Shown here: one piece after another, positions 1 through 60,537 of the stretch
Layout of the letters: each line of letters begins with the position of its first letter
How positions within the stretch are numbered: position 1 is the first letter of the stretch
From: Escherichia coli
Lineage (GTDB): Bacteria > Pseudomonadota > Gammaproteobacteria > Enterobacterales > Enterobacteriaceae
Direction: 5' to 3' (one strand)
Assembly: GCF_003334255.1 (NCBI RefSeq)
Contig: NZ_QOWU01000027.1
Length of the DNA: 60,537 bases
The notes under the pieces: model-generated
Told to the model about the DNA's origin: nothing
Databases searched by the model: none
The model's input: only the letters and a program-made list of their open reading frames with translations
Program-made: the position numbers and the translations under genes

Positions 1-2351
1 AGTTATCGTGAGAGTAATTCATCGGCACGTTAAATCATATCAGGCGTAATACCACAACCCTTAAGTTAGCGCTTATGAGTAGTCTCCCCTCCCTGGCTTT
101 CGAAAAAGAAAAAATCGCCGATTCCGGTGCTGGATTTAGCGCCATTAGGCATTGAGCCAATCTGTTATCTGACAGAAGAAATCAGTAATCAACTTTTGGC
201 GAAATATATCTGGTATTCAAAACACATCACGGTTAGCCATGAAGAAAGTACTACCAACCTGTTGGCAAGGATGGGTTTTCAACGACGGATCGCTGGTACA
301 TATATTAAAGCTCCCGAAGCGGTAGTTGAGGCATGGCTAAATGAAGATTATTCAACCTTACTAAGTGAATTTAAGGTGTTTCATTCACCTACCGGGCATT
401 ATTGGCAGTTGGGGATTTTGACAACATTGCCGCTGGAGAAAGCAGTAAAAGCATGGAATGCCCTTACCCTATCTCCACATACCGATACCGAATACTCCAT
501 GTTACATTTTGGACTCAAAGGGTTACCTGGGTTAGTAAACTCACTTGCACGCTATCCACAAGAAGCCTTGCCCATCACGAATTACTTCGCAGCGAGTGAG
601 CTGGCACCTGCCGTCGCCCGCGCCTTCAACAAACTCAAAACCCTACGACAAGACGCCCGTAGCTGGCTGCTAAAATACCCGGAACATGCCATAACCGGCC
701 TGCTACCTGCGGCGCTCGGCAAAGCCGGTGAAGCCCAGGATAACGCCCGCGCTGCCTTGCGTATGCTTACCGAAAACGGTCATCAGCCATTACTGCAAGA
801 AATCGCCCGGCGTTATAACCAGCCGGAAGTAACAGACGCGGTGAACGCTCTGCTTGCGCTCGATCCCTTAGATAATCACCCGACAAAAATCCCCACTCTT
901 CCGGCCTTTTATCAGCCATCGCTCTGGACGCGCCCGGTATTAAAAGCAAACGCCCAATCACTGCCAGATAACGCCCTCCTCCACCTCGGTGAAATGCTCC
1001 GCTTCCCTCAGGAAGAGGCTCTATATCCGGGATTATTGCAGGTGAAAGATGCCTGTACCGCCGACTCACTGGCTGAATTTGCCTGGGATCTGTTTACCGC
1101 CTGGCAGACCGCTGGCGCGCCGTCGAAAGAAAGCTGGGCGTTCACTGCGTTAGGCGTTCTCGGTAACGATGACACCGCCCGCAAACTGACGCCATTAATC
1201 CGCGCCTGGCCTGGCGAATCTCAGCATAAACGTGCCACCGTTGGGTTGGATATTCTCGCTGCTATCGGTAGTGATATCGCCCTGATGCAGCTTAACGGCA
1301 TCGCCCAGAAACTGAAATTCAAAGCATTACAGGAGCGGGCAAAAGAAAAAATTGCCGACATTGCCGAAAGTCGCGAACTCACGGTGGCGGAGCTTGAAGA
1401 TCGGTTAGCACCGGATCTCGGTCTGGATGATAACGGTTCGCTGCTGCTGGATTTCGGCCCACGTCAGTTCACCGTCAGCTTTGATGAAACCTTAAAACCG
1501 TTTGTGCGCGATGCTTCCGGCAGCCGCCTGAAAGACCTGCCCAAACCAAACAAAAGCGATGATGAATCGCGGGCTGATGAGGCGGTTAACCGCTACAAAC
1601 TGCTGAAAAAAGATGCGCGTACCGTCGCCGCCCAGCAGGTGGCAAGGCTTGAATCCGCCATGTGCCTGCGCCGCCGCTGGTCACCAGAAAACTTCCAGCT
1701 CTTCCTGGTTGAGCACCCGATGGTTCGCCACTTAACCCGACGTCTGATTTGGGGCGTTTATAGCGCCGACAACCAGCTACAGGCGTGCTTTAGGGTAGCG
1801 GAAGATAACAGCTACAGCACCGCTGACGATGATCTTTTCACCCTGCCGGAAGGCGATATCTCTCTTGGTATTCCTCACGTTCTGGAAATATCACCGACGG
1901 ATGCTGCCGCCTTTGGTCAGCTTTTGCCGACTACGAACTGCTACCACCGTTCCGTCAGCTTGACCGTAACAGTTACGCCCTGACAGAAGCCGAGCGCAAT
2001 GCCAGCGAATTGATCCGCTGGGCAGGCAGAAAATGCCCGAGTGGTCGGGTAATGGGGCTGGCGAATAAAGGCTGGATAAAGGGCACCCCGCAGGATGCAG
2101 GCTGGATCGGCTGGATGATCAAACCTCTCGGTCGCTGGTCGTTAATCATGGAAATCGATGAAGGCTTTGCGGTAGGCATGTCGCCAGCCGAACTCAGCGC
2201 TGAGCAGCTCTTAAGCAAGCTGTGGCTATGGGAAGGCAAAGCAGAAAGATATGGCTGGGGGAGTAATTCAACACAGGAAGCGCAGTTCTCCGTAATCGAT
2301 GCCATCACCGCCAGCGAGCTAATTAACGATATTGAAGCCCTGTTTGAATAA
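1..2351 (+). pseudogene. molR: molR-like giant DUF4132-family gene, 3' portion, disrupted; window-truncated at 5' end
   Basis: ORF 127..1983 (GTG at 127, frame open back to 79) aligns block-for-block with YehI residues ~440-1150 (GEMLRF, FAWDLFTAWQ, LDFGPRQFTV, RLIWGVY). The homologous reading continues in another frame as ORF 2010..2351 (FADYELLPPFRQL...). The frame switch maps to a T-run at 1922-1925. Stops in all three frames within 1..78. Confidence 0.8.
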
Positions 2352-2360
2352 GGAAAGAGC

Positions 2361-5300
2361 ATGGACAAGGAATTACCGTGGCTGGCGGATAACGCCCAAC
2401 TGGAACTGAAATATAAAAAAGGCAAAACGCCGCTCAGTCATCGTCGCTGGCCGGGCGAACCAGTGTCCGTTATCACTGGAAGTCTCATCCAGACATTGGG
2501 TGATGAATTGCTACAAAAAGCTGAGAAGAAAAAAAACATTGTCTGGCGTTATGAGAATTTTTCACTGGAGTGGCAGTCCGCCATCACGCAGGCCATCAAC
2601 TTGATCGGCGAACACAAACCCTCAATCCCGGCCCGGACAATGGCGGCGCTAGCCTGTATCGCGCAAAATGACAGCCAACAGTTGCTCGACGAAATCGTCC
2701 AACAAGAGGGGCTGGAATATGCGACTGAGGTGGTGATTGCACGCCAGTTTATTGCGCGGTGTTATGAGAGTGATCCTCTGGTAGTGACATTGCAGTATCA
2801 GGACGAGGATTATGGCTATGGTTATCGCTCAGAAACCTATAACGAATTCGATCTCCGACTGCGTAAGCATCTCTCTCTGGCAGAGGAAAGCTGCTGGCAG
2901 CGTTGCGCCGACAAACTCATTGCCGCACTACCAGGAATAACCAAAGTTCGCCGCCCTTTTATTGCGCTGATCCTCCCGGAAAAACCAGAAATAGCCAATG
3001 AGTTGGTAGGCCTTGAATGCCCGCGAACTCATTTTCATTCTAAGGAGTGGTTAAAAGTTGTTGCTAATGACCCCACAGCGGTGAGAAAACTCGAACACTA
3101 CTGGAGCCAGGATATATTTAGCGATCGAGAAGCCAGCTACATGTCGCATGAAAACCACTTCGGCTACGCGGCCTGCGCCGCCCTTTTGCGCGAACAAGGA
3201 CTGGCAGCCATTCCGCGCCTCGCGATGTATGCCCATAAAGAAGATTGCGGCAGTCTGCTGGTACAAATTAACCATCCGCAAGTCATCCGCACCTTGCTAC
3301 TGGTGGCTGATAAAAACAAACCCAGCCTGCAACGTGTGGCTAAATACAGTAAAAACTTCCCCCATGCGACGCTCGCCGCACTGGCAGAACTGCTGGCGTT
3401 AACAGAACCACCAGCCCGCCCTGGTTATCCAATCATCGAAGACAAAAAGCTGCCTGCACAGCAAAAAGCACGCGATGAATACTGGCGTACGCTGTTACAA
3501 ACGCTGATGGCATCGCAGCCACAACTGGCAGCAGAAGTGATGCCGTGGTTAAGTACTCAACCCCAGTCAGTGCTGAAGAGTTATTTATCGGCACCGCCCA
3601 AACCGGTTATTGATGGCACCGATAACAGCAATCTGCCAGAAATCCTCGTTTCACCACCGTGGCGTAGTAAGAAAAAAATGACAGCTCCACGTCTTGATTT
3701 GGCACCGCTCGAATTAACTCCGCAAGTTTACTGGCAACCAGGCGAACAAGAGAGGCTTGCCGCCACTGAGCCTGCCCGTTATTTCAGCACGGAATCTCTT
3801 GCGCAACGCATGGAACAAAAAAGTGGACGAGTTGTATTACAGGAACTGGGTTTTGGGGATGATGTATGGCTGTTTCTGAATTATATACTCCCCGGAAAAC
3901 TGGATGCTGCACGCAATTCACTCATTGTTCAGTGGCATTACTACCAGGGGCGGGTTGAAGAGATCCTGAATGGCTGGAACTCCCCGGAAGCACAATTAGC
4001 AGAACAGGCGCTCCGCAGCGGTCACATAGAAGCGTTAATTAACATATGGGAAAATGACAACTACTCACGTTATCGTCCGGAAAAGAGTGTCTGGAACCTG
4101 TATTTATTGGCACAGTTGCCGCGTGAGATGGCTTTGACCTTCTGGCTGCGTATCAATGAGAAAAAGCATCTGTTCGCGGGTGAGGACTATTTTCTCAGTA
4201 TCCTCGGATTGGATGCGCTACCAGGTCTGCTGTTGGCTTTTTCACATCGTCCAAAAGAAACATTTCCGTTAATTTTAAATTTCGGCGCAACAGAACTGGC
4301 CCTGCCCGTTGCCCGCGTCTGGCACCGTTTTGCGGGCCAGCGTAATCTGGCTCGCCAGTGGATTTTACAATGGCCGGAACATACGGCTACTGCACTTATT
4401 CCACTCGTCTTTGTTAAACCCTGCGACAACAGCGAAGCGGCATTATTTGCCCTTCGTTTACTGTATGAACAAGGACATAGTGAATTACTGCAAACGGTTG
4501 CAAACCGCTGGGATCGCGCTGATATGTGGCCAGCCCTGGAAAAAATACTTACCCAGAACCCGATGGAAATTTACCCGGCACGCATTCCAAAAGCCCCTGA
4601 TTTCTGGCATCCGCAAATGTGGTCCAGGCCGCGCCTTATCACTAATAATCAAACTGTTACCAATGACGCTCTGGAAATTATCGGCGAAATGCTGCGCTTT
4701 ACCCAGGGGGGACGTTTTTATAGCGGGCTGGAACAACTGAAAACGTTCTGCCAGCCACAAACGCTGGCAGCTTTTGCCTGGGATCTCTTCACTGCGTGGC
4801 AACAAGCTGGTGCCCCCGCAAAAGACAACTGGGCATTTCTGGCGTTAAGTCTCTTTGGTGACGAAAGCACGGCACGGGATCTGACGACACAGATCCTCGC
4901 CTGGCCACAAGAAGGCAAATCTGCCCGTGCTGTCAGCGGCCTGAACATCCTTACCCTGATGAATAATGATATGGCGCTGATACAGCTGCATCATATATCG
5001 CAACGGGCTAAATCCCGCCCCTTACGTGATAACGCGGCGGAATTTCTTCAGGTGGTCGCAGAAAATCGCGGGCTAAGCCAGGAAGAGCTAGCGGACAGAT
5101 TAGTCCCAACCCTGGGCCTTGATGATCCGCAGGCGTTGAGTTTTGATTTTGGTCCCCGGCAGTTTACCGTTCGCTTCGATGAAAATCTCAACCCGGTTAT
5201 CTTTGATCAGCAAAACGTTCGCCAGAAAAGCGTTCCCCGTTTGCGCGCCGATGACGATCAACTGAAAGCGCCCGAGGCACTGGCCCGACTAAAAGGGCTA

Positions 5301-5993
5301 AAAAAAGATGCTACTCAGGTGAGCAAAAACCTGCTCCCGCGTCTTGAAACGGCCCTACGTACCACCCGACGCTGGTCGCTGGCAGATTTTCATTCTCTGT
5401 TTGTTAATCATCCCTTTACCCGTCTGGTTACCCAGCGATTAATATGGGGGGTTTATCCGGCAAATGAACCGCGTTGTTTACTCAAAGCCTTTCGTGTGGC
5501 CGCAGAGGGGGAGTTCTGCAATGCGCAAGATGAGCCAATTGACCTGCCTGCGGACGCTCTGATTGGCATTGCCCACCCGTTAGAAATGACAGCAGAAATG
5601 CGCAGTGAATTTGCACAGCTTTTTGCCGATTACGAAATTATGCCGCCTTTTCGCCAGTTGTCGCGCCGCACGGTGCTGCTCACACCTGACGAGTCAACCA
5701 GTAACAGCCTGACTCGCTGGGAAGGTAAATCCGCTACCGTTGGGCAACTTATGGGAATGCGATACAAAGGCTGGGAGTCAGGCTATGAGGACGCATTTGT
5801 CTATAACCTGGGTGAGTACCGGCTGGTCCTTAAGTTTTCACCCGGTTTTAACCACTACAATGTTGATAGCAAAGCGCTAATGAGCTTCCGTTCTCTTCGA
5901 GTGTACCGTGACAATAAATCCGTCACTTTTGCCGAACTTGATGTGTTTGATTTGAGTGAGGCGTTAAGCGCACCTGACGTCATTTTCCATTAA
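2361..5993 (+). CDS. yehI: YehI, large DUF4132-family protein of unknown function (1210 aa)
   Basis: Single ORF of 1210 aa; ATG at 2361 preceded by AAGGAAAGAG; C-terminal ~700 aa paralogous to the molR fragment upstream. Confidence 0.93.
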   Translation: MDKELPWLADNAQLELKYKKGKTPLSHRRWPGEPVSVITGSLIQTLGDELLQKAEKKKNIVWRYENFSLEWQSAITQAINLIGEHKPSIPARTMAALACIAQNDSQQLLDEIVQQEGLEYATEVVIARQFIARCYESDPLVVTLQYQDEDYGYGYRSETYNEFDLRLRKHLSLAEESCWQRCADKLIAALPGITKVRRPFIALILPEKPEIANELVGLECPRTHFHSKEWLKVVANDPTAVRKLEHYWSQDIFSDREASYMSHENHFGYAACAALLREQGLAAIPRLAMYAHKEDCGSLLVQINHPQVIRTLLLVADKNKPSLQRVAKYSKNFPHATLAALAELLALTEPPARPGYPIIEDKKLPAQQKARDEYWRTLLQTLMASQPQLAAEVMPWLSTQPQSVLKSYLSAPPKPVIDGTDNSNLPEILVSPPWRSKKKMTAPRLDLAPLELTPQVYWQPGEQERLAATEPARYFSTESLAQRMEQKSGRVVLQELGFGDDVWLFLNYILPGKLDAARNSLIVQWHYYQGRVEEILNGWNSPEAQLAEQALRSGHIEALINIWENDNYSRYRPEKSVWNLYLLAQLPREMALTFWLRINEKKHLFAGEDYFLSILGLDALPGLLLAFSHRPKETFPLILNFGATELALPVARVWHRFAGQRNLARQWILQWPEHTATALIPLVFVKPCDNSEAALFALRLLYEQGHSELLQTVANRWDRADMWPALEKILTQNPMEIYPARIPKAPDFWHPQMWSRPRLITNNQTVTNDALEIIGEMLRFTQGGRFYSGLEQLKTFCQPQTLAAFAWDLFTAWQQAGAPAKDNWAFLALSLFGDESTARDLTTQILAWPQEGKSARAVSGLNILTLMNNDMALIQLHHISQRAKSRPLRDNAAEFLQVVAENRGLSQEELADRLVPTLGLDDPQALSFDFGPRQFTVRFDENLNPVIFDQQNVRQKSVPRLRADDDQLKAPEALARLKGLKKDATQVSKNLLPRLETALRTTRRWSLADFHSLFVNHPFTRLVTQRLIWGVYPANEPRCLLKAFRVAAEGEFCNAQDEPIDLPADALIGIAHPLEMTAEMRSEFAQLFADYEIMPPFRQLSRRTVLLTPDESTSNSLTRWEGKSATVGQLMGMRYKGWESGYEDAFVYNLGEYRLVLKFSPGFNHYNVDSKALMSFRSLRVYRDNKSVTFAELDVFDLSEALSAPDVIFH

Positions 5994-6053
5994 AACACAG
6001 CGGGCAGTGATGCAACTGCCCGTTATCAACACGACTTACCAGCGGGGAAAGCG

Positions 6054-6371
6054 ATGATCGTGCAAAAAGAGCTGGTTGCTATTTACGATTATGAGGTCCC
6101 TGTACCTGAAGATCCGTTTTCCTTCAGACTTGAGATCCATAAATGCTCTGAATTATTTACAGGTTCCGTCTATCGACTGGAGCGATTCCGGCTACGTCCA
6201 ACATTTCATCAACGTGATCGAGAAGATGCTGACCCGCTAATAAATGATGCGTTGATTTATATAAGAGATGAGTGTATTGATGAGCGGAAATTACGAGGTG
6301 AATCACCTGAAACTGTAATAGCAATTTTTAATCGTGAACTACAGAATATATTCAACCAAGAAATAGAATAA
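6054..6371 (+). CDS. yehK: YehK, small protein of unknown function (105 aa)
   Basis: ORF 6054..6371; GGGGAAAG upstream of ATG; length matches E. coli YehK. Confidence 0.85.
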   Translation: MIVQKELVAIYDYEVPVPEDPFSFRLEIHKCSELFTGSVYRLERFRLRPTFHQRDREDADPLINDALIYIRDECIDERKLRGESPETVIAIFNRELQNIFNQEIE

Positions 6372-6540
6372 TATACTCTAAATAATTCAAATTGGTCCGA
6401 TCCGGCGCAACGTCCCAATGGCCTGGATTATAAATCTCATTATCTTAATTGCAACGGGGTCCAGCCGTGGTTATAATTCGTTCGTTGGAACACGATGTTG
6501 CACAGGCTGTGGTGTTAGGCCTGAAAATAGTAAATAAAAG

Positions 6541-6572
6541 AACCTGCCTCACCAGCAGGTTTTTTTATTTAC
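6541..6572 (+). terminator. Rho-independent terminator (hairpin ACCTGC-CTCACCA-GCAGGT followed by T7)
   Basis: Perfect 6-bp GC-rich stem, 7-nt loop, then TTTTTTTATTT on the + strand, about 170 bp downstream of the yehK stop. Confidence 0.8.
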
Positions 6573-6677
6573 TGTGATCTGCTTTCCAGATATTTTTCGC
6601 TCAAACAACTAATGCGCCAAACATTTATTGCGCGTAAAATATCGTTTATTTCATTAATACATTTCAGGGATGAATAT

Positions 6678-7766
6678 ATGTCACCGCAGAATAATCATCT
6701 GCAGCGTCCGCCTGCTGCTGTGTTATACGCCGATGAACTGGCAAAATTAAAACAAAATGATAACGCACCTTGCCCGCCCGGTTGGCAGTTAAGTTTGCCT
6801 GCGGCCCGTGCTTTTATCCTTGGCGACGAAGCGCAAAATATCAGCCGTAAAGTGGTGATTAGCCCCTCCGCTGTCGAACGTATGTTAGTCACTCTTGCTA
6901 CCGGCCGCGGTTTGATGTTGGTGGGGGAACCGGGTACCGCAAAATCTCTTCTTTCTGAATTACTGGCAACCGCTATTAGCGGCGATGCCGGGTTAACCAT
7001 CCAGGGCGGGGCATCTACCACCGAAGATCAAATCAAGTATGGCTGGAACTACGCCCTGCTTATCAATCATGGTCCGTCAACGGAAGCGCTGGTCCCTGCC
7101 CCGCTTTATCAGGGAATGCGCGACGGCAAAATCGTCCGTTTCGAAGAGATAACGCGTACACCGCTGGAAGTGCAGGACTGTCTGTTAGGTATGCTTTCTG
7201 ACAGGGTGATGACGGTGCCGGAACTCACTGGTGAAGCCAGTCAGCTCTATGCGCGAGAAGGCTTTAATATTATTGCCACTGCCAATACCCGCGATCGCGG
7301 CGTCAATGAAATGAGTGCTGCGCTAAAGCGTCGCTTCGATTTTGAAACGGTTTTTCCGATTATGGATTTCGCCCAGGAGTTGGAACTGGTCGCCAGTGCT
7401 TCGGCGCGTTTGCTGGCCCATAGCGGTATTCCGCATAAAGTGCCTGACGCGGTACTGGAATTACTGGTCCGCACCTTCCGCGATCTGCGTGCCAACGGCG
7501 AAAAGAAAACGTCAATGGATACACTGACAGCGATTATGTCCACCGCTGAAGCCGTGAACGTGGCCCATGCTGTGGGCGTCCGCGCCTGGTTTTTAGCGAA
7601 TCGCGCGGGGGAGCCTGCCGACCTGGTGGAATGTATTGCCGGAACCATCGTCAAAGATAACGAAGAAGATCGCGCGCGTCTGCGCCGTTACTTCGAACAG
7701 CGTGTCGCCACACATAAAGAAGCTCACTGGCAGGCTTATTATCAAGCCCGCCACCGCCTGCCGTGA
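6678..7766 (+). CDS. yehL: YehL, MoxR/AAA_5-type AAA+ ATPase (362 aa)
   Basis: ORF track 6612..7766; start placed at ATG 6678 (MSPQNNH) to give the 362-aa length. Walker A GEPGTAKS at ~6925-6948; Walker B-like VRFEEITR; stop TGA at 7764-7766. Confidence 0.9.
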   Translation: MSPQNNHLQRPPAAVLYADELAKLKQNDNAPCPPGWQLSLPAARAFILGDEAQNISRKVVISPSAVERMLVTLATGRGLMLVGEPGTAKSLLSELLATAISGDAGLTIQGGASTTEDQIKYGWNYALLINHGPSTEALVPAPLYQGMRDGKIVRFEEITRTPLEVQDCLLGMLSDRVMTVPELTGEASQLYAREGFNIIATANTRDRGVNEMSAALKRRFDFETVFPIMDFAQELELVASASARLLAHSGIPHKVPDAVLELLVRTFRDLRANGEKKTSMDTLTAIMSTAEAVNVAHAVGVRAWFLANRAGEPADLVECIAGTIVKDNEEDRARLRRYFEQRVATHKEAHWQAYYQARHRLP

Positions 7767-7776
7767 GGAAAGATGC

Positions 7777-10056
7777 ATGAGCGAGCCGTTAATTGTCGGC
7801 ATCCGGCATCATAGTCCGGCCTGCGCCCGGCTGGTGAAATCGTTAATCGAAAGCCAGCGGCCACGATACGTGTTGATTGAAGGCCCGGCTGATTTTAATG
7901 ACCGGGTAGACGAACTGTTTTTAGCCCACCAGCTTCCGGTAGCTATTTACAGTTATTGCCAGTATCAGGACGGTGCAGCCCCCGGGCGTGGTGCCTGGAC
8001 GCCATTTGCTGAATTTTCGCCGGAGTGGCAGGCGCTACAAGCCGCACGTCGCATTCAGGCACAAACTTACTTCATCGATTTGCCTTGCTGGGCGCAGAGT
8101 GAAGAAGAGGACGATTCGCCTGATACGCAAGATGAAAGCCAGGCCTTACTGCTGCGTGCCACCCGCATGGATAACAGCGATACCCTGTGGGATCACTTGT
8201 TCGAAGATGAAAGCCAGCAAACTGCATTACCCTCTGCGCTGGCGCACTATTTTGCCCAACTGCGGGGCGACGCCTCCGGCGATGCGCTCAATCGTCAGCG
8301 CGAAGCCTTTATGGCCCGCTGGATTGGATGGGCGATGCAGCAAAATAATGGCGACGTGTTAGTTGTCTGCGGTGGCTGGCACGCTCCGGCACTGGCAAAG
8401 ATGTGGCGCGAATGCCCTCAGAAAATTAACAAGCCAGAATTGCCCTCGCTGGCAGATGCCGTTACAGGTTGTTATCTCACACCCTACAGTGAAAAGCGCC
8501 TTGATGTGCTGGCAGGATACCTTTCAGGAATGCCTGCCCCGGTATGGCAAAACTGGTGCTGGCAGTGGGGCTTGCAGAAGGCCGGTGAACAACTGCTAAA
8601 AACTATCCTTACCCGTTTGCGCCAGCACAAATTGCCCGCTTCTACCGCGGATATGGCTGCCGCTCATCTGCATGCGATGGCGCTGGCACAGTTGCGCGGT
8701 CATACACTACCGTTACGCACTGACTGGCTGGATGCCATAGCAGGCTCGCTGATTAAAGAAGCCCTGAACGCGCCGTTGCCGTGGAGCTATCGCGGCGTTA
8801 TTCATCCCGATACCGATCCGATTCTGCTAACGTTGATAGACACATTAGCGGGTGACGGATTCGGTAAACTTGCCCCTTCTACGCCACAACCGCCTCTGCC
8901 AAAAGATGTCACCTGCGAACTGGAACGTACCGCAATCTCCCTTCCGGCGGAGCTTACCTTAAATCGCTTTACCCCCGATGGGCTGGCGCAAAGTCAGGTG
9001 TTACATCGGCTGGCAATACTGGAGATCCCTGGGATTGTACGCCAGCAGGGAAGTACACTGACACTTGCAGGCAACGGTGAAGAACGCTGGAAATTAACCC
9101 ACCCGCTTAGCCAGCATGCGGCATTGATTGAGGCCGCCTGCTTTGGCGCCACGCTCCAGGAAGCCGCACGCAATAAATTAGAAGCCGATATGCTGGACGC
9201 GGGTGGAATCGGCTGCATCACCGCATGTCTTAGCCAGGCGGCGTTAGCGAGTCTGGCGTCCTTCAGTCAACAATTACTGAAGCAACTCACGTTATTAATC
9301 GCCCAGGAAAATCAATTTGCCGAAATGGGCCCGGCGCTGGAAGTGCTATATGCCTTATGGCGGCTGGATGAAATTAGCGGTATGCAAGGTGCGCAGATAT
9401 TACAAACGACGTTATGCGCGGCTATCGATCGCACGCTGTGGCTGTGTGAATCCAACGGCAGACCGGATGAAAAGGAGTTTCACGCTCACCTGCATAGCTG
9501 GCAAGCGTTGTGCCATATTCTGCGCGATCTGCATAGCGGCGTTAATTTACCCGGCGTTTCTCTTTCTGCGGCGGTAGCCTTACTGGAGCGACGCAGTCAG
9601 GCGATTCATGCCCCGGCGCTGGATCGCGGCGCGACTCTTGGTGCGCTGATGCGTCTGGAACATCCCAACGCCAGTGCCGAAGCGGCGCTGACAATGCTGG
9701 CGCAGTTATCCCCGGCACAATCCGGCGAGGCGCTGCACGGTTTGCTGGCATTAGCCCGTCATCAACTGGCCTGTCAGCCGGCATTTATCGCCGGTTTCAG
9801 CAGTCATTTAAATCAACTAAGTGATGCCGATTTTACCAATGCCCTGCCCGATTTACGCGCGGCAATGGCCTGGCTACCGCCACGAGAACGCGGGACGCTG
9901 GCGCATCAGGTGCTTGAGCATTATCAACTGGCGCAACTTCCCGTTTCGGCACTGCAAATGCCGTTGCATTGTCCACCGCAAGCCATTGCACATCATCAAC
10001 AACTCGAACAGCAGGCACTGGCATCGCTGCAACACTGGGGAGTTTTCCATGTCTGA
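7777..10056 (+). CDS. yehM: YehM, protein of unknown function (759 aa)
   Basis: ORF track 7636..10056; start ATG 7777 (MSEPLIVGIRHH), 10 nt after the yehL stop, preceded by GAGGAAAG. Confidence 0.88.
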   Translation: MSEPLIVGIRHHSPACARLVKSLIESQRPRYVLIEGPADFNDRVDELFLAHQLPVAIYSYCQYQDGAAPGRGAWTPFAEFSPEWQALQAARRIQAQTYFIDLPCWAQSEEEDDSPDTQDESQALLLRATRMDNSDTLWDHLFEDESQQTALPSALAHYFAQLRGDASGDALNRQREAFMARWIGWAMQQNNGDVLVVCGGWHAPALAKMWRECPQKINKPELPSLADAVTGCYLTPYSEKRLDVLAGYLSGMPAPVWQNWCWQWGLQKAGEQLLKTILTRLRQHKLPASTADMAAAHLHAMALAQLRGHTLPLRTDWLDAIAGSLIKEALNAPLPWSYRGVIHPDTDPILLTLIDTLAGDGFGKLAPSTPQPPLPKDVTCELERTAISLPAELTLNRFTPDGLAQSQVLHRLAILEIPGIVRQQGSTLTLAGNGEERWKLTHPLSQHAALIEAACFGATLQEAARNKLEADMLDAGGIGCITACLSQAALASLASFSQQLLKQLTLLIAQENQFAEMGPALEVLYALWRLDEISGMQGAQILQTTLCAAIDRTLWLCESNGRPDEKEFHAHLHSWQALCHILRDLHSGVNLPGVSLSAAVALLERRSQAIHAPALDRGATLGALMRLEHPNASAEAALTMLAQLSPAQSGEALHGLLALARHQLACQPAFIAGFSSHLNQLSDADFTNALPDLRAAMAWLPPRERGTLAHQVLEHYQLAQLPVSALQMPLHCPPQAIAHHQQLEQQALASLQHWGVFHV

Positions 10057-11185
10057 ACTGAACGATCTTCTGACCACCCGTGAGCTACAACGCTGGCGAT
10101 TAATTCTTGGCGAAGCGGCAGAAACGACGCTTTGTGGGCTGGATGACAACGCCCGGCAGATAGACCACGCGCTGGAGTGGCTGTATGGGCGCGATCCTGA
10201 ACGGCTCCAGCGTGGTGAACGCTCCGGTGGATTAGGTGGCTCAAATCTCACCACCCCTGAGTGGATCAACAGTATTCACACGCTGTTTCCGCAACAGGTG
10301 ATTGAGCGGCTGGAAAGCGATGCCGTACTGCGCTACGGCATTGAAGATGTGGTGACAAATCTCGACGTGCTGGAACGTATGCAGCCTTCCGAAAGCCTGC
10401 TACGCGCCGTTTTGCACACCAAACATCTGATGAATCCCGAAGTACTGGCTGCCGCCCGCCAGATAGTGCGCCAGGTTGTTGAAGAAATTATGGCGCGACT
10501 GGCAAAGGAAGTTCGCCAGGCTTTTTCTGGTGTCCGCGATCGCCGTCGCCGTTCATTTGTTCCACTGGCGCGAAACTTTGATTTCAAAAGTACTCTGCGC
10601 GCCAACCTGCAACACTGGCACCCGCAACACGGCAAGTTGTATATCGAATCCCCCCGCTTTAACAGCCGCATTAAACGCCAAAGCGAACAATGGCAACTGG
10701 TCTTACTGGTTGATCAAAGCGGCTCGATGGTCGATTCGGTGATCCACTCTGCGGTGATGGCGGCCTGTTTGTGGCAGTTACCCGGCATTCGTACCCATCT
10801 GGTGGCGTTTGACACAAGCGTCGTTGATCTCACGGCAGACGTTGCCGATCCGATAGAGTTATTAATGAAAGTGCAATTAGGCGGCGGAACCAATATCGCC
10901 AGTGCCATGGAGTATGGTCGGCAACTTATTGAACAACCTGAAAAAAGCGTCATTATCCTAGTGAGCGATTTTTATGAAGGGGGTTCATCATCATTGCTGA
11001 CGCATCAGGTGAAAAAGTGTGTCCAGAGCGGCATCAAAGTGCTGGGACTGGCAGCGCTCGATAGCACAGCAACGCCTTGCTATGACCGCGATACGGCCCA
11101 GGCGCTGGTTAATGTCGGCGCACAAATAGCCGCCATGACACCGGGCGAGCTGGCATCATGGCTTGCGGAGAATCTTCAGTCATGA
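10049..11185 (+). CDS. yehP: YehP, von Willebrand factor A (VWA, CoxE-like) protein with complete MIDAS motif (378 aa)
   Basis: ORF track 9821..11185; start ATG 10049 (MSELNDLL) overlaps the yehM stop by 8 nt. MIDAS D-x-S-x-S (LVDQSGSM) at ~10711-10728, plus downstream T and D residues. Confidence 0.88.
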   Translation: MSELNDLLTTRELQRWRLILGEAAETTLCGLDDNARQIDHALEWLYGRDPERLQRGERSGGLGGSNLTTPEWINSIHTLFPQQVIERLESDAVLRYGIEDVVTNLDVLERMQPSESLLRAVLHTKHLMNPEVLAAARQIVRQVVEEIMARLAKEVRQAFSGVRDRRRRSFVPLARNFDFKSTLRANLQHWHPQHGKLYIESPRFNSRIKRQSEQWQLVLLVDQSGSMVDSVIHSAVMAACLWQLPGIRTHLVAFDTSVVDLTADVADPIELLMKVQLGGGTNIASAMEYGRQLIEQPEKSVIILVSDFYEGGSSSLLTHQVKKCVQSGIKVLGLAALDSTATPCYDRDTAQALVNVGAQIAAMTPGELASWLAENLQS

Positions 11186-13182
11186 ATTCACTACGTCCGG
11201 AATTATTAGAACTGACACCGCAGGCACTGACGGCGTTAAGCAATGCCGGTTTTGTTAAGCGCAGTCTTAAGGAACTGGAAAATGGCAACGTCCCGGAAAT
11301 CAGCCATGAGAACGGCGCTTTAATCGCCACCTTCAGTGACGGTGTCCATACCCAGCTGGCGAACGGCCAGGCACTGAAAGAGGCTCAGTGCACCTGTGGG
11401 GCCAGCGGCATGTGCCGTCATCGCGTGATGCTGGTGTTAAGTTATCAACGACTTTGTGCTACCGCCCAGCCTACGGGAAAAGAAGAGGAATGGGATCCGG
11501 CAATCTGGCTGGAAGAACTGGCTACCCTTCCCGATGCCACCCGCAAACGCGCACAGGTATTGGTCGCTAAAGGCATCACCATTGAGTTGTTATGTGCGCC
11601 GGGTGAAATTCCCTCTGCCCGCTTACCGATGAGCGATGTGCGTTTTTATTCCCGCAGCAGTATTCGTTTCGCCCGTTGTGATTGTATTGAAGGCACACTT
11701 TGCGAACATGTCGTACTGGCTGTGCAGGCCTTCGTCGAGGCCAAAGCGCAGCAAGCGGAATTTACTCATTTAATCTGGCAGATGCGCAGCGAACACGTCA
11801 CATCATCTGACGATCCGTTTGCCAGCGAAGAGGGCAACGCGTGTCGTCAATATGTTCAGCAATTAAGCCAGACATTATGGCTTGGCGGCATCAGCCAGCC
11901 GCTTATTCACTACGAGGCAGCATTCAACCGCGCATTGCAGGCGGCAGAGACCTGCAACTGGCGCTGGGTGAGTGAATCGCTACGGCAACTGCGCGCCAGC
12001 GTTGATGCCTTCCACGCCCGCGCCAGCCACTATAATGCCGGAGAATGCTTACATCAGCTTGCGGCATTAAACAGTCGATTAAATTGCGCACAAGAGATGG
12101 CCCGGCGCGACAGTATTGGTGAAGTTCCTCCTGTGCCGTGGCGCACGGTCGTTGGCTCTGGCATTGCCGGAGAAGCAAAGCTTGATCATCTGCGGCTGGT
12201 GTCTTTAGGTATGCGTTGCTGGCAGGATATTGAGCATTATGGTTTACGCATCTGGTTTACCGATCCCGACACCGGCAGTATTTTGCACCTTTCGCGCAGT
12301 TGGCCGCGAAGTGAACAGGAAAACTCACCGGCAGCTACGCGTCGGCTGTTTAGTTTTCAGGCTGGCGCACTGGCGGGCGGGCAAATTGTTTCACAAGCAG
12401 CAAAACGCAGTGCCGATGGCGAGCTGCTGTTAGCTACCCGCAACCGCTTAAGCAGCGTTGTGCCGCTGTCGCCTGATGCCTGGCAAATGTTGAGCGCGCC
12501 GTTACGCCAGCCGGGCATTGTGGCTTTGCGGGAATATTTACGCCAGCGTCCCCCCGCCTGCATACGGCCTCTTAATCAGGTCGATAACTTATTTATTCTG
12601 CCGGTCGCTGAGTGTATTTCGCTCGGTTGGGATAGCAGCCGCCAGACGCTGGATGCGCAGGTAATCAGCGGCGAAGGTGAAGATAATCTGCTGACGTTAT
12701 CACTGCCAGCCTCAGCCAGCGCGCCTTATGCCGTTGAACGCATGGCGGCGCTTTTGCAACAAACAGACGACCCCGTGTGTCTGGTTTCTGGCTTTGTCAG
12801 TTTTGTTGATGGGCAATTGACACTGGAACCACAGGTAATTATGACAAAGACTCGTGCCTGGGCGCTGGACGCTGAAACTGCGCCTGTGGCACCACTACCT
12901 TCTGCCAGCGTTTTGCCTGTGCCGTCTACTGCTCATCAGTTGCTGATGCGCTGCCAGGCGTTACTTATTCAACTGCTCCATAACGGCTGGCGCTATCAGG
13001 AACAGAGCGCTATTAGTCAGGCAGAGTTGCTGGCGAATGACCTCACCGCGGTGGGTTTTTATCGGCTGGCACATGTGTTGGGGCAATTTCGTAATACAGA
13101 AAGCGAGGCACGGGTAGAAGCAATAAATAACGGTGTTTTGCTTTGCGAACAATTATTCCCCATGCTTCAGCAACAAGGATGA
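11182..13182 (+). CDS. yehQ: YehQ, protein with two SWIM-type zinc-finger motifs (C-x-C-x5-C-x-H)
   Basis: ORF track 11158..13182; start ATG 11182 (MNSLRPELL) overlaps the yehP stop as ATGA. CTCGASGMCRH at ~11389-11421 and CDCIEGTLCEH at ~11677-11710. Exact start is uncertain. Confidence 0.82.
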   Translation: MNSLRPELLELTPQALTALSNAGFVKRSLKELENGNVPEISHENGALIATFSDGVHTQLANGQALKEAQCTCGASGMCRHRVMLVLSYQRLCATAQPTGKEEEWDPAIWLEELATLPDATRKRAQVLVAKGITIELLCAPGEIPSARLPMSDVRFYSRSSIRFARCDCIEGTLCEHVVLAVQAFVEAKAQQAEFTHLIWQMRSEHVTSSDDPFASEEGNACRQYVQQLSQTLWLGGISQPLIHYEAAFNRALQAAETCNWRWVSESLRQLRASVDAFHARASHYNAGECLHQLAALNSRLNCAQEMARRDSIGEVPPVPWRTVVGSGIAGEAKLDHLRLVSLGMRCWQDIEHYGLRIWFTDPDTGSILHLSRSWPRSEQENSPAATRRLFSFQAGALAGGQIVSQAAKRSADGELLLATRNRLSSVVPLSPDAWQMLSAPLRQPGIVALREYLRQRPPACIRPLNQVDNLFILPVAECISLGWDSSRQTLDAQVISGEGEDNLLTLSLPASASAPYAVERMAALLQQTDDPVCLVSGFVSFVDGQLTLEPQVIMTKTRAWALDAETAPVAPLPSASVLPVPSTAHQLLMRCQALLIQLLHNGWRYQEQSAISQAELLANDLTAVGFYRLAHVLGQFRNTESEARVEAINNGVLLCEQLFPMLQQQG

Positions 13183-13258
13183 AATAGTGCTTTTTACTAA
13201 GAGCTCTACTCCAGTTCCGGACTGCTCACGCCACGGTATTAGGCATATCCTATATAGC

Positions 13259-13286
13259 CCCTGGTGAGAGTCACCAGTTTCTTGAT
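13259..13286 (+). terminator. Rho-independent terminator downstream of yehQ
   Basis: Perfect inverted repeat CTGGTGA-GAG-TCACCAG followed by TTTCTTGATT. Confidence 0.7.
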
Positions 13287-13306
13287 TAAATAAAATGGAG
13301 TTTTAC

Positions 13307-13768
13307 ATGAAGGCTTTCAATAAGCTGTTTTCCCTCGTTGTTGCATCTGTTCTGGTTTTCTCTCTTGCTGGCTGCGGTGACAAAGAAGAATCGAAGAAAT
13401 TCAGCGCCAATCTGAACGGCACTGAAATTGCCATTACCTATGTCTACAAAGGTGACAAGGTGCTTAAGCAATCTTCTGAAACCAAAATTCAATTTGCCTC
13501 CATTGGTGCAACCACCAAAGAAGATGCTGCCAGGGCACTTGAGCCGTTAAGCGCCAAATACAAAAACATCGCGGGTGTTGAAGAAAAATTAACCTATACC
13601 GATACCTACGCGCAGGAAAACGTGACTATCGATATGGAAAAAGTGGATTTTAAAGCCCTGCAGGGTATTTCAGGAATCAACGTTTCTGCTGAAGATGCCA
13701 AAAAAGGTATCACTATGGCGCAAATGGAACTGGTGATGAAAGCCGCTGGTTTTAAAGAAGTGAAATAA
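13307..13768 (+). CDS. yehR: YehR, lipoprotein (153 aa)
   Basis: ORF track 13295..13768; start ATG 13307 with TGGAG SD; signal peptide ending in lipobox LAGC. Confidence 0.88.
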   Translation: MKAFNKLFSLVVASVLVFSLAGCGDKEESKKFSANLNGTEIAITYVYKGDKVLKQSSETKIQFASIGATTKEDAARALEPLSAKYKNIAGVEEKLTYTDTYAQENVTIDMEKVDFKALQGISGINVSAEDAKKGITMAQMELVMKAAGFKEVK

Positions 13769-13772
13769 TCTG

Positions 13773-13800
13773 TCGGCGGCCATGTTTCGCATGGCCGCCA
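13773..13800. terminator. Bidirectional hairpin terminator between convergent yehR and yehS
   Basis: 10-bp perfect stem GGCGGCCATG / CATGGCCGCC with loop TTTCG. Confidence 0.7.
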
Positions 13801-13808
13801 TACCCGTC

Positions 13809-14279
13809 TTAGCTTTTCTTCACATGCTGGCGCGCTGCCAGTCCACGCAGAAAATAACGTAAAAATTGATCGCCGCATTCGCGGAAGTTTTTATGATCCG
13901 GTGCACGCATCATCGCCGTAATTTCCGGCATCGAAACGCGGAACTGCTGTTCGGTGAGGATCGCCAGAATGTCATCGGTTTTCAGCGAAAACGCGATGCG
14001 TAATTTTTTCAGCACGATGTTGTTATTAATGCGACGTTCCGGCTCCAGTGCCGGAGCAGACTCATCCTTGCCGCGTTTTTCATAAATCAGGCCATTGAGG
14101 AATGACGACAAAACAATGTCCGGACAACGCTGAAAACCCTCTTCGTCTTCTTTACGTAGCCAGACGGCGATCTGTTCCGCGGTGGCTTCGACATTACCCA
14201 GCGCCAGAATACGCACCAGGTCATTATTATTGGCTTTCAAAATGTAGCGCACGCTGCGCAGAATATCGTTACTTAGCAT
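13809..14279 (-). CDS. yehS: YehS, DUF1456-family protein (156 aa)
   Basis: ORF track 13809..14336 (-); start trimmed to ATG at 14279 (MLSNDILRSV). Confidence 0.85.
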   Translation of the reverse strand: MLSNDILRSVRYILKANNNDLVRILALGNVEATAEQIAVWLRKEDEEGFQRCPDIVLSSFLNGLIYEKRGKDESAPALEPERRINNNIVLKKLRIAFSLKTDDILAILTEQQFRVSMPEITAMMRAPDHKNFRECGDQFLRYFLRGLAARQHVKKS

Positions 14280-14325
14280 GAGGCCTTCAGGTGTTGATGA
14301 GGCAAAAAGCCATTTTAGCAGTCTT

Positions 14326-15045
14326 TTACAGGCCAATCGCCTCTTTTAAGCTTTTCAGATAACGGCGGCTGACCGGCACGGTTAAGCCATTACGCAAAAT
14401 CAACTCGGCCTGGCCGTTATCTTCCAGACGAATCTCCTGTAAATGCGCGAGGTTAACCAGATACTGACGATGGCAGCGCAGTAGTGGTGTACGACTTTCC
14501 AGGGTACGTAATGTCAATTCGGTAAAGCCCTCTTTCCCTTCGTGGCTGGTAACGTAGACACCGCTCATCCGACTGCTGACAAATGCCACATCTTTCATTT
14601 GCAGCAAATAAATCCGACTATGCCCAGTACAAGGGATAAATTTCAGCGCCTGTTGATTTTCTGGTAACAGCGAAACATCCTGCTTGCTGCGTTCCTGCCG
14701 CAAACGCGCCAGCGTTTTCTCCAGTCGCGCTTCATCAATTGGCTTCAGCAGATAATCAAAGGCGTGTTCTTCAAAGGCTTTAATGGCGTATTCGTCAAAC
14801 GCGGTGAGAAAAACAATATACGGACGATGTTCCGGGTCGAGCATCCCCACCATTTCCAGACCACTGATGCGCGGCATCTGGATATCGAGAAACAGCACAT
14901 CCGGGCGCAGTTTATGCACCGCGCCGATCCCTTCCACGGCGTTTGAACACTCACCAACGATTTCAATATCGCTCTGCTCCTGCAAAAATACGCGCAGGTT
15001 CTCCCGTGCTAACGGTTCATCATCGACAATTAAGACTTTAATCAT
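14326..15045 (-). CDS. btsR: BtsR (YehT), LytTR-family response regulator (239 aa)
   Basis: ORF track 14326..15060 (-); receiver domain ([15 protein letters not shown]...D) and C-terminal LytTR domain; start overlaps the btsS stop as ATGA. Confidence 0.92.
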
Positions 15046-16727
15046 GCCTCGTCCCTCCATGGTAGTCGTAACGTTATTCGGGTGTAACTATCAGGCTCAC
15101 AGGCGACGCTTATCCCATAGTCATCGCCAAACCGTTCACGTAAACGCTTATCCACCAGATTCATCCCCAGCCCACTGGCATTGGTTACCGGTTGATACAA
15201 ACCGGCATTGTCTTCGATCTCCAGCATTAAATGTTGCCCCTCACGTCGGGCGCTGATTGCCACTCGCCCTGTATCCAGCAGTTGTGATGTCCCATGTTTA
15301 ATGGCGTTTTCCACTATCGGTTGCAGGGTAAACGCGGGCAATTGCTGCTGGGATAATTCTTGCGGAATAGCAATGTTGACCTGCAACCGCGACTGGAAGC
15401 GCGCCTTTTCAATTTGCAGATAAGCATTCACATGTTCAATTTCGTCGGCGAGAGTAACAAACTCCGAAGGCCGCTTTAAGTTTTTGCGGAAAAAAGTGGA
15501 AAGATACTGCACCAGCTGGCTGGCCTGTTCGCTGTCGCGACGGATCACCGCTTTAATGGTGTTAAGCGCATTAAACAAAAAATGGGGATTCACCTGGGCG
15601 TGAAGCAGTTTGATCTCTGACTGGGTGAGCATCGCTTTTTGCCGCTCATATTGCCCGGCAAGGATCTGCGCCGAAAGCAGTTGCGCAATCCCCTCGCCCA
15701 GCGTGCGGTTGATTGAACTGAATAAACGGTTTTTGGCTTCATACAATTTGATGGTGCCCATCACCCGCTGATTTTCACCACGCAACGGAATTACCAGCGT
15801 CGACCCCAGTTTGCATTGCGGATGCAAAGAGCAACGGTAAGGTACTTCGTTGCCATCAGCGTAGACCACTTCACCGGTTTCAATCGCTTTTAAGGTATAA
15901 GTCGAAGAAATCGGTTTGCCGGGTAAATGGTGGTCGTCACCAATTCCGGTAAAGGCCAGCAATTTCTCTCGATCGGTAATCGCGACTGCACCAATATCCA
16001 GCTCCTGATACAGCACCTGTGCCACTTTCATGCTGTTCACTTCGTTAAACCCCTGGCGCAAAATGCCTTCCGTCGAGGCCGCCACTTTCAGCGCAGTGGC
16101 AGAAAAAGCTGAAGTGTATTTTTCAAACATCGCGCGTTTATCGAGCAATATACGCATAAACAGCGCCGCGCCGACGGTATTGGTGACCATCATTGGCGCA
16201 GCAATATTACTCACCAGACGTACCGCATCTTCATAAGGTCGGGCGATCGCCAGGATGATCAACATTTGCACCATTTCAGCGACGAACGTGACGGCACCGG
16301 CGGTAATGGGGTTAAAGACTTTATCAGTGCGCCCGCGACGGATCAGGATGCTGTGTACCAGGCCGCCGAGCAATCCTTCAACGATGGTTGAGATCATGCA
16401 ACTTAGCGCGGTCATGCCCCCCATCGAATATCGATGTAAGCCGCCGGTCAGACCAACCAGCCCACCGACGACCGGACCGCCGAGTAAGCCGCCCATTACC
16501 GCGCCTATCGCACGGGTATTGGCAATAGAATCGTCAATGTGCAACCCAAACCAGGTGCCCATGATGCAGAAGATGGAAAAGACGATGTAGCAGAGAAATT
16601 TATGCGGCAGACGAACCGTGACCTGCATTAACGGTATGAATAATGGCGTTTTACTCATTAACCACGCAATGACTAAAAAAACGCACATCTGCTGAAGCAG
16701 CAGCAACACCAGATTAAAATCGTACAT
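15042..16727 (-). CDS. btsS: BtsS (YehU), LytS-family sensor histidine kinase (561 aa)
   Basis: ORF track 15042..16742 (-); N-terminal multi-pass membrane region, GAF region, H-box ([12 protein letters not shown]) and ATPase domain. Confidence 0.92.
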
Positions 16728-16948
16728 ACCCGCAAACCACACTTCCCTTTAAAACGCGTAACATACATTGCCTGCGTTTAACTTTCTTTGAACTCTTGCA
16801 GAAAAATGAGAATTCGTGAGTACGATCACTCAAAATCGCCTGGCAAAAATAAAATCACCCTATAGATGCACAAAAAACGGGCAAAACTACCTGGTTCGCA
16901 AAACTGCGTCTAAAGTTAAACCGGGACCTCGCGAGCAAGGGTGAGACG

Positions 16949-17680
16949 ATGGCGCTTTACACAATTGGTGAAGTGGCGTTGCTTTGTGATATTAATCCTG
17001 TCACGTTACGCGCGTGGCAGAGGCGTTACGGATTGCTGAAACCGCAACGGACAGACGGCGGTCATCGGCTGTTCAACGATGCCGATATTGACCGGATCCG
17101 CGAGATCAAACGCTGGATCGACAACGGCGTGCAGGTCAGCAAAGTTAAAATGCTGCTCAGTAATGAAAATGTTGATGTGCAGAACGGCTGGCGCGATCAG
17201 CAAGAAACATTACTGACTTACCTGCAAAGCGGCAATCTACATAGCCTGCGAACGTGGATCAAAGAGCGCGGTCAGGATTACCCCGCCCAGACACTCACCA
17301 CACATCTGTTTATTCCTCTGCGCCGACGGCTTCAGTGCCAACAACCGACTCTCCAGGCGCTGCTGGCGATCCTCGACGGCGTACTGATCAACTACATCGC
17401 CATTTGTCTGGCTTCGGCACGTAAAAAACAGGGTAAAGATGCGCTGGTGGTTGGCTGGAATATTCAGGATACCACCCGTCTGTGGCTGGAGGGCTGGATT
17501 GCCAGTCAACAAGGATGGCGCATTGATGTCCTCGCCCACTCGCTCAATCAACTACGCCCTGAACTATTCGAAGGCCGTACATTGCTGGTGTGGTGCGGTG
17601 AAAATCGAACCTCCGCCCAACAGCAGCAACTCACCAGTTGGCAAGAACAAGGCCATGATATTTTCCCACTCGGCATTTAA
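16949..17680 (+). CDS. mlrA: MlrA, MerR-family transcriptional regulator (243 aa)
   Basis: ORF 16949..17680; N-terminal MerR HTH (YTIGEVALLCDINPVTLRAWQRRYGLL). Confidence 0.92.
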   Translation: MALYTIGEVALLCDINPVTLRAWQRRYGLLKPQRTDGGHRLFNDADIDRIREIKRWIDNGVQVSKVKMLLSNENVDVQNGWRDQQETLLTYLQSGNLHSLRTWIKERGQDYPAQTLTTHLFIPLRRRLQCQQPTLQALLAILDGVLINYIAICLASARKKQGKDALVVGWNIQDTTRLWLEGWIASQQGWRIDVLAHSLNQLRPELFEGRTLLVWCGENRTSAQQQQLTSWQEQGHDIFPLGI

Positions 17681-17739
17681 TGATTCGTTAACAAATGCGC
17701 TTTACTGTACAATCCTTTCGTTAACATAAGGAGTGCATT

Positions 17740-17847
17740 ATGCGCATAGCTAAAATTGGGGTCATCGCCCTGTTCCTGTTTATGGCGTTAGGCGGAATTG
17801 GTGGCGTCATGCTCGCAGGTTATACCTTTATTTTGCGTGCTGGCTAA
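17740..17847 (+). CDS. yohO: YohO, small single-helix membrane protein (35 aa)
   Basis: Absent from the ORF track (too short). Manual translation gives [35 protein letters not shown], with AAGGAG SD 7 nt upstream and TAA at 17845-17847. Confidence 0.8.
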
Positions 17848-18559
17848 GCGCCTGCACCAGCCTTTCAAACAGGCGGTCTGCGATGATCGCCGCCAGTGCC
17901 ACCAGTAACGCCCCCTGGATCACATACGCGGTATTAAATCCGCTAAGCCCGATGATGATGGGCGTACCCAGCGTGCTGGCCCCTACCGTTGAGGCGATCG
18001 TCGCCGTACCAATGTTGATAATCACCGAAGTTCGCACGCCCGCCAGAATCACCGGAGCCGCCAGCGGTAGCTCGACCTTACGCAGTCGCTGACCACGACT
18101 CATTCCCATACCTTTCGCAACTTCTGTCACGCTGGCATCAATCGCTCCCAGCCCGGCAAGTGTCGCCTGCAGGACGGGCAGCACACCGTAAAGGATCAAG
18201 GCGATAATCGCTGGTTGCAGACCAAAGCCGATCACCGGAACGGCGATCGCCAGCACTGCGACGGGCGGAAAAGTCTGTCCAACGGCGGCAATAGTTTCCA
18301 CCAGTGGGCGAAATTCCGCGCCCCACGGGCGAGTGACAGCAATTCCGGCACCAGTGCCAATGATCACCGCAAACAAACTCGAAATTCCCACCAGCCAGAA
18401 ATGAGCCAGTGCCAGAGCTGCAAAACTTTCTTGCTGATAAACGGGTCGTGGCAGTTGTGGGAACAAGGCAGCAAACAGCGGCTGGCTGTAAGGCAGCCAG
18501 AAAATCAGCGCCACAAACAGAGCAATGAGCCAGAACAGCGGATCGCGCAACATCTTCAT
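17828..18559 (-). CDS. yehW: YehW, ABC transporter permease of the osmF-yehYXW osmoprotectant system (243 aa)
   Basis: ORF 17828..18559 (-); multi-pass membrane protein. Its 3' end overlaps the yohO 3' end by 20 nt. Confidence 0.92.
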
Positions 18560-18563
18560 ACGC

Positions 18564-19490
18564 TTACGCCTCCTCCAGCAGATCCTGAAAATGCAGCGTG
18601 CCGCAAGGCTGGCCCTGCGTGTTCATCACCGGCAGCACCTCGCATCCCCGCGCGACAAACAGGGAGAGCGCATCGCGTAGCGTCATCTCTTCTGCCAGTG
18701 CCTCACCTTCTGCCCGTTCTTCGCGACGCACGTAATCCGCCACACTACGTAACGAAAGCAGGCGCACCCCCAGTTCACTACGTCCAAAAAACTGGCGGAC
18801 AAAATCATTCGCCGGACGAGTCAGCATCGTCAGCGGATTGCCCTGCTGCACTACTTCACCGTGATCCATCAATACCAGATGTTCTGCCAGCCGTAGCGCC
18901 TCATCAATATCATGAGTGACCAGCACAATGGTACGCCCCAGCAAACGGTGAATGCGCGTCATCTCTTGTTGCAACGCGCCGCGCGTTACCGGGTCCAGTG
19001 CGCCAAAAGGTTCATCCATCAGTAAGACTTGCGGATCGGCAGCCAGTGCACGCGCCACTCCCACACGTTGCTGCTGACCACCGGAAAGCTGATGCGGATA
19101 ACGCTCACGCAAATTTGACTCCAGCCCCAGTAGCGCCATTAATTCGTCGATACGATCGTCAATCCGTGCCCGCGACCATTTTTGTAATTGCGGCACGGTA
19201 GCGATGTTTTGCGCCACGCTCCAGTGGGGGAACAGGCCAATAGATTGAATGGCATAGCCCATCCGGCGGCGCAACTCCAGTACTGGCAGCGAGCGAATTT
19301 CTTCTCCGGCAAAGCGGATCTCTCCGCTGTCATGCTCCACCAGGCGGTTAATCATTTTCAGGGTGGTGGATTTGCCGGAGCCAGATGTGCCAATCAGCAC
19401 CGAAAAACTCCCTTCCTGAAAATTGAGATTGAGATCGTTAACGGCTTTTTGTGCGCCGAACAGTTTGCTGACATGGCTAAATTCAATCAT
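18564..19490 (-). CDS. yehX: YehX, ABC transporter ATP-binding protein (308 aa)
   Basis: ORF 18564..19490 (-); Walker [13 protein letters not shown] signature LSGGQQQRV, Walker B LLMDEP. Confidence 0.93.
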
Positions 19491-20640
19491 TACGTTTCAC
19501 CTTCAGCAGTGCGATAAGCAAATCGAACAGCGCGTCGGTAAGCACCGCCAGAACAATTACCGGGATCACCCCCAGCAACACTAAATCAATGGCGCTGCTT
19601 AGCAGCCCCTGGAAAACCAGCGCACCAAAACCGCCTGCGCCGATTAACGCCGCAATCACCGCCATACCTACAGTTTGCACCATCACCACCCGCAGGCTGC
19701 GCAGAAATACCGGTAACGCCAGTGGTAACTGAACATGCAGGAATCGCTGCGCCCCGCTCATGCCCATCGCTCTGGCGCTCTCCAGCACATCGCGCGGGAT
19801 CTGGTTCAAACCGACTACCACGCCGCGCACCAGCGGCAGCAAGGCATAGAGCACCAGCGCAATCAGTGCGGGTGTCATTCCGGTTCCTGCTATGCCGAGC
19901 GTCCCCAGCCACGGAAAGGCCGTAACCAGCGCGGCAAGCGGCGCAATCAACAGGCCAAAGAGCGCCACCGAAGGCACGGTCTGAATCACATTGAGCAGAG
20001 AAAAAATTGCCCCCTGCCGAGCAGTGGAAAAGTAGCACCAGATGCCCAACGGCACACCAATCACTAACGCAGGCAGCACCGCACCAAACAGCAACGTCAG
20101 ATGTTGTGCCAGCGCGTCGTCAAACACATCCTGACGGTTGGCGTATTCTTTCATTAGTGAGAGATCGTTAAGCGTGCCGGAGTACAGCAACCACAGCGGA
20201 ATAATGGCAATCTGCATATGCAACAACCAGCGCCACAGCGGATGCGTGGAGATTCGGCGGATGGCATCGCTACAGGCCAGCAATGCCAGCGCCGCAGCCA
20301 GCCAGAAACCACTGCCGAGGCTGGTACGCGCCAGCGCACTGCCATTTTGCGCCAGTTGGGTCGCCGCCTTTCCAGCTCCCCACACCAGCAATACGAAGAC
20401 GAATTGCGCCAGAATGAGTGCACAAATGCTGCCTTTTTTACCGGGAATAAAACAGGCCGTCAGCCAGGCGCAACCAACGCCCACCAGCATCCAGATCGTT
20501 TGCGGCCACAGCTGCCAGAGATGACGCCCCTCACCCGAAACTAAACGATTAGGCGCGTAACTGATAAACGGCAGCGCCGCTGCGATTGCCGTCAGCAACA
20601 GCAGCAGCGCCAGAACAGGATTAATACGGAAATAAGTCAC
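19483..20640 (-). CDS. yehY: YehY, ABC transporter permease (385 aa)
   Basis: ORF 19483..20640 (-); hydrophobic multi-pass protein; overlaps the yehX start by 8 nt. Confidence 0.92.
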
Positions 20641-20646
20641 GGGAAA

Positions 20647-21564
20647 TTACTTCGTCCACCCTTTTTGTTTCAGGTAGTCGGCAGCCACTTTTTTGGCATC
20701 CAGTCCTTCCACAGCAATGCTGGCATTCAGTTGCTGCAATGTTTTTGCATCGAGGCTGGCGAAGACTGGCTGTAGCCACTGTGCCATTTGCGGATACTCC
20801 CTCAACACCGACTCACGCACCACTGGTGCAGGCGCGTAGATAGGTTGCACACCTTGCGGATCGCTTAAGGTTTGCAGCCCCAGCGCCGCTACCGGGCCGT
20901 CAGTGCCGTAAGCCATTGCAGCATTAACGCCAGAGGTTTGCTGGGCAGCGGCTTTGATCGTCACCGCCGTGTCGCCACCAGCCAGTGACAGCAACTGATC
21001 CTGACCGAGCTTAAAGCCATAGGCTTTTTCAAACGCGGGTAACGCATCGGCGCGTTCGATAAACTCTGCCGAGGCTGCCAGTTTGAAGGTGCCGCCCTCT
21101 TGCAGATAACGACCCAGGTCGGCAAGCGAAGTGAGTTTATTTTTCTCTGCCACATCCTGACGCACGGCGATAGTCCAGGTGTTATTTGCAGGCGCGGGCG
21201 TCAGCCAGATTAACTTGTTGTGCTCCGAATCGAGCTTTTTGACTTTCTCGTAACCTTGCTGCGCGTTTTTCCACGCTGCATCGTTTTCATCTTTAAAGAA
21301 GAAAGCGCCATTGCCGGTATATTCCGGATAGATATCCAGTTCACCGGAAGTAATCGCCCCGCGCACCACAGGAGTCGTTCCGAGTTGCACTTTATTCACC
21401 GTCGGTACGCCGTGGCTTTCCAGCACCTGCAAAATGATATTGCCGAGTAGCGCACCTTCGGTATCGATTTTTGAACCGACTTTAACGGGGGAAGCCGCCT
21501 GTAGCGGCAGGCTCACGGCTGCCAACATAACCAGTGAACCTGCCCAGAGCTTTAAGAGTGGCAT
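20647..21564 (-). CDS. osmF: OsmF (YehZ), periplasmic glycine betaine/osmoprotectant-binding protein (305 aa)
   Basis: ORF 20647..21564 (-); N-terminal signal peptide; first gene of the four-gene transporter operon. Confidence 0.92.
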   Translation of the reverse strand: MPLLKLWAGSLVMLAAVSLPLQAASPVKVGSKIDTEGALLGNIILQVLESHGVPTVNKVQLGTTPVVRGAITSGELDIYPEYTGNGAFFFKDENDAAWKNAQQGYEKVKKLDSEHNKLIWLTPAPANNTWTIAVRQDVAEKNKLTSLADLGRYLQEGGTFKLAASAEFIERADALPAFEKAYGFKLGQDQLLSLAGGDTAVTIKAAAQQTSGVNAAMAYGTDGPVAALGLQTLSDPQGVQPIYAPAPVVRESVLREYPQMAQWLQPVFASLDAKTLQQLNASIAVEGLDAKKVAADYLKQKGWTK

Positions 21565-21699
21565 GATGCTTTCCTCATTCTTTTACTGTTGTTTTCAGCG
21601 AATTAAGAGAAAAGCATAGTTGATAATGGCGGGGTTAGCTTGAGCGGAAGGATTCAGTTGCAGAATCAGATAAATACTTAAGAGGCATATTCGGTCCGG

Positions 21700-21770
21700 C
21701 GTTTCCTGCCGGATGCGGCGCGAGCGCCTTATCCGGCCTACAAAGGGCGCAAACGTCGCGCCCTTACTAA
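21700..21770. repeat. REP (repetitive extragenic palindromic) element
   Basis: GCCGGATGCGGCG...GCCTTATCCGGCCTACAAA consensus-like palindrome between osmF and bglX. Confidence 0.85.
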
Positions 21771-21774
21771 AGCA

Positions 21775-24072
21775 TTACAGCAACTCAAACTCGCCTTTCT
21801 TAACGCGTGCGGAATCAGTGCCGATAAAGACATTGAACTTGCCAGGCTCGGCGTCATATTTCATCTGTTGATTCCAGAACTTCAGCGCCTCAATATCGAT
21901 CGGGAAGCTGACAGTCTGAGTTTCGCCCGGTTTCAGGGTGATTTTCTCAAAGCCTTTCAGCTGTTTCACAGGGCGACTCATGGAAGCCGTCACATCCTGC
22001 AAGTACATCTGCACTACCGTGGCACCCTCGCGCTTACCGGTGTTCGTCACCTGCACGCTGGCAGTCACTTTGCCGTCACGCTTCATGGTCGGCGCAGAAA
22101 GTTTCACATCAGAGACGGTGAAAGTGGTGTAGCTCAGCCCATAGCCGAACGGATACAACGCCCCGTTAGCTTCATCAAAATAACGCGAAGTGTATTTGTT
22201 CGGCTTGTCGGCATTATACGGGCGACCGGTATTCAGATGGCTGTAGTACACCGGGATCTGCCCGACAGAACGCGGGAAGGACATTGGCAGCTTGCCGGAC
22301 GGGTTGTAATCGCCAAACAATACATCGGCAATTGCATTACCGCCTTCAGTCCCCGCAAACCAGGTTTCCAGAATCGCATCAGCCTGCTGATCTTCTTTCA
22401 CCAGCGCCAGCGGACGCCCGTTCATCAGCACCAGCACCAGCGGTTTACCGGTGGCTTTCAGCGCCGCAATCAAGTCACGTTGGCTTTGCGGAATAGTGAT
22501 ATCGGTCCGGCTGGAGGCTTCGTGCGCCATCCCCTGTGCTTCACCGACTACAGCCACCACCACATCAGATTGTTTCGCCGTCTGCACCGCTTCATCAATC
22601 ATCTCTTGCGGCGAACGCGGATCGACTTTGACCGCTTCTTCATACTGATTCAGGAAATCGATAATGCCTTTGTCACTGGTAACGTTCGCCCCTTTGGCAT
22701 ACAGCACTTTACCGTTTTCACCGACGGCATTTTTAATCCCGGTCAGTACGGTCACGGATTGATCGGCAACACCGGCTGCGGACCAGCTGCCCATCACGTC
22801 ACGTTTACTGTCCGCCAGTGGCCCAACCACCGCAATGGTGGCCGATTTTTTCAGCGGTAACGTTTCGAGACGGTTTTTCAGCAACACCAAGCTTTCGCGC
22901 GCCACTTCACGCGCTTCTTTACGGTGCAGGCGGCTTTCGGCATTGGTATCCACCGGGTCAGACTCTTTCGGCCCCAAATGGCTGTATGGGTCGTTAAACA
23001 ACCCCATATCATATTTAACGTTCAGTACATGGCGGGCAGCATCGTCCAGCTCTGCCATCGTCACTTTGCCGGATTTAATCAACCCAGGCAGATACTTCGA
23101 GTAGTACTCGTCGCTCATGCTCATGTTGATTCCGGATTTCAGCGCCACGCGCACCGCATCTTCCGGGTCTGCCGCCGTGCCATGTTTAATCAGCTCTTTG
23201 ATTGCACCGTGATCGGAAACGGTGATGCCTTTAAAGCCCCACTGGTCGCGCAGAACATCTTTCAGCAGCCAGGAATCGGAGGTGGCTGGCGTGCCGTTCA
23301 GCGAGTTCAGCGCCACCATCACCGCGCCGCTGCCTGCGTCCAGCCCCGCTTTGTACGGCGGCATATAATCATTAAACAGGCGCTGCGGACTCATATCGAC
23401 GGTGTTGTACTCTTTACCGCCTTCTACCGCGCCGTATGCGGCAAAGTGTTTGACGCTGGTCATCACCGAGTAGCGATCTGCCGGGCTTTTACCCTGCATC
23501 GCTTCCACCATGGTTTTACCCATTGTTGAGGTGAGATACGTATCTTCGCCAAAACCTTCGGAAGCACGTCCCCAGCGCGGATCGCGCGAGACATCGACCA
23601 TCGGTGCCCAGGTCATATTCAGGCCATCATCTGCCGCTTCATAAGCAGAGACACGTCCGACCGTTTTCACTGCATCGAGGTTAAAAGACGAGGCCAGACC
23701 GAGGCTAATCGGGAACACCGTGCGCTGACCGTGCAGCACGTCGTAAGCAAAGAAAAGAGGAATTTTCAGGCGGCTTAATTCCATCACCTGATCCTGCATG
23801 GCGCGGATATCCTGACGGGTTACGGTGTTGAAAATCGCCCCAACCTGACCGTCTTTGATCATCTCGCGGATCGCCTCTTTCGGGTTATCCGGGCCGACGC
23901 TGATTAAGCGCAGCTGACCAATTTTCTCATCAACTGTCATTTTCTTAAGCAGTTCGGTGACGAACGCATCCCGCGCTTCGGGCGTTAATGGATGGTTGCC
24001 GAATAAATCATCCGCCAGTGCTGGCTGCAGGGCCAGACTCACCGCGATTCCTACTGAACATAGCCATTTCAT
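21775..24072 (-). CDS. bglX: BglX, periplasmic beta-glucosidase, glycoside hydrolase family 3 (765 aa)
   Basis: ORF track 21775..24144 (-); start trimmed to ATG at 24072 (MKWLCSVGIAVSLALQPALA signal peptide). Confidence 0.92.
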   Translation of the reverse strand: MKWLCSVGIAVSLALQPALADDLFGNHPLTPEARDAFVTELLKKMTVDEKIGQLRLISVGPDNPKEAIREMIKDGQVGAIFNTVTRQDIRAMQDQVMELSRLKIPLFFAYDVLHGQRTVFPISLGLASSFNLDAVKTVGRVSAYEAADDGLNMTWAPMVDVSRDPRWGRASEGFGEDTYLTSTMGKTMVEAMQGKSPADRYSVMTSVKHFAAYGAVEGGKEYNTVDMSPQRLFNDYMPPYKAGLDAGSGAVMVALNSLNGTPATSDSWLLKDVLRDQWGFKGITVSDHGAIKELIKHGTAADPEDAVRVALKSGINMSMSDEYYSKYLPGLIKSGKVTMAELDDAARHVLNVKYDMGLFNDPYSHLGPKESDPVDTNAESRLHRKEAREVARESLVLLKNRLETLPLKKSATIAVVGPLADSKRDVMGSWSAAGVADQSVTVLTGIKNAVGENGKVLYAKGANVTSDKGIIDFLNQYEEAVKVDPRSPQEMIDEAVQTAKQSDVVVAVVGEAQGMAHEASSRTDITIPQSQRDLIAALKATGKPLVLVLMNGRPLALVKEDQQADAILETWFAGTEGGNAIADVLFGDYNPSGKLPMSFPRSVGQIPVYYSHLNTGRPYNADKPNKYTSRYFDEANGALYPFGYGLSYTTFTVSDVKLSAPTMKRDGKVTASVQVTNTGKREGATVVQMYLQDVTASMSRPVKQLKGFEKITLKPGETQTVSFPIDIEALKFWNQQMKYDAEPGKFNVFIGTDSARVKKGEFELL

Positions 24073-24267
24073 ATGGATTTTTCTTCCTTTGTTGCCCGAC
24101 GTGGCAGCGAAAATGGTGCAAAAACCGTAGTTTGCCATAAGCATGATGGAGAGAGAAAAAGAATGCTCAGTTTATTGTCTGAATTTTCAAAATATTCACT
24201 CGCTGAATTGTTATACAAGGCGCTATTCTAGTTTGTGATATTTTTTCGCCACCACAAGGAGTGGAAA

Positions 24268-25983
24268 ATGTCTTCCATGACAACAACTGATAATAAAGCC
24301 TTTTTGAATGAACTTGCTCGTCTGGTGGGTTCTTCACACCTGCTCACCGATCCCGCAAAAACGGCCCGCTATCGCAAGGGCTTCCGTTCTGGTCAGGGCG
24401 ACGCGCTGGCTGTCGTTTTCCCTGGCTCACTACTAGAATTGTGGCGGGTGCTGAAAGCCTGCGTCACCGCCGACAAAATTATTCTGATGCAGGCCGCCAA
24501 TACAGGCCTGACCGAAGGATCGACGCCAAACGGTAACGATTATGATCGCGATGTCGTTATCATCAGCACCCTGCGTCTCGACAAGCTGCACGTTCTTGGC
24601 AAGGGCGAACAGGTGCTGGCCTATCCGGGCACCACGCTCTATTCGCTGGAAAAAGCCCTCAAACCGCTGGGACGCGAACCGCACTCAGTGATTGGATCAT
24701 CGTGTATAGGCGCATCGGTCATCGGCGGTATTTGTAACAACTCCGGCGGCTCGCTGGTGCAACGTGGCCCGGCGTATACCGAAATGTCGTTATTCGCGCG
24801 TATAAATGAAGACGGCAAACTGACGCTGGTGAACCATCTGGGGATTGATCTGGGCGAAACGCCGGAGCAGATCCTTAGCAAGCTGGATGATGATCGCATC
24901 AAAGATGACGATGTGCGTCACGATGGTCGTCACGCCCACGATTATGACTATGTCCACCGCGTTCGTGATATTGAAGCCGACACGCCCGCACGTTATAACG
25001 CCGATCCTGATCGGTTATTTGAATCTTCTGGTTGCGCCGGGAAGCTGGCGGTCTTTGCAGTACGTCTTGATACCTTCGAAGCGGAAAAAAATCAGCAGGT
25101 GTTTTATATCGGCACCAACCAGCCGGAAGTGCTGACCGAAATCCGCCGTCATATTCTGGCTAACTTCGAAAATCTGCCGGTTGCCGGGGAATATATGCAC
25201 CGGGATATCTACGATATTGCGGAAAAATACGGCAAAGACACCTTCCTGATGATTGATAAGTTAGGCACCGACAAGATGCCGTTCTTCTTTAATCTCAAGG
25301 GACGCACCGATGCGATGCTGGAGAAAGTGAAATTCTTCCGTCCGCATTTTACTGACCGTGCGATGCAAAAATTCGGTCACCTGTTCCCCAGCCATTTACC
25401 GCCGCGCATGAAAAACTGGCGCGATAAATACGAGCATCATCTGCTGTTAAAAATGGCGGGCGATGGCGTGGGCGAAGCCAAATCGTGGCTGGTGGATTAT
25501 TTCAAACAGGCCGAAGGCGATTTCTTTGTCTGTACGCCGGAGGAAGGCAGCAAAGCGTTTTTACACCGTTTCGCCGCTGCGGGCGCAGCAATTCGTTATC
25601 AGGCGGTGCATTCCGATGAAGTCGAAGACATTCTGGCGTTGGATATCGCTCTGCGGCGTAACGACACCGAGTGGTATGAGCATTTACCGCCGGAGATCGA
25701 CAGCCAGCTGGTGCACAAGCTCTATTACGGCCATTTTATGTGCTATGTCTTCCATCAGGATTACATAGTGAAAAAAGGCGTGGATGTGCATGCGTTAAAA
25801 GAACAGATGCTGGAACTGCTACAGCAGCGCGGCGCGCAGTACCCTGCCGAGCATAACGTCGGTCATTTGTATAAAGCACCGGAGACGTTGCAGAAGTTCT
25901 ATCGCGAGAACGATCCGACCAACAGCATGAATCCGGGGATCGGTAAAACCAGTAAACGGAAAAACTGGCAGGAAGTGGAGTAA
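24268..25983 (+). CDS. dld: Dld, FAD-dependent D-lactate dehydrogenase (571 aa)
   Basis: ORF track 24235..25983; start ATG 24268 with AAGGAG SD at 24257-24262. Confidence 0.92.
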   Translation: MSSMTTTDNKAFLNELARLVGSSHLLTDPAKTARYRKGFRSGQGDALAVVFPGSLLELWRVLKACVTADKIILMQAANTGLTEGSTPNGNDYDRDVVIISTLRLDKLHVLGKGEQVLAYPGTTLYSLEKALKPLGREPHSVIGSSCIGASVIGGICNNSGGSLVQRGPAYTEMSLFARINEDGKLTLVNHLGIDLGETPEQILSKLDDDRIKDDDVRHDGRHAHDYDYVHRVRDIEADTPARYNADPDRLFESSGCAGKLAVFAVRLDTFEAEKNQQVFYIGTNQPEVLTEIRRHILANFENLPVAGEYMHRDIYDIAEKYGKDTFLMIDKLGTDKMPFFFNLKGRTDAMLEKVKFFRPHFTDRAMQKFGHLFPSHLPPRMKNWRDKYEHHLLLKMAGDGVGEAKSWLVDYFKQAEGDFFVCTPEEGSKAFLHRFAAAGAAIRYQAVHSDEVEDILALDIALRRNDTEWYEHLPPEIDSQLVHKLYYGHFMCYVFHQDYIVKKGVDVHALKEQMLELLQQRGAQYPAEHNVGHLYKAPETLQKFYRENDPTNSMNPGIGKTSKRKNWQEVE

Positions 25984-25989
25984 AAATTA

Positions 25990-26014
25990 CGGATGGCAGA
26001 GTATCGCCATCCGA
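25990..26014. terminator. Bidirectional hairpin between convergent dld and pbpG
   Basis: CGGATGGC-AGAGTATC-GCCATCCG, 8-bp perfect stem. Confidence 0.6.
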
Positions 26015-26020
26015 ATTCAC

Positions 26021-26953
26021 TTAATCGTTCTGTGCCGTCTGCCCCGCCGCCGCCATTTGGGCGGCTTTTTGTTTTTTATAGCTCAACGCTGCTGCCGGCA
26101 CAGGCATCACTTTACCGGTTTCAATCCAGGTACGCAGGCGGCTGGCATCGGCAAAATGGGTATATTTGCCAAACGCGTCCATCACTACCAGCGCCACCGG
26201 TTTATTATTGATAACCGTACGCATCACCAGACAATGGCCCGCCGCATTGGTAAAGCCGGTTTTGGTTAACTGAATATTCCAGTTATCGCGATACACCAGA
26301 TGATTAGTATTGCGGAACGGCAGCGTATACGTCGGATTAGAGAAGGTTGCCATATCTTCCCGGGTAGTACTTAACTGCCCGATCAACGGATATTGTTTGC
26401 TGGCAATGAGCAGTTTGGTTAAGTCACGGGCAGTTGAAACGTTATGCACCGACAATCCGGTAGGTTCAACAAAGCGCGTGTTGTTCATTCCGAGCGATTT
26501 CGCTTTCGCATTCATTGCCTTAATAAAGGCTTTGTAACCACCGGGATAATGGTGCGCAAGGCTTGCCGCCGCGCGGTTTTCTGAAGACATCAGCGCCAGC
26601 AACAGCATATCTTTACGGCTGATTTCGCTATTCAGTCGTACGCGCGAATAGACCCCTTTCATCTCCGGCGTCTGGCTGATATCCACTTTTAGTTTTTCAT
26701 CCAGCGGCAGTCGTGCATCCAGCACAACCATCGCGGTCATTAATTTGCTGATAGACGCAATCGGACGCACCAGATCCGGGTGGTTCGAATAGATCACTTT
26801 GTTGGTATTCAGATCAACAATCATCGCGCTACCGGAGGCAATTTCCGGTTGTGAAGCGGTGGTAGCGGCTGCCGTTTTCGCAACGGCCTGCGGTGCAAAA
26901 GGCACAGCCAGCATCAGGGCCAGGCTAAATAAAGAAACTCGAAATTTCGGCAT
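26021..26953 (-). CDS. pbpG: PbpG (PBP7), D-alanyl-D-alanine endopeptidase (310 aa)
   Basis: ORF track 26021..26962 (-); signal peptide; SxxK active-site motif (SISKLMT). Confidence 0.92.
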
Positions 26954-27126
26954 GATGAGCATTCAGATAGTGGTTCACGCGCACGGGTTGCGCACCGCCG
27001 GAGTAAGGATTTACTGAGGCTAGCGACGCCATCATAACGAGCAAAAAGTGCGATCGTCAAAGGAGAATCGTGAGGAAATGCTGCATTGCTGACATTTACG
27101 CCAGCAATGCAACGTCAAAGAACTTT

Positions 27127-27714
27127 CTAGAACAAACGATAACCGTAGCCCCATAGTATAACGGTTAGGGCGAGCAGCACTTCCAGTACCAGCACGCCAA
27201 TCGCCAGCGTCGAACTAGAGAAGCTAAGGCCTTCCTCTTTGTTGATATTCAGGAAGCTCGGAATACCAAGGTAAAGCAGGTAGCCGGTGTAAAACAGCGC
27301 CACCGTGCCGACCAGCGCACACAACCAGACCAGTGGATAAAGCGCCACCAGACCGCTTAAAAACAGCGGAGTTGCAACGTAGCCCGCGAAGACCATGCAG
27401 TGCGCAAGTGACGGACGCTGCGGATAATTACGCGCCATCCACCAGATGACCCGCCCCATCACCGCGACCCCAGCCAGCATAACGCCGTAAAACAAGACAG
27501 CCAGCGCCAGTCCGGTAAACCAGGATAACTTCAGGATAGTGCCATCGCCAAAATTCCAGCCAATCTGTGTAGTGCCAATGAAGGCGCAAATCACCGGAAT
27601 CGCCGCCATCAGCAAAACGTGGTGGGTGTAATGGTGAGAAATCGTTTCGTTTTCGCGATTAATCACCTGCATTTCACGATCGGGATGGGAAAACAGTCCC
27701 CAGACATGGCTCAT
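27127..27714 (-). CDS. yohC: YohC, Yip1-family inner membrane protein (195 aa)
   Basis: ORF track 27127..27738 (-); start trimmed to ATG 27714 (MSHVWGLF). Confidence 0.88.
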   Translation of the reverse strand: MSHVWGLFSHPDREMQVINRENETISHHYTHHVLLMAAIPVICAFIGTTQIGWNFGDGTILKLSWFTGLALAVLFYGVMLAGVAVMGRVIWWMARNYPQRPSLAHCMVFAGYVATPLFLSGLVALYPLVWLCALVGTVALFYTGYLLYLGIPSFLNINKEEGLSFSSSTLAIGVLVLEVLLALTVILWGYGYRLF

Positions 27715-27883
27715 ACCGCCCCCTTGTTGTGAGTTCATGAACCTGACAGTTCAAGTATAAGTCAGCTTGTGATTATTTTTTGTTCGCCCATGTAATTTTC
27801 ACTGTCTGATGAACGTCCTTTTTCAGCGTGAATGATTCACAGGGTGTATGCTTACTGGCAACCAAAGGGAGACAGACTGGCCT

Positions 27884-28462
27884 ATGGATCTCAATACACT
27901 TATCTCACAATATGGTTATGCCGCGCTGGTGATCGGTAGCCTGGCGGAAGGTGAAACCGTGACTTTGCTGGGAGGCGTTGCGGCGCATCAGGGGCTATTA
28001 AAGTTCCCGCTGGTGGTACTTTCTGTGGCGCTTGGCGGCATGATTGGCGACCAGGTGCTCTATCTGTGCGGGCGGCGGTTTGGCGGCAAGCTGTTACGCC
28101 GTTTCTCGAAACATCAGGATAAAATTGAGCGGGCGCAGAAACTTATCCAACGCCATCCGTATCTGTTTGTCATTGGTACGCGCTTTATGTATGGCTTTCG
28201 GGTGATTGGCCCGACGCTGATTGGTGCCAGCCAGCTGCCGCCGAAAATCTTTCTGCCGCTGAATATTCTCGGCGCATTTGCCTGGGCGTTGATTTTTACC
28301 ACTATTGGTTACGCTGGTGGTCAGGTGATTGCGCCGTGGTTGCACAATCTCGACCAGCATTTGAAGCACTGGGTCTGGTTGATTCTGGTCGTGGTTCTGG
28401 TGGTGGGCGTGCGCTGGTGGCTGAAACGACGCGGGAAGAAAAAGCCGGATCATCAGGCGTAA
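27884..28462 (+). CDS. yohD: YohD, DedA-family inner membrane protein (192 aa)
   Basis: ORF track 27848..28462; start ATG 27884 (MDLNTLISQYGY). Confidence 0.88.
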   Translation: MDLNTLISQYGYAALVIGSLAEGETVTLLGGVAAHQGLLKFPLVVLSVALGGMIGDQVLYLCGRRFGGKLLRRFSKHQDKIERAQKLIQRHPYLFVIGTRFMYGFRVIGPTLIGASQLPPKIFLPLNILGAFAWALIFTTIGYAGGQVIAPWLHNLDQHLKHWVWLILVVVLVVGVRWWLKRRGKKKPDHQA

Positions 28463-28471
28463 AACCATTGC

Positions 28472-28508
28472 CCTGGATAAGGCGTTCGCGCCGCATCCGA
28501 CATCCGGA
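28472..28508. repeat. REP element
   Basis: CCCTGGATAAGGCGTTCGCGCCGCATCCGACATCCGG between convergent yohD and yohF. Confidence 0.8.
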
Positions 28509-28591
28509 GTACCATGCCTGATACGACGCTTGTGCGTCTTTTCATGCCGACCAAAATATTACCCAATGAAATATCCACGCACCTCACTGCG

Positions 28592-29353
28592 CTATTCTGG
28601 GTTGAACTGTGGATTCGCCAACATAAAGCCGCCATCCACTATCAACGACTGCCCGGTGGTGTAATTTGCGCCCTCCGAACAAAGCCACACCACCAGGCTG
28701 GCAATCTCATGCGTTGCGCCAAAACGCCGCAAGGGAATCGAAGGCTCCGCGTCGGGCTTCACGTCGCTGTCATCCATGCCATTCATTGGCGTGGCGATCG
28801 CCCCAGGCGCGACTGCGTTCACCAAAATCTTATGCCTGACCAGCTCCAGCGCCATCGCTTTGGTTAACCCACCGAGCGCATGTTTAGCGGCTGTGTAGGC
28901 GCTGGCATCCGGCAGCGGCGTATGTTCATGTACCGACGTAATGTTGATGATGCGACCGCCCTGCCCTTGTTTCACCATCTGACGAGCCGCAATTTGCGAG
29001 CATAAGAATGCACCATCGACATCAACGGTAAAAATCTTGCGCCACTCATCAAAAGCCATATCAAGAAACGGCGCTTTGGTCATTGCACCCGCATTATTCA
29101 CCAGCACATCAATGCGCCCCAGCCGTTGAATGAGTTTCTCCAGCGCCAGTGCCCCTTCTGGTAGATTGCCGAGATCCAGCTGCACGATCTCCGCACGTAC
29201 GCCGTGGCTAACTACCTCACGCGCGGTATCTTTTGCCCCTTCTTCATCTGAGTGCCAGGTAATACCAATATCAAACCCCTGCTGCGCCAGTAATAACGCG
29301 CACTCTTTGCCGATCCCCGAATCGGAGGCGGTAATAATCGCAACCTGTGCCAT
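28592..29353 (-). CDS. yohF: YohF, short-chain dehydrogenase/reductase (253 aa)
   Basis: ORF track 28592..29365 (-); NAD(P)-binding TASDSGIG motif. Confidence 0.9.
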   Translation of the reverse strand: MAQVAIITASDSGIGKECALLLAQQGFDIGITWHSDEEGAKDTAREVVSHGVRAEIVQLDLGNLPEGALALEKLIQRLGRIDVLVNNAGAMTKAPFLDMAFDEWRKIFTVDVDGAFLCSQIAARQMVKQGQGGRIINITSVHEHTPLPDASAYTAAKHALGGLTKAMALELVRHKILVNAVAPGAIATPMNGMDDSDVKPDAEPSIPLRRFGATHEIASLVVWLCSEGANYTTGQSLIVDGGFMLANPQFNPE

Positions 29354-29405
29354 CGAGTTCTCCACTTAACGCTGAATAAACGTTAAGTATAGAAGGCGCA
29401 TATCA

Positions 29406-30842
29406 TCAGCGTTTGTAACCCCCGCCCAACGCACCAGTGAGTTGAATGGAGGCATCCAGCCACTGCCCTTGCAATAACAGGCCATTGGCCCGCTCACGCA
29501 GCGCGGGGATTCTGGCTTCGCTGACGCGGGAACCAGCAATGATGCCCGCGTTAAAGCGCGCCTGCGCAAGACCTACCACACGCAAGGCATCGCGCTCAAT
29601 TTGCGCCTGATGCTGGTTTTTCTCCGCCAGTGTCTGAACCTGACTGGCTGCCCGCGCCACGTCATTCACCGCTTCAACCACCGCTTTGTTGTAGCTGGCG
29701 ATAGACAAGTTGCTTTCGGCTTTTGCGATATCGAGATTGGCGTTAAGACGACCACTATCGAAAATGGGTAGCGTCAGGCCTGCCGTAACGCCCATTTGCT
29801 GCGCGGAATGACGGAACAGATCGCTTAAGTGCAACGCATCCTGTTGCAGGAAGGCCATCAGGTTGATGTCAGGATAAAATGCCGCTTTTGCCGCATCAAT
29901 GGTGCTTAGCGATGACTCAACGTACCAGTGCGCCGCCTGCAAATCTGCCCGCCGGGCCAGTAAGGAGTACCCCAGTTCATCAGGAAGCTGGCTTGCCACT
30001 TTCGGCAACGCGACCGGTTTAAGCTTCAATGACTTTGTCTGGTTATTTGTAAGTGCGCTTAACCGTGCCTCAATAATTTTCATTTTCCCCGCGACATCGT
30101 TGAGCTGCTGCCGGGTTTTGCTGGCATTAATATCGGTTTCCACACCTTCAACTGAAGAAGTAATCCCGTTCTGATATAGCTGGCGATCGGTCGCGATAAT
30201 GGTGTTCTGCTCTTTTTCTATTTGCTGCAAGACCGTGTTTAACGCCGCCTGGGTTTGCCACTCCCAGTACAGGCGGGCTACGCTGCCAGCCAGCAATTGG
30301 CGGGTTTGCTCGCGTTCCGCCGCCCGTGCTTTAACCGTACCCAGGCGGGCAGTAACCTCCGCCCGATTCTTTCCCCAGATATCGAGATGCCAGCCCGCCG
30401 TTAAGCCAAAAGTACCGTTGGTGTACCACGGGCCGGTCGTACCTGCGGCCGGATCGTTCAGAGCAAACGGCCCCATTAAGCCTTCTGCCGACATTTTTTG
30501 CCGCTCCATATCCGCCGAAAAGTCGATCTGCGGACCATCCTGAGTGGCAACTGCCTTCGCCTGGGCTTCAGCTAGCTGAATGCGCTGTTCAGCCACCTGC
30601 ATATCCGGTGCGTTCTGTAGTGCATTGTTAATTAAGGAAGTGAGTTGATTATCGTGATACTCCAGCCACCATTGGCTGTCTGGCCAACCATTTTTCAGCG
30701 CCGTGGGTAATGCGGTGTCAACTTGTGCAGCGGGCGTTTGCTGGCTTAACGCCTGGCGGGTTTCATGCATAGGCGCACACCCGGCCAGCATCAGTAACAG
30801 CGGAAAACAGGCGATGGCTGGATAAAAGGAATCACGATTCAT
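29406..30842 (-). CDS. mdtQ: MdtQ, OprM/TolC-type outer-membrane efflux lipoprotein; reads as an intact 478-aa frame here
   Basis: ORF track 29406..30932 (-) is one uninterrupted frame; start trimmed to ATG 30842 (MNRDSFYPAIACFPLLLMLAGC, lipobox). Confidence 0.85.
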   Translation of the reverse strand: MNRDSFYPAIACFPLLLMLAGCAPMHETRQALSQQTPAAQVDTALPTALKNGWPDSQWWLEYHDNQLTSLINNALQNAPDMQVAEQRIQLAEAQAKAVATQDGPQIDFSADMERQKMSAEGLMGPFALNDPAAGTTGPWYTNGTFGLTAGWHLDIWGKNRAEVTARLGTVKARAAEREQTRQLLAGSVARLYWEWQTQAALNTVLQQIEKEQNTIIATDRQLYQNGITSSVEGVETDINASKTRQQLNDVAGKMKIIEARLSALTNNQTKSLKLKPVALPKVASQLPDELGYSLLARRADLQAAHWYVESSLSTIDAAKAAFYPDINLMAFLQQDALHLSDLFRHSAQQMGVTAGLTLPIFDSGRLNANLDIAKAESNLSIASYNKAVVEAVNDVARAASQVQTLAEKNQHQAQIERDALRVVGLAQARFNAGIIAGSRVSEARIPALRERANGLLLQGQWLDASIQLTGALGGGYKR

Positions 30843-31065
30843 GGGGGAATAATCAGGTAAGAAAAGGTGCGCGGAGATTACCGTGTGTTGCGATATATTT
30901 TTTAGTTTCGCGTGGCAATACATCAGTGGCAATAAAACGACATATCCAGAAAAATATACACTAAGTGAATGATATCTTCCGATTTATCTTAATCGTTTAT
31001 GGATAACGGCAAAGGGCTTCGTTTTTTCCTATACTTATTCAGCACTCACAAATAAAGGAACGCCA

Positions 31066-31149
31066 ATGAAAATTATACTCTGGGCTGTATTGATTATTTT
31101 CCTGATTGGGCTACTGGTGGTGACTGGCGTATTTAAGATGATATTTTAA
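31066..31149 (+). CDS. yohP: YohP, small membrane protein (27 aa)
   Basis: Not in the ORF track. Manual translation gives MKIILWAVLIIFLIGLLVVTGVFKMIF, with AAGGAA SD upstream and TAA at 31147-31149. Confidence 0.8.
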   Translation: MKIILWAVLIIFLIGLLVVTGVFKMIF

Positions 31150-31249
31150 AATTAATTAATGTCATCAGGTCCGAAAATAACGAGAATATTTCAGTCTCTC
31201 ATCCTGTTGCGCTCCTGTCATGTGCATTGCTTCATATAATCACTGGCGC

Positions 31250-31420
31250 AAGGAGCGCGCAGGGGGCGGCCAATCGCCGCCGCCCCCTGCACCCCCGGGC
31301 TCTGGCGAACAAAATCGCCGCTGCGCGGTGCCCTCGGCTTATCCCTTACGGCTACCGGGTCGGGCGCGAGGTAACATCCCTGTAAAACGCGCCCTCAGCC
31401 CACATCCATGTGGGCTGCCC
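31250..31420. other. GC-rich noncoding element with two perfect palindromes
   Basis: Hairpin 1 at 31260..31289 (CAGGGGGCGGC-CAATCGCC-GCCGCCCCCTG, 11-bp stem). Hairpin 2 at 31396..31417 (CAGCCCACAT-CC-ATGTGGGCTG, 10-bp stem). Lies between yohP and the dusC 3' end. Confidence 0.5.
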
Positions 31421-31521
31421 CGGCCTTCAGGGAACGCCTCGGCAATTTTGACGCCACCAAACAACCGTGCGGCCTATTGATAAAGAGCTAACACATTGTC
31501 AAAAAACATCACTATGGTTTT

Positions 31522-32469
31522 TTAGAGTTTCTCGATATCAATTGCCTGAATAGCCCTTGCAATATCAGGGGAATTATTCAACACCCGAACATGCTGAAAT
31601 AATTCCGTTGCTTCATCGTATTCTTTACGCAAATAACTCAACCACTGTTTAATCCGCGCAACGTGATATAACCCGGTATCGCCCTGCTTTTCCAGACGGG
31701 TATATTTTTGCAGCAAAGCAACCACCTCCGGCCACGGCATTCGCGGTTCGTTATATTTTACCACCCGGCTCAGGTTGGGAATATTGAGCGCCCCGCGACC
31801 AATCATCACTGCGTCGCAGCCGCTGATCGCCATGCATTGTTGCGCGCTCTGCCAGTCCCAGATTTCACCGTTGGCAATCACCGGAATATTCAGCCGCTGG
31901 CGAATATCGCCAATCGCCTGCCAGTCAATATGCTCCGCGCGGTAACCCTGCTCTTTCGTCCGCCCATGCACCACCAGCTCCGTAGCGCCAGCCTGTTGAA
32001 CCGCATCGGCGATTTCAAATTTCTTCTCACCGCTGTCCCAGCCCAGACGCACTTTCACGCTGACGGGCAAATGCGCCGGTACAGCTTCACGCATCGCTTT
32101 TGCACCCTGGTAGATGAGTTCAGGATCTTTGAGTAACGTCGCCCCGCCGCCGCTACCGTTAACCGTTTTCGACGGGCAGCCGCAATTGAGATCCACGCCC
32201 CAGGAACCTAACTCCACCGCACGGGCGGCGTTCTCTGCCAGCCATTGTGGGAACTGACCTAACAACTGCACGCGCACCAGCGTACCAGATGGTGTCCGGC
32301 TGGCGTTTTGTAGCTCAGGGCAAATGCGATGAAAGACTTTTACCGGCAGCAGTTGATCCACCACGCGGACAAACTCGGTGATGCACAGATCGTAGTCGTT
32401 AACTTCGGTCAGCAATTCACGCACCAGAGAGTCAAGCACTCCCTCCATCGGTGCCAGTAACACACGCAT
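31522..32469 (-). CDS. dusC: DusC, tRNA-dihydrouridine synthase C (315 aa)
   Basis: ORF track 31522..32535 (-); start trimmed to ATG 32469 ([13 protein letters not shown]). Confidence 0.9.
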
Positions 32470-32671
32470 ATCATCACCCGCAAAAAAATGAGGCGCTATG
32501 TTAGCGCCTATGGTCAGCGGATTAAAGGTCTGCAAAGAGGGATTGCTGCAAACTGCAATCCCTCTCTATGCTTGATGTATGCCTGAGTTCGCTGCGCATT
32601 GCGTAATGCCGGGGAGCGAAAAAATAAGCGCTGATTTCTTAATGTGATCGGTAGCACGTTTTACGAATTAA

Positions 32672-33798
<1,127 letters not shown>

Positions 33799-33852
33799 AA
33801 TTTGCGATGCGTCGCGCATTTTTGATGTATGTTTCACGCGTTGCATAATTAA

Positions 33853-33868
33853 TGAGATTCAGATCACA
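33853..33868 (+). promoter_or_regulatory. Candidate CRP site upstream of cdd (TGAGA-N6-TCACA)
   Basis: TGAGATTCAGATCACA, ~60 bp upstream of the cdd ATG; cdd is a classical CRP/CytR-regulated gene. Confidence 0.5.
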
Positions 33869-33927
33869 TATAAAGCCACAACGGGTTCGTAAACTGTTAT
33901 CCCATTACATGATTATGAGGCAACGCC

Positions 33928-35923
<1,996 letters not shown>

Positions 35924-36116
35924 TATTCCCCTCTCCAGTTAATTATTGAGAATAATTATTACTTCACCTGATAAGCTGCGGATATCACATTCCTAACCGC
36001 AGCTATTTGTGAATCTTTTCACAGTTTAAATTCCCCCGCACGCTTAGCCTTAATATCAGTACATTATTATTTACTAAACGCTCGCCTTAATTACCTATAG
36101 CATTAAGGAAGATCAC

Positions 36117-37355
36117 ATGCCGCAACAAAATTATCTGGATGAACTCACTCCGGCTTTTACGTCTTTACTGGCGATTAAAGAAGCCTCTCGCTGTTTATTA
36201 TGTCACGACGCTCCCTGTAGTCAGGCTTGCCCGGCACAGACCGATCCGGGGAAATTTATTCGCTCAATCTACTTTCGTAATTTTAAAGGCGCTGCCGAGA
36301 CAATTCGCGAAAATAATGCCCTCGGTGCCGTTTGTGCCAGAGTGTGCCCGACGGAGAAATTATGCCAAAGCGGTTGTACCCGTGCCGGTGTTGATGCTCC
36401 CATTGATATCGGCCGCTTACAGCGTTTTGTTACTGATTTTGAACAACAAACCGGAATGGAAATTTATCAGCCCGGTACTAAAACGCTCGGCAAAGTCGCG
36501 ATTATTGGCGCAGGTCCTGCCGGATTGCAGGCCAGTGTGACACTGACAAACCAGGGTTATGACGTCACGATTTATGAGAAAGAAGCGCACCCCGGTGGCT
36601 GGTTGCGTAACGGTATTCCGCAATTCCGGTTACCGCAATCAGTGCTGGATGCAGAGATCGCCCGTATTGAAAAAATGGGCGTGACCATTAAGTGCAACAA
36701 CGAAGTCGGTAACACACTCACCCTTGAGCAGCTGAAAGCAGAAAACCGCGCGGTACTGGTCACCGTGGGGTTATCAAGCGGTTCCGGGCTACCGCTGTTT
36801 GAGCATAGTGACGTTGAGATTGCCGTCGACTTCTTGCAACGTGCACGACAGGCGCAAGGCGATATCAGCATTCCACAAAGCGCATTAATTATCGGCGGCG
36901 GTGATGTCGCGATGGACGTAGCCAGCACGCTGAAAGTTCTCGGCTGTCAGGCGGTAACTTGCGTAGCGCGTGAAGAGTTAGATGAGTTTCCGGCAAGCGA
37001 AAAAGAGTTTACCAGCGCCCGGGAGCTGGGCGTTTCGATCATCGATGGATTCACGCCAGTAGCCGTGGAAGGCAATAAAGTCACGTTTAAGCATGTACGG
37101 TTATCGGGCGAACTGACGATGGCGGCAGATAAAATTATTCTCGCCGTCGGTCAGCATGCCAGACTAGATGCCTTTGCGGAGTTAGAGCCGCAGCGTAACA
37201 CCATCAAAACACAAAATTACCAGACCCGCGACCCGCAAGTCTTTGCTGCTGGCGATATTGTTGAGGGTGACAAAACCGTGGTCTATGCCGTGAAAACCGG
37301 GAAAGAAGCCGCCGAGGCGATTCATCACTATTTAGAGGGAGCTTGCTCATGTTAA
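36117..37355 (+). CDS. preT: PreT, NAD-dependent dihydropyrimidine dehydrogenase subunit (412 aa)
   Basis: ORF 36117..37355; AAGGAAG SD; FAD/NAD Rossmann motif IIGAGPAGL. Confidence 0.92.
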
Positions 37356-38584
37356 CGAAAGATCTTTCGATTACTTTTTGCGGCGTGAAGTTTCCCAACC
37401 CGTTCTGCCTCTCTTCTTCGCCGGTAGGCAACTGCTATGAGATGTGTGCCAAAGCCTACGACACAGGTTGGGGCGGTGTGGTGTTTAAAACGATCGGCTT
37501 TTTTATCGCCAACGAAGTCTCGCCGCGTTTTGATCATCTGGTGAAAGAAGATACCGGTTTTATCGGCTTCAAAAATATGGAGCAGATTGCTGAACATCCG
37601 TTGGAAGAGAATCTGGCCGCCCTGCGTCGGCTGAAGGAAGATTACCCGGACAAAGTATTGATCGCTTCGATCATGGGGGAAAATGAGCAGCAATGGGAGG
37701 AGCTGGCGCGCCTGGTGCAAGAAGCTGGCGCGGATATGATCGAGTGTAACTTCTCCTGTCCGCAAATGACTTCTCATGCGATGGGTAGCGATGTCGGGCA
37801 AAGCCCGGAGCTGGTAGAAAAATATTGTCGGGCAGTGAAACGGGGTTCCACGCTGCCAATGCTGGCGAAGATGACGCCGAATATCGGTGATATGTGCGAA
37901 GTGGCGCTGGCGGCGAAGCGCGGCGGCGCAGATGGCATTGCGGCGATTAACACCGTTAAATCCATCACCAATATCGATCTTAATCAGAAAATCGGTATGC
38001 CGATCGTTAACGGAAAATCGAGTATTTCCGGATATTCCGGTAAAGCGGTAAAACCGATCGCCCTGCGCTTCATTCAGCAAATGCGCACCCATCCAGAACT
38101 GCGCGATTTCCCAATCAGCGGTATCGGCGGCATTGAAACCTGGGAGGATGCGGCTGAGTTTTTATTGCTCGGCGCAGCAACGTTACAGGTGACCACCGGC
38201 ATCATGCAGTACGGGTATCGGATAGTGGAAGATATGGCAAGCGGGTTGTCGCATTATCTCGCCGATCAGGGATTTGATTCGCTGCAGGAGATGGTAGGTC
38301 TGGCGAATAACAATATTGTCCCGGCGGAAGATTTAGACCGCAGTTATATTGTCTATCCCCGTATCAATCTTGATAAATGTGTTGGCTGTGGACGCTGTTA
38401 TATTTCCTGTTACGACGGCGGTCACCAGGCGATGGAATGGAGCGAGAAAACCCGCACACCGCATTGTAATACCGAGAAATGTGTGGGTTGTCTGCTTTGT
38501 GGTCACGTCTGCCCGGTGGGTTGTATTGAGCTCGGGGAAGTGAAGTTTAAGAAAGGCGAGAAAGAACACCCGGTAACGTTGTAA
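37349..38584 (+). CDS. preA: PreA, dihydropyrimidine dehydrogenase subunit with C-terminal 4Fe-4S ferredoxin motifs (411 aa)
   Basis: ORF track 37343..38584; start ATG 37349 overlaps the preT stop by 7 nt; [11 protein letters not shown] and [12 protein letters not shown] motifs. Confidence 0.9.
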
Positions 38585-38591
38585 AACCAGA

Positions 38592-38775
38592 GACGCATCC
38601 GGCATTTGGTTCCTGTCGCCGGATGCGGCTTGAACGCCTTATCCGGCCTACAAAACCATACAAATCAGTATGTTGAGCTTATTGTAGGCCGGATAAAACG
38701 CGCCAGCGTTGCATCCGGCATTTGGCTCCTGTTGCCGGATGCGGCGTGAACGCCTTATCCGGCCTACAAAACCAC
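38592..38775. repeat. BIME cluster (several REP units in alternating orientation)
   Basis: Repeated GCCGGATGCGGC(T/G)TGAACGCCTTATCCGGCCTACAAAACC units and inverted copies between preA and mglC. Confidence 0.88.
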
Positions 38776-38826
38776 ACAGATCATGATGTTATGTGCGTTT
38801 ATGACCGAATGCGGACCACATTCACA

Positions 38827-39837
38827 TCATTTCTTACGCGCGTATTTCAGTGAATCCAGCGCTACGGCGAAGATAATAATCGCCCCTTTGATGATGTACT
38901 GCCAGTATGGGTTTACGCCGATATACGTCAGGCCATAGTTGATGACGGTAAAAATAATTACCCCGGTCACCACGCCAATCACCGTCCCCACACCGCCGCT
39001 GAACGATACACCGCCTACCACGCACGCCGCGATAGCATCCAGCTCATACATAAAGCCGAGGTTGTTGGTGGCAGAGCCGATACGTCCGGCTTCTAACATC
39101 CCGCCAAAGGCATAGAACACGCCAGACAACGCGTAGATCATCAGCAGGTTCAGGCCGACGTTGACACCAGATACTTTTGCCGCTTCCGGGTTACCGCCAA
39201 TGGCAAAAATGTTCTTACCGAAGCGGGTTTTGTTCCACAACACCCAGACGAACGCCACCGCAATCAACGCGTAGAAGGTGATGTAAGAGAGACGGAAACT
39301 CCCCAGCGCGACAAAGCCCTGAGCAAAGGTAGAGAAGCCACTGTCAAAACCAGAAATTGGCGACGCCCCGACAAAGTCGTAATAGAGCGAGTTGATGCCA
39401 TAGACGATGATCATCGTGCCGAGCGTGGTAATGAACGGCGTCACGTTGAGATAAGCGATAATCAGACCGTTGATCAAACCGATCACCGCACCAATGGCAC
39501 AGACAATCAGAATAACCAGCGCAATCGGCATCGTCGCCATTTCCGGGAACACTTTGTTGGCGTTATCCATGGACTGCAATAATGTCGCAGCCACCACTGC
39601 CGCCAGCCCTACCTGACGACCAGCAGAAAGATCGGTCCCCTGGGTGACAATTAACCCTGCCACACCGAGCGCGATAATAATACGCACCGATGACTGGGTG
39701 AGAATATTACTTAAGTTCAACAGACTTAAAAATGTTGGGTCCTGGAAAATAATAATCGCCAGCAAAACTAAAAGAACGACGTAAATACCGCCCTCTTTCA
39801 GGTAAGTAAGAAAACTTTTCTTATTTAACGCACTCAT
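38827..39837 (-). CDS. mglC: MglC, galactose/methyl-galactoside ABC transporter permease (336 aa)
   Basis: ORF 38827..39837 (-). Confidence 0.93.
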   Translation of the reverse strand: MSALNKKSFLTYLKEGGIYVVLLVLLAIIIFQDPTFLSLLNLSNILTQSSVRIIIALGVAGLIVTQGTDLSAGRQVGLAAVVAATLLQSMDNANKVFPEMATMPIALVILIVCAIGAVIGLINGLIIAYLNVTPFITTLGTMIIVYGINSLYYDFVGASPISGFDSGFSTFAQGFVALGSFRLSYITFYALIAVAFVWVLWNKTRFGKNIFAIGGNPEAAKVSGVNVGLNLLMIYALSGVFYAFGGMLEAGRIGSATNNLGFMYELDAIAACVVGGVSFSGGVGTVIGVVTGVIIFTVINYGLTYIGVNPYWQYIIKGAIIIFAVALDSLKYARKK

Positions 39838-39852
39838 GGGAAGCCCCTAATC

Positions 39853-41373
39853 TTAAAGGTGCAAAGACGCAAGACGCAGAATTTCGTTTTGCGTTGTTGT
39901 TTTTGTATCGACAATTCCGGAAACGAGACCATTGCTCATGACCAGAATACGGTCTGTTATCCCTAACAACTCAGGCATTTCAGAGGAGATAATAATAATC
40001 CCCTTGCCTTTCTTCGCCAGTTCGGCAATTAACTGATAAATTTCAAACTTCGCCCCGACATCAATACCGCGCGTCGGTTCATCGAGCATTAATATTTCTG
40101 GTTGCGTTAGTAGCCAGCGACCAATAATCACCTTTTGCTGATTACCACCGGAGAGCGAACCAATTTGCGTCCGATGACCCGGCGTTTTTACCCGCATCGA
40201 ATCAATCACCCACTGGGTATCGCTTTTCATCCGCGAGTTATCCAGTAAACCAACTTTATTTTTGTAGTTGCGAATATTGGAAATTAACGAGTTAAAACCA
40301 ATATCCAGATAGGCATAAATTCCCGTTGAGCGGCGCTCCTCAGTTACCAGTGCAAATCCATGGTTTATGGCTTCGTTGGCATTATGGTTATTGATCTGTT
40401 TGCCGTGCAACGTTATGGTGCCAGCCGATTTCTCGCGAATACCAAATAACGTCTCAACAATATCGGTACGTTTCGCCCCCACCAGACCGGCAATACCGAG
40501 GATCTCCCCTTTATGCAGATCAAACGAGACATCGCGAATCGACGGCTGGCGCAGTGACGTCAGGTTACGTACCTCGAGGATGACTTCGCCCGGTTTGTTT
40601 TCTTTGTCAGGGAAACGCTGGTTAAGAGAACGCCCAACCATCATGGCGATGATCTTGTCCATCGTCAGTCCTGCCAGCGGTTCGGTGGCGATCCACTGAC
40701 CGTCGCGCAATACGGTAACTTCATCACATAACTGGAAGATTTCTTCCATTTTATGCGAGATATAAACAATACCGCAGCCGCGCTCTTTTAATTTACGAAT
40801 AATAGTGAACAGATGATTGACCTCTTTTTCGGTTAACGAAGAAGTCGGTTCATCCATAATCACAATTTTCGCGTTATAGGAAAACGCTTTGGCGATTTCG
40901 ATCATCTGCATTTGCGAAACGGATAATGTGCCGACGCGCGCACGCGGATCGATATCAATATCCAGTTCGTCAAAAATCGCTTTGGTTTCGCGGTACATTT
41001 TGTCCTGATCGACAAACATGCCTTTGGTGGGATATCGCCCCAGCCACATGTTATCCATCACCGAACGTTGTAATACCAGGTTTAACTCCTGGTGTACCAT
41101 CGAAATACCATTTTCCAGGGCTTCTTTTGCAGAATGGAAATCGATCTCTTTACCCTGGAATAAAATGGTGCCGGAGTCTTTTTGATAAATACCAAACAGG
41201 CATTTTAATAATGTCGATTTTCCTGCACCGTTTTCCCCCATTAATGCATGGATAGAATGTGGCCGGACTTTTAAATTAACGTTATCAAGTGCCTTAACAC
41301 CAGGAAAGGACTTGTTGATACCGCTCATTTCCAACAAGTATTCCCCGGAGGACGGAGTCGTTGAGCTGACCAT
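39853..41373 (-). CDS. mglA: MglA, galactose ABC transporter ATP-binding protein with duplicated ABC domains (506 aa)
   Basis: ORF 39853..41373 (-); two Walker A motifs ([18 protein letters not shown]). Confidence 0.93.
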
Positions 41374-41433
41374 ATAATTTTACCTTGTTGGCCATACAAT
41401 AAGGGCGCAGTAATAGACTGCGCCCAATCAGTC

Positions 41434-42432
41434 TTATTTCTTGCTGAATTCAGCCAGGTTGTCTTTATCTACGCCAACATAAGGTACGCGGACCACTTTG
41501 TTGTCGATTTTCCAGTTGGTGCCATCAGCCGCACCTTTACCATCGGCCAGGTTTTTCGCCAGATCAAAGGTCGCTTTCGCCTGGTTGTTAGCATCGTTCA
41601 GTACGGTGCCCGCCAGTGCACCGGATTTCACCAGCGCCAGCGCTTCTGGCAGCGCATCGACGCCAAACACCGGAATGCTGGACTTGTTGTGTGCTTTCAG
41701 CGCTTCAACCGCGCCCATTGCCATCGCATCGTTGTTGGCGATAACCACTTCGATTTTGTTGGCGTTCGGGCCAGACAGCCAGGCGTCCATCTTATCTTTC
41801 GCCTGAGCGGTGTCCCACATTGCGGTATCTAACTGTAACTGTTCAGTTTTGATGCCTTTATCGTTCAATTCTTTAATCACGTAAGTGGTACGTGCTTCTG
41901 CATCCGGATGGCCCGGTTCACCTTTCAGCAGTACGAACTGAATCTGACCGTCTTTGTTCAGATCCCAACCCTGATTCGCCGCCCAGTGTTTAGCAATCAA
42001 ATCGCCTTGAATAATGCCGGACTCTTTGGAGTCAGTGCCAACGTAGTAGGCTTTGTCGTAGCTATCCAGCGCCTTACGAGACGGTTCTTTGTTGAAGAAA
42101 ACCACCGGCACGTTTTGCCCACGCGCTTTCTCAATCACCGTACCCGCAGCTGCCGGGTCAACCAGGTTGATTGCCAGTGCCTTCACCCCTTTCGCCAGCA
42201 ATACGTCGATCTGATCGTTCTGCTTGGACTGGTCATTCTGAGAATCATTCATCAGCAGCTGAACATCTGGCGCGGCTTTCGCATCTTGCTCAATAGCCTT
42301 GCGCACTACAGACATAAAGTTATCGTCGTACTTATAGATTGTTACACCAATGCGAGTATCAGCAGCGTGTGCAGCGGCACCGAATAACATGCTGGCCATC
42401 ACAGCAGACAGGGTTAACACCTTCTTATTCAT
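41434..42432 (-). CDS. mglB: MglB, periplasmic D-galactose/D-glucose-binding protein (332 aa)
   Basis: ORF 41434..42432 (-); signal peptide [23 protein letters not shown]. Confidence 0.93.
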
Positions 42433-42683
42433 GGTATCTCCGGTTTTTCTTATGCAGGGTAGTGCTTGAGATAAATGCTCGGCGGGGCAGTAGAGTTAAT
42501 GAAGTGTTACTGAACGCCGAAGCTCACTTTTTAAAATTCGTTCTTCCATGCCCGGTAACGCTCCAGAAAACGGCTTTAATTGTTGTTATGACGCTGTTAC
42601 CTCGGCAAAAGTGATTATTCACTGTTACATACGGGTTACAACGTTAAAACGGTGCAATCATAGCTATCACATTGTTAAGATAC

Positions 42684-42699
42684 TGTGAAATCACTCACA
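42684..42699 (-). promoter_or_regulatory. Consensus CRP site (TGTGA-N6-TCACA) in the mglB upstream region
   Basis: TGTGAAATCACTCACA is a perfect match to both CRP half-sites. An adjacent TGAAAGCGGTTACA resembles a GalR/GalS operator half-palindrome. Confidence 0.6.
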
Positions 42700-42711
42700 G
42701 ATTGAAAGCGG

Positions 42712-43752
42712 TTACATCGCCTGATTTGTTGAGTTAGTGATCGCCGCCGCATTCTGGCGTGTTGCGACAGAATGGCGACGCACTAACGTCGGCATAAAAC
42801 AGTGGCTGGCACGAGGATCAATATTGCCTGCTGCCCCCTGCAAGGCCAGTTCGGTGGCTAATTTCGCCATTGAAGCAATGGGATAACGCACGGTCGTTAA
42901 TTGCGGGTCGGTGTAACGGGCGATGGGAATATCATCGAAACCGATGATTGAGAGATGTAACGGAATCGCAATGCCATTATCTTTTAATGCTGTCAGTGCG
43001 CCAGCGGCCATATTGTCGTTATAAGCAAATACAGCGGTAAGTTGTAGATTGCGCCCCAGCAGTTCAACCATCGCCGCCTCACCGCCCGGCATGTCCGGCG
43101 TACCAGCGCCAATCCAGCTTTCCGGCGGAATAATATCCTGCTCTTTCAACGCACTCATCCAGCCTGCTTTACGCATGGCGTCATCTTCAATGCCGTGGCT
43201 GGAAGAAAGATAACCAATACGTTGATGACCGTTATTCAGCAACATGCGCGTCGCCATTCGGGCACCGCTGAGATTATCCAGGCAAACGCAACGATGGGCG
43301 TACCCCGGCACAACGCGGTTGATTAACACCATACCGGGAATGTTATCCATAAATTGCGCCAGTTCATCGTCACTCAATGCTTTTGAGTGAACAATCAACG
43401 CATTACAACGCTGGCGAATTAACACCTCAATGGCGTGACGCTCTTTTTCCGCTTCATGATAGCTATTGCCGATTAGCACGTATTTCTGATGCTGCTGAGC
43501 GACCAGATCCACCGCTTTTACCAGCGCGCCGAAAAACGCATCAGAAACGTCCATCACCACCACGCCAATGGTGTCGCTAACCTGAGTTGCCAGCGCCTGG
43601 GCATTGGCGTTTGGCCGATAATCCAGCTCACTCACGGCTTTCATTACTGCTTCACGCGTGTCGGCACTGACCAGCGTGCTGTTATTGAGCACCCGGGAAA
43701 CCGTTGCCACAGAGACGCCAGCCTGACGCGCTACATCACGAATGGTGATCAT
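42712..43752 (-). CDS. galS: GalS, LacI/GalR-family repressor of the mgl/gal regulon (346 aa)
   Basis: ORF track 42712..43758 (-); start trimmed to ATG 43752 ([26 protein letters not shown]). Confidence 0.92.
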
Positions 43753-43832
43753 ATTCACTACCTGTTATGAGATTGCAGTAAATGACTGCTTGCTGGCGGC
43801 TATTTTGTCAGCACTGAATACAGGACTTCGTG

Positions 43833-43864
43833 AATCGAGTCACAGCAATGGAAACGGTTACAGC
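43833..43864 (-). promoter_or_regulatory. galS promoter region: CRP-like site plus GalR/GalS-type operator
   Basis: CGTGAATCGAGTCACA (CRP-like) immediately followed by ATGGAAACGGTTACAG, which matches the TG-AA-CG-TT-CA operator core; ~80-110 bp upstream of the galS ATG. Confidence 0.5.
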
Positions 43865-43893
43865 CGTTTTGTTAACGAATGTGATCCAGATCG

Positions 43894-45051
43894 TTATCTT
43901 GATGTTTTAGATATTGCCGGTCCGGCAGCACGCAAAGTTAACTGACGCCAGAGCCATTCCACCGGCCCCTGGCGGAAGTAACGCAGCCAGATAACAGAGA
44001 AGAGGATATTCGCCAGCCATACCGGAATAACAAACGCCAGCAGCTCCAGGCGGTCAAAATGCATAAACAAACCGAGGTGGTAAAAAAGCGTGGTACAAAT
44101 CAGCGTTTGCAATAGATAGTTGGTCAGCGCCATCCGTCCGACGCAGGCGATCGCAAGCACCAGCTTAAAGCGGCTCAATTGCGGCCAGAAGCCATAAAAC
44201 AGCGACGCATAGCCAATCGCCTGAAACGGCGCACTCAGTTCCCGCGGCATTTGAAGTAAGAAGGCACACCAGCGATACGCCCAGTCCAGCTGCCATTGCA
44301 GGGCGATGGCAGGAAGGTTAATGGTCACCCCAATCGCCACCAGCACAAAACCAGTACGACGATAGTGACGTAAGCTGAACTGCCCTTTCAGCCAGCCGCT
44401 GCGCATCAGCGCCGCACCAATGAGCATCATCCCTGCCAGTTGCCAGCCATACTGTGCGCCCAGTGCCAGTAAACTGTTGCCAACACCATCGGCACGATTA
44501 CTGATCGCTTCAACGCCGCCGTGAAGCTTCCAGTATTTTTCATACAAAATAGCCGATGCATCCGGCGTCCAGGCGCGGCTGGTCTGGCTGTCGGAAATCA
44601 GCCCCAATAACAGCAAAACGCCAAGCCCCACCAGATAAAGCATGACGCCTGTATTAAACAGGCTTTTTACCGATGGCGCATCGCGCACCAGCCGCCAGCA
44701 GATTAAGCCCACCAGCCCGTAAGCCAGCAAAATATCGCCGTCCCAGAACAATAAACCGTGAATAAAGCCCAACAAGACTAACAGCGTTAACCGCGACTGG
44801 ATCCAGCGTCTGCCACGGGGCAGCAACATTTGCAGGCCCGCACCAAACAGTAGCGCAAAAAGCGTGAGGAATTTCACCTGGCCGATGAGATCAAGAAATG
44901 CCCAAGTCCATGCATCCCGCGGCGTAATAGCACCGTACCAGGCGGGATTGAGATAAGCCGCCTTTGGTAGCCCAAAGGCGCTGATGTTTAATAGCAGGAT
45001 CCCCAGAATGGCGACGCCGCGAACAAAATCGAGCGTGACGTTGCGCTCCAT
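43894..45051 (-). CDS. yeiB: YeiB, DUF418-family inner membrane protein (385 aa)
   Basis: ORF 43894..45051 (-); 16 nt downstream of folE, likely co-transcribed. Confidence 0.9.
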   Translation of the reverse strand: MERNVTLDFVRGVAILGILLLNISAFGLPKAAYLNPAWYGAITPRDAWTWAFLDLIGQVKFLTLFALLFGAGLQMLLPRGRRWIQSRLTLLVLLGFIHGLLFWDGDILLAYGLVGLICWRLVRDAPSVKSLFNTGVMLYLVGLGVLLLLGLISDSQTSRAWTPDASAILYEKYWKLHGGVEAISNRADGVGNSLLALGAQYGWQLAGMMLIGAALMRSGWLKGQFSLRHYRRTGFVLVAIGVTINLPAIALQWQLDWAYRWCAFLLQMPRELSAPFQAIGYASLFYGFWPQLSRFKLVLAIACVGRMALTNYLLQTLICTTLFYHLGLFMHFDRLELLAFVIPVWLANILFSVIWLRYFRQGPVEWLWRQLTLRAAGPAISKTSR

Positions 45052-45067
45052 GGTTCCTGCCTTTTAA

Positions 45068-45736
45068 TCAGTTGTGATGACGCACAGCGCGCAGAAACTC
45101 GTGGCGCGTATTCTGACTGGATTTGAACAATCCACCAAGAGAGGTCGTTGTCGTGGCACTGGTTGCATCGCGGATGCCACGCGCCTTCACGCAGTAATGC
45201 ACCGCGTCGATCGAGACAGCCACGTTATTGGTGCCCAGCAGCGTTTGTAGCGCAATAAGAATTTGCTGCGTCAGACGTTCCTGCACCTGCGGACGCTGGG
45301 CAAAGAACTGCACAATGCGGTTAATTTTTGACAGACCGATCACCGAATCTTTCGGGATATAGGCCACCGTCGCTTTGCCATCGATGGTAACAAAATGGTG
45401 TTCACAGGTGCTGGTCAGAGTGATATCGCGCACGGTGACCATTTCATCGACCTTCATTTTGTTTTCAATGAGGGTGATTTTCGGGAAATTGGCGTAATCC
45501 AGACCGGAGAAAATTTCATCGACATACATTTTAGCGATGCGATGCGGCGTTTCCATCAAACTGTCATCAGCCAGGTCGAGATTCAGCAGCTGCATGATTT
45601 CGGTCATATGACCAGCAATAAGGCTTTTGCGCGTTTCGTTATCCATTTCATGCACGGGCGGGCGCAGCGGTGTTTCCAGTCCTCGCGCAACTAACGCTTC
45701 ATGAACCAGGGCCGCTTCTTTACTGAGTGATGGCAT
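45068..45736 (-). CDS. folE: FolE, GTP cyclohydrolase I (222 aa)
   Basis: ORF 45068..45736 (-). Confidence 0.93.
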
Positions 45737-45960
45737 TTATGATTTCTCCTGCAGGTGTGACGCCTCCGCCCTGCGTGGGGGCAAAGTTATTAAGCTGATT
45801 TACAGCCTGATTATTGTGCGTGAGGCGGCGCACATAATCCAGTATTCACAGCGATAATTATTGTAATTGCCGCTGCCTTTCATCAGCAGATGTTAAAACA
45901 TCGTTATGCAAATACGGAAGTGAAAGTTACTCACAGCACATTGAATAAACGGTATGATGA

Positions 45961-46830
<870 letters not shown>

Positions 46831-46861
46831 AAGTCCGCCCGGTTCGCCGGGCATCTTCTCA

Positions 46862-48852
46862 TCAGAAGCGATAATCCACTGCCATAAAGTAACGACGTCC
46901 GTCTTCGTTATAGCTGTAGTCGTCACGACTGAGATCCTTGTCGCCAAGGTTCAGCACGCCTGCGCGCAGTTTGACGTCTTTAGTCACCTGCCAGGCCGCG
47001 CCGGTATTCCAGATGGTATAACCGCCCGGTGTTTTAGCCGTCGCGCTGTCGGCGCGTTTCTGCCCGGTATAGTGCCCAGAAACATAGAATGACCAGTCTT
47101 CCAGCGCCAGCGGTTTCCAGTCCAGCGTACCGTTAGCAGTATGGAACGGCAGATCGGATAGCGGTTTGTTTTCGCCGTTGCTGACATCACGACCATCGTT
47201 GTAGGTGTAGTTGATCGACAGTTTCCATTCATCGTTGAACGGAATTTTCAGTTCGGTTTCCACGCCCTGAATACGAGCTTTGTTAACGTTGTAGTAGCTA
47301 AATACCGGTATGCGCCGTCCGTTAGCGCCCGTCTCAAAACCAACAAAGTTTTGGTAGCCCGGTGCAGCGTTGACGTCAGACGTACGGCTGATGCTGATAC
47401 GATCTTTCACATCGTTACGGAAAACGGTAACGCTGGATTCAACCCCTTCCAGCCAGCCTTCTTCACCCATGTAGTAAAGCCCCAGCTCCCAACTTTCGCT
47501 GGTTTCTGGTTTCAGATCCGGGCTACCCACAATCTTACATGCGCCACGGCAGGAATTGCTCGTCCAGTCAGGGCTAAGTTGCAACAGAGAAGGTGCTTTA
47601 AATGCCGTCGCCCAGCCCCCTTTCACCGTTACGGTGTCGGTGGCGTTATAAACCAGGTAGGCACGCGGACTCCAGTGTTCACCGTAGGTTTCGTGATCGT
47701 CCATACGCACGCCGGTCGTCAGCGCCAGCGGCTCGAAGATCCGCCATTCATCTTCCACAAACAGCGCGTACTGGCTGGCAGACGTTTTGGAGCTGGTTCC
47801 CCCGGTCAGGTTCACCGCATCGCTAAGTTTGTCGTGACGCCATTCACCGCCAACCGTGAGAAACTGATTAATCGCCGTCAGCGGCAACGTGTATTTGCCG
47901 TCGACCGTATTGCTTTCGGAAGTTATCGGGCTGCTGTTGCCAGGGTTTTTGTTCTCGACTTTCTCACCGTAGTATTTCAGTTCGCTGGTGCCGTAATCCC
48001 AACGCCCATTATGGCTGACGGAGTAGTTCTGGCGTTCCAGGCGGTTTTTGTCCAGCGAGTCGGAATCACGATCCTGACGGTCGAAACCGTATCCGGCAGT
48101 AAAATCGTGATTTTGATTCGGTGTCCAGGCAAATTCGACATTGCCGTGCGGCTGGAGAATCCTTCAATACGCGGCGTTTCTCCGGTATCGGTGGTCGTTG
48201 AGTTTTGCGGGTCATCCTTTTCACGTTTTGCCAGGCTGCCGTAAGCTTTCATTCCCAGCACACCATCAATTAATGGTCCACTGGTAAAGAACTGACCGTT
48301 ATAGGTGTCACCGCGATCGCGATGTTCCTGAATGGTGGTATCGACGGTAACGGTACCCGACCATTTCTGACCGATTTTTTTGGTGATGATATTCACTACA
48401 CCGCCGAGCGCATCGGAACCGTACAGCGACGACATCGGGCCACGGACCACTTCAATACGTTCGATGGAATCGACCGGGATCCAGTTCAGATCGAAATCAT
48501 TGTGGCGGAAGACGGCATTGCGGGAGTTCACGCGTTTACCGTCGACGAGAATCAGGGTATAGCTGCTGTCCAGACCACGAATACTAACGCCCTTACGGTT
48601 ATCCCCTTCGTTCGTCAGTTGTACGCCAGGCACTTCTTTGAGGACATCCTTCAGATTCTGTACCGGTTTTCGCTGCAGGTCTTCCTGGGTAATGACGCTG
48701 ATACTGGCAGGTGCATCTTTAAGATTTTGTTCCACGGAAGATGCAGTGACAACCATCGTTTCGCCATCATCATCGACCGCTAACACAGGCCATGCACAAG
48801 AAATAGCGGACAAACACAGCCCGACCCGTACGAAAGGGTTCAACCTAAACAT
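46862..48852 (-). pseudogene. cirA: cirA (TonB-dependent catecholate siderophore / colicin I receptor) disrupted by a single-base frameshift
   Basis: Two minus-strand ORFs (47977..48852, N-terminal; 46862..47887, C-terminal ending ...AVDYRF) in different frames. Total span is 1991 nt, one short of the 1992 nt needed for a 663-aa protein plus stop. Both frames are open across ~48130-48150; a missing base near 48137/48138 restores [15 protein letters not shown]... Confidence 0.85.
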
Positions 48853-49022
48853 TCCATATCTCCATGAGGTAACTACGAAAATAAAATGGGTTATCGCTCA
48901 CATCTTCTTCACGTCCCCTTGCGTACGGCAGCATCGCGGTGGACTTATTTTTTATGCAGGTGATCATCCCAGAAAGCCGGAACAGCCTCTGATTTGTCAG
49001 CCTTTTTTGATTGCGGCGTAAC

Positions 49023-49049
49023 GATAATGCAAACGATAACAATTATCAA
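49023..49049 (-). promoter_or_regulatory. Fur box(es) upstream of cirA
   Basis: Minus-strand sequence TGATAATTGTTATCGTTTGCATTATCG holds overlapping GATAAT/ATTATC hexamers typical of Fur operators, ~170 bp upstream of the cirA ATG. Confidence 0.6.
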
Positions 49050-49096
49050 TCCAAATGTTAAATTTTATATCCGCATGATTTGTCAGGGAAATGGAA

Positions 49097-49126
49097 TTGA
49101 AAAAGCCCTCTCGGTTGAGAGGGCTT
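49097..49126 (-). terminator. Rho-independent terminator of lysP
   Basis: Minus-strand hairpin AGCCCTCTC-AACC-GAGAGGGCT (9-bp stem) followed by TTTTTCAATT, ~20 nt downstream of the lysP stop. Confidence 0.8.
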
Positions 49127-49145
49127 AGCAAGGAAGGGAGGAAAC

Positions 49146-50615
49146 TTATTTCTTATCGTTCTGCGGGAACTTCATTTCGCTGTAGCGTACGAAGTGAGTT
49201 CCTTTAATCAGCTTGTAGCCGAACCAAATAATCAGGAACAGCGGGATACCAATATACGTTGCCGCTACGCCGCCCCAGTCAATAGTATCTTTCAGGAACG
49301 CTTCGTAGTTCTGGCCCAAAGTGATAATCAGACACAGAATGAATGCGAAGATCGGCCCCAGTGGGAAGAAACCTGAACGGTACGGCAGATCGTTAATGTC
49401 GTGTCCCTGCAATACGTAACCGCGACGGAAGCGATAGTGGCTAATGGCAATCCCCAGCCAGGCGATAAAACCCGTCATCCCGGAGGTGTTCAGCAGCCAC
49501 AGGTATACCGTCTGGTTGCCAAACATGGAGGTCAGGAAGCACAGACCGGCAATCACCGTCGTCGCATACAGCGCATTACGCGGCACGCCACCACGCGACA
49601 GTTTAGCGAAAATGCGCGGCGCTTTACCGTCACACGCCAGGGTGTACAGCATACGAGTAGACGCATACATACCGGAGTTACCCGCTGACAGCACCGCCGT
49701 CAGAATAACTGCGTTCATCACCGCCGCCGCAGAGAGCAGACCCGCGTGCTGGAACACCAGGGTGAACGGACTAACGCTGATGTCTTTAACATCGTTACGC
49801 AGCAGGCTCGGATCGGTGTACGGAATAATCAGGCTGATAATCAGGATCGCGAACACATAGAACAACAGGATTCGCCAGAACACCTGACGTACCGCGCGTG
49901 GAATGTTTTTCGCCGGATCTTCGGACTCGCCTGCAGCAATACCGATCAGCTCGGTTCCCTGGAAAGAGAAGCCGACAATCATAGCTACGCCGATCATCGC
50001 CGCAAAACCACCAGCAAACGGCGCTTCGCCGATTGTCCAGTTGCTCCAGCCCGCAGGCTGCGCGCCTTTGAAGATACCGATAATCATCAGCACGCCAACG
50101 ATGATAAAGACAATAACTGTCGTGACTTTGATCAGTGAGAACCAGTATTCCGCTTCACCAAAGCCACGAACTGAGATGTAGTTCAGCAGGAAGATAACGC
50201 CGAGGAACAACGCACTCCAGATCCAGCCCGGTGTATCCGGGAACCACCAGCTCATGACCAGCTGAGCTGCAACCAGGTCAACGGCGATAGTCACCGCCCA
50301 GTTGTACCAGTAGTTCCAGCCCAGCGCGAAGCCAAAGCCTTCTTCAACATAGTTCTGACCGTAAGTGGCAAACGAACCGGAAACCGGCATATATGCAGCC
50401 AGTTCACCGAGACTGGTCATCAGGAAGTAAACCATCAGGCCAATCAGCATATACGAGAGCAATGCCCCGCCCGGACCTGCCTGAGAAATCGTTGCGCCAG
50501 AGGCAACAAAAAGACCTGTACCGATGGAACCGCCAATGGCAATCATCGTCAGGTGACGCGCCTTTAATTCACGGCGTAAGCCCGGCGCTTCTGTGGTTTT
50601 AGTTTCGGAAACCAT
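49146..50615 (-). CDS. lysP: LysP, lysine-specific permease, APC family (489 aa)
   Basis: ORF 49146..50615 (-). Confidence 0.93.
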   Translation of the reverse strand: MVSETKTTEAPGLRRELKARHLTMIAIGGSIGTGLFVASGATISQAGPGGALLSYMLIGLMVYFLMTSLGELAAYMPVSGSFATYGQNYVEEGFGFALGWNYWYNWAVTIAVDLVAAQLVMSWWFPDTPGWIWSALFLGVIFLLNYISVRGFGEAEYWFSLIKVTTVIVFIIVGVLMIIGIFKGAQPAGWSNWTIGEAPFAGGFAAMIGVAMIVGFSFQGTELIGIAAGESEDPAKNIPRAVRQVFWRILLFYVFAILIISLIIPYTDPSLLRNDVKDISVSPFTLVFQHAGLLSAAAVMNAVILTAVLSAGNSGMYASTRMLYTLACDGKAPRIFAKLSRGGVPRNALYATTVIAGLCFLTSMFGNQTVYLWLLNTSGMTGFIAWLGIAISHYRFRRGYVLQGHDINDLPYRSGFFPLGPIFAFILCLIITLGQNYEAFLKDTIDWGGVAATYIGIPLFLIIWFGYKLIKGTHFVRYSEMKFPQNDKK

Positions 50616-50819
50616 ACAAAAATGCTATCCATCTTAAAAATGAGGCGCGATTGTAGCAGACGATTGGCAATCCTTCCGGCAGAAATACACGGTTATAAGA
50701 CACCTTCATGATCGCCCAGGGATTATAAGTAAAGCAGCCAATCTCTTTTCTGGCGAATGCATGCTGAAGGCGCTGCGTCACGAAATCGACACAGCACCAG
50801 CATGTTCTTGTACAGCAAC

Positions 50820-51701
50820 TTAACGCGGCACATTTGCGGGATCGCAATAGTCCAGAAAGCGCCGTAGCGCGTTGGAAAGGTGTTTTTGCCGATGATGTAT
50901 ACGCCACAACGTACGCATCAGGCGCGGCAGAGGGACCGCAACTTCACTTAATGTGCCTGCCTGCAATTGATCTTCAATCACACGTCGCGACAGGCAACTA
51001 ATTCCCAACCCATGACGCACCGCATGTTTGATTGCCTCGGAGTTACCTAATTCCATCGCCATCTCAAACTTCGGTAAATGTGACAGCAACAGATAATCGA
51101 CAATCTCCCGCGTGCCGGAACCGCGTTCACGCAGGATCCACGGCGCAGCGGCCAGCTGTTCTAAGGTGACCGGACCACGGGCCAACGGCGAAGTCGGCGC
51201 GGCGAAAACCACCAGCTCGTCTTCCAGCCACGGTTCAGAAATGATTTCAGTGCTGTGGCACGGTCCTTCAATAAAGCCAATATCAACGCGGAAATCCAGC
51301 ACCGCTTGCATCACGTCCTGGCTATTCCCAACGCTAAGTTCAATCGGCAACTGCGGATAATCATGGCGATAACGGGCGATAACTGCAGGCAGAATGTAGT
51401 TACCGATGGTACTACTGGCATAGATACGAATCGCGCCGTTGTCTTCGCGAAACAGTTGTTCGATTTCAACCGCCTGTTCAAGCAATGCCAACGCACGCGG
51501 ATAGAGCAGCCGCCCGTGTTCATTAACAACCAGTCTTTTCCCCACGCGATCAAACAGTTGCACGCCAAGCTGCCCTTCCAGGTCGGTCAAGGCTGCGCTC
51601 ACTGCTGATTGCGACAACGCCAGCATCACCGACGCCTGGGTGGTTGATCCACTTTTCAATACTTCTGCAAAAACTTCCAACTGCCGGAGGGTGATGTGCA
51701 T
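50820..51701 (-). CDS. yeiE: YeiE, LysR-type transcriptional regulator (293 aa)
   Basis: ORF 50820..51701 (-); N-terminal LysR HTH; divergent from yeiH. Confidence 0.92.
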
Positions 51702-51799
51702 AGTCGCTTACCACTTATAAAGATTAATTATAAATATATAATCAATTTTATTTTTAAACCAGTTAGTCGTAACCTTATGCCCGGTTAAAGGAGAGGGTT

Positions 51800-52849
51800 A
51801 TGACGAATATCACCTTACAGAAACAACATCGTACACTGTGGCATTTTATTCCGGGGTTAGCCCTGAGTGCAGTTATCACCGGGGTCGCCCTGTGGGGTGG
51901 TTCCATTCCCGCGGTTGCGGGTGCCGGGTTTAGTGCCCTCACCCTCGCAATCTTGTTGGGGATGGTTTTAGGCAACACCATCTATCCGCACATCTGGAAA
52001 AGCTGTGACGGTGGTGTGCTGTTTGCCAAGCAATATTTATTACGTCTGGGTATCATTCTTTATGGCTTCCGTCTGACGTTCTCGCAAATTGCCGATGTCG
52101 GTATCAGTGGGATCATCATTGACGTGTTGACGCTGTCCAGTACCTTCCTGCTGGCTTGCTTCCTGGGGCAGAAAGTGTTTGGTCTGGATAAGCACACCAG
52201 CTGGTTGATCGGTGCCGGTAGCAGTATCTGTGGTGCTGCCGCGGTACTGGCGACTGAGCCGGTAGTGAAAGCGGAAGCCAGTAAAGTAACCGTGGCTGTT
52301 GCAACCGTTGTTATCTTCGGGACCGTCGCGATTTTCCTCTACCCGGCGATATATCCGCTGATGTCTCAATGGTTTAGTCCGGAAACTTTCGGTATCTACA
52401 TTGGTTCTACTGTGCACGAAGTGGCGCAGGTGGTGGCGGCAGGTCATGCCATCAGCCCGGATGCGGAAAACGCAGCAGTTATTTCCAAAATGCTGCGCGT
52501 GATGATGCTGGCTCCGTTCCTCATCCTGCTGGCGGCGCGTGTTAAACAGCTGTCTGGGGCGAACAGCGGCGAGAAAAGCAAAATCACTATTCCGTGGTTT
52601 GCCATCTTGTTCATCGTAGTTGCCATCTTTAACTCGTTCCACCTGTTACCGCAGAGCGTGGTGAACATGCTGGTAACGCTGGATACCTTCCTGCTGGCAA
52701 TGGCGATGGCGGCGCTGGGTCTGACCACTCACGTCAGCGCGCTGAAAAAAGCTGGGGCGAAACCTCTGCTGATGGCACTGGTACTGTTTGCCTGGCTGAT
52801 TGTTGGTGGTGGTGCGATTAACTATGTGATTCAAAGCGTCATCGCATAA
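51800..52849 (+). CDS. yeiH: YeiH, UPF0324-family inner membrane protein (349 aa)
   Basis: ORF 51800..52849; GGAGAGGG SD upstream. Confidence 0.9.
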
Positions 52850-52922
52850 ACCACTACATCTTGCTCCTGTTAACCCGCTATCATTACCGTTTTCCTCCAG
52901 CGGGTTTAACAGGAGTCCTCGC

Positions 52923-53780
52923 ATGAAATACATTGGAGCGCACGTTAGTGCTGCTGGCGGTCTGGCAAATGCCGCAATTCGCGCCGCCGAAATCGACGCA
53001 ACCGCGTTTGCCTTGTTCACCAAAAACCAACGTCAGTGGCGTGCCGCACCGCTCACGACGCAAACCATCGATGAATTCAAAGCCGCCTGTGAAAAATATC
53101 ACTACACATCGGCGCAAATTCTTCCCCACGACAGTTATCTGATTAACCTCGGACATCCGGTCACTGAAGCTCTGGAAAAATCGCGCGATGCCTTTATAGA
53201 TGAAATGCAGCGTTGCGAACAGCTGGGGCTTTCTTTGCTCAACTTCCACCCTGGCAGCCATCTGATGCAGATTTCAGAAGAGGATTGCCTTGCGCGTATT
53301 GCCGAATCCATCAACATTGCGCTGGATAAAACTCAAGGTGTGACAGCGGTGATAGAAAACACCGCCGGTCAGGGCAGTAACTTAGGGTTTAAATTCGAAC
53401 ATCTCGCGGCGATTATCGACGGCGTGGAAGATAAATCCCGCGTCGGCGTCTGCATTGATACCTGCCATGCTTTCGCTGCCGGGTATGATTTGCGTACTCC
53501 AGCCGAATGCGAGAAAACATTCGCGGATTTTGCCCGTACTGTCGGCTTTAAGTATCTGCGCGGGATGCACCTTAACGATGCGAAAAGCACCTTTGGCAGC
53601 CGCGTTGACCGCCATCATAGCCTCGGTGAAGGCAATATCGGTCATGATGCGTTCCGCTGGATCATGCAGGACGACCGTTTCGACGGCATTCCGCTGATCC
53701 TCGAAACCATCAACCCGGATATCTGGGCAGAAGAGATCGCCTGGCTGAAAGCGCAACAAACTGAAAAAGCGGTAGCCTGA
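52923..53780 (+). CDS. nfo: Nfo, endonuclease IV (285 aa)
   Basis: ORF 52923..53780 ([13 protein letters not shown]...). Confidence 0.93.
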
Positions 53781-53782
53781 AG

Positions 53783-54871
53783 ATGAATAACCGGGAAAAG
53801 GAGATCCTTGCAATTTTACGGCGTAACCCGCTGATTCAGCAGAACGAAATTGCGGACATGCTGCAAATCAGCCGTTCGCGCGTTGCGGCGCATATTATGG
53901 ATTTAATGCGCAAAGGCCGGATTAAAGGCAAAGGTTACATTCTCACCGAGCAGGAATACTGCGTAGTGGTGGGGACAATCAATATGGATATTCGCGGGAT
54001 GGCGGATATCCGTTACCCGCAATCGGCTTCTCATCCCGGTACAATTCATTGCTCAGCGGGCGGCGTGGGACGCAACATCGCCCACAATCTGGCGCTGTTA
54101 GGCCGTGACGTCCATTTGCTTTCAGTGATTGGCGATGACTTTTATGGCGAAATGCTCCTGGAAGAAACGCGCCGTGCCGGCGTGAATGTCTCCGGCTGCG
54201 TTCGTTTGCATGGTCAAAGCACATCGACGTATCTGGCAATTGCCAATCGAGACGATCAAACCGTGCTGGCGATTAACGATACCCATCTGCTGGAACAGTT
54301 GACACCGCAACTACTGAACGGGTCGCGCGATTTACTTCGTCATGCGGGCGTGGTACTGGCTGATTGCAACCTGACAGCCGAGGCGCTGGAATGGGTCTTT
54401 ACCCTCGCTGATGAAATCCCGGTGTTTGTCGATACCGTTTCAGAATTCAAAGCGGGCAAAATCAAACACTGGCTGGCGCATATTCACACCCTGAAACCCA
54501 CTTTACCGGAGCTGGAAATTTTATGGGGACAGGCGATCACCAGCGATGCTGACCGTAATACCGCAGTGAATGCATTGCATCAGCAAGGTGTTCAGCAACT
54601 GTTTGTTTATTTGCCCGATGAGTCAGTTTATTGCAGCGAAAAGGATGGAGAACAATTTTTGCTGACCGCGCCAGCGCATACGACAGTAGACAGTTTTGGT
54701 GCTGACGATGGTTTTATGGCGGGCCTGGTATATAGCTTTCTTGAAGGATACAGTTTCCGCGACAGCGCCCGTTTTGCGGTAGCCTGCGCGGCAATTTCGC
54801 GCGCCAGCGGCAGCTTAAACAACCCTACCCTGTCTGCCGATAACGCGCTTTCATTAGTGCCAATGGTGTAA
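53783..54871 (+). CDS. yeiI: YeiI, PfkB-family sugar kinase with N-terminal HTH domain (362 aa)
   Basis: ORF 53783..54871, starting 2 nt after the nfo stop. Confidence 0.9.
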   Translation: MNNREKEILAILRRNPLIQQNEIADMLQISRSRVAAHIMDLMRKGRIKGKGYILTEQEYCVVVGTINMDIRGMADIRYPQSASHPGTIHCSAGGVGRNIAHNLALLGRDVHLLSVIGDDFYGEMLLEETRRAGVNVSGCVRLHGQSTSTYLAIANRDDQTVLAINDTHLLEQLTPQLLNGSRDLLRHAGVVLADCNLTAEALEWVFTLADEIPVFVDTVSEFKAGKIKHWLAHIHTLKPTLPELEILWGQAITSDADRNTAVNALHQQGVQQLFVYLPDESVYCSEKDGEQFLLTAPAHTTVDSFGADDGFMAGLVYSFLEGYSFRDSARFAVACAAISRASGSLNNPTLSADNALSLVPMV

Positions 54872-54877
54872 CAATGT

Positions 54878-54970
54878 TGCCGGATGCGACGCTTAACGCG
54901 TCTTATCCGGCCTACAAATCAGGCAATTTCAGCAAGTAAATGTAGGCCTGATAAGCTTGCGCATCAGGCA
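54878..54970. repeat. REP elements (two units)
   Basis: GCCGGATGCGACGCTTAACGCGTCTTATCCGGCCTACAAA and inverted GTAGGCCTGATAAGC...GCATCAGGC between yeiI and nupX. Confidence 0.85.
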
Positions 54971-54977
54971 ATGACAC

Positions 54978-56228
54978 TCAAGCTAAACCAATAAAGAACC
55001 CGGCAATGGTCGCACTCATCAAGTTGGAAAGCGTCGCCGCCGCCAGCGCCCGTAAACCAAGCTGGGCGATTTCCGGCGCACGGTGTGGCGCAACCGCAGA
55101 AAACGCCCCCACCACCACCCCGATAGAACCAAAGTTAGCGAAACCGCACAACGCGAAGGAAATAATCGCCACAGTTTTAGCATCGAGAGTGCCAGCCGTT
55201 TGCAGATAGGGTGAGAAATTGAGATAAGCGACAAATTCATTTATTGCCAGTTTCTGTCCAATCAAACTCCCGGCAAGATTCGCATCACTCCAGTCCACAC
55301 CCATCACCCACGCCAGTGGAGCCAGCAGGTAACCTAAAATGGACTCCAGCGAGGCATGTTCAAAACCAAACCAGCCACCAACGCCGCCGATAATACCGTT
55401 AATCAACGCAATTATTGCAACAAATGCCATCACCACTGTTGCCACACCTGCGGCGATTTTCAGCCCGGTCATTGCCCCTGTCGCAGCGGCTTCAATAATG
55501 CTTTTTGGCGGTGTTTCGGTGAAAGAGAGGTTATTAAAGGAAACCTGCGAAGATTCCGTTGCCGGGCTTAACAGGCGGGCAAACAAGATCCCGCCAGGGA
55601 TCGCCATTAATGATGCCGCCAGCAGATATTCCACAGGCACGCCCAGTGCGGCGTAACCAATCATTGTCGAACCAGCAATCGAGGCCATGCCACTACAAAT
55701 CGCTGTAAATAATTCATTGCGATTCAGACGATCGATAAAGGGTTTGACGATTGCCGGAATTTCGTTTTGCCCGAGGAAAATGGTGGTGACCGCGACGAAT
55801 GACTCGATCTTGCTGATATTTAATGCTTTCTGGAAGATACCGCCGAGAATTCGAATTAAAATCCCCATCACACCGATGTAGTAGAGAATACTCACCAGCG
55901 CGGTGACGAAGATAATTGCCGGTAACACCCTGAAACCAAAGATAAATCCTGCACCATCAAATAAGGTATCCATTTTCGGTCCGACCAGAGAACCGAAGAT
56001 AAATGCGCTACCCGCGTCGCTGTACGCCATCACTTTATGCACGCCAAAAGCGACTTTTTCAGCGACCCAACGCCCTGGCGGTAACCAAAGCATAATGCCG
56101 CCAATCACGACCTGTAACACTAACGCCGCGCCAACGGTACGCAGGCTGATCTTCTTCTTGTTTACTGACAGTAAAAACGCAATCGTCAGCAATACCACCA
56201 TTCCCAGAACACTTCTCATGACATCCAT
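54978..56228 (-). CDS. nupX: NupX, NupC-family (CNT) nucleoside transporter (416 aa)
   Basis: ORF 54978..56228 (-); near-identical paralog of psuT in this window. Confidence 0.92.
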   Translation of the reverse strand: MDVMRSVLGMVVLLTIAFLLSVNKKKISLRTVGAALVLQVVIGGIMLWLPPGRWVAEKVAFGVHKVMAYSDAGSAFIFGSLVGPKMDTLFDGAGFIFGFRVLPAIIFVTALVSILYYIGVMGILIRILGGIFQKALNISKIESFVAVTTIFLGQNEIPAIVKPFIDRLNRNELFTAICSGMASIAGSTMIGYAALGVPVEYLLAASLMAIPGGILFARLLSPATESSQVSFNNLSFTETPPKSIIEAAATGAMTGLKIAAGVATVVMAFVAIIALINGIIGGVGGWFGFEHASLESILGYLLAPLAWVMGVDWSDANLAGSLIGQKLAINEFVAYLNFSPYLQTAGTLDAKTVAIISFALCGFANFGSIGVVVGAFSAVAPHRAPEIAQLGLRALAAATLSNLMSATIAGFFIGLA

Positions 56229-56327
56229 AGTGATTATCTCTTCATGTCATATTGGGCGACGGCTTTCTGCCCATCAGAAATAGCCAGGCCTGCATCTTGC
56301 GATACCGGCCCGGCTTGTTATCAACAC

Positions 56328-57269
56328 TTAATGGGTTTTGATGTAGCCGCGCACGCACTCTTCGACTAATCCCCAGAACCAGTCTGTATCAATAGTGATG
56401 CCGACTTTGGTATTGGCGGGCTTGCCAAGAACGCCCAGCTCGTCGCAGACGGTACGCCCATAGCAAGGGCCACTGTTGACGTCCACTTCGACGTACATCT
56501 CCTGGGTTTTAATGCCATCAGGGTTAATCAGATAACCGATGCAGGTGGCGTCGTGCACCGGGCCGCCAGCAAGGCCGTAGTTTTCGAACTGCGTTTTGAG
56601 AGTGAAGTTCATGATGTCGCTGAACAGCTCTCCGGCGGGGCCGCCTGCCCTTTCCATCCGAGCAATCACGTCCGGGGTGCAAACGGTCTGGTTGGTGAGA
56701 TCGAGGCCCATCATCACTAATGGAACGCCGGAGGTGAACACTACGCGTGCGGCTTCCGGGTCGGCAAAGATGTTGAACTCGGCAGATGGCGTGAAGTTGC
56801 CTGTACCGTAAGCGCCGCCCATTAGCACAATTTCACGGATTTTGGGCAGGATCGCGGGTTGCATACGCATTGCCACCGCGATATTTGAAAGCGGACCAAC
56901 CGGCACCAGAGTGATATCGCCATCGCTTGCCATCAGGGTATCAATGATATATTTCACCGCATGAGTGCTTTCTGCCTGGCGGGTCAGCGGCTCGAATACC
57001 GGGCCATCCAGTCCGGTTTCACCGTGAATATTATCGGCAACGATTTGTTGACGCATAATGGGCTGCGGCATCCCCGCATAAACCGGAACATTAATCTCCA
57101 GTTTCTGGCAAACATTCAGGCCATTAATTAATGTTTTATCAAGCGTCTGATTACCCGCTACAATAGTGATGCCTAATAAATCTATTGCCGGATGTTTCGC
57201 CGCCATCATTATAGCAATAGCATCATCATGACCCGGATCACAATCCAGAATAATTTTTCTCTTTTCCAT
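56328..57269 (-). CDS. rihB: RihB, pyrimidine-specific ribonucleoside hydrolase (313 aa)
   Basis: ORF 56328..57269 (-); N-terminal DxDxxxDD motif (DCDPGHDD). Confidence 0.92.
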
Positions 57270-57437
57270 TGTTTATTTCCTCTGTTTCCAGTTGCGTTAT
57301 TTTTTCTACAGCAAAGAAAATTCGACCGGGCCGATGATTGAATCTTAACAACAGCGTACGTATGCTAAATATGAGAAATCTCATAGCGGATAAACATCGT
57401 GAAAGAAATCCACAATAATGATCTTAAGCAGCAATTG

Positions 57438-58097
57438 ATGAGTGAATCCGCGTTTAAGGATTGCTTTTTAACGGATGTTTCAGCCGATACGCGGCTGTTT
57501 CATTTTTTAGCGCGTGACTACATTGTGCAGGAAGGGCAACAGCCGTCCTGGCTGTTTTACCTGACGCGAGGCCGCGCCAGGCTTTACGCCACGCTAGCTA
57601 ATGGTCGCGTGTCGCTGATCGATTTCTTTGCCGCCCCCTGTTTTATTGGCGAGATTGAGTTAATCGATAAAGACCATGAACCGCGTGCGGTGCAGGCTAT
57701 TGAAGAGTGTTGGTGCCTTGCGCTCCCTATGAAACATTACCGTCCGCTGTTATTAAACGACACGCTATTTTTACGAAAACTCTGCGTCACCTTAAGTCAT
57801 AAAAATTATCGTAATATTGTTTCTTTAACTCAGAATCAATCATTTCCGTTAGTGAATCGCCTGGCAGCATTTATATTACTCTCGCAGGAAGGTGATCTTT
57901 ATCACGAAAAGCATACGCAAGCGGCAGAGTATTTAGGCGTTTCTTATCGACATCTTTTATATGTTCTCGCGCAGTTCATTCACGACGGTTTATTAATTAA
58001 AAGCAAGAAAGGGTATCTCATTAAAAACAGAAAGCAGTTGTCAGGACTGGCGCTGGAGATGGACCCGGAGAATAAATTCTCCGGGATGATGCAGTAA
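57438..58097 (+). CDS. yeiL: YeiL, CRP/FNR-family transcriptional regulator (219 aa)
   Basis: ORF track 57399..58097; start ATG 57438 ([10 protein letters not shown]). Confidence 0.88.
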
Positions 58098-58119
58098 AAA
58101 TTATTTTCAATAGCGCGAT

Positions 58120-58160
58120 TGCCGGATGCAACGCTTAATACGTTTTATCCGGTCTACAAA
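58120..58160. repeat. REP element
   Basis: GCCGGATGCAACGCTTAATACGTTTTATCCGGTCTACAAA between yeiL and psuT. Confidence 0.8.
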
Positions 58161-58167
58161 TCGAGCA

Positions 58168-59418
58168 TTACGCCAGACCAATAAAGAACCCGGCAATAGT
58201 CGCACTCATCAGGTTGGAAAGCGTTGCTGCTGCCAGCGCCCGTAAACCAAGCTGGGCGATTTCCGGCGCGCGTTTTGGCGAAATAGCCGAAAATGCGCCA
58301 ACGACAACACCGATAGAACCAAAGTTAGCAAAACCACAAAGCGCAAAGGAGATAATCGCAATGGTTTTCACTTCCAGCGTGCCGCCCGTTTGCAGGTATG
58401 GGGAGAAACTCAGGTAAGCGACGAATTCGTTAATCGCCAGTTTCTGCCCAATCAGGCTACCCGCAAGATTGGCATCACTCCAGTCCACACCCATGATCCA
58501 CGCCAGCGGTGCCAGCACATAGCCAAAAATACTTTCCAGAGAGGCATTGGCGAAACCAAACCAGCCGCCAATTCCGCCGATAATGCCGTTGATCAGCGCA
58601 ATAATTGCGACAAACGCCATTACCACCGTCGCCACACCAGCGGCGATTTTTAGCCCGGTCATCGCACCGCTCGCCGCCGCTTCGATAAAGCTTTTTGGCG
58701 GCGTTTCGCTGAACGACAGATTTTCAAATGTGACCTGCGAAGGCTCGGTTGCCGGGCTAAGAATACGTGCAAACAAAATCCCGCCAGGGATCGCCATCAG
58801 CGATGCCGCTAACAGGTAGTCAATTGGTACGCCCATTCCGGCATAACCAATCATCATCGAACCAGCAATGGACGCCATCCCGCTACAAATTGCGGTAAAC
58901 AACTCGTTGCGATTCATGCGATCGATAAACGGTTTAACGATCGCCGGGATCTCATTTTGCCCGAGGAAAATAGTAGTAACCGCAACAAAAGATTCGATTT
59001 TGCTGATGTTGAGGGCTTTCTGGAAAATGCTGCCAAGGATGCGAATCAGCAGCCCCATCACGCCAATGTAGTACAGCAGACTGATGAGCGCAGTAACGAA
59101 AATAATCGCCGGAAGTACGCGAAAGGCGAAGATAAAACCCGCACCGTCAAACAGGACATCCATTTTCGGCCCAACCAGCGAACCAAAAATGAAGGCGCTA
59201 CCGGCATCACTGTAAGACATCACTTTATGAACGCCTAATGCCGCCTGTTCTACTGCCCATTTTCCCGGTGGGAAGTAGAGCATGATGCCACCAATAGCGA
59301 TTTGCAGCAGCAGTGCGGCTCCAACCGTGCGCAAACTGATGCTCTTTTTATTCACTGACAACAGAAATGCTATTGCCAGTAACACCACCATCCCCACAAC
59401 ACTTCTCATTATATCCAT
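58168..59418 (-). CDS. psuT: PsuT (YeiM), NupC-family putative pseudouridine transporter (416 aa)
   Basis: ORF 58168..59418 (-). Confidence 0.92.
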   Translation of the reverse strand: MDIMRSVVGMVVLLAIAFLLSVNKKSISLRTVGAALLLQIAIGGIMLYFPPGKWAVEQAALGVHKVMSYSDAGSAFIFGSLVGPKMDVLFDGAGFIFAFRVLPAIIFVTALISLLYYIGVMGLLIRILGSIFQKALNISKIESFVAVTTIFLGQNEIPAIVKPFIDRMNRNELFTAICSGMASIAGSMMIGYAGMGVPIDYLLAASLMAIPGGILFARILSPATEPSQVTFENLSFSETPPKSFIEAAASGAMTGLKIAAGVATVVMAFVAIIALINGIIGGIGGWFGFANASLESIFGYVLAPLAWIMGVDWSDANLAGSLIGQKLAINEFVAYLSFSPYLQTGGTLEVKTIAIISFALCGFANFGSIGVVVGAFSAISPKRAPEIAQLGLRALAAATLSNLMSATIAGFFIGLA

Positions 59419-59511
59419 AATGATTTTCCCTTCATGCCGGTAAACCCGGCGTCAGCGCCAGGTTTTGGTATGCTTGATGAGTACGGGCGACGGCTTTCTG
59501 CCCGTCAGAAA

Positions 59512-60450
59512 TTAACCCGCGAGACGCTGATATTCTTTGGCAATTTCGCTCGCCAGAATGGCGTTGTTGAACACCAGCTGGATGTTGGATTTCAGGCTGT
59601 CACCGCCGGTCAGTTCAGCAACGCGCGCCAGCAGGAATGGCGTACTTTCTTTACCAATGACTCCCTGAGCTTCAGCTTCAGCTACCGCCTGATCGATCGC
59701 CGCATTGATAGTGTGTTCCGGCATAGCAAACTGTTCCGGGATCGGGTTCGCTACCACGAGGCCACCGTTCAGACCGCTTTGCCATTTCACCGCCATTGCA
59801 CGGGCAATTTCGCTGGCGCTGTCGAGACGAATGCTGACGTCAAACGGGCTGGTGCGGCAGAAAAACGCAGGCAGCGCTTTAGTCTGATAGCCAATTAACG
59901 GCACACCGAAGGTTTCTAAATACTCAGTGGTTAATCCTAAATCGAGAATAGATTTCGCCCCGGCACAAACAACGGTGACATTAGTATTTGCCAGTTCTTG
60001 CAAATCGGCAGAAATATCGAAGGTATGTTCCGCCCCGCGATGCACACCACCAATTCCCCCGGTGGCAAATACTTTAATTCCGGCAAGCGCCGCAATAATC
60101 ATCGTTGAAGCCACAGTGGTTGCGCCATTTTTTCCGGCGGCAACAACAAAAGGTAAATCGCGACGACTAACTTTGGTCACGTTATGCCCTTCACGACCCA
60201 GTAATTCAATTTCTTCTTTGCTTAACCCCACTTTCATCACGCCGCCAATAATGGCGATCGTGGCAGGTACAGCGCCCTGTTTACGAATAGTTTCTTCAAC
60301 TTCAATTGCGGTCTGGGCATTTTGTGGGAACGGCATCCCGTGAGAAATAATGGTCGATTCCAGCGCCACAACCGGTTTTTTGTTTTTTAAAGCGTCCTGC
60401 ACTTCCGGGGAAATTTGTAATAATTCAGGGGAAATTTTTAATTCAGACAT
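59512..60450 (-). CDS. psuG: PsuG (YeiN), pseudouridine-5'-phosphate glycosidase (312 aa)
   Basis: ORF track 59512..60474 (-). Start trimmed to ATG at 60448-60450 (MSELKISPEL); the track's extension uses a TTG that lies inside IS1 sequence. Confidence 0.9.
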   Translation of the reverse strand: MSELKISPELLQISPEVQDALKNKKPVVALESTIISHGMPFPQNAQTAIEVEETIRKQGAVPATIAIIGGVMKVGLSKEEIELLGREGHNVTKVSRRDLPFVVAAGKNGATTVASTMIIAALAGIKVFATGGIGGVHRGAEHTFDISADLQELANTNVTVVCAGAKSILDLGLTTEYLETFGVPLIGYQTKALPAFFCRTSPFDVSIRLDSASEIARAMAVKWQSGLNGGLVVANPIPEQFAMPEHTINAAIDQAVAEAEAQGVIGKESTPFLLARVAELTGGDSLKSNIQLVFNNAILASEIAKEYQRLAG

Positions 60451-60460
60451 TCTGCGTTCT

Positions 60461-60537
60461 GGTGATGCTGCCAACTTACTGATTTAGTGTATGATGGTGT
60501 TTTTGAGGTGCTCCAGTGGCTTCTGTTTCTATCAGCT
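60461..60537 (+). mobile_element. insA: IS1 left terminal inverted repeat and start of insA (window-truncated)
   Basis: GGTGATGCTGCCAACTTACTGATTTAGTGTATGATGGTGTTTTTGAGGTGCTCCAGTGGCTTCTGTTTCTATCAGCT matches the canonical IS1 end and the beginning of insA (GTG GCT TCT GTT TCT ATC AGC = MASVSIS). Begins 10 bp upstream of the psuG ATG. Confidence 0.88.

Follow-up and report, generated by a model that had tools for sequence, protein, structure and literature searches.

The window, the whole 60,537-nt stretch of Escherichia coli DNA that was analysed, was 100% identical to the chromosome of E. coli G1/2 (NZ_CP060083.1), in which the gene order is metG, molR′, IS421, ′molR, yehI, yehK and yehLMPQ. 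The features are summarized in Table 1. The first-pass annotation had assigned positions 1–6371 to two giant genes; yehK also lies within this range, and the first 77 bases, read as molR, are in fact an end of IS421. Homologues of yehK were found only in loci L001–L003 and in enterobacterial gut-metagenome loci. Judging from this distribution, yehK is a small gene confined to Escherichia-type arrays and does not belong to the conserved system. The spacer between yehK and yehL is 306 bp long and holds an unrelated sRNA gene. A type I toxin-antitoxin locus lies within the E. coli locus (PMC2887945).

Table 1. Features of the molR–yehI locus and the downstream module (positions in the window)
Feature	Position	Strand	Basis
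IS421 (IS4-family) right end, interrupting molR	1..77	-	RefSeq annotation, junction sequences
IS421 transposase CDS, first 22 nt	1..22	-	
IS421 terminal inverted repeat CAACCCTTAAGTTAGCGCTTATG	55..77		
11-bp target-site duplication AGTAGTCTCCC (= molR nt 1521–1531)	78..88	.	
molR (yehH) 3′ fragment, pseudogene	78..2351	+	ORFs, RefSeq flags, alignment to HS allele
molR hypervariable low-GC central cassette (molR nt ~1587–1970)	144..527	+	identity matrices, BLAST breakpoints
DUF4132 (PF13569) region of molR remnant, frameshift-disrupted at 1921/1922	1519..2075	+	Pfam on MolR residues 988–1173, transferred via HS-allele alignment
yehI, 1210 aa, intact	2361..5993	+	ORF; RefSeq WP_047644667.1
YehI alpha-helical solenoid, HEAT/ARM-like, residues ~40–910	2478..5090	+	AlphaFold2 model
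YehI DUF4132 domain, residues 954–1138	5220..5774	+	Pfam 4.7e-47
yehK, 105 aa	6054..6371	+	ORF
yehL, MoxR-type AAA+ ATPase, first module gene	6678..7766	+	RefSeq, K-12 annotation
yehM, DUF5682 protein	7777..10056	+	Pfam DUF5682 7.4e-98, synteny
yehP, CoxE-type vWA protein	10049..11185	+	Pfam VWA_CoxE 1.1e-70, synteny
yehQ, SWIM zinc-finger protein	11182..13182	+	RefSeq annotation, synteny

Bases 1–77 matched the IS421 transposase regions of many chromosomes and plasmids at 100%; thus, the window holds molR codons ~507–1264 only. When the intact molR of strain HS was aligned to the flanks of IS421, nt 1–1531 matched on the left and nt 1521–3795 on the right, and the second copy of the 11-bp duplication was located 1.3 kb upstream, beyond the element. 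The first 510 codons, including the WGR domain, and the SOS (LexA) box also lie beyond IS421, outside the window. The remaining fragment represents the 3′ 60% of a 1264-codon WGR-solenoid-DUF4132 gene and is split over two frames (79–1983 in frame 1 and 2010–2351 in frame 3, with called ORFs at 127–1983 and 2010–2351). On alignment to the HS allele, one base was missing between 1921 and 1922, which is a −1 frameshift on top of the IS421 cut, and RefSeq flags the fragment as frameshifted with a missing N-terminus. The WGR-bearing paralog molR is therefore dead in this strain, as its description as a decayed gene had held.

The start codon of yehI lies 9 nt past the molR stop, and the uninterrupted reading frame agrees with its annotation as intact. 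The AlphaFold2 model of YehI (pLDDT 86.3, pTM 0.80) was nearly all helix up to residue ~903, and DUF4132, the only Pfam domain found, sits within a conserved alpha/beta C-terminal module (residues ~903–1210, pLDDT 93.8). Continuous alpha-solenoids are also known from HEAT/ARM adaptors such as the PP2A A subunit, karyopherins and CAND1. The PDB matches of the modelled solenoid were only HEAT/ARM scaffolds, all weak, with none at E<=1e-3 and TM-scores of 0.07–0.24. YehI shares no sequence relationship with these adaptors, and the predicted likeness is one of architecture only.

The similarity between the two giants had been described as a shared C-terminal region. They are indeed paralogs, but the homology is not limited to the C-terminus, as intact MolR and YehI were identical at 447 of 1187 positions (38%, E = 0) over the full length, with YehI beginning at MolR residue ~110. 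The frame-1 translation of molR in the window alone matched YehI 429–1108 with 37% identity (E = 6e-139). Since compositional adjustment was on, this similarity is not due to low-complexity sequence, in line with the first reading. A third tandem paralog, 43% identical to MolR over 1320 columns, lies upstream in many E. coli strains, as 1630 of 5426 complete genomes matched it with a query coverage of 80% or more; Klebsiella shows the same three-gene order. Thus, "duplicated" is right as to paralogy, but with paralogs 38–43% identical and the order shared with Klebsiella, the event is old. With clustering at 50% identity, the family counted 5714 representatives at a cutoff of E<=1e-3 and 2204 when this was tightened to E<=1e-30, and its best-conserved stretch corresponds to YehI ~545–1142. 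Its members consist of an alpha-helical solenoid of ~900 residues followed by a conserved alpha/beta DUF4132 module of ~300 residues, in some cases preceded by an N-terminal WGR domain.

In MolR, the WGR domain (Pfam 1.1e-17) occupies the N-terminal ~80 residues, and the family profile matched the WGR of PARP3 as well as 2ra8 in the PDB. The statement that no DNA-binding motif is apparent accordingly holds for the window but not for full-length MolR, as WGR in the PARPs binds DNA breaks (PMC6294510, PMC8190142). The likeness to PARP1, PARP2 and PARP3 is confined to this domain: MolR lacks an ADP-ribosyltransferase domain and carries WGR fused to the solenoid and DUF4132, and YehI and many array members wholly lack WGR.

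The name molR would suggest a transcriptional regulator of molybdate metabolism, which is hardly credible. It is favored only by the historical gene name and by product names copied into some records. Pfam found WGR and DUF4132 alone in MolR and YehI, with no helix-turn-helix and no molybdate-binding domain of the Mop/TOBE type, which confirmed the earlier doubt about the name. Moreover, known regulators do not resemble a solenoid protein of 1264 residues, molR has become a pseudogene in K-12 as in many other strains, and the name is no longer used in the current K-12 record, which calls the pieces yehF and yehH.

The relationship between the giant genes and yehLMPQ was evaluated by synteny in both directions. 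Among 43 informative DUF4132 loci (at least 7.5 kb of sequence beyond the array) from diverse phyla, homologues of YehL, YehM, YehP and YehQ all adjoined the array in 32; with only two exceptions among these, the module lay downstream of the array, on its strand and with the same gene order. Nine loci had no module nearby, six of them being additional copies from Massilia genomes, where linked arrays also exist. In the reverse direction, a DUF4132 gene was present in 46 of 51 informative YehM-centred metagenome loci and absent from five. YehL directly follows the array in most loci (median projected gap of 63 nt, 83 loci), and the number of DUF4132 cores per locus ranged from one to at least seven, as some arrays extend past the ends of their loci. 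Consequently, DUF4132 genes are tied to yehLMPQ and not distributed independently of it, and the proposed partnership of molR and yehI with the module is strongly supported by gene order. Together with the four module proteins, the DUF4132 family makes up a conserved system of five components, of which it alone varies in copy number. No paper on the system and no mention of DUF5682 were found in the literature search.

Regulation seems to differ within the E. coli locus. A CTG-N10-CAG box precedes the E. coli molR start by 10 nt and has the same location in K. oxytoca, and a published list of genes that are under LexA control and have a known SOS box includes molR (PMC6590174). DUF4132 and WGR proteins also belong to the DNA-damage regulon of Deinococcus (PMC8533742). 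The arrays of Erwinia, Serratia, Variovorax, Massilia and others had no LexA box upstream. Furthermore, molR is under LexA and BglJ-RcsB control and is not H-NS repressed (PMC3950696), and yehL and yehM rise in hns/stpA mutants (PMC3686432). The E. coli array and yehLMPQ thus look like two differently regulated transcription units.

This separate regulation in K-12, together with the spacer and its sRNA gene, would fit a merely historical adjacency, in which molR and yehI are decaying E. coli leftovers and neither works with yehLMPQ. Pseudogenes are also common at the locus: at least one gene was inactivated in 7 of 10 sampled E. coli genomes (eight with the EcN yehK frameshift included), and strains differed in which gene was broken. 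Such an explanation is nevertheless very improbable, as the same order is kept with short gaps across Pseudomonadota, Actinomycetota, Myxococcota and Acidobacteriota, the loci of HS and PEC1012 are fully intact, and the C-terminal 400 codons of both genes showed dN/dS values of 0.02–0.3 in E. coli, indicating strong purifying selection.

The composition of the module was compared with that of known systems. MoxR AAA+/vWA pairs, such as CoxD-CoxE, RavA-ViaA, NorQ-NorD and CbbQ-CbbO, are established remodelling or chaperone pairs and are best known as maturation factors. Likewise, yehL and yehP share an operon, with yehM between them; YehL had domain-level NCBIfam matches to the GvpN, MadB and McrB ATPases, of which GvpN is MoxR-like, and YehP matched CoxE-type vWA proteins. 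These similarities would be expected if the system were a chaperone for metalloenzyme maturation or cofactor insertion like CoxD/CoxE, NorQ/NorD or CbbQ/CbbO, with the DUF4132 proteins acting as scaffolds or clients; the molybdate phenotype of the older literature would then distantly reflect this role. We consider this improbable. No metalloenzyme or cofactor-biosynthesis gene and no client enzyme gene was conserved beside the system in 69 + 80 loci, and the molR locus defined genetically by Lee et al. (1990) reportedly mapped far from this position. The MoxR/vWA pairs have no counterpart of the DUF5682, SWIM (weak Pfam matches at YehQ residues 56–88 and 160–183) and WGR-solenoid-DUF4132 partners, one of which is here multiplied into arrays of at least seven copies. 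For a housekeeping chaperone, one to seven or more divergent adaptors, a WGR domain, an SOS box and frequent pseudogenes would all be unexpected. In the vWA-MoxR ternary conflict systems known from comparative genomics, a variable third partner joins a MoxR ATPase and a vWA protein, and the yeh system resembles these in having a variable partner. Their N-terminal effector-associated domains were not seen here, where the partners are DUF5682, SWIM and DUF4132 proteins.

Variability was concentrated in the solenoid. Within the arrays of five genera, identity was 0.5–0.73 in the C-terminal third and 0.21–0.51 in the solenoid, and the invariant residues of the family cluster in its last 400 residues. 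In E. coli, dN/dS was 0.27 for molR and 0.20 for yehI, compared with 0.035 for yehL, 0.068 for yehP and 0.018 for metG; the values of the giant paralogs were given as 6–15 times those of metG, yehL and yehP. The central molR cassette occurs in two E. coli allele classes with 58% DNA identity between flanks of 94–99%. Across codons 510–690, dN was 0.2–0.3 and dS 0.44–0.66. The GC content was 0.43 at window positions 1–500, many genomes aligned to the window only from query position 539–960 on, and the EcN-class allele is common to E. whittamii (88% identity). The term "diversifying" is thus supported only in part: dN/dS is raised and the two-allele cassette is sharply bounded, but no 60-codon window reached dN/dS > 1 in the E. 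coli comparison. The faster evolution could therefore reflect relaxed constraint and not selection for specificity.

That the fastest-evolving component carries a two-allele cassette kept across species would also fit anti-phage or anti-mobile-element immunity. In such a system, the DUF4132 paralogs would be a diversified set of sensors for the proteins or DNA of invaders, akin to repeat-bearing STAND/NLR-type sensors, and the MoxR/vWA/SWIM part would execute the response. Tandem expansion to at least seven copies, frequent independent inactivation with copy-number polymorphism in E. coli, an SOS induction that would coincide with prophage induction, and the toxin-antitoxin locus mentioned above are consistent with this. 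On the other hand, none of 5027 PADLOC models was matched by any component, no relative was encoded in phage genomes, and plasmid copies were rare (29 of 72,556 records). From Escherichia to Klebsiella, the locus occupies one fixed chromosomal site flanked by metG and yehR, none of the five components contains a recognisable effector domain of the nuclease, protease, TIR or pore-forming type, and dN/dS was below 1 throughout. An immune function is thus rather unlikely, if less so than the other alternatives.

As one to eight tandem copies directly precede the same four-gene ATPase module across many phyla, the DUF4132 paralogs are probably interchangeable target-recognition subunits, a sensor or adaptor role that we infer from architecture and synteny. 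Specifically, we favor, with a probability of about 0.55, that they are divergent adaptors giving the constant YehL/M/P/Q ATPase module alternative targets. Several observations count against this reading: the synteny is strong, yet not absolute; the only intact paralog here, YehI, lacks WGR; and the E. coli locus is often broken and its two units appear to be regulated separately. In this strain, IS421 also parts yehI from the SOS promoter.

According to the adaptor model, the conserved C-terminal DUF4132 module would anchor every paralog to the constant ATPase/vWA machine, targets would be recognised by the surface of the divergent solenoid, including the swappable central cassette of molR, and WGR, where present, may sense nucleic-acid ends or breaks. 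The tandem paralogs would thus supply one ATP-driven remodelling engine with several alternative specificities. As the array of Escherichia and Klebsiella appears to be wired to the SOS response, the likeliest field of action would be DNA that is damaged or foreign, along with its bound proteins.

The chromosome of E. coli G1/2 (NZ_CP060083.1) matched the first 6.4 kb of the window at 100%, and its RefSeq annotation gives the order metG, the 5' part of molR, IS421, the 3' part of molR, yehI, yehK, yehL, yehM, yehP, yehQ, and yehR. When the intact molR of strain HS was aligned across IS421, nt 1–1531 fell on the left side and nt 1521–3795 on the right side; as the two alignments overlap, AGTAGTCTCCC was recognized as an 11-bp target duplication. 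Alignment to HS molR also revealed a 1-base deletion within the remnant. Thus, molR carries two independent lesions, whereas yehI is uninterrupted, which confirmed the first-pass annotation of a decayed molR beside an intact yehI and corrected its anatomy. A second insertion sequence was found in molR within ~15 bp of this site, namely, IS1203 at nt 1513–1514 in O111:H8 strain 8E (locus L077, 7681/8993), compared with nt 1521–1531 for IS421. Strains G1/2 and 8E are unrelated, and the insertion site lies ~55–75 nt upstream of a low-GC cassette; molR nt ~1513–1531 could be an insertion hot spot.

Features of the molR–yehI region: positions in the window, presence at a query coverage of at least 80% among 5426 complete E. 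coli genomes, and pairwise Nei–Gojobori dN/dS in E. coli
Feature	Window position	Genomes	dN/dS	Remark
IS421 end	1–77			Sole query part matching plasmids and many other chromosomal places
Window start	1–6400	5218/5426
Target duplication	78–88
molR remnant	78–2351			Codons ~507–1264 only
molR		4011/5426	0.27
molR cassette	~144–527			molR codons ~530–660, nt ~1587–1970
Missing molR base	Between 1921 and 1922
yehI	2361–5993		0.20	1210-codon uninterrupted ORF; start 9 nt past molR stop
yehK	6054–6371		0.24
Promoter-like site	6449–6477			By OrzO-P sRNA match
OrzO-P sRNA match	6491–6566 (+)			99.9 bits; Rfam gathering score 60
Hairpin and T-tract	6541–6566			Within OrzO-P sRNA match
yehL			0.035
yehM			0.118
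yehP			0.068
yehQ			0.118
metG			0.018
Third paralog		1630/5426

The two giant genes had been described as sharing a long C-terminal homology region. The paralogy proved real but was not limited to the C-terminus. The in-window molR translation aligned with YehI 429–1108 at 37% identity (E = 6e-139), and intact MolR (1264 aa, strain JCH8249) aligned with YehI over the full length, with 447/1187 identical columns (38%) and the YehI start equivalent to MolR residue ~110. The Pfam profile of DUF4132 (PF13569) matched MolR residues 988–1173 (3e-51) and YehI residues 954–1138 (4.7e-47). A WGR domain was matched at residues 7–69 of full-length MolR (1.1e-17), in a part outside the window, and Pfam detected no WGR in YehI or in the in-window molR fragment. 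In JCH8249 and many other strains, a third tandem paralog of 1265 aa lies upstream, carries WGR and DUF4132, and is 43% identical to MolR. The name molR implies a molybdate regulator. Pfam returned only WGR and DUF4132 and NCBIfam only a WGR-level match, and neither a DNA-binding regulator domain nor a molybdate-sensing domain was among the matches of MolR and YehI in these databases. Accordingly, the name lacks sequence support, as had been suspected, and a regulatory role in molybdate metabolism is poorly supported.

The AlphaFold2 model of YehI 11–1210 (pLDDT 86.3, pTM 0.80) predicted a nearly all-helical solenoid up to residue ~900, followed by an alpha/beta region, and the C-terminal 308 residues modelled alone reached a pLDDT of 93.8. 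When this model was compared with the PDB using Foldseek, only weak solenoid matches were obtained (karyopherins, PP2A A subunit, CAND1, and FANCD2/FANCI), none of them at E ≤ 1e-3, and the structure search found no enzyme-like fold for YehI. The DUF4132 family profile matched only WGR-containing chains in the PDB. No functional account of DUF4132 was found in the searchable literature.

An exhaustive HMMER search with YehI identified 5714 cluster representatives (50% identity) at E ≤ 1e-3, of which 2204 passed E ≤ 1e-30. The relatives are mostly 1100–1300 residues long, and their best-conserved stretch corresponds to YehI ~545–1142, with the alignment reaching beyond it. Scanning one genome per species yielded 69 loci in Enterobacterales, Burkholderiales, Xanthomonadales, Mycobacteriales, Micromonosporales, Myxococcota, Planctomycetota, Acidobacteriota, and one Collinsella MAG. 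All ORFs of the loci were translated and searched with iterated profiles of YehI/MolR, YehK, YehL, YehM, YehP, and YehQ. In the forward direction, 43 loci had at least 7.5 kb past the last DUF4132 core; all four of YehL, YehM, YehP, and YehQ were present in 32 of them, some in 2, and none in 9, and six of these nine represent extra copies from Massilia genomes in which linked arrays are present as well. The module was located downstream of DUF4132, in the same orientation and with unchanged gene order, except in two Burkholderia loci (L036 and L039), where YehL-M-P-Q comes first and a single WGR-DUF4132 gene last. In the reverse direction, metagenome contigs were scanned with a YehM alignment in which a non-enterobacterial sequence came first. 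A DUF4132 gene was found in 46 YehM loci and was missing from 5 that extended at least 4 kb to each side, and 29 loci were too short to judge. The five DUF4132-less loci (L082, L092, L115, L131, and L153) are metagenome contigs; YehL-M-P-Q is complete in four and is reduced to M, P, and Q in L153. Between the last DUF4132 stop and the YehL start, the median projected gap across 83 loci was 63 nt. YehK occurred only in Escherichia-type loci. DUF4132 genes are therefore not distributed independently of yehLMPQ, and synteny in both directions strongly supports a partnership. YehL, YehM, YehP, YehQ, and DUF4132 form one conserved five-component system across many phyla, and an explanation by unrelated decaying genes is poorly supported.

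YehP is a CoxE-type vWA protein (VWA_CoxE match, 1.1e-70), and its homologues keep synteny with YehL across the examined loci. In MoxR–vWA systems, the vWA gene likewise lies in the same cluster as the ATPase gene. YehL is annotated in K-12 as "putative AAA(+) MoxR family ATPase YehL", and its NCBIfam matches to MoxR-like ATPases are domain-level and do not come near the curated cut-offs (GvpN, 32.9 bits). YehM corresponds to DUF5682 along its whole length, and YehQ showed weak SWIM matches near its N-terminus. In the alignment of YehM homologues, an N-terminal G-x-R-H-H-S-P-A-C-A-R-L ... V-L-x-E-G-P-x-D and further His, Glu, and Asp residues are invariant, which suggests a putative catalytic or metal-binding site in DUF5682. 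The N-terminal motif GVRHHSPACA...VLIEGP might hint at the TraB/PrgY/Tiki-type hydrolase superfamily; Pfam on 17 members and a PDB profile search returned nothing for YehM. No mention of DUF5682 was found in the searchable literature. That the system acts as a metalloenzyme chaperone is considered unlikely.

The number of DUF4132 cores per locus ranged from one to seven, with several arrays, such as those of Massilia, cut by the locus end. In Massilia aquatica, M. frigida, and M. rubra (L010, L020, L031, and L041), up to seven cores lie upstream of a single YehL-M-P-Q, and the same genomes hold orphan DUF4132 copies elsewhere (L011, L033, L035, L037, L038, L045, and L051). WGR was nearly always present in single-copy loci and, in arrays, only on some copies, the order in Escherichia and Klebsiella being WGR-copy, WGR-copy, and WGR-less copy. 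When copies of the same array were compared in five genera, similarity was highest in the WGR twelfth and in the C-terminal third (identity 0.5–0.75); identity was only 0.21–0.51 in the solenoid and 0.32–0.44 in the last twelfth. As array paralogs are 41–54% identical overall and the last Klebsiella copy is orthologous to YehI (55–60% identity), the duplications are old and maintained. Only the DUF4132 component occurs in multiple copies and differs in domain content; it is also the fastest-evolving one, yet its C-terminal module is constant.

In most E. coli genomes below the coverage threshold for the third paralog, the match was restricted to its first 197 nt, the WGR-coding end. This end (~197 nt; L002 3671–3867, E. 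coli) is ~91% identical to the molR 5' end of two-copy strains, and no megablast alignment to molR was obtained beyond it; unequal crossing-over within the shared stretch could plausibly alter the copy number. Among ten annotated genomes, the locus was wholly intact only in HS and PEC1012, and EcN lacked only yehK. The lesions differ in each of the other seven: molR::IS421 and a frameshift in G1/2; molR::IS1203 and a stop with a yehQ frameshift in O111:H8 8E; two molR lesions and a shorter yehQ in K-12; a third-paralog stop, a molR frameshift and deletion, and a yehM stop in O157:H7; a yehL frameshift and a yehM stop in JCH8249; a deletion from yehI into yehM in strain 405; and a yehI frameshift in APEC 102026. 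The strain 405 deletion (L073 13454–13459) removed yehK and yehL and left the initial 2.2 kb of yehI fused to the final 1.5 kb of yehM. In K-12 MG1655, yehQ (L072 17101–18945) is annotated with 614 codons, compared with 666–667 elsewhere, and molR is represented by yehF and the pseudogene yehH. Consequently, the system of K-12 is not intact.

The paralogs had also been regarded as diversifying. Faster evolution was borne out, as the dN/dS of yehI and molR exceeded that of metG, but positive selection was not: no 60-codon window of either gene exceeded 1, and this claim was withheld. The maximum was 0.91, in a nearly invariant window, the cassette reached 0.70, and the last 400 codons of both genes were tightly constrained. 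The low-GC cassette of molR is sharply bounded and occurs in two allele classes that are only 58% identical in DNA, with flanks at 94–99%. EcN and APEC 102026 carry one class (the EcN class), which is 88% identical to the Escherichia whittamii allele, and HS, K-12, G1/2, and JCH8249 carry the other. An origin from a paralog by gene conversion was rejected, since neither the third paralog nor yehI matched the EcN-class cassette and the E. whittamii ortholog did. The alleles suggest either recombination or an ancient polymorphism retained by more than one species.

A LexA box (CTG-N10-CAG), AACTGGATAAAATTACAGGG, precedes the molR start by 10 nt in two E. coli loci (L001 and L002), outside the window, and a near-identical site occupies the same place in K. 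oxytoca. In PMC6590174, molR is listed as a LexA-regulated gene whose SOS box is known. In the window, IS421 severs this promoter and the WGR-coding part from yehI and the remaining genes. When the 300-nt region preceding the first gene of each array was searched for CTG-N10-CAG in all loci, no conserved box was found in genera other than those of E. coli and K. oxytoca; the only other matches, in Variovorax (L047) and Rhodoferax (L065), were at different positions with low consensus similarity. Thus, SOS control is not general to the system, and its SOS/damage link is lineage-specific. BglJ-RcsB activates the molR promoter, which H-NS does not repress (PMC3950696), and expression of yehL and yehM rises in hns/stpA mutants (PMC3686432). 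The Deinococcus DdrO DNA-damage regulon includes a DUF4132 protein and a WGR protein (PMC8533742), and a blaCTX-M-15 transposon is located in the same DUF4132 region in ST131 (PMC9334617). The 306-bp yehK–yehL spacer contains a match to the OrzO-P antitoxin sRNA. As no ZorO-like small hydrophobic ORF was found in the spacer, the match looks like an orphan antitoxin sRNA; in O157:H7, a zorO-orzO type I toxin-antitoxin locus is present at this position (PMC2887945).

A known defence system was rejected, as no PADLOC family matched YehI, MolR, the third paralog, YehK, YehL, YehM, YehP, or YehQ. Deposited phage genomes contained no YehI relative, and matches among plasmid records were found in 29 of 72,556, mostly megaplasmids or chromosome-sized records. 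Several PHROGs entries (phrog_20839, 36602, 36295, 30700, 33984, 31592, and 29006) are near-identical to YehI, MolR, YehK, YehM, YehP, and YehQ, yet no deposited phage genome encodes a relative. A phage origin was therefore rejected, and these entries are probably chromosomal genes caught in over-extended prophage predictions. The alternative of a dedicated immune system is regarded as doubtful.

The data are most simply read as a constant MoxR/vWA engine that is driven by ATP and fitted with interchangeable recognition subunits. A sensor or adaptor function of DUF4132 is a well-motivated hypothesis: the conserved DUF4132 module would dock onto the MoxR/vWA engine, the solenoid and its cassette would recognize targets, and WGR would sense nucleic-acid ends. 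The enterobacterial SOS link, the Deinococcus damage regulon, and WGR all suggest that the system acts on damaged or foreign DNA. More broadly, the yeh locus may be a widespread, unrecognized surveillance system in which arrays of diversified WGR-solenoid-DUF4132 proteins, serving as a sensor repertoire, detect damaged or foreign nucleic acid or bound proteins and pass targets to the MoxR/vWA/SWIM/DUF5682 machine, a tentative reading with a probability of roughly 0.2.

The genes are annotated everywhere, and the system-level picture is new, having not been found in the searchable literature. It turns seven adjacent E. coli genes (~17 kb) without known function into a concrete testable model in which the giant DUF4132 proteins are the variable, multi-copy component. 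One of them, molR, still bears a regulator name that misleads and is assigned to the SOS regulon. As molR is a pseudogene and yehQ is shortened in K-12, this strain is poorly suited for studying the system; HS and PEC1012 are natural strains with fully intact loci. If the surveillance reading is true, the yeh locus would represent a new type of bacterial machinery that guards the genome or acts in an immune-like manner, present in E. coli itself, though often broken.

Follow-up and report, generated by a model that had tools for sequence, protein, structure and literature searches.

The window, which is the whole 60,537-nt stretch of Escherichia coli DNA that was analysed, opens with the end of an insertion sequence, followed by the C-terminal part of molR (yehH) and then by its paralogue yehI. 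When window 1-2400 was searched by megablast against 5426 complete E. coli genomes, positions 78-2400 proved to be the gene between metG and yehI, whose product is annotated by PGAP as a "DUF4132" or a "WGR and DUF4132" domain-containing protein. Synteny of molR was confirmed as metG - molR - yehI - yehK - yehLMPQ, with the window running into yehI at position 2361. One paper names molR (yehH) as a gene presumed to regulate molybdate metabolism, gives it as "disrupted in K12" and has it activated by BglJ-RcsB (PMC3950696). The features of the locus are as follows:

1..77, minus strand: right end of IS421 (IS4-like), from a 100% match to IS421 copies on many chromosomes and plasmids
78..88, plus strand: right copy of the IS421 target-site duplication, AGTAGTCTCC(C), 10-11 bp, from strain G1/2 (L001) compared with strain LB14b (L002)
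79..1924, plus strand: C-terminal fragment of molR/yehH in its native frame (frame 1), codons 508-1122 of a 1264-codon gene
1922..1925, plus strand: lesion, four T (T4) where intact alleles have five (T5), from alignment to intact alleles
1924..1983, plus strand: out-of-frame tail of 19 aberrant codons, LPTTNCYHRSVSLTVTVTP, and a TGA at 1981-1983, from translation of the reading frame
1926..2351, plus strand: remainder of molR in frame 3, native residues 1124-1264 with the native stop at 2349-2351, from translation of the repaired frame
2361..5993, plus strand: yehI, an intact 1210-residue DUF4132 paralogue directly 3' of molR, from the open reading frame and annotation

The T-run lesion and the IS421 insertion

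Positions 1918-1928 of the window read CAGCTTTTGCC, with the T4 run at 1922-1925. The frame-1 open reading frame (127..1983) finishes with ...AAFGQLLPTTNCYHRSVSLTVTVTP at the premature TGA, and from the same starting point frame 3 reads FADYELLPPFRQLDRNSYALTEAERNAS... and stays open to the stop at 2349-2351. When window 78-2351 was aligned with the intact alleles of LB14b (L002) and 2-331 (L004) and with the K-12 allele (L003), the sole gap was one T missing at the run; apart from the run, LB14b differed from the window by a single SNP. Restoring one T fused frame 1 to frame 3. The -1 deletion falls at Leu1122/Phe1123 and changes CTT TTT GCC to CTT TTG CC, and the translation of 79..1924 upstream of it equals the LB14b protein (WP_001215622.1) save one Thr to Ala change at window 1147. 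The segment 1926..2351 receives no translation from the molR start.

The sequence-only reading had proposed that one extra T would join the two frames, and the intact alleles, which hold exactly CAGCTTTTTGCC at this site, bear this out. The frames, their positions and their register with YehI are all present in the sequence as that reading described them, and alignment turned up no intact orthologue that differed here in such a way that a 1-nt insertion left the frames apart, the finding it had named as speaking against its claim. Its assertion that the inactivation of molR maps to the T-run holds in so far as the lesion is pseudogenising, but the gene is also split by IS421 near codon 508.

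The consequences for the protein were followed on the intact LB14b orthologue (WP_001215622.1), which has 1264 residues. The WGR domain (PF05406) lies at its N-terminus, at residues 6-69 (E = 1.8e-18). In G1/2 this N-terminal part is upstream of the insertion sequence, outside the region covered by the window, and is annotated as 'WGR domain-containing protein, missing C-terminus'. With the T restored, the window encodes a 757-residue fragment that matches the LB14b protein except for one missense change, and Pfam found DUF4132 (PF13569) in it over model positions 1-179 of 179 (E = 3.2e-50), unbroken over the junction, at fragment residues 481-666 (988-1173 of the full-length protein). In the unrepaired window this domain is cut at residue 1122. 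Since the T-run spans codons Leu1122 and Phe1123, the frameshift costs the protein 142 native residues, 51 of which form the end of the 186-residue DUF4132, and adds 19 wrong ones. Truncation of DUF4132, a domain of unknown function, suggests that molR has probably lost its function in the window. A PADLOC search with MolR and YehI gave no match, and an NCBIfam search returned no family that would give a function, its only match, over the WGR region, being sub-threshold.

Only the last 77 nt of IS421 are within the window, and the full insert was read from G1/2. The terminal inverted repeat, ...CCCTTAAGTTAGCGCTTATG, ends at window 77 and molR sequence restarts at 78. The transposase is encoded on the minus strand, with its start codon at 22-20, and the annotated IS421 transposase coding sequence of G1/2 ends at L001 4022, which corresponds to window 22. 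Comparison of G1/2 with the intact LB14b locus showed AGTAGTCTCCC flanking both sides of a 1335-1336 bp insert with the inverted repeat CATAAGCGCTAACTTAAGGGTTG at both ends; inverted repeats, a target duplication and an annotated IS421 family transposase, the features of membership in IS421, are thus all present. IS421 interrupts the gene at about position 1520, close to codon 508 and 1.85 kb upstream of the T-run. Window 1-77 has stops in all three frames because it is the right end of IS421, which identifies the further upstream lesion that had been predicted from stops in 1-78.

The paralogue yehI carries a homologous run. At the homologous site the YehI protein reads ...EFAQLFADYEIMPPFRQL... 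and the DNA reads CAGCTTTTTGCCGAT, with T5 at window 5620-5624. The run CAGCTTTTTGCCGA was T5 in every fetched locus containing the site (43 loci fetched), and since yehI keeps the homologous T5 run it can be used as an internal control.

Relatives of the window allele and T-run length in E. coli

The best match to window 1-2400 was strain G1/2, with 100% identity. Its locus (H4P46_RS08810/RS08815/RS08820) is annotated as an N-terminal WGR fragment followed by an IS421 family transposase and then by the C-terminal DUF4132 fragment, and its RefSeq sequence shares both the IS421 junction and the T4 of the window. PGAP describes the C-terminal fragment as 'DUF4132 domain-containing protein; frameshifted; incomplete; missing N-terminus', so that RefSeq already flags the G1/2 locus as "frameshifted; incomplete". 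The window comes from a genome other than G1/2: the two differ by 4 mismatches in 17,016 nt, with no gaps in 17 kb, after which G1/2 has a prophage that is absent from the window. This lambdoid prophage of ~33 kb lies at window ~17016, beside btsS/yehU, and several of its genes are annotated as frameshifted.

K-12 molR (yehH; molR_1/2/3) occupies the same locus between metG and yehI, encodes the same WGR and DUF4132 protein at about 97.7% DNA identity, and is also a pseudogene with multiple lesions. The lesions are different ones. In K-12, codon 275 is a stop, one G has been gained near codon 949 (near gene position 2846), and the run is T5, whereas the window has neither the stop nor the added G and carries the T4 deletion and IS421 instead. 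We considered whether the window holds the K-12 pseudogene, and this was ruled out by the T5 of K-12 and its different lesions. Judged by its sequence, the molR allele belongs to an E. coli that is not K-12 and is a close relative of G1/2.

Because a test against chance does not apply to a single defined lesion, the lengths of the T-run in the population served as the control. T4 was found in 6 of the 4862 complete E. coli genomes having the site (with a 41-mer able to seed on T4 alone); a T4 28-mer was absent in 4856 of the 4862, and T5 was essentially universal. A T6 42-mer was found in 0 of 5426 complete genomes. Among metagenome contigs a T4 37-mer gave 0 contigs and the T5 38-mer control gave 24, and since the control did find contigs, the zero reflects no more than the rarity of T4. 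Across the 43 fetched loci, T5 was read at the molR site in L002-L004, L008 and L011-L043, and T4 only in the window and the six T4 genomes.

The six T4 genomes are G1/2, G6/7, G8, Z1323HEC0011, Combat13F7 and VTB96935v. The first three share the IS421 junction of the window, and no IS was found in the molR regions fetched from the other three. In Z1323HEC0011 the T4 is the sole length difference from LB14b, the gene is one SNP from that of G1/2, and over window 78-6335 (molR and yehI) only 5 positions differ from the window. With T4 as the only lesion of an otherwise intact allele in this strain, T4 alone is sufficient to truncate MolR. Combat13F7 and VTB96935v carry a mosaic molR allele that departs from the window at two sites over its 3' 1.8 kb, among them a G at window 1864. 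At least 23 other genomes of that haplotype have T5, so T4 arose at least twice.

We rejected a single origin of all T4 alleles as the simplest reading, given that the T4 of the Combat13F7 type sits on the haplotype with G at window 1864, of which those 23 or more other genomes have T5.

Several other features were noted in the window and its relatives. A run of eight A in yehI at window 2529-2536 (codons ~57-59) is A9 in Combat13F7 and VTB96935v, where it frameshifts yehI, and these two genomes have homopolymer lesions in both paralogues (yehI A9 and molR T4). The yehK region at window 6336-6604 has about 86% identity to Z1323HEC0011, with indels; there a 354-nt hypothetical gene replaces the 318-nt yehK, and the shared molR-yehI haplotype block ends at this point. 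Relative to LB14b and Z1323HEC0011, window 11927-11951 shows a cluster of compensating small indels and substitutions that leaves the net length unchanged and maps within yehR or at the yehR/yehQ boundary in the annotations of those two strains. At window 32488, in a spacer near dusC/yohJ, the window has A7 where LB14b has A6, the only other single-base homopolymer difference seen in about 47 kb of alignment. The preA-mglC spacer (38587-38790) holds two 88-nt direct repeats, 89% alike and 116 nt apart, with GCCGGATGCGGCGTGAACGCCTTATCCGGCCTAC-type palindromes; these resemble ordinary REP/BIME elements.

Order of events and alternative explanations

We consider it very probable that the window carries a genuine T5 to T4 deletion together with IS421, and that molR/yehH is a doubly disrupted, decaying pseudogene and not a switch. 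Most likely, replication slippage on the short T homopolymer removed one T. The loss shifts the frame after Leu1122, with 19 wrong residues and a stop in place of the last 142, and IS421 independently breaks the gene near codon 508.

The order of the two events is less certain. The IS421 junction of the window was observed in eight genomes: the three G strains, which have T4, and five pig ETEC, which have T5. The ETEC molR allele is K-12-like, including the internal stop, and has 91 differences from G1/2. IS421 thus occupies an identical molR site, with orientation and duplication also shared (window 1-88; L001 2731-4088; L008 3202-4561), on two allele backgrounds, the G strains and the window being LB14b-like and the five pig ETEC K-12-like with the codon-275 stop. 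Such sharing would point to either a target hot spot or transfer by recombination. The ETEC and G-strain alleles are identical over gene positions 1123 to 2049, which bracket the IS site, and flanking SNPs therefore cannot separate the two.

A frameshift that preceded IS421 in the lineage of the window is weakly suggested by Z1323HEC0011, where T4 occurs without the IS on the same allele. The reverse order would make IS421 the inactivating event, with the T lost later as a neutral change in an already dead fragment. We regard this as the less probable course, with a chance that is nevertheless appreciable. The five pig ETEC genomes match the IS421 junction over 100/100 nt in the same site and orientation and with the same duplication while still having T5, so that a state with the IS and T5 does exist, and the fragment 3' of IS421 has no obvious promoter of its own. 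Possible explanations of this ETEC state are an IS-first order, an IS421 hot spot, or recombination. The K-12-like ETEC allele is, however, too different from that of G1/2 to be a direct ancestor, no genome was found that combines the allele of the window, the IS and T5, and Z1323HEC0011 is only one SNP off the window-type allele but has T4 with no IS.

The remaining explanations deny or bypass the lesion. Homopolymer miscalls are common in long-read assemblies, and the missing T could be an error of sequencing or assembly in a gene that is in frame at this site in the real organism; the several 'frameshifted' prophage genes in the G1/2 record hint at indel errors in that assembly, and yehI is frameshifted as well in Combat13F7 and VTB96935v. 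We find this very unlikely, as T4 was read in six separate assemblies besides the window, and these cluster by haplotype (the three G strains with the window, the two Combat-type genomes, and Z1323HEC0011) and are not scattered among the 4862. Homopolymers elsewhere argue the same way: over about 47 kb the window and LB14b differ by one base in only a single further run, located in a spacer, and the homologous T5 of yehI reads correctly in all T4 genomes. Recoding fares worst of all, and we give hardly any credence to programmed ribosomal frameshifting or transcriptional slippage that would bypass the lesion and yield a full-length product. Nothing speaks for it beyond the presence of a short T-run; CAGCUUUUGCC (CAG CUU UUG CCG) does not have the X XXY YYZ form of a slippery heptamer, and transcriptional slippage needs far more than four U residues. 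The orthologues are plainly in frame with T5 and do not conserve the shifted arrangement, and the N-terminal 507 codons are separated from the fragment by IS421.

The T-run might also act as a phase-variable contingency tract and turn molR on and off reversibly, and the sequence-only reading had left this choice open by calling the slip pseudogenising or phase-variable. The lesion does lie inside a homopolymer, and T4 did arise at least twice. Contingency tracts typically measure 7 nt or more and show frequent gain and loss among close relatives. The molR run, in contrast, has only 5 nt and was seen only as T5 or T4, with about 99.9% of genomes having T5, T4 limited to the 6 noted above and T6 never seen. 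It also lies towards the 3' end of the gene, which is 3.8 kb long, and not near the start, and molR in this genome is irreversibly split by IS421. We therefore take a reversible switch to be extremely improbable, and of the two descriptions only the pseudogenising one stood. The rarity of T4, the lack of T6 and the presence of T4 on at least two haplotypes together indicate a sporadic slippage mutation.

Decay of molR and comparison with known systems

Eight genomes were sampled at decreasing similarity; six have an intact molR, and the other two, C325 (internal stop) and O157:H7 86-24 (frameshift), carry it as a pseudogene. The gene is usually intact, yet it has been broken independently in several lineages. 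One may ask whether the T5 run and the A8 run of yehI are recurrently hit sites for an adaptive loss of MolR/YehI, in which case the repeated pseudogenisation (K-12, O157:H7, C325, ETEC, G strains and the Combat13F7 type) would represent selected loss and not neutral decay; we hold this to be a long shot. The molR T4 and IS421 of the window are ordinary decay of a gene of unknown function. The value of the result is mainly in correct annotation, in that molR here has its own lesions (IS421 and the T5 to T4 change), the second being a rare sporadic allele, and is no regulatory switch. The repeated independent breakage of molR may be mildly useful to studies of the uncharacterised WGR and DUF4132 family.

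Compared with known systems, the molR T-run resembles the phase-variable tracts of Neisseria and Haemophilus in that a change of homopolymer length switches the frame, but, measured against those contingency loci, it has too few nucleotides, lies a long way from the 5' end and shows no two-way length polymorphism. It also resembles spontaneous indels in mononucleotide runs, an established class of indel hot spot in E. coli (PMC8510543). As in those indels, the molR T4 is a single-base homopolymer loss, here recurring on two haplotypes; nothing about it is unusual among slippage indels, and a run of 5 nt fits the observed allele frequency of about 0.1%.

What the first reader, a model, noticed from the sequence alone, without database searches (positions are those of the whole stretch)
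6372..6572. Orphan 170-bp unit ending in a strong intrinsic terminator: candidate small protein or sRNA between yehK and yehL
The strongest terminator in the region (6541-6572) sits 170 bp beyond the yehK stop, not adjacent to it. Immediately before it is a 39-codon ORF (6418..6537, MAWIINLIILIATGSSRGYNSFVGTRCCTGCGVRPENSK) with a hydrophobic N-terminus and a Cys-rich tail, whose stop lies 3 nt before the hairpin. Against it: no recognisable Shine-Dalgarno upstream of the ATG, so this may be a non-coding 3' UTR or sRNA rather than a protein.
Basis: seen in the sequence. Interest (0 to 1): 0.4.

Follow-up and report, generated by a model that had tools for sequence, protein, structure and literature searches.

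The report
Orphan OrzP antitoxin small RNA gene
The 170-bp unit between yehK and yehL is the leftover antitoxin half (the small RNA OrzP) of a toxin-antitoxin pair whose toxin gene has been deleted; it is real but was already described in E. coli K-12 in 2024, and the 39-codon reading frame across it is a chance ORF.

Summary
The unit is not a small-protein gene and not simply a yehK 3' UTR. Window 6491-6566 (+) matches Rfam OrzO-P (RF02083) at 99.9 bits against a gathering score of 60.

Alignment with E. coli 536 and O157:H7 shows an "orz-only" remnant of the zor-orz type I toxin-antitoxin locus. About 396 bp carrying the 29-aa Zor toxin ORF and most of its 174-nt 5' UTR are missing.

What remains:
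- The orzP promoter, TTGCAA-17-TATAAT.
- The 84-nt OrzP sRNA, 6484-6567.
- The divergent zor promoter.
- A stub of about 30 nt of the zor 5' UTR.

The ORF's ATG lies upstream of the OrzP transcription start and is ACG or ACA in relatives. The orzO paralogs are frameshifted with stops.

This exact sequence is published as "OrzPmg" for MG1655 (PMC11264685), with a northern blot. Term-seq (PMC7815308) places a 3' end at window 6567. About 34% of 5,426 complete E. coli genomes have orz without zor.

Already known, low interest. What the orphan RNA does is still open.

The parts
6054..6371 (+). yehK CDS (105 aa), the left flank of the locus
   Evidence: ORF list. Annotated as yehK in MG1655 and other RefSeq records.
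6389..6419 (-). Stub of the zor toxin mRNA 5' UTR, about 29-31 nt. The inferred +1 is at 6419. The deletion junction is around 6389-6391, within a short TT[C/A/G]AA repeat.
   Evidence: Alignment to E. coli 536 and O157. The TSS was placed by the published 174-nt UTR length (PMC5397157 abstract) counted from the zor ATG in the relatives. PMC11264685 reports 27-29 nt of zor UTR retained in orz-only strains.
6427..6454 (-). Remnant zor promoter: -35 TTGCAA at 6454-6449, a 16-nt spacer, -10 TATAAT at 6432-6427
   Evidence: Promoter scan, 10 of 12 matches. The same hexamers occur in all eight zor-orz copies examined. PMC11264685 Table 3 gives the same hexamers.
6449..6477 (+). orzP promoter: -35 TTGCAA at 6449-6454 (the same palindromic hexamer used by the zor promoter), a 17-nt spacer, -10 TATAAT at 6472-6477
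   Evidence: Promoter scan, 10 of 12 matches. Identical to O157:H7 orzP.
6484..6567 (+). OrzP (OrzPmg) antitoxin sRNA, 84 nt
   Evidence: Rfam RF02083 at 99.9 bits over 6491-6566. The 5' end is inferred from the -10 position and from the published statement that the first 18 nt of Orz pair with zor (PMC3919570). The 3' end comes from Term-seq 2204485 in MG1655 (PMC7815308 supplement), using the window-to-MG1655 offset of 2197918.
6484..6503 (+). 5' target-recognition region of OrzP. The V1 triplet ACG at 6492-6494 distinguishes OrzP from OrzO.
   Evidence: 19 of 20 nt are complementary to the zor 5' UTR of E. coli 536, with a duplex energy of -34.0 kcal/mol. V1 'ACG' is taken from PMC3919570.
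6534..6567 (+). Rho-independent terminator of OrzP: core stem 6541-6547 / 6555-6561, U tract 6560-6566. It is palindromic, so it also looks like a terminator on the minus strand.
   Evidence: Term-seq 3' end.
6418..6537 (+). 39-codon ORF, judged fortuitous rather than a gene
6679..7766 (+). yehL CDS, the right flank
   Evidence: Annotated start in MG1655 and others, which maps to window 6679 with the 2197918 offset. ORF list.

Best explanation
The unit is an 'orz-only' remnant of the zor-orz type I toxin-antitoxin locus. A sigma-70 promoter (TTGCAA-17-TATAAT, 6449-6477) drives an 84-nt small RNA, OrzP, from 6484 to 6567, which ends at the strong Rho-independent terminator. In strains that still carry the toxin gene, the first 18-20 nt of Orz pair with the long 5' UTR of the divergently transcribed zor mRNA, which encodes a 29-aa membrane toxin. 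That pairing triggers RNase III-dependent repression and does not need Hfq; this was shown for OrzO and zorO in PMC3919570. Here a deletion of about 396 bp removed the toxin ORF and the pairing site. It left the zor promoter, about 30 nt of zor leader, and an intact orzP gene. In MG1655, whose sequence is identical over this region, the RNA is still made: a northern blot and Term-seq show it. I infer that it has no cognate target. Most likely it is a harmless molecular relic that persists because losing a toxin leaves its antitoxin free of cost. The 39-codon ORF is a by-product of a lineage-specific C-to-T change that creates an ATG at the former zor transcription start.
For: The Rfam OrzO-P match scores 99.9 bits against a gathering score of 60, E = 3e-17, covering the full model. 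The window is base-for-base identical to O157:H7 orzP from 6425 to 6571. E. coli 536 has one zor-orz pair in the same yehK-yehL gap and O157:H7 has two, with the ZorO/ZorP ORFs MDTLTQKLTVLIAVLELLVALLRLIDLLK and MDSLTQ.... The window has no Zor ORF: the best tblastn hit is 23.6 bits, against 79.4 bits for the control. It also has no site within 3 mismatches of the 20-nt pairing sequence other than orzP itself. The cognate duplex energy is -34.0 kcal/mol. Complete zor-orz pairs sit between yehK and yehL in E. whittamii and two other Escherichia species, so the complete locus is ancestral and orz-only is derived. Among 5426 complete E. coli genomes, 5230 have orz and 3398 have zor, so about 1832 (34%) are orz-only. 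From the literature: PMC11264685 names this RNA OrzPmg, shows it by northern blot in MG1655 and its absence in a deletion mutant, and reports about 30% orz-only genomes that retain 27-29 nt of zor UTR. Term-seq 'orphan' plus-strand 3' ends at 2204485 and 2204446 correspond to window 6567 and 6528. MG1655 differs from the window at only 1 of 1541 positions around the locus, and that position is in yehL.
Against: The window is not MG1655 itself: it is 98.1% identical over 17 kb. Expression in this particular strain is therefore inferred from sequence identity of the promoter and the RNA. The exact 5' end (6484) is inferred, not measured here. 'No target, so a relic' rests on absence of evidence, because I could only scan 60 kb plus three other type I toxin loci for targets. 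The authors of PMC11264685 themselves suggest that the conserved orphan may have another function.
Confidence: 0.93

Rival explanations
1. The orphan OrzP is retained because it does something. It could act as an 'anti-addiction' immunity factor that neutralises an incoming zorP gene acquired by recombination or transduction, or it could regulate new mRNA targets in trans.
For: About a third of complete E. coli genomes keep orz without zor. The promoter and RNA are identical to the O157 orzP gene. The RNA is still expressed in MG1655, and the authors raise this possibility (PMC11264685).
Against: E. coli strains diverge so little that an 84-nt gene would stay intact for a long time without selection. 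In three orz-only strains the orz block carried 0-3 substitutions, which is not clearly fewer than yehK with 0-3. One of those substitutions weakens the terminator stem. One strain has lost orz together with yehLMPQ through IS1. OrzP pairs no better than background with the dinQ, tisB or shoB mRNAs. No site in the 60-kb window meets the published pairing rule of 15 continuous or 17 discontinuous nt (rule from PMC3919570).
Confidence: 0.15
2. The 39-codon ORF (6418-6537) encodes a small hydrophobic, Cys-rich protein.
For: The ORF exists and ends just before a terminator.
Against: There is no Shine-Dalgarno sequence. The ATG lies 66 nt upstream of the only documented transcript start, within the divergent promoter region. 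The ATG is ACG or ACA in 536, the O157 orzP copy, N780, the E. whittamii orzP-type copy and Escherichia sp. MOD1-EC7003. The orzO-type copies have a 2-nt length difference and in-frame stops. The conservation pattern is that of promoter hexamers plus an RNA, not of codons.
Confidence: 0.02
3. The region is just the yehK 3' UTR, and the hairpin is the yehIK operon terminator.
For: No other plus-strand terminator lies between the yehK stop and 6541, so read-through yehK transcripts probably also end at this hairpin.
Against: A near-consensus promoter sits at 6449-6477. The Term-seq 3' ends were classed as 'orphan', not as yehK ends. The northern signal disappears when the orz promoter and the first 34 nt are deleted (PMC11264685). 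In strains with zor, the same terminator lies 600-1100 bp from yehK.
Confidence: 0.05

Closest known systems
OrzP / OrzPmg (orzP of the zorP-orzP locus, E. coli O157:H7 EDL933; Rfam RF02083 OrzO-P)
   Same: The promoter, the 84-nt transcribed region and the terminator are identical. The chromosomal position between yehK and yehL is the same. It has the V1 triplet ACG. It matches the 'orz-only' (0.5 copy) state described for MG1655 in PMC11264685.
   Different: Compared with the O157 locus, the cognate zorP toxin gene and its pairing site are deleted. Compared with MG1655, I found no difference in the locus itself.
OrzO (antitoxin of zorO, the experimentally dissected paralog)
   Same: It has the same architecture: a 5' single-stranded pairing region, a small internal hairpin and an identical terminator. 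Repression is RNase III-dependent and Hfq-independent (PMC3919570).
   Different: The V1 triplet is GAA rather than ACG, and the central part differs, including a 2-nt length difference. OrzP cannot repress zorO (PMC3919570).
IstR-1/tisB, OhsC/shoB and AgrB/dinQ type I systems
   Same: In all of them a divergently transcribed sRNA uses a short 5' stretch to pair far upstream in a long toxin 5' UTR.
   Different: They are unrelated in sequence. OrzP shows only background-level pairing to those K-12 toxin mRNAs, -16 to -21 kcal/mol against -34 for zor. In K-12 those loci keep their toxins.

Membership tests
OrzO-P antitoxin sRNA family (Rfam RF02083) | Scores above the curated gathering threshold on the covariance model, over its full length | tested here: met
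   99.9 bits against a threshold of 60, model positions 1-76 of 76, window 6491-6566 plus strand. This is the same score as the O157 and 536 orzP copies.
OrzO-P antitoxin sRNA family (Rfam RF02083) | Located in the yehK-yehL intergenic region, like the characterised loci | tested here: met
OrzO-P antitoxin sRNA family (Rfam RF02083) | Own conserved sigma-70 promoter (-35 TTGCAA, -10 TATAAT) | tested here: met
   One search finds it at 6449-6477. The hexamers are invariant in eight copies from five genomes and species, and they match Table 3 of PMC11264685.
OrzO-P antitoxin sRNA family (Rfam RF02083) | 5' end complementary (18-19 nt) to a zor 5' UTR; OrzP subtype defined by V1 = ACG | tested here: met
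   19 of 20 nt pair with the zor leader of E. coli 536, -34.0 kcal/mol. ACG lies at 6492-6494.
OrzO-P antitoxin sRNA family (Rfam RF02083) | Expressed as a discrete small RNA | not testable with these tools
   Literature only: a northern blot in MG1655 compared with a deletion mutant (PMC11264685), and Term-seq 3' ends at 2204485 and 2204446 (PMC7815308).
Complete zor-orz type I toxin-antitoxin system | 29-aa Zor toxin ORF divergent from orz | tested here: not met
   tblastn of ZorO and ZorP against the whole window gives a best hit of 23.6 bits, against 79.4 bits in the positive control. The alignment shows about 396 bp missing.
Complete zor-orz type I toxin-antitoxin system | Orz-complementary site in the toxin mRNA 5' UTR | tested here: not met
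   At up to 3 mismatches, on both strands of the window, only the orzP copy of the 20-mer is found.
Complete zor-orz type I toxin-antitoxin system | Divergent zor promoter | tested here: met
   TTGCAA-16-TATAAT on the minus strand, 6454-6427, followed by about 30 nt of zor leader.
Small protein-coding gene (the 39-aa ORF) | Start codon and reading frame conserved in orthologous and paralogous copies | tested here: not met
   The ATG occurs only in the window/K-12 type. Four orzP-type copies and the orz-only strain N780 have ACG or ACA instead. All three orzO-type copies are frameshifted and contain stops.
Small protein-coding gene (the 39-aa ORF) | Ribosome-binding site, and the start codon included in a transcript | tested here: not met
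   There is no Shine-Dalgarno sequence. The ATG lies upstream of the OrzP 5' end, in the promoter region.

The most novel reading that the evidence does not exclude
The orphan OrzP RNA, kept by about a third of E. coli strains after losing its toxin, may not be a fossil. It could have a function of its own. One possibility is immunity against re-acquired zorP (anti-addiction). Another is regulation of unrelated mRNAs. A third is that the surviving zor promoter, which shares its palindromic -35 hexamer with the orz promoter, drives antisense transcription into yehK.
Probability: 0.15. Interest if true: 0.5.

Novelty: already known. Interest (0 to 1): 0.15.

Why it matters
The result corrects a tempting mis-annotation: a hydrophobic, Cys-rich 39-aa 'small protein' that is really a promoter plus an sRNA. 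It also places the window in the 'antitoxin-only' class of E. coli strains. In the RefSeq records I examined, no feature is annotated at this locus, including MG1655, so sequence-only readers will keep rediscovering it. The remaining open biological question is whether orphan type I antitoxins have functions beyond repressing their toxin. That is of moderate interest, and the published work has already raised it.

Tried and rejected
1. Small-protein reading. Rejected on start-codon, frame and promoter-overlap evidence.

2. A second target for OrzP.
- A blastn 'distant' search of the 39-nt 5' region against all complete E. coli genomes at E <= 10 returned only the orzP copy itself. It did not even report the known 19/20 zorP site in O157, so it was too insensitive to be informative.
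- RNAduplex scans against the dinQ, tisB and shoB mRNA regions of K-12 gave background-level energies.
- The best non-self duplex in the window is -28.6 kcal/mol at 54781-54809, inside a 362-aa ORF. It is gapped and GC-driven, and the longest continuous complement anywhere in the window is 10 nt. It is therefore below the published functional threshold.

3. Antisense transcript from the remnant zor promoter across yehK. No minus-strand Term-seq 3' ends are listed in MG1655 positions 2203900-2204399, and none in 2204500-2204599. I found no support for it, but it is not excluded.

4. The Thomason et al. 2015 dRNA-seq tables (PMC4288677) were not available, so I could not check the 5' end independently.

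5. Selection test on orz in orz-only strains. Three genomes give far too little power.

6. The weak Rfam hits to Thr, Trp and Phe leaders and to STnc370 are just the terminator hairpin, and all are well below their gathering scores.

Full report
**Observation.**
- The window around 6372-6572 is the yehK-yehL intergenic region of an E. coli chromosome. yehK (105 aa) ends at 6371. yehL is annotated in the RefSeq records, and its annotated start maps to window 6679.
- The consensus scanner listed the hairpin only on the minus strand. I think the plus-strand stem absorbs the T tract by A-U pairing, and the fold shows that 14-bp stem.

**Identity.**
- A covariance-model scan of 5900-6800 gave one strong hit: Rfam RF02083, the OrzO-P RNA antitoxin family. 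It covers window 6491-6566 on the plus strand at 99.9 bits (gathering score 60), E = 3e-17, over the full length of the model. A scan of the whole window at gathering thresholds reproduced it.
- The promoter scan found two divergent near-consensus sigma-70 promoters. TTGCAA-17-TATAAT lies on the plus strand (6449-6477), just upstream of the Rfam match. TTGCAA-16-TATAAT lies on the minus strand (6454-6427). Both use the same palindromic -35 hexamer.

**Comparison with complete loci.**
- The same gap is 307 bp in the window, 703 bp in E. coli 536 and 1240 bp in O157:H7 EC4115.
- Strain 536 carries one zor-orz pair and O157 carries two tandem pairs. The toxin ORFs are on the minus strand: ZorO is MDTLTQKLTVLIAVLELLVALLRLIDLLK, and ZorP has T3S.
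- From 6425 to 6571 the window is identical to the yehL-proximal O157 copy, which is orzP. It has the OrzP-specific V1 triplet ACG at 6492-6494 (V1 definition from PMC3919570).
- Relative to 536, about 396 bp are missing. They contained the toxin ORF, its terminator and most of the 174-nt 5' UTR, including the site that pairs with Orz.
- Counting 174 nt upstream of the zor ATG in the relatives puts the zor +1 exactly 7 nt after the minus-strand -10 hexamer. That corresponds to window 6419, so roughly 29-31 nt of zor leader survive (6419 down to about 6389).
- The junction lies in a short TT[C/A/G]AA repeat that is present at both ends of the missing segment. This suggests a microhomology-mediated deletion, which is my inference.

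**The toxin and its target site are really gone.**
- tblastn with ZorO and ZorP against the whole 60.5-kb window gives nothing above 23.6 bits. The positive control gives 79.4 bits.
- At up to 3 mismatches on either strand, the 20-nt pairing sequence occurs only once, as orzP itself.
- The only meaningful match of the deleted 536 segment to the window is the 20-nt repeat at 6484-6503 that creates the sRNA-mRNA complementarity.
- RNAduplex gives -34.0 kcal/mol (6 + 13 bp with one mismatch) for OrzP against the 536 zor leader.

**Direction of evolution.**
- An exact-match scan of one genome per species found the Orz terminator block in Escherichia whittamii (two copies), Escherichia sp. MOD1-EC7003 and Escherichia sp. 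E1V33. Each lies between yehK and yehL homologues, and each has an intact Zor ORF and an Rfam-positive Orz.
- The complete locus is therefore ancestral, and the orz-only state is derived by deletion.

**Population frequency.**
- Among 5426 complete E. coli genomes, the orz promoter plus sRNA block is found in 5230. The zor ORF plus UTR segment is found in 3398. About 1832 genomes (34%) therefore have orz without zor.
- No feature is annotated under these matches in the records listed, and MG1655 has none between yehK and yehL.

**The 39-codon ORF.**
- Its ATG (6418-6420) overlaps the former zor transcription start. It lies 66 nt upstream of the OrzP 5' end, so the sRNA transcript does not contain it.
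- The middle base of the ATG is a lineage-specific T. The codon is ACG in 536, in Escherichia sp. MOD1-EC7003 and in the orz-only strain N780. It is ACA in the O157 orzP copy and in the E. whittamii orzP-type copy. None of these has an alternative in-frame start after the preceding stop.
- The 'hydrophobic N-terminus' is encoded by the variable spacer between the conserved promoter hexamers. It becomes LACRIA in another species.
- The three orzO-type paralogs differ by 2 nt in length and run into stops in this frame.
- The conservation pattern is that of two promoters plus an RNA, not of codons.

**Literature.**
- PMC3919570 established zorO-orzO as a genuine type I toxin-antitoxin pair. OrzO uses its first 18 nt, needs RNase III and does not need Hfq. 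OrzP cannot repress zorO because of V1. The paper stated that lab strains such as MG1655 lack the locus.
- PMC11264685 (mSystems 2024) revised this. About 30% of genomes are 'orz-only' and retain 27-29 nt of the zor 5' UTR, and 96% of those are the orzP type. The MG1655 sequence is 100% identical to EDL933 orzP. The RNA, named OrzPmg, was detected by northern blot and was absent from a deletion mutant.
- The Term-seq tables of PMC7815308 list 'orphan' plus-strand 3' ends at MG1655 2204485 and 2204446. With the offset of 2197918, derived, these are window 6567, right after the U tract, and window 6528, after the internal hairpin.
- The window is not MG1655: it is 98.1% identical over 17 kb. It differs from MG1655 at only one of 1541 positions around the locus, and that position is in yehL.

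**Mechanism.**
- *Shown here.* The gene's identity, its promoter and terminator anatomy, the loss of the toxin and its target site, the non-conservation of the ORF, and the frequency of the orz-only state.
- *Taken from the literature.* Expression in MG1655 and the Orz mode of action.
- *Inferred.* The exact 5' end (6484), expression in this strain, and the view that the RNA is now a cost-free relic.

**Tests of the alternative that the orphan has a function.**
- OrzP's 5' region pairs with the dinQ, tisB and shoB mRNAs of K-12 at -16 to -20.6 kcal/mol. This is inside the background distribution (mean -13.9, sd 3.2; the 1st percentile is -22.4).
- The best non-self duplex in the window is a gapped, GC-driven -28.6 kcal/mol inside a 362-aa ORF. 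The longest continuous complement anywhere in the window is 10 nt, well below the published requirement of 15 continuous or 17 discontinuous nt.
- In three orz-only strains the orz block carried 0-3 substitutions, one of them in the terminator stem. yehK carried 0-3 and the first 602 nt of yehL carried 19-25. That is no clear excess of constraint, and the test has very little power.
- One strain has an IS1 immediately after the zor stub and has lost orz together with yehLMPQ.
- A whole-genome target search was not possible with the tools I had.

**Verdict.** The feature is a member of a known family in a state that has already been published for the identical sequence. Novelty: already known. 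Interest: low. The residual open question is whether orphan type I antitoxins do anything.

Noticed in passing
window 6449-6454: The -35 hexamer TTGCAA is palindromic and is shared by the two divergent promoters, orz on the plus strand and the zor remnant on the minus strand. RNA polymerase binding to the two is therefore probably mutually exclusive.
   Followed up: partly
window 6528 (MG1655 2204446): Published Term-seq lists a second plus-strand 3' end inside OrzP, just after the internal hairpin. This suggests a processed or prematurely ended species of about 45 nt. It appears in a different condition table from the full-length end at 6567.
   Followed up: no
window 6419-6000, minus strand: The surviving zor promoter points into yehK in the antisense direction, and a minus-strand terminator-like hairpin lies at 6022-6001. 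No minus-strand Term-seq 3' ends are listed in MG1655 2203900-2204399, so I found no evidence for an antisense RNA. It is not excluded.
   Followed up: partly
window 1-17083 against MG1655: The window is 98.1% identical to MG1655 over 17 kb but differs at only 1 of 1541 positions in 5740-7280. The yehK-orz-yehL segment is K-12-like within a more divergent background, which suggests a recombination mosaic.
   Followed up: no
L010 (E. coli WP2-S18-ESBL-08) 1584-2339: An IS1A element sits immediately after the zor-UTR stub, and yehR follows it directly. orz and yehL-yehQ have been deleted in this strain.
   Followed up: partly
L002 (E. coli 536) about 1552-1640: Strain 536 has about 87 extra bp between yehK and the zor terminator compared with O157 (GTGAATCCCCAGGAGCTTAC...). 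From memory this resembles an ERIC/IRU repeat. I did not test it.
   Followed up: no
L001, L002, L008, L009, L010: Genes of the yehI-yehM cluster are often annotated as pseudogenes. yehM has an internal stop in O157 EC4115. yehK is frameshifted in 536. yehI is frameshifted or stopped in KMi006, N780 and WP2-S18-ESBL-08.
   Followed up: no
window 38687-38764 (-) and 26958-27038 (-): There are two other Rfam matches above gathering score: naRNA4 (RF02564, 88.3 bits) and the Peptidase-S11 RNA motif (RF03039, 72.8 bits).
   Followed up: no
window 54781-54809 (+): This is the best non-self predicted duplex for the OrzP 5' region in the window, at -28.6 kcal/mol, gapped, near the 3' end of a 362-aa ORF (53783-54871). 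It is most likely chance.
   Followed up: partly

Follow-up and report, generated by a model that had tools for sequence, protein, structure and literature searches.

The yehL-yehM-yehP-yehQ operon of Escherichia coli is not a whole system, because a DUF4132 protein (MolR or YehI) forms a fifth conserved component. In bacteria other than E. coli, the genes for DUF4132, YehL, YehM, YehP and YehQ lie on one strand in 77 out of 86 loci, with one to three tandem copies of the DUF4132 gene per cassette. We regard yehLMPQ as the constant 'engine' of this five-component cassette, a reading that is plausible, if somewhat short of probable. The original prediction had taken the four genes as the complete machine, which leaves out the DUF4132 partner, and their co-conservation, proposed there as a check, is indeed found: all four homologues occur together in 82 of these 86 loci. 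The genes themselves were already annotated and YehL is listed among seven named MoxR subfamilies (PMC3893208), so that the new element is the anatomy at the level of the system. No biochemical or genetic phenotype for yehLMPQ was found in the searchable literature.

The locus was analyzed in a 60,537-nt stretch of E. coli DNA (the window), in which the following features were mapped:

127..2351, + strand: 3' remnant of molR, a WGR + DUF4132 paralogue, here split by IS421 and frameshifted (remnant ORFs 127-1983 and 2010-2351)
2361..5993, + strand: yehI, 1210-aa DUF4132 protein, a MolR-like paralogue without WGR (Pfam DUF4132, 4.7e-47)
6054..6371, + strand: yehK, 105-aa small ORF, annotated as protein YehK
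6449-6477, + strand: sigma-70-like promoter site, just upstream of the OrzO-P small RNA and not of yehL
6491-6566, + strand: OrzO-P antitoxin-type small RNA (Rfam, 99.9 bits)
6541..6572, no strand assigned: GC-rich hairpin and T tract, terminator of the OrzO-P RNA
6678..7766, + strand: yehL, MoxR-type AAA+ ATPase (AAA_5)
7777..10056, + strand: yehM, DUF5682, with a predicted N-terminal TIKI/TraB/EreA/ChaN-like domain followed by a HEAT-like helical scaffold
10049..11185, + strand: yehP, CoxE-type VWA protein with a complete MIDAS
10910..10922, + strand: +1 ribosomal frameshift-prone site within yehP (GAG TAT GGT CGG C)
11182..13182, + strand: yehQ, 666 aa, intact in this strain
13261..13286, + strand: terminator-like hairpin (13261-13277) and T-rich tail, 3' of yehQ

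Direct reading places the four operon genes at these coordinates, all on the + strand, as originally proposed, and the RefSeq annotation of the 100%-identical E. coli strain G1/2 has the same genes at the same positions. Their junctions are likewise as described before: a 10-nt gap between yehL and yehM, an 8-nt overlap between yehM and yehP and an ATGA overlap between yehP and yehQ. Intrinsic terminators had been proposed on both sides. The upstream hairpin is present, but it is the 3' end of the OrzO-P small-RNA gene, where it forms a barrier to read-through from yehI/yehK; the downstream hairpin with its T-rich tail is only terminator-like. The site at 6449-6477 is the only sigma-70-like promoter on the + strand in the gap before yehL. 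Zor-orz modules of this intergenic region have been described (PMC2887945), and no zor toxin ORF is found beside the OrzO-P RNA in the window. The frameshift-prone sequence of yehP has been published (PMC2790909) and is matched exactly here. Upstream, intact molR homologues in other genomes comprise WGR and DUF4132, while yehK is outside the conserved cassette, with phmmer matches in only two E. coli loci among the loci examined.

The cassette occurs in Gamma-, Beta- and Alphaproteobacteria, Myxococcota, Actinomycetota, Acidobacteriota and Bacillota, amounting to at least several hundred species and at least five phyla. Its distribution across phyla is sporadic and some copies reside on plasmids. 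Tight spacing of all five genes recurs in Bacillus, Streptomyces, Variovorax and Serratia. No sixth recurrent gene or neighbor family was found in the flanks of 84 loci outside E. coli. Because the cassette is so widespread, a function found in relatives of E. coli would transfer widely.

YehL matches Pfam AAA_5 (2.6e-34), and its Walker A motif GEPGTAKS is invariant in 87 out of 87 homologues. As noted in the original prediction, its Walker B is atypical, reading (I/V)VRFEE, with E-E replacing the D-E of the canonical hhhhDE; since RFEEITR is invariant in the same 87/87, this is a family signature and not decay. The TANTRD and KRRF motifs are also invariant. Two genes downstream in the same operon, yehP encodes a VWA_CoxE protein (Pfam, 1e-70), and all 84 of 84 sequences retain its MIDAS residues (D-x-S-x-S, T and D), which bears out the full metal site claimed earlier. 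Pfam thus upholds the AAA+ and VWA calls, as well as the SWIM call for YehQ discussed below.

Such a pair could be read as a maturation chaperone or a chelatase-like metal-insertion machine (as in CoxD-CoxE, NorQ-NorD, CbbQ-CbbO or CobS-CobT-CobN), with DUF4132 as the substrate holder. Besides the CoxE family membership of YehP, this reading draws on a weak match of YehP to a cobaltochelatase subunit model, weak matches of YehL to GvpN and to a phage 'porphyrin biosynthesis' AAA family, the modeled YehM fold, which is common to haem-binding ChaN, and the historical label of molR as 'molybdate metabolism regulator'. Class I chelatases also parallel the cassette in three sizes, namely an AAA+ protein of about 40 kDa, a VWA protein and a subunit of 130-150 kDa. 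The molybdate label, however, is based on K-12, whose molR is a pseudogene, and the DUF4132 proteins have no CobN/BchH match in Pfam. No conserved metalloenzyme or cofactor-pathway gene lies beside the cassette, the flanks of which vary by genus, and the WGR, SWIM and OB modules of nucleic-acid type would be left unexplained. We consider metal insertion quite improbable, and the earlier alternative of a dedicated chaperone finds no conserved client gene adjoining the cassette.

YehM had been described as a large adaptor without a recognizable motif, which is wrong. It matches Pfam DUF5682 (7e-98), and a confident structure model predicts an N-terminal TIKI/TraB/EreA/ChaN-type alpha/beta fold (about residues 1-260) followed by a HEAT-like helical repeat scaffold of about 500 residues. 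Invariant positions include R10 H11 H12 S13, E35, H51, E83, D101, R175 E176 and H202; across 85 sequences, H11, H12, E35, H51, E83, D101, E176 and H202 show no or almost no variation. They include the motifs GxRHHS, E35 and GGxH, and the pattern GxxHxS, E, GGxH corresponds to positions that we take to be those of the TraB/TIKI catalytic residues. Pfam does not detect the relationship to TIKI/TraB/EreA/ChaN at significance, and some family members have weak ChaN or TraB matches. Judged from the model, YehM shares this fold and is probably the enzyme of the system, a putative TIKI/TraB/EreA-like hydrolase, rather than an adaptor. Because the TIKI superfamily includes non-enzymes (ChaN binds haem), catalysis by YehM is not assured.

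The remaining components carry modules of predicted nucleic-acid-binding type. Two SWIM fingers had been called in YehQ, and both are present in E. coli (Pfam matches of 1.5e-3 and 0.21). The first (C-x-C-x5-C-x-H, C70-H80) is kept in 76 of 77 homologues, but the second (C166-H176) is lineage-specific, being kept in 34/77 only, and is thus dispensable in over half of the family. The structure model of YehQ (pLDDT 92.1) contains a four-helix bundle, a tandem OB-fold-like pair predicted at about 331-428 and 470-561, C-terminal to the SWIM fingers, and a C-terminal helical bundle. This pair appears to resemble RPA or Teb1, with weak Foldseek matches to OB folds (best E-value 2.6e-3). The DUF4132 proteins often carry an N-terminal WGR domain (MolR-type), which many actinobacterial cassettes lack; in 48 of the 83 loci outside E. 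coli with a DUF4132 ORF match, one or more of these proteins has it. YehI aligns with a Serratia MolR-like protein from residue 130 of the latter onward. The number of DUF4132 copies differs from species to species and also among strains of E. coli, with a third paralogue in 690 out of 5426 genomes of the latter.

Taken as a whole, we read the cassette as a five-component assembly of motor, hydrolase and nucleic-acid binders, a proposal held with slightly less than even confidence. YehL, by its family assignment, would form a MoxR-type AAA+ ring. YehP may dock on this ring and grip an acidic residue of a partner through its MIDAS metal. The modeled fold of YehM would supply the hydrolase domain, its invariant His and Glu residues pointing to activity. 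From its folds, YehQ (SWIM and tandem OB) is predicted to be a nucleic-acid binder, its likely target being single-stranded or broken DNA, and the WGR of MolR-type subunits may do likewise. ATP hydrolysis could then remodel a nucleic-acid-associated protein or expose it to hydrolysis. All contacts between the proteins are inferred, and all fold assignments are model-based. As a broad concept, the NTP-driven machine for sensing or remodeling put forward in the original prediction fits. In E. coli, the cassette may be an H-NS-silenced, horizontally acquired accessory module that an orz small-RNA insertion would have split into molR-yehI-yehK and yehLMPQ units.

All cassette genes are under purifying selection (dN/dS of 0.03-0.06 for yehL, 0.06-0.08 for yehP, 0.09-0.12 for yehM, 0.09-0.20 for yehQ and 0.20-0.28 for yehI), with DUF4132 (yehI) as the least constrained component, and at synonymous sites the cassette has diverged 3-5 times as much as the genes on either side. 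Loss of hns/stpA derepresses yehL and yehM (PMC3686432), and BglJ-RcsB activates molR (PMC3950696). An accessory module for conflict or stress remains compatible with the sporadic distribution, the copy-variable and fast-evolving DUF4132 and the H-NS silencing; a conflict role against invading DNA is possible though doubtful, and a stress role on self DNA is distinctly unlikely.

A dedicated anti-phage or anti-plasmid immunity system, in which DUF4132/WGR and SWIM-OB proteins sense an invader and the MoxR-VWA pair licenses YehM as an effector, abortive or targeted, would account for the same observations, including the plasmid copies, the extra DUF4132 paralogues and the activation by BglJ-RcsB. 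It is also in line with the toxin-antitoxin RNA modules inside the E. coli locus and with TIKI-fold relatives that include the toxins or effectors HopBA1, RRSP and PMT. In the annotated non-E. coli loci that were inspected, an R-M system adjoins the cassette only on an Iodobacter plasmid, where it is of type I. Against this, YehI, YehK, YehL, YehM, YehP and YehQ have no match in PADLOC-DB v2 (E <= 0.01), and the 37 immediate neighbors in 20 loci give generic kinase, primase or permease-type matches and no recognizable defense system. Unlike typical variable islands, the locus occupies one fixed site in 5369 of 5426 E. coli genomes (about 96-99%). The dN/dS values are well below 1 throughout, and phage and viral collections practically lack the cassette, prophage-boundary artefacts apart. 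The earlier suggestion of phage or plasmid defense is therefore without direct support, and we judge dedicated immunity rather unlikely.

Alternatively, the cassette could act on the cell's own DNA as a damage-response machine, for instance by extracting or cleaving DNA-trapped proteins, loosely like Cdc48/p97 with Wss1/SPRTN. molR is listed in the LexA regulon (PMC6590174) and in E. coli carries a LexA-box-like site, CTGGATAAAATTACAG, with one mismatch, 25 nt before its ATG. Deinococcus DUF4132 and WGR proteins, considered apart from any linkage to yehLMPQ, are induced via the DdrO radiation/desiccation regulon, and the cassette unites WGR, SWIM and RPA-like OB folds, a putative protease fold and an AAA+ motor. 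However, in other bacteria exact LexA/Cheo boxes are found upstream of the cassette in none of 28 Proteobacteria and none of 22 Actinomycetota, and one-mismatch boxes are not enriched either (3/28 versus 5.9% of control windows and 5/22 versus 10.6%, respectively). In E. coli, the orz terminator transcriptionally separates molR from yehLMPQ. The cassette is, moreover, sporadic and dispensable, unlike core repair functions. We consider a damage-response role improbable. The locus is often found decayed in E. coli: in K-12, yehQ has a stop and molR a frameshift, one other strain has a yehP frameshift and the present strain has IS421 within molR. It can be deleted from K-12, though the copy there had decayed beforehand. 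Work on yehLMPQ by itself, or carried out in K-12, will probably not succeed, as yehQ and molR are lost in that strain and the gene for the DUF4132 partner is not part of the operon.

A more far-reaching version of the motor-hydrolase reading is that the cassette represents an undescribed class of nucleic-acid-cued AAA+/MIDAS protease machine, in which RPA-like OB, SWIM and exchangeable WGR-DUF4132 modules recognize invading or damaged DNA and the MoxR-VWA motor passes an associated protein to a TIKI-type protease. We consider this unlikely. If true, it would amount either to immunity by a new mechanism or to a bacterial equivalent of the AAA+-assisted proteolysis of DNA-protein crosslinks, and a nucleic-acid-triggered protease system would carry MoxR-VWA biology beyond cofactor insertion to the surveillance of genomes. 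The predicted folds offer specific targets, namely the putative YehM hydrolase and the ssDNA-type OB folds of YehQ. With molR and yehI, the locus spans ~14 kb where molR is intact; it is present in nearly every E. coli strain and is one of the larger uncharacterized gene blocks remaining in this species.

Compared with known systems, the cassette shares with the MoxR/VWA pairs RavA-ViaA, CbbQ-CbbO, NorQ-NorD and CoxD-CoxE an AAA_5 ATPase and an intact-MIDAS VWA protein encoded by close or overlapping genes. It differs in three further obligatory partners (DUF5682, SWIM-OB and DUF4132) that the characterized pairs lack, in the absence of an adjacent client enzyme (even though YehP is of the CoxE type, no client family recurs beside the 84 loci outside E. 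coli) and in the invariant RFEE Walker B of YehL versus hhhhDE. The ternary, NTP-dependent vWA-MoxR-VMAP conflict systems (Kaur et al. 2020, cited in PMC10910872) resemble it in combining MoxR, vWA and large proteins in a self-contained, horizontally mobile cassette. The match of YehL to bpMoxR (PF20030) is nonetheless marginal (E 0.0024 over 50 residues), the yehLMPQ proteins have no PADLOC match, and Pfam finds no VMAP or effector-associated domains in YehM, YehQ and YehI, solely DUF5682, SWIM and DUF4132. From TIKI, TraB-PrgY-GumN, EreA and ChaN proteins, YehM differs in the predicted fusion of the domain to a helical scaffold of ~500 residues within a MoxR-VWA cassette. The likeness of YehQ to the tandem OB ssDNA binders RPA70, Teb1 and POT1 and to the SWIM protein ZSWIM8 is structural, model-based and of weak Foldseek E-values, with no sequence similarity. 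Class I chelatases (BchI-BchD-BchH, CobS-CobT-CobN) likewise combine a small AAA+ protein, a protein with VWA/MIDAS and a third subunit of very large size, and YehP and YehL have the weak model matches given above; in the cassette, however, Pfam shows no homology for the large subunit, there are additional subunits and a tetrapyrrole-pathway context is lacking. Finally, midasin/Rea1 shares the combination of AAA_5 motor and MIDAS, and its AAA modules are the solved sequences nearest to YehL (6.7e-10). The MIDAS domain of midasin exerts its pull on a protein ligand. Midasin itself is one giant polypeptide of eukaryotes and works on pre-ribosomes, whereas YehL and YehP are separate small proteins with other partners.

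The genes yehL-yehM-yehP-yehQ (yehLMPQ) lie exactly where the original prediction placed them, with a 10-nt gap between yehL and yehM, an 8-nt overlap of yehM and yehP and an ATGA overlap of yehP and yehQ. Read from the sequence, they are the following:

6678-7766, + strand, yehL
7777-10056, + strand, yehM
10049-11185, + strand, yehP
11182-13182, + strand, yehQ

By megablast, the region 6600-13300 is 100% identical in strain G1/2 and is matched in 5369 of 5426 complete E. coli genomes; query coverage is at least 80% in 5203 of these 5369, nearly always at a single chromosomal site. Further downstream, mlrA (yehV) is cut down to its first 66 nt after btsS (about 16949-17014 of the window), and DinI-like, tail-fibre and host-specificity-J genes come next (22350-30701 in the E. 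coli locus L001). A lambdoid prophage therefore appears to have integrated in mlrA, a known phage integration site. Rfam also detects, far from yehLMPQ, naRNA4 (CssrE; 88 bits, 38687-38764, - strand) and a Peptidase-S11 cis-regulatory RNA (73 bits, 26958-27038, - strand).

The four genes were predicted to form a unit of their own. They do travel together, but the complete unit consists of five genes, the fifth encoding a large DUF4132 protein (MolR/YehI in E. coli). A YehM pattern scan of one genome per species yielded at least 563 encoding loci. The six-frame ORFs of 86 non-E. coli loci were searched with the E. coli proteins, and 77 of the 86 carry all five genes on the same strand, most commonly in the order DUF4132 > L > M > P > Q. 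About half of the nine exceptions are cut by contig ends (L020, L042, L048, L072 and probably L085). In L036, DUF4132 is on the opposite strand, while the six-frame search did not detect DUF4132 in L058 or YehQ in L038 and L050. The DUF4132 protein adjoins the four genes in Variovorax and Serratia, on plasmids of Bacillus mycoides, Sinorhizobium and Iodobacter, and on a Streptomyces linear plasmid. Outside E. coli its gene and yehL lie close together, overlapping by 4 nt in Streptomyces and separated by 15 nt in Bacillus and 59 nt in Serratia, which argues that the separation by yehK and the orz RNA in E. coli is secondary. Among the loci searched, yehK occurs in those of E. coli only. Clustering 583 flank ORFs all against all revealed no sixth conserved partner: the widest family spanned no more than eight loci, and of the two largest clusters at least one resembles an ORF antisense to a core gene.

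The DUF4132 component varies in number. Two or three tandem copies occur in about 33 of the 77 complete loci, one of which has five DUF4132 ORF hits, and three further loci carry two non-adjacent copies. Of the 83 non-E. coli loci in which a DUF4132 ORF was hit, 48 encode at least one DUF4132 protein with a WGR domain at its N-terminus. Alignment of YehI to a Serratia WGR-DUF4132 protein begins at residue 130 of the latter, which identifies YehI as a WGR-less paralogue; Klebsiella has a MolR and YehI pair too. In some E. coli the tandem array upstream of yehK has three DUF4132 genes rather than two (L089 1-7358; L090 1-6819), and the extra paralogue is found in 690 of the 5426 complete E. coli genomes (coverage at least 80%). 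PDB searches with the YehI sequence and a DUF4132 profile found no solved structure resembling the family. The D1090-Y-E1092 motif of YehI is invariant and is a candidate acidic contact for the MIDAS site. In the window, an IS4-like IS421 within molR (1-126; L001 4314-5423) parts the WGR-containing 5' portion from the DUF4132 3' portion, the latter being frameshifted besides.

The assignment of YehL as an AAA+ protein and of YehP as a VWA protein is borne out by Pfam (AAA_5, 2.6e-34; VWA_CoxE, 1e-70). In an alignment of homologues from the 86 loci of other bacteria, the YehL Walker A GEPGTAKS is invariant (87/87), as are TANTRD and KRRF (87/87). The same holds for RFEEITR at the atypical Walker B (87/87), which is thus a conserved signature of the subfamily and not a sign of decay. 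The full MIDAS of YehP (D222, S224, S226, T281 and D307) is likewise invariant (84/84). Within yehP, an exact GAG TAT GGT CGG C at 10910-10922 (+ strand) matches a published +1 ribosomal frameshift-prone cassette (PMC2790909); a frameshift there would cut off YehP just short of the last MIDAS aspartate region. YehP being a CoxE-type VWA protein, with further weak chelatase-like matches, is what a chaperone for cofactor maturation or metal insertion might display; this role is nonetheless quite improbable. The flank-ORF clustering revealed no client or pathway gene linked to the cassette. Matches in NCBIfam (GvpN, MadB, McrB, a cobaltochelatase subunit) were all far below cutoff.

The most distinctive component of the cassette is YehM. 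It corresponds to Pfam DUF5682 (7e-98), and at E <= 1e-3 it finds 2247 relatives among representatives of 50%-identity clusters. A PDB sequence search with YehM gave no match. AlphaFold2, given 85 diverse sequences, models YehM with confidence (pLDDT 93.4, pTM 0.91).

Relatives listed for the YehM model, with their values
TraB family protein, 11.5
ChaN, 10.2
EreA-like proteins (two), 10.1 and 8.5
HopBA1 effector, 9.6
EreC, 7.8
Pasteurella toxin, 7.7
RRSP, 7.1

HEAT-like repeat proteins (TAF6, symplekin) appear lower in the list. When every member of the YehM alignment was scanned against Pfam, the top families behind DUF5682 were ChaN, matched by three members (best 5.5e-3), and TraB/PrgY/GumN, matched by one. 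Residues that are invariant or nearly so (R10 H11 H12 S13 P14, E35, H51, E83, D101, R175 E176 M179 and G199/H202) fall at what we take to be the positions of the TraB/TIKI motifs GxxHxS, E and GxxH. Based on the model relatives, the Pfam matches and these residues, we read YehM as a putative TIKI-type hydrolase domain on a helical scaffold, in which the fold is computed and a protease or esterase activity is inferred. In three cluster representatives of 980-1180 amino acids (P0287, P0350 and P0322), a YehP-like VWA region comes after a DUF5682 region. These proteins may be genuine YehM-YehP fusions, but gene calling across overlapping stops could also have produced them as artefacts, and for this reason they are given no weight.

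Of the two SWIM fingers predicted in YehQ, both are matched weakly in Pfam (1.5e-3 and 0.21), but only the first is general: it is kept in 76 of 77 homologues and the second in 34, the remainder having non-cysteine residues in its place. The second finger is thus not essential to the family. PDB sequence searches with YehQ, as a single protein and as a profile, gave no match. The YehQ model is confident (pLDDT 92.1, pTM 0.89; 70 sequences), and the top Foldseek ranks are tandem-OB ssDNA binders (LEF-3, Teb1 AB, CTC1, RPA70 DBD-A/B, POT1, HIN and SSBs), with probabilities up to 0.99 and a weak best E-value of 2.6e-3. Weak as the E-values are, this ranking makes the two beta-rich blocks (about 331-428 and 470-561) a probable tandem OB pair.

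The anatomy of the cassette supports an ATP-driven MoxR-MIDAS motor that would be coupled to a hydrolase and may be directed by subunits that bind nucleic acid, with DUF4132 proteins as exchangeable modules. Such a machine might act in conflict with invading DNA, a role we regard as possible yet rather doubtful. PADLOC had no match for any of six proteins (YehI, YehK, YehL, YehM, YehP and YehQ), and for the 37 proteins encoded directly beside the cassette in 20 diverse loci it returned nothing beyond generic domains (kinase, primase, permease, MzaA C-terminal). Among the annotated non-E. coli loci inspected, an adjacent restriction system occurs on the Iodobacter plasmid only. Phage and viral collections also lack the cassette family, likely prophage-boundary artefacts aside: there is one weak match in 50,697 phage records and one among 2.9 million viral contigs (L091, IMG/VR); the latter shares 98% identity with E. 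coli YehM and hence probably reflects an overshoot at a prophage boundary. Several PHROGs (phrog_30700, 33984, 31592, 29006, 20839, 36602 and 36295) are near-identical to fragments of E. coli YehM, YehP, YehQ, YehI and YehK, which is best explained by prophage predictions overrunning into the yeh locus.

A role in self-DNA stress is less probable still. The gene molR is in a LexA regulon list (PMC6590174), CTGGATAAAATTACAG lies 25 nt 5' of its start, and the DdrO regulon includes Deinococcus DUF4132 and WGR proteins. LexA/Cheo boxes 5' of the cassette in 50 loci, however, show no enrichment over control windows, so SOS control was dropped as a defining feature. In E. coli, molR is also activated by BglJ-RcsB (PMC3950696). 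The predicted upstream terminator (6541-6572) is present as a hairpin, but instead of an operon terminator it forms the 3' end of an OrzO-P antitoxin-type small RNA, which Rfam matches over its full length (6491-6566, + strand; RF02083, 99.9 bits, gathering score 60). A promoter-like site (6449-6477, + strand) lies directly 5' of this RNA. The yehK-yehL intergenic region is the home of zor-orz type I toxin-antitoxin modules (PMC2887945) and measures 0.7-1.2 kb in other E. coli strains; in the window, the ZorO/ZorP-like toxin small ORF sought beside the RNA is absent, leaving an orphan. Since the hairpin stops read-through from yehI/yehK, E. coli must transcribe yehLMPQ from a separate promoter within the AT-rich 110 nt 5' of yehL. 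H-NS binding has been mapped to this intergenic stretch, and hns/stpA mutants show raised expression of yehL and yehM (PMC3686432). As for the predicted downstream terminator, a hairpin exists at 13261-13277, though it was graded as terminator-like only.

Comparison of four E. coli alleles indicates the constraint on each gene.

dN/dS in E. coli
yehL, 0.03-0.06
yehP, 0.06-0.08
yehM, 0.09-0.12
yehQ, 0.09-0.20
yehI, 0.20-0.28
btsS (flanking), 0
bglX (flanking), 0.01-0.02

Purifying selection maintains the cassette genes, with the motor most and DUF4132 least constrained. Between the more divergent alleles, in pairs containing L089 or L090, synonymous divergence is mostly 0.15-0.24 in the cassette compared to 0.04-0.09 in btsS/btsR; the cassette genes are either older than the genes around them or have recombined more. 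Decay is nevertheless frequent: in K-12 an internal stop interrupts yehQ and a frameshift molR, yehP is frameshifted in strain 30859_5#287, and molR carries IS421 in the window. DGF-298, a K-12 derivative with a reduced genome, lacks the entire block through deletion.

A full-text literature search returned no functional study of these genes, nor did it turn up a description of the five-gene unit or of how YehM and YehQ fold. Already known are the genes themselves and the YehL subfamily (PMC3893208), and the fold relationships may possibly be recorded in domain databases.

Follow-up and report, generated by a model that had tools for sequence, protein, structure and literature searches.

Two known small membrane protein genes, yohO and yohP, in an Escherichia coli contig, and the conserved 3' coding overlap of yohO with the transporter gene yehW

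Two very short open reading frames in the window, a stretch of 60,537 nucleotides from Escherichia coli (assembly GCF_003334255.1, contig NZ_QOWU01000027.1), were identified as the known E. coli genes yohO (b4542) and yohP (b4679), each encoding a translated inner-membrane protein with a single helix; the probability of this reading was put at about 0.92, and no finding contradicted the gene identities. The initial annotation had proposed two real small genes, of 35 and 27 aa, that the ORF track had missed, and this was confirmed by the ORFs themselves, by identity with K-12 and by scores above the cut-offs of the corresponding NCBIfam models. Both genes lie below the 60-aa default of the ordinary ORF list, which is why they were absent from the size-filtered track. 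That such a cut-off hides genuine, annotated small-protein genes is a known limitation and carries little weight as the result of a scan. The genes, their products and the idea that yohO and yehW form an excludon are already annotated or published, and there was nothing new in the earlier interpretation. The additions made here are modest, namely that the interlock of yohO with yehW was family-wide and occurred in several genomic contexts, and that promoter elements were conserved. The positions of all features are given in Table 1.

Table 1. Features of the yohO and yohP regions, and other elements of the window mentioned in the text.
Feature	Position	Strand	Description
Candidate operator palindrome	17677..17691		AT-rich, TTAATG-N3-CATTAA; precedes the yohO -10; in E. 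coli the right arm reads CGTTAA and the element spans the stop codon of mlrA
Candidate yohO -10 hexamer	17708..17713	+	TACAAT here, TATAAT in the majority of genera; the yohO ATG follows after about 27 nt
yohO Shine-Dalgarno	17727..17733	+	TAAGGAG; 6-nt spacer to the ATG
yohO CDS	17740..17847	+	ATG ORF, 35 aa; UPF0387 family; single-pass small membrane protein
yohO/yehW coding overlap, 3' to 3'	17828..17847		20 nt exactly
yehW	17828..18559	-	243-codon ORF; convergent to yohO; closes the osmF-yehYXW operon for a glycine betaine ABC transporter
mdtQ	29406-30932	-	intact 508-codon ORF; TTG start in the mechanical ORF list
Candidate yohP -10 element	31029..31035	+	C-TATACT (C at -13 plus TATACT); about 30 nt upstream
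yohP Shine-Dalgarno	31055..31059	+	AAGGA; 6-nt spacer to the ATG
yohP CDS	31066..31149	+	ATG ORF, 27 aa, MKIILWAVLIIFLIGLLVVTGVFKMIF; single-pass small membrane protein
REP-like GC-rich repeats	31240-31300		downstream of yohP
OrzO-P antitoxin sRNA	6491-6566	+	Rfam, 99.9 bits; indicates a zor-orz type I toxin-antitoxin locus
Peptidase-S11 RNA motif	26958-27038	-	Rfam, 72.8 bits; in the pbpG leader region
naRNA4 (CssrE)	38687-38764	-	Rfam, 88.3 bits; nucleoid-associated non-coding RNA

The coding sequence, Shine-Dalgarno sequence and promoter of yohO were 100% identical at the nucleotide level to those of K-12 b4542 (YP_588460.1, labelled "UPF0387 family protein YohO"), and no difference was found in the protein, in the neighbours (mlrA upstream and yehW convergent) or in the 20-nt overlap. 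Of the 5426 complete E. coli genomes, 5424 carried the yohO region (95–100% identity), with the annotation mlrA, yohO, yehW and yehX, and ATCC 8739 was among those that matched the window at 100% across it. RefSeq annotates both yohO and yohP in K-12 MG1655 and in ATCC 8739, and a public protein collection holds the exact sequences of both products under those names. YohO scored 80.1 bits against the NCBIfam equivalog NF010225 (cut-off 57), with residues 1–35 placed on profile positions 1–35 of 35. YohO showed the characters of the UPF0387 family: this full-length match, a length near 35 aa with a single hydrophobic helix and a conserved core, and the overlap with a convergent yehW. A Pfam-A scan of YohO returned no significant family (best B12D, E = 0.39), and precomputed annotation of YohO orthologues gives the newer Pfam family PF27791 (UPF0387_membrane). 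A HMMER search of 1.84 billion representative proteins recovered relatives in 17 clusters only, most of which were frameshifted or mis-called variants of yohO; the YohO family is narrow.

The yohP gene was also 100% identical to its K-12 counterpart, b4679 (YP_002791249.1, "putative membrane protein YohP"), in nucleotide sequence, upstream region included, and in protein sequence, and it occupied the same place between mdtQ and dusC, although mdtQ is a pseudogene in K-12 and intact in the window. The window therefore derives from an E. coli other than K-12. YohP scored 67.3 bits against the NCBIfam equivalog NF011345 (cut-off 58), with residues 1–27 on profile positions 1–27 of 27, and it had the form and position of the members of that family, a single helix of 27 aa between lysines encoded between mdtQ and dusC. 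The two lysines, K2 and K24, were invariant in 35 orthologous sequences. In complete E. coli genomes the region is annotated as mdtQ and yohP. An 801-nt query around yohP gave a median of 4 matches per E. coli genome, and several of the top matches carried an IS1 insertion in the intergenic region. A GC-rich hairpin was present 3' of the yohP stop codon in most genera.

The good Shine-Dalgarno sequences and single hydrophobic helices that had been claimed for the two genes were both borne out. A Shine-Dalgarno-like core preceded the start codon in 55/55 loci orthologous to yohO, with an alignment consensus of aAGGAG, and in 37/37 loci orthologous to yohP. The GRAVY index was 1.58 for YohO and 2.47 for YohP, and the best 19-residue Kyte-Doolittle windows reached 2.41 and 2.96, respectively.

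Published work on YohP, a model among small membrane proteins, has established that SRP recognizes the protein post-translationally, that SecYEG or YidC serves for its insertion, and that it is integral to the membrane, mainly in the N-out/C-in orientation, and forms a dimer through the single glycine in its helix (PMC7549839). [quoted passage not shown] When YohP is produced, membrane potential and fluidity fall, cardiolipin rises, and Psp proteins and (p)ppGpp are induced, and cells that lack it survive stress less well (PMC12719787); the term "metabolic silencing" has been published for it. Nucleoid condensation caused by YohP has also been reported (PMC12542507). YohO, on which less has been published, was found by top-down proteomics (PMC12529367) and also by tagging and Ribo-seq; in Shigella, yohO mRNA was lower under anaerobiosis (PMC4229854). 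The absence of a translation signal had been named as grounds for rejecting the genes; Ribo-seq and top-down mass spectrometry for YohO, and western blot and functional evidence for YohP, speak in favor of the genes on this point. In the published account as a whole, YohP is inserted post-translationally via SRP and SecYEG/YidC, forms a glycine-mediated dimer, and accumulates in stationary phase and when nutrients or oxygen are limiting. It partly depolarizes the membrane, which sets off the phage-shock and stringent responses and leads to a protective state of low metabolism.

Conservation was analyzed in 80 Enterobacteriaceae loci, one genome per species, anchored on dld, which lies between yohO and yohP, with 10-kb flanks. 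A full-length yohO orthologue of 34–37 codons, starting with ATG in all cases, was present in 55 of the 80 loci, and a yohP orthologue in 37, of which 36 had 27 codons. In five Kosakonia/Phytobacter loci (L065, L067, L069, L071 and L077), a TTG aligned with the E. coli yohP start and an ATG stood one codon upstream; judging from this alignment, YohP in these loci is probably 28 aa long (MLKILLW...). The annotated frame was open in 55/55 distinct yohO and 35/35 distinct yohP orthologous sequences, and for yohO no alternative frame was open throughout all 55. For yohP, one antisense frame (31066–31146) was also stop-free in 35/35 distinct orthologues. This frame was rejected as a gene, as neither a start codon nor an ORF of at least 20 aa exists there in the window; its openness probably follows from the invariant hydrophobic codons, which constrain the opposite strand.

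Substitutions in both genes were concentrated at third codon positions, with 11, 1 and 24 variable columns at codon positions 1, 2 and 3 of yohP. The pN/pS ratio of yohP was 0.047 and residues 11–27 of the protein were invariant. For yohO, the ratio was 0.19 in the 35-codon subset, 0.24 over codons 1–28, none of which is shared with yehW, and 0.10 over codons 14–28; residues G19, G22, V23, M24, L25, G27, Y28 and I31 of YohO were invariant in 56 sequences. Both yohO and yohP are under purifying selection in Enterobacteriaceae, and the small ORFs, for which a lack of conservation would have spoken against their being genes, were intact across the species of the family.

The overlap of 20 nt between the 3' ends of yohO and yehW had been described in the initial annotation and was found exactly as described. 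Orthologues of yehW in the species loci were defined by an identity of at least 72%, and in a separate YehW homologue search the relatives among the matches listed all had at least 78% identity. Each of the 54 loci that had a yehW orthologue also had yohO, and the overlap measured 17, 20, 23 or 26 nt, in one relative frame. Where a yehW orthologue was missing near dld, yohO was absent too, with the sole exception of locus L004 (Escherichia sp. MOD1-EC7003, 7034-7474). Here a deletion equivalent to window positions 17912–21740 had taken out yehX, yehY, osmF and the greater part of yehW. An intact yohO and an 84-nt stub of yehW were kept, and about 268 nt at the junction had no match. The gene on the other side of yohO was less constant. 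In six loci mlrA was absent, and the divergent btsS lay 220–300 nt away from yohO. Two divergent orthologue groups (L083–L088) had as upstream neighbour either metG or an ArsR-type regulator, or else a TonB-dependent receptor, and yohO still shared 20 nt with the final permease gene of an operon of the order OpuAC-permease-ATPase-permease. Thus yohO co-travels with yehW, and not with mlrA. The conserved interlock suggests, at the level of gene order and sequence, a functional tie of YohO to OsmF-YehYXW, although the universal linkage could also reflect the mere difficulty of separating two overlapping coding sequences.

Upstream of yohO, a block gTAtAaT was conserved in the alignment of 54 upstream regions, including those of loci without mlrA, and was also found in the divergent-context loci. 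Together with a GTTAACA block and AAGGAG, it made up the conserved set of this region. In E. coli, the sequence TGTACAAT in the -10 region was considered as a possible MlrA half-site. It was rejected as such and treated as a -10 box, because most genera have TATAAT in its place and it is also found in loci that lack mlrA. Consensus promoter and terminator scans gave nothing above shuffled expectation at yohO or yohP; the yohO -10 was missed by the consensus scan because its -35 is poor, and the conserved -10 boxes of both genes came from the cross-species alignments. On the strength of these conserved motifs only, yohO appears to have its own conserved promoter and to form an independent transcription unit. 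The palindrome that precedes the -10 box (alignment consensus TTAAtg.TT.aTTAACA) was present in most genera. It was kept where mlrA was absent and in L086–L088, was not found in L083–L085, and its spacing to the -10 box differed in some Citrobacter; it may be an operator for some regulator. Upstream of yohP, the conserved block was CTA.aCTt across genera, and the C-TATACT of the window is a candidate -10 of the sigma-S type. This reading is consistent with the published induction in stationary phase and under nutrient limitation, for which the sigma factor was not named (PMC12719787).

The interlock raises the possibility that YohO belongs to OsmF-YehYXW as a small subunit dedicated to this transporter, with an accessory or regulatory role, and would bind YehW or YehY through a glycine-zipper helix in the manner of KdpF, AcrZ and MgtS. 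Co-localization with yehW was strict in 54/54 species and across four different upstream contexts, one face of the YohO helix was nearly invariant and rich in glycine, and a family confined to 17 representative clusters among 1.84 billion proteins would suit a partner of this kind. The pairs KdpF/KdpABC, AcrZ/AcrB and MgtS/MgtA resemble the case of YohO in that a protein of about 30–50 aa with one transmembrane helix is encoded by a gene linked to, or co-regulated with, that of a transporter (PMC12719787); yohO, however, is convergent to the transporter operon and not inside it, and the likeness is drawn from genomic linkage only. In contrast to kdpF, yohO is not co-transcribed with the transporter genes and is read towards them from its own putative promoter. 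The linkage itself may be a mechanical consequence of the overlap, and a literature search returned no paper proposing a functional link between YohO and OsmF-YehYXW. Retention of yohO after loss of the transporter in L004 also stands against a dedicated subunit, but this deletion is recent and says little for or against a tie between YohO and the transporter. On balance, a dedicated subunit seems rather unlikely.

A second alternative places the function of yohO mainly at the RNA level. Mutual antisense read-through with yehW would make the expression of yohO and of osmF-yehYXW exclusive, as in an excludon, and the peptide would be secondary. No terminator-like fold was found across the yohO/yehW junction on either strand by consensus scan and RNA folding, and none was detectable between or within the two gene ends; RNA folds of the overlap region were no more stable than those of shuffled sequences (z = -0.9 and -0.2 for the two strands). 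Since no terminator fits between yohO and yehW, the two mRNAs must have complementary 3' ends, and because the coding sequences overlap, overlap of the transcripts is unavoidable whenever both genes are expressed. As the coding overlap was universal in the 54 loci with a yehW orthologue, this geometry favors a role for the RNA. Indeed, yohO-yehW is among the 165 convergent excludons of MG1655, each observed by RNA-seq in at least 50% of 58 transcriptomes (PMC12288877). The pair is thus itself an entry of that catalogue, convergent and with obligatory transcript overlap, and it differs from other convergent excludons in that even the coding sequences overlap and that this overlap is conserved family-wide. 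The hallmark of excludons is reciprocal regulation, whereas yohO-yehW is known by transcript overlap, and what the catalogue documents is overlap, not interference or reciprocal expression (PMC12288877). A literature search returned no data on RNase III-dependent processing of yohO-yehW or on expression of the two genes in mutual exclusion. The possible transcriptional interference that had been suggested at the outset is a reasonable idea, of which the catalogue supports the overlapping transcripts. Against a mainly RNA-level role, purifying selection was strongest in codons 14–28 of yohO, which lie outside the overlap (pN/pS 0.10), which argues that the peptide itself is selected, and the YohO protein has been detected (PMC12529367). 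A role of the RNA and a role of the peptide can coexist, but an RNA function that relegates the peptide to second place is unlikely.

YohP, and perhaps YohO, might instead be a membrane peptide similar to type I toxins, serving growth arrest under the control of an antisense RNA. YohP is small, with a single helix between lysines, and it causes depolarization and nucleoid condensation when produced; a parallel with TisB-type toxins was drawn by the authors of the YohP study (PMC12719787). Like YohP, TisB has a short helix, lowers membrane potential and promotes a dormant-like state. The published effect of YohP, however, is non-lethal, and its loss reduces survival of stress (PMC12719787), so that YohP differs from TisB in being protective at native levels, and also in having no known antisense antitoxin and no Rfam antitoxin match at its locus. 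An Rfam scan of the window at the gathering threshold, which covers described RNA families only, placed no antitoxin, sRNA or other family over yohO or yohP, while OrzO-P was detected elsewhere in the window; the same scan also yielded naRNA4 and the Peptidase-S11 motif (Table 1). The antisense RNA antitoxin that defines type I systems was seen at neither gene by Rfam or by promoter scan; the search for an antisense ORF or a promoter signal above chance was likewise negative. A toxin-like role under antisense control is consequently regarded as improbable.

That the reading frames of yohO and yohP are open by chance, in DNA that is intergenic or belongs to a 3' end, and are never translated might be argued from their very short length, from about ten other ORFs of at least 20 aa in each neighborhood and from the lack of a significant Pfam-A match for YohO, yet this is refuted, to a practically negligible probability, by the published detection of both proteins and the conservation data, in which the annotated frame stayed intact in all orthologues over many genera (for yohO, with no other frame doing so), with third-position bias, low pN/pS, conserved Shine-Dalgarno motifs and start codons, and scores above the cut-offs of curated HMMs.

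The best reading therefore remains that of two known genes for translated single-helix inner-membrane proteins, to which a tentative extension is added for YohO. The almost invariant, glycine-rich face of its helix (G19, G22-V-M-L, G27-Y28) would pack against a membrane partner, for which the permeases of the transporter, YehW and YehY, are the most obvious and most economical candidates, and the complementarity of the yohO and yehW mRNAs at their 3' ends would allow mutual antisense damping of the excludon type. That YohO acts by such packing of its glycine face, with the co-inherited YehW/YehY as the most economical partner, is considered doubtful. That reciprocal antisense damping between yohO and yehW is a significant function is held to be distinctly unlikely. 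Taken together as a module, in which YohO would be part of the OsmF-YehYXW betaine transporter through binding of a permease via the glycine face, through reciprocal control at the mRNA 3' ends, or through both, the idea is put forward as a tentative possibility. If true, it would explain why the overlap and an independent promoter were kept in every lineage and context examined. The interlock with yehW thereby offers a cheap and concrete hypothesis for YohO, as a partner or an antisense regulator of OsmF-YehYXW.

Follow-up and report, generated by a model that had tools for sequence, protein, structure and literature searches.

The 60,537-nucleotide stretch of Escherichia coli DNA analyzed here (the window) carries an intact mdtQ gene (formerly yohG), of 478 codons and a stop, on its minus strand at 29406-30842. 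Its identity as an ordinary intact mdtQ was confirmed; the one-base deletion that breaks the gene in K-12 is confined to that laboratory lineage. The feature is very probably the ancestral allele of a core chromosomal gene that lies outside any pump operon, and its product would serve as the exit duct of an outer membrane factor (OMF) type whose partners are encoded elsewhere.

The frame begins with an ATG at 30842-30840 and closes with a TGA stop ending at 29406 (1437 nt, minus strand), with no internal stop codon. The open reading frame and the sequence agreed on this single uninterrupted frame, and the coordinates, the length, and the N-terminal motif of mdtQ in the original prediction were all right. 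The protein scored 1024.4 bits against NF008524, the NCBIfam equivalog model for MdtQ (cut-off 650), and its residues 1-478 aligned to profile positions 1-478 of 478, indicating that mdtQ is a conserved gene and not a chance ORF. The same end-to-end alignment supports the ATG start. A longer mechanical ORF from TTG 30932 (508 aa) was rejected as the start of mdtQ, being contradicted by the MdtQ model and by all annotated orthologues, which begin at ATG 30842 just before the signal peptide. At the DNA level the window gene was 100% identical to genes annotated as mdtQ, for example, that encoding WP_001078139.1. Together with the full-length profile match and the shared dusC-yohP-mdtQ-yohF-yohD synteny, this makes it the same gene as MdtQ/YohG of E. 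coli. The synteny is marked by yohP, a divergent small membrane protein gene (31067-31150, plus strand) recognized from its sequence, its annotation, the Salmonella locus, and PMC12719787. The longer order dusC-yohP-mdtQ-yohF-yohD-yohC-pbpG was shared by the window, other E. coli strains, and Salmonella.

The window was collinear with positions 2197994-2258377 of MG1655, with 99.43% identity, 336 mismatches, and 9 gap positions. This divergence was very uneven, with about 330 mismatches in the first 20 kb; the part of the window from position 21,115 onward held just five differences, and mdtQ accounted for two of these. Given this identity and number of mismatches over 60 kb, the window is not MG1655, in agreement with what had been proposed. 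The central 25 kb was 100% identical to strains G1/2, G6/7, and G8. As a separate observation, cirA in the window was split by a non-homopolymer 1 bp deletion that causes a frameshift; this deletion occurred in 0 of the 5,396 complete genomes carrying the region.

In MG1655 (NC_000913.3), mdtQ (b2139) is annotated as a "pseudogene" of 1436 bp at 2227323-2228758. Pairwise alignment with the window gene revealed exactly two differences. The first was a 1 bp deletion in a run of five adenines at codons 49-50 (A5; T5 on the plus strand; 30691-30695, gene on the minus strand), which is reduced to A4 in the K-12 lineage and turns the gene into a pseudogene. The second was a synonymous SNP at 29418 (minus-strand gene), where Gly475 is encoded by GGT in the window and by GGG in K-12. 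The K-12 frame ends about 20 codons past the deletion, and what follows is open only in a different frame that lacks the signal peptide. The window, with A5 at 30691-30695 and an open frame, does not carry the b2139 pseudogene allele. Both the annotation and the A4 in the alignment bear out the statement, in the original prediction, that the MG1655 gene is a frameshifted pseudogene; K-12 does not share the uninterrupted frame.

A 50-mer containing A4 was matched exactly in 355 of 5,426 complete E. coli genomes, and among the matches listed all 60 carriers were K-12 laboratory derivatives (MG1655, C600, DH5alpha, DH1, J53, RR1, NCM3722, etc.). In contrast, the 51-mer containing A5 was matched exactly in 4,625 of the 5,426 genomes. 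The frameshift is therefore a real marker of the K-12 lineage, and the window allele is the common form, typical of the species. A length change of one base in a homopolymer is a typical error site, and the A5/A4 difference could in principle stem from a sequencing or assembly error in the window or in the reference. We regard this as practically ruled out: the genomes with an exact A5 are independent of each other, the exact A4 matches include, among those listed, 60 separately sequenced K-12 derivatives, and a five-base run is short for homopolymer errors. A sequencing artefact was accordingly rejected as the cause on the allele counts.

The N-terminus of MdtQ, MNRDSFYPAIACFPLLLMLAGC, has the features of a lipoprotein signal peptide (residues 1-22; 30777-30842, minus strand), as judged from the translation and from 70 relatives. 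The lipobox is L19-A20-G21-C22, followed by Ala at position +2. Across the 70 relatives, which reach down to 26% identity, the C22 column was invariant, and the three positions before it were occupied by L, by A, S, T, or G, and by G, A, or S, respectively. The lipoprotein signal originally read from the LAGC motif is thus well founded, and by its lipobox MdtQ belongs with the NodT-family lipoproteins and is predicted to be lipidated. A residue other than Asp at position +2 directs a lipoprotein to the outer membrane via the Lol pathway.

Two OEP repeats (Pfam PF02321) were identified, repeat 1 at residues 69-266 (30045-30638, minus strand; i-E 2.2e-17) and repeat 2 at residues 293-473 (29424-29966, minus strand; i-E 9.8e-13). 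An AlphaFold2 model built on the alignment of the 70 relatives (pLDDT 85.9, pTM 0.80) likewise had two repeats, in each of which a pair of beta-strands precedes very long helices. These were strands 105-116 and 139-153 and helices 158-224 and 230-265 in repeat 1, and strands 325-336 and 348-357 and helices 363-431 and 437-472 in repeat 2. G226, at the hairpin tip of repeat 1, and G433, within the RFNAGI sequence of repeat 2, occupy equivalent positions and were nearly invariant in the same alignment. The sole BLASTP match to TolC aligned RFNAGI with RFNVGL of TolC, which we take to be the motif at the aperture tip, where the adaptor hairpin makes contact. A Foldseek search with the model retrieved VceC, OprN, CmeC, CusC, and OprM at TM 0.74-0.89 (E about 1e-22), and TolC was more distant (E about 1e-14, TM 0.65-0.78). 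MdtQ is therefore predicted, with good confidence in the model, to adopt the OMF protomer fold.

Family profiles placed the protein more precisely. MdtQ scored 274 bits on TIGR01845 (NodT OMF lipoproteins; cut-off 210.05), with its two OEP repeats in tandem. On TIGR01844 (TolC-type type I secretion) it reached 54.2 bits, below the cut-off of 225.15. Its score on the MdtP family model NF007390 was 356.2 bits against a cut-off of 597, indicating that MdtQ is not an MdtP. By profile, Pfam, model, and Foldseek, the protein originally assigned to the OprM/TolC family is an OprM/VceC-like outer-membrane lipoprotein.

Three known proteins are instructive for comparison. MdtP (YjcP, the OMF of ytcA-mdtNOP) is, like MdtQ, a NodT-type lipoprotein with two OEP repeats, but it is encoded in a pump operon, whereas no gene for an adaptor or a transporter adjoins mdtQ. 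Among proteins of solved structure, VceC of Vibrio cholerae (PDB 1YC9) is the closest relative, in sequence as well as in fold (TMt 0.87, rmsd 3.7 A), and about one third of its aligned residues are identical to those of MdtQ. VceC is encoded together with its pump (VceCAB; VceAB belongs to the EmrAB-like MFS pumps); MdtQ, in contrast, is an orphan. The general architecture of the protomer is common to TolC and MdtQ; TolC is likewise an orphan duct encoded apart from its pumps, and it shares the hairpin-tip Gly motif. However, TolC is not a lipoprotein and shows no significant BLASTP similarity to MdtQ, which has a lipobox Cys.

The assembly of a trimeric OMF with an adaptor and a transporter is established knowledge for this family. 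In the proposed mechanism, the Cys22 lipoprotein would be processed by Lgt, LspA, and Lnt and then sorted to the outer membrane by the Lol system. As a trimer, MdtQ would form a beta-barrel in the outer membrane and an alpha-helical tunnel in the periplasm, and it would dock to a periplasmic adaptor that leads to an inner-membrane transporter, both encoded elsewhere, with MdtQ as the exit duct. The genes beside mdtQ, both in the window and at the Salmonella and Citrobacter loci, included no adaptor or transporter gene, and no RND or MFP gene was present in the 60 kb window as judged by its collinearity with MG1655. The lack of an adjoining pump gene indicates that MdtQ is an orphan duct, as TolC is.

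The nearest cluster representatives, at 37-42% identity, provided five informative neighbourhoods for partner inference; three metagenomic contigs with close relatives (P0121, P0126, and P0132) ended before any pump neighbours could be seen. Two of these relatives were encoded in YtcA-adaptor-FUSC-OMF operons of the mdtNOP type, and one lay directly downstream of an MdtO-like FUSC gene, such that a FUSC/MdtO-type gene stood directly upstream in three of the five neighbourhoods. Another relative was flanked by genes for an EmrB-like MFS transporter and an EmrA-like adaptor (EmrB-OMF-EmrA), and the last had only a TetR-family regulator in its neighbourhood. An RND gene was found beside the relatives in none of the five. 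A check for RND/MFP partner genes had been suggested, but the neighbours of the closest relatives were FUSC- and MFS-type pumps and not members of the RND class. By BLASTP, the closest E. coli paralogue of MdtQ was MdtP (35% over 466 residues, E 4e-88), followed by CusC (27%, E 2e-25). Among solved relatives, VceC was the best sequence match (E 1.1e-39, residues 51-477), compared with about 1e-23 for OprM.

Because MdtP is the closest paralogue, VceC is the closest solved relative, and the nearest relatives lie in FUSC- and EmrAB-type operons, a pump of the FUSC/AaeAB/MdtNO type or the EmrAB (MFS) type is the more likely partner of MdtQ, to the extent that five neighbourhoods and sequence similarity can indicate. 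MdtQ could alternatively be the outer-membrane partner of an RND pump, as OprM and CusC are; the NodT subfamily includes the RND partners OprM, CusC, and AdeK, and the predicted fold fits OprM, OprN, and CmeC as well as VceC. We consider this distinctly unlikely, given that the similarity to MdtP and VceC is far stronger than that to CusC and OprM, that the informative neighbourhoods held FUSC/MdtO-type genes, an EmrB/EmrA-type pair, or the TetR regulator and never an RND gene, and that the window itself has no RND/MFP gene.

Of the 5,426 complete E. coli genomes, 5,421 contained mdtQ; its location was chromosomal throughout, usually as a single copy. The gene had its full length of 1437 bp in 36 of 40 genomes sampled across the set. 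Six alleles with 97.4-99.4% nucleotide identity all retained 478 codons and were all annotated as proteins. Pairwise Nei-Gojobori dN/dS values among six to seven divergent E. coli alleles ranged from 0.04 to 0.19, and full-length orthologues were present in E. albertii (94% identity), Salmonella (82%), and Citrobacter (81%). From these sequence comparisons, mdtQ is evolving under purifying selection, and this selection, together with the conservation of the gene, suggests that the window allele is functional, as the original prediction had supposed. Losses were nevertheless seen: the gene of PSS-11 has a separate 1 bp deletion at codon 192, that of STEC379 has an IS1-associated 5' truncation, and some isolates of Salmonella Typhi and Paratyphi A are reported to carry premature stops in mdtQ (PMC9241588). 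Since K-12 lives without mdtQ and the gene has been disrupted independently in these strains, mdtQ is dispensable.

The signals for mdtQ expression were less clear. No recognizable Shine-Dalgarno sequence precedes the ATG (TTATTCCCCC-ATG), and a sigma-70 scan upstream of mdtQ gave no promoter-like match within about 290 nt. A single minus-strand match was obtained, at 31165-31138 within yohP and some 290 nt upstream; it was rejected, as the sites found by the scan were not above those in shuffled sequence. Without a Shine-Dalgarno sequence or a nearby sigma-70 match, expression of mdtQ may be low or conditional. A 36-nt block located 48-83 nt upstream of the ATG, TGATGTATTGCCACGCGAAACTAAAAAATATATCGC (30890-30925, minus strand), was nearly identical in E. 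coli and Salmonella in the alignment of the two loci, and the remaining intergenic region had diverged with indels. This block is a candidate promoter or regulatory site; a by-eye comparison with the marbox consensus gave no convincing match.

The weak translation start and the lack of a clear promoter would also fit a gene that is intact yet silent or redundant, that is, a cryptic TolC paralogue without measurable effect, whose loss in K-12 was neutral decay. The viability of the K-12 lineage without the gene, the independent inactivations in PSS-11 and STEC379 and those reported in Salmonella Typhi and Paratyphi A, and a review that calls the function of MdtQ not elucidated point the same way. 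However, the low dN/dS across E. coli phylogroups speaks against neutral drift, as do the full-length orthologues of E. albertii, Salmonella, and Citrobacter, which are 81-94% identical, and the upstream block common to E. coli and Salmonella. In addition, MdtQ is among the proteins, MarA and MarR included, that according to a proteomic table rose in a porcine isolate treated with paeonol (PMC12584432), which documents the protein in a natural isolate. We therefore regard a silent mdtQ as unlikely, although by no means far-fetched, and favor a conserved, functional gene.

Directly downstream of mdtQ lies yohF (28592-29353, minus strand), which encodes an SDR-family oxidoreductase of 253 aa and was identified from its ORF, from its match to NF009384 (484.8 bits; cut-off 264), and from the annotation of identical loci. 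The gap between the two genes, originally given as 53 bp, is in fact 52 nt (29354-29405, minus strand). Folding, a terminator scan, and the Salmonella alignment showed that this spacer contains a hairpin, a TATACT sequence, and the yohF Shine-Dalgarno sequence GGAG. The hairpin (CTTAACG...CGTTAAG; -21.8 kcal/mol, z = -1.78) has no U-tract and lacks a conserved counterpart in Salmonella; a search of 29354-29405 for an intrinsic terminator detected nothing terminator-like. TATACT, common to E. coli and Salmonella and located 26 nt before the yohF ATG, could be the -10 element of yohF's own promoter. As no terminator was found in the spacer, read-through from mdtQ into yohF is possible; mdtQ and yohF may be co-transcribed, with yohF read from the mdtQ promoter and probably also from a promoter of its own. 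A yohG-null phenotype reportedly goes back to Sulavik et al. 2001, in what is said to have been a K-12 strain. If that work was done in K-12, the phenotype of a gene that was already frameshifted needs another explanation, such as polarity on yohF.

The adjacency of mdtQ and yohF was also present in Salmonella and at a metagenomic orthologue of 60% identity. Together with the FUSC and MFS pumps served by the nearest relatives, it could be taken to mean that the two genes form a conserved module of duct and short-chain dehydrogenase in wild enterobacteria, in which MdtQ would be a TolC-independent duct for AaeAB/EmrAB-type pairs that lack an OMF of their own. Its role would then have stayed hidden because nearly all E. 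coli genetics used K-12, in which mdtQ is frameshifted. We consider such a module very unlikely. In Citrobacter, mdtQ is followed directly by the convergent yohD, with no yohF at the site, and in Nissle 1917 an intact mdtQ adjoins a yohF that is interrupted by a stop codon. Coupling of mdtQ and yohF is not obligatory.

That mdtQ is intact outside K-12 is correct but already known. PMC12719787 mentions "the mdtQ pseudogene" of K-12 adjoining yohP, and PMC11762307 cites UniProt Q8X659, the MdtQ of O157:H7, which is intact in this non-K-12 strain. A 2025 review of TolC lists MdtQ (formerly YohG) with cusC and mdtP as one of three E. coli TolC homologues, describes mdtQ as "encoded independently" with a function that has "not been elucidated", and places the gene in the conserved core genome of E. 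coli even though it is annotated as a pseudogene. As the intact state is the norm of the species and has been published, the observation itself is unremarkable. The present analysis adds the exact lesion, its restriction to K-12 among complete genomes, the purifying selection, and a hint that the partner is a non-RND pump.

The A5/A4 state at 30691-30695 cleanly splits the K-12 laboratory lineage from other E. coli and can be used for strain typing, beyond which the finding carries little weight. The "pseudogene" label of mdtQ in K-12 should not pass to other strains. For MdtQ itself, the hint about its partner narrows the candidates, since its relatives partner FUSC/MdtNO-type and EmrAB-type pumps rather than RND pumps.

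Divergence of the window from MG1655 was strongly mosaic, with different patterns in positions 1-21114 and 21115-60537. About 330 mismatches were found within the first 20 kb (yehH to yehY), whereas the remaining 39 kb (21115-60537) contained only five differences, located at 29418, 30691, 46098, 48147, and 59792. This distribution suggests a recombination boundary near yehX/yehY/osmF, with a K-12-like haplotype extending rightward. The window also differed from MG1655 by five single-base indels clustered at 13784-13804, where a short spacer separates yehR from yehS.

The window begins within yehH, which is a pseudogene in MG1655; the main BLAST segment against MG1655 did not include bases 1-77. 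Compared with K-12, the yehH region (1-2351) carried many SNPs as well as two deletions of a single base each, one near 1402 and the other near 1921. yehH looks disrupted in the window as well, because the ORFs at 127-1983 and 2010-2351 remain out of frame with each other. Internal repeats were also detected. A pair of approximately 1.26 kb copies with 79% identity (54987-56246 and 58177-59436) matched, by position, nupX and psuT, which are paralogous transporter genes. Two 80 bp copies with about 91% identity (38595-38674 and 38711-38790) were located in the spacer between preA and mglC and are probably REP-type elements.

The sequences flanking mdtQ were compared with those of Salmonella. 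Upstream of the gene, a 36 nt block on the minus strand (30890-30925; TGATGTATTGCCACGCGAAACTAAAAAATATATCGC) was near-invariant between E. coli and Salmonella, with large indels elsewhere in the yohP-mdtQ spacer; this block may be a promoter or a site for a regulator. The spacer between mdtQ and yohF (29354-29405, minus strand) contained a hairpin and a CTATACTTA motif. The hairpin, which has an 11 bp stem and lacks a U-tract, was specific to E. coli, and the motif was conserved with Salmonella and could be a -10 element of yohF. Independent events were found to have hit the mdtQ locus in other strains. In strain 720632 (locus L002, 2248-2945), mdtQ was otherwise identical but had IS1A 55 bp upstream, and in strain STEC379 (L013, 2248-3573) a 5'-truncated mdtQ was adjoined by IS1A. 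Strain PSS-11 carried a separate 1 bp deletion in mdtQ codon 192 (gene position 575 in L006), and Nissle 1917 (L008, 1790-2037) carried an internal stop in yohF next to an intact mdtQ.

cirA (46862-48852, minus strand), which encodes the receptor for catecholate siderophores and colicins Ia/Ib, was frameshifted by a deletion at about 48147. Sequence comparison with MG1655 revealed the loss of one C (GCCGTCGCGG to GCCGTGCGG) at a site that is not a homopolymer, and the reading frame was broken into ORFs of 291 and 341 aa instead of encoding a single 663 aa protein. A 56-mer spanning the deletion had no exact match in any of the 5,396 complete E. coli genomes carrying the region. The frameshift could be a genuine loss-of-function mutation, or else an error in the source sequence. 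Loss of cirA function is associated with resistance to colicin and catechol-cephalosporin.
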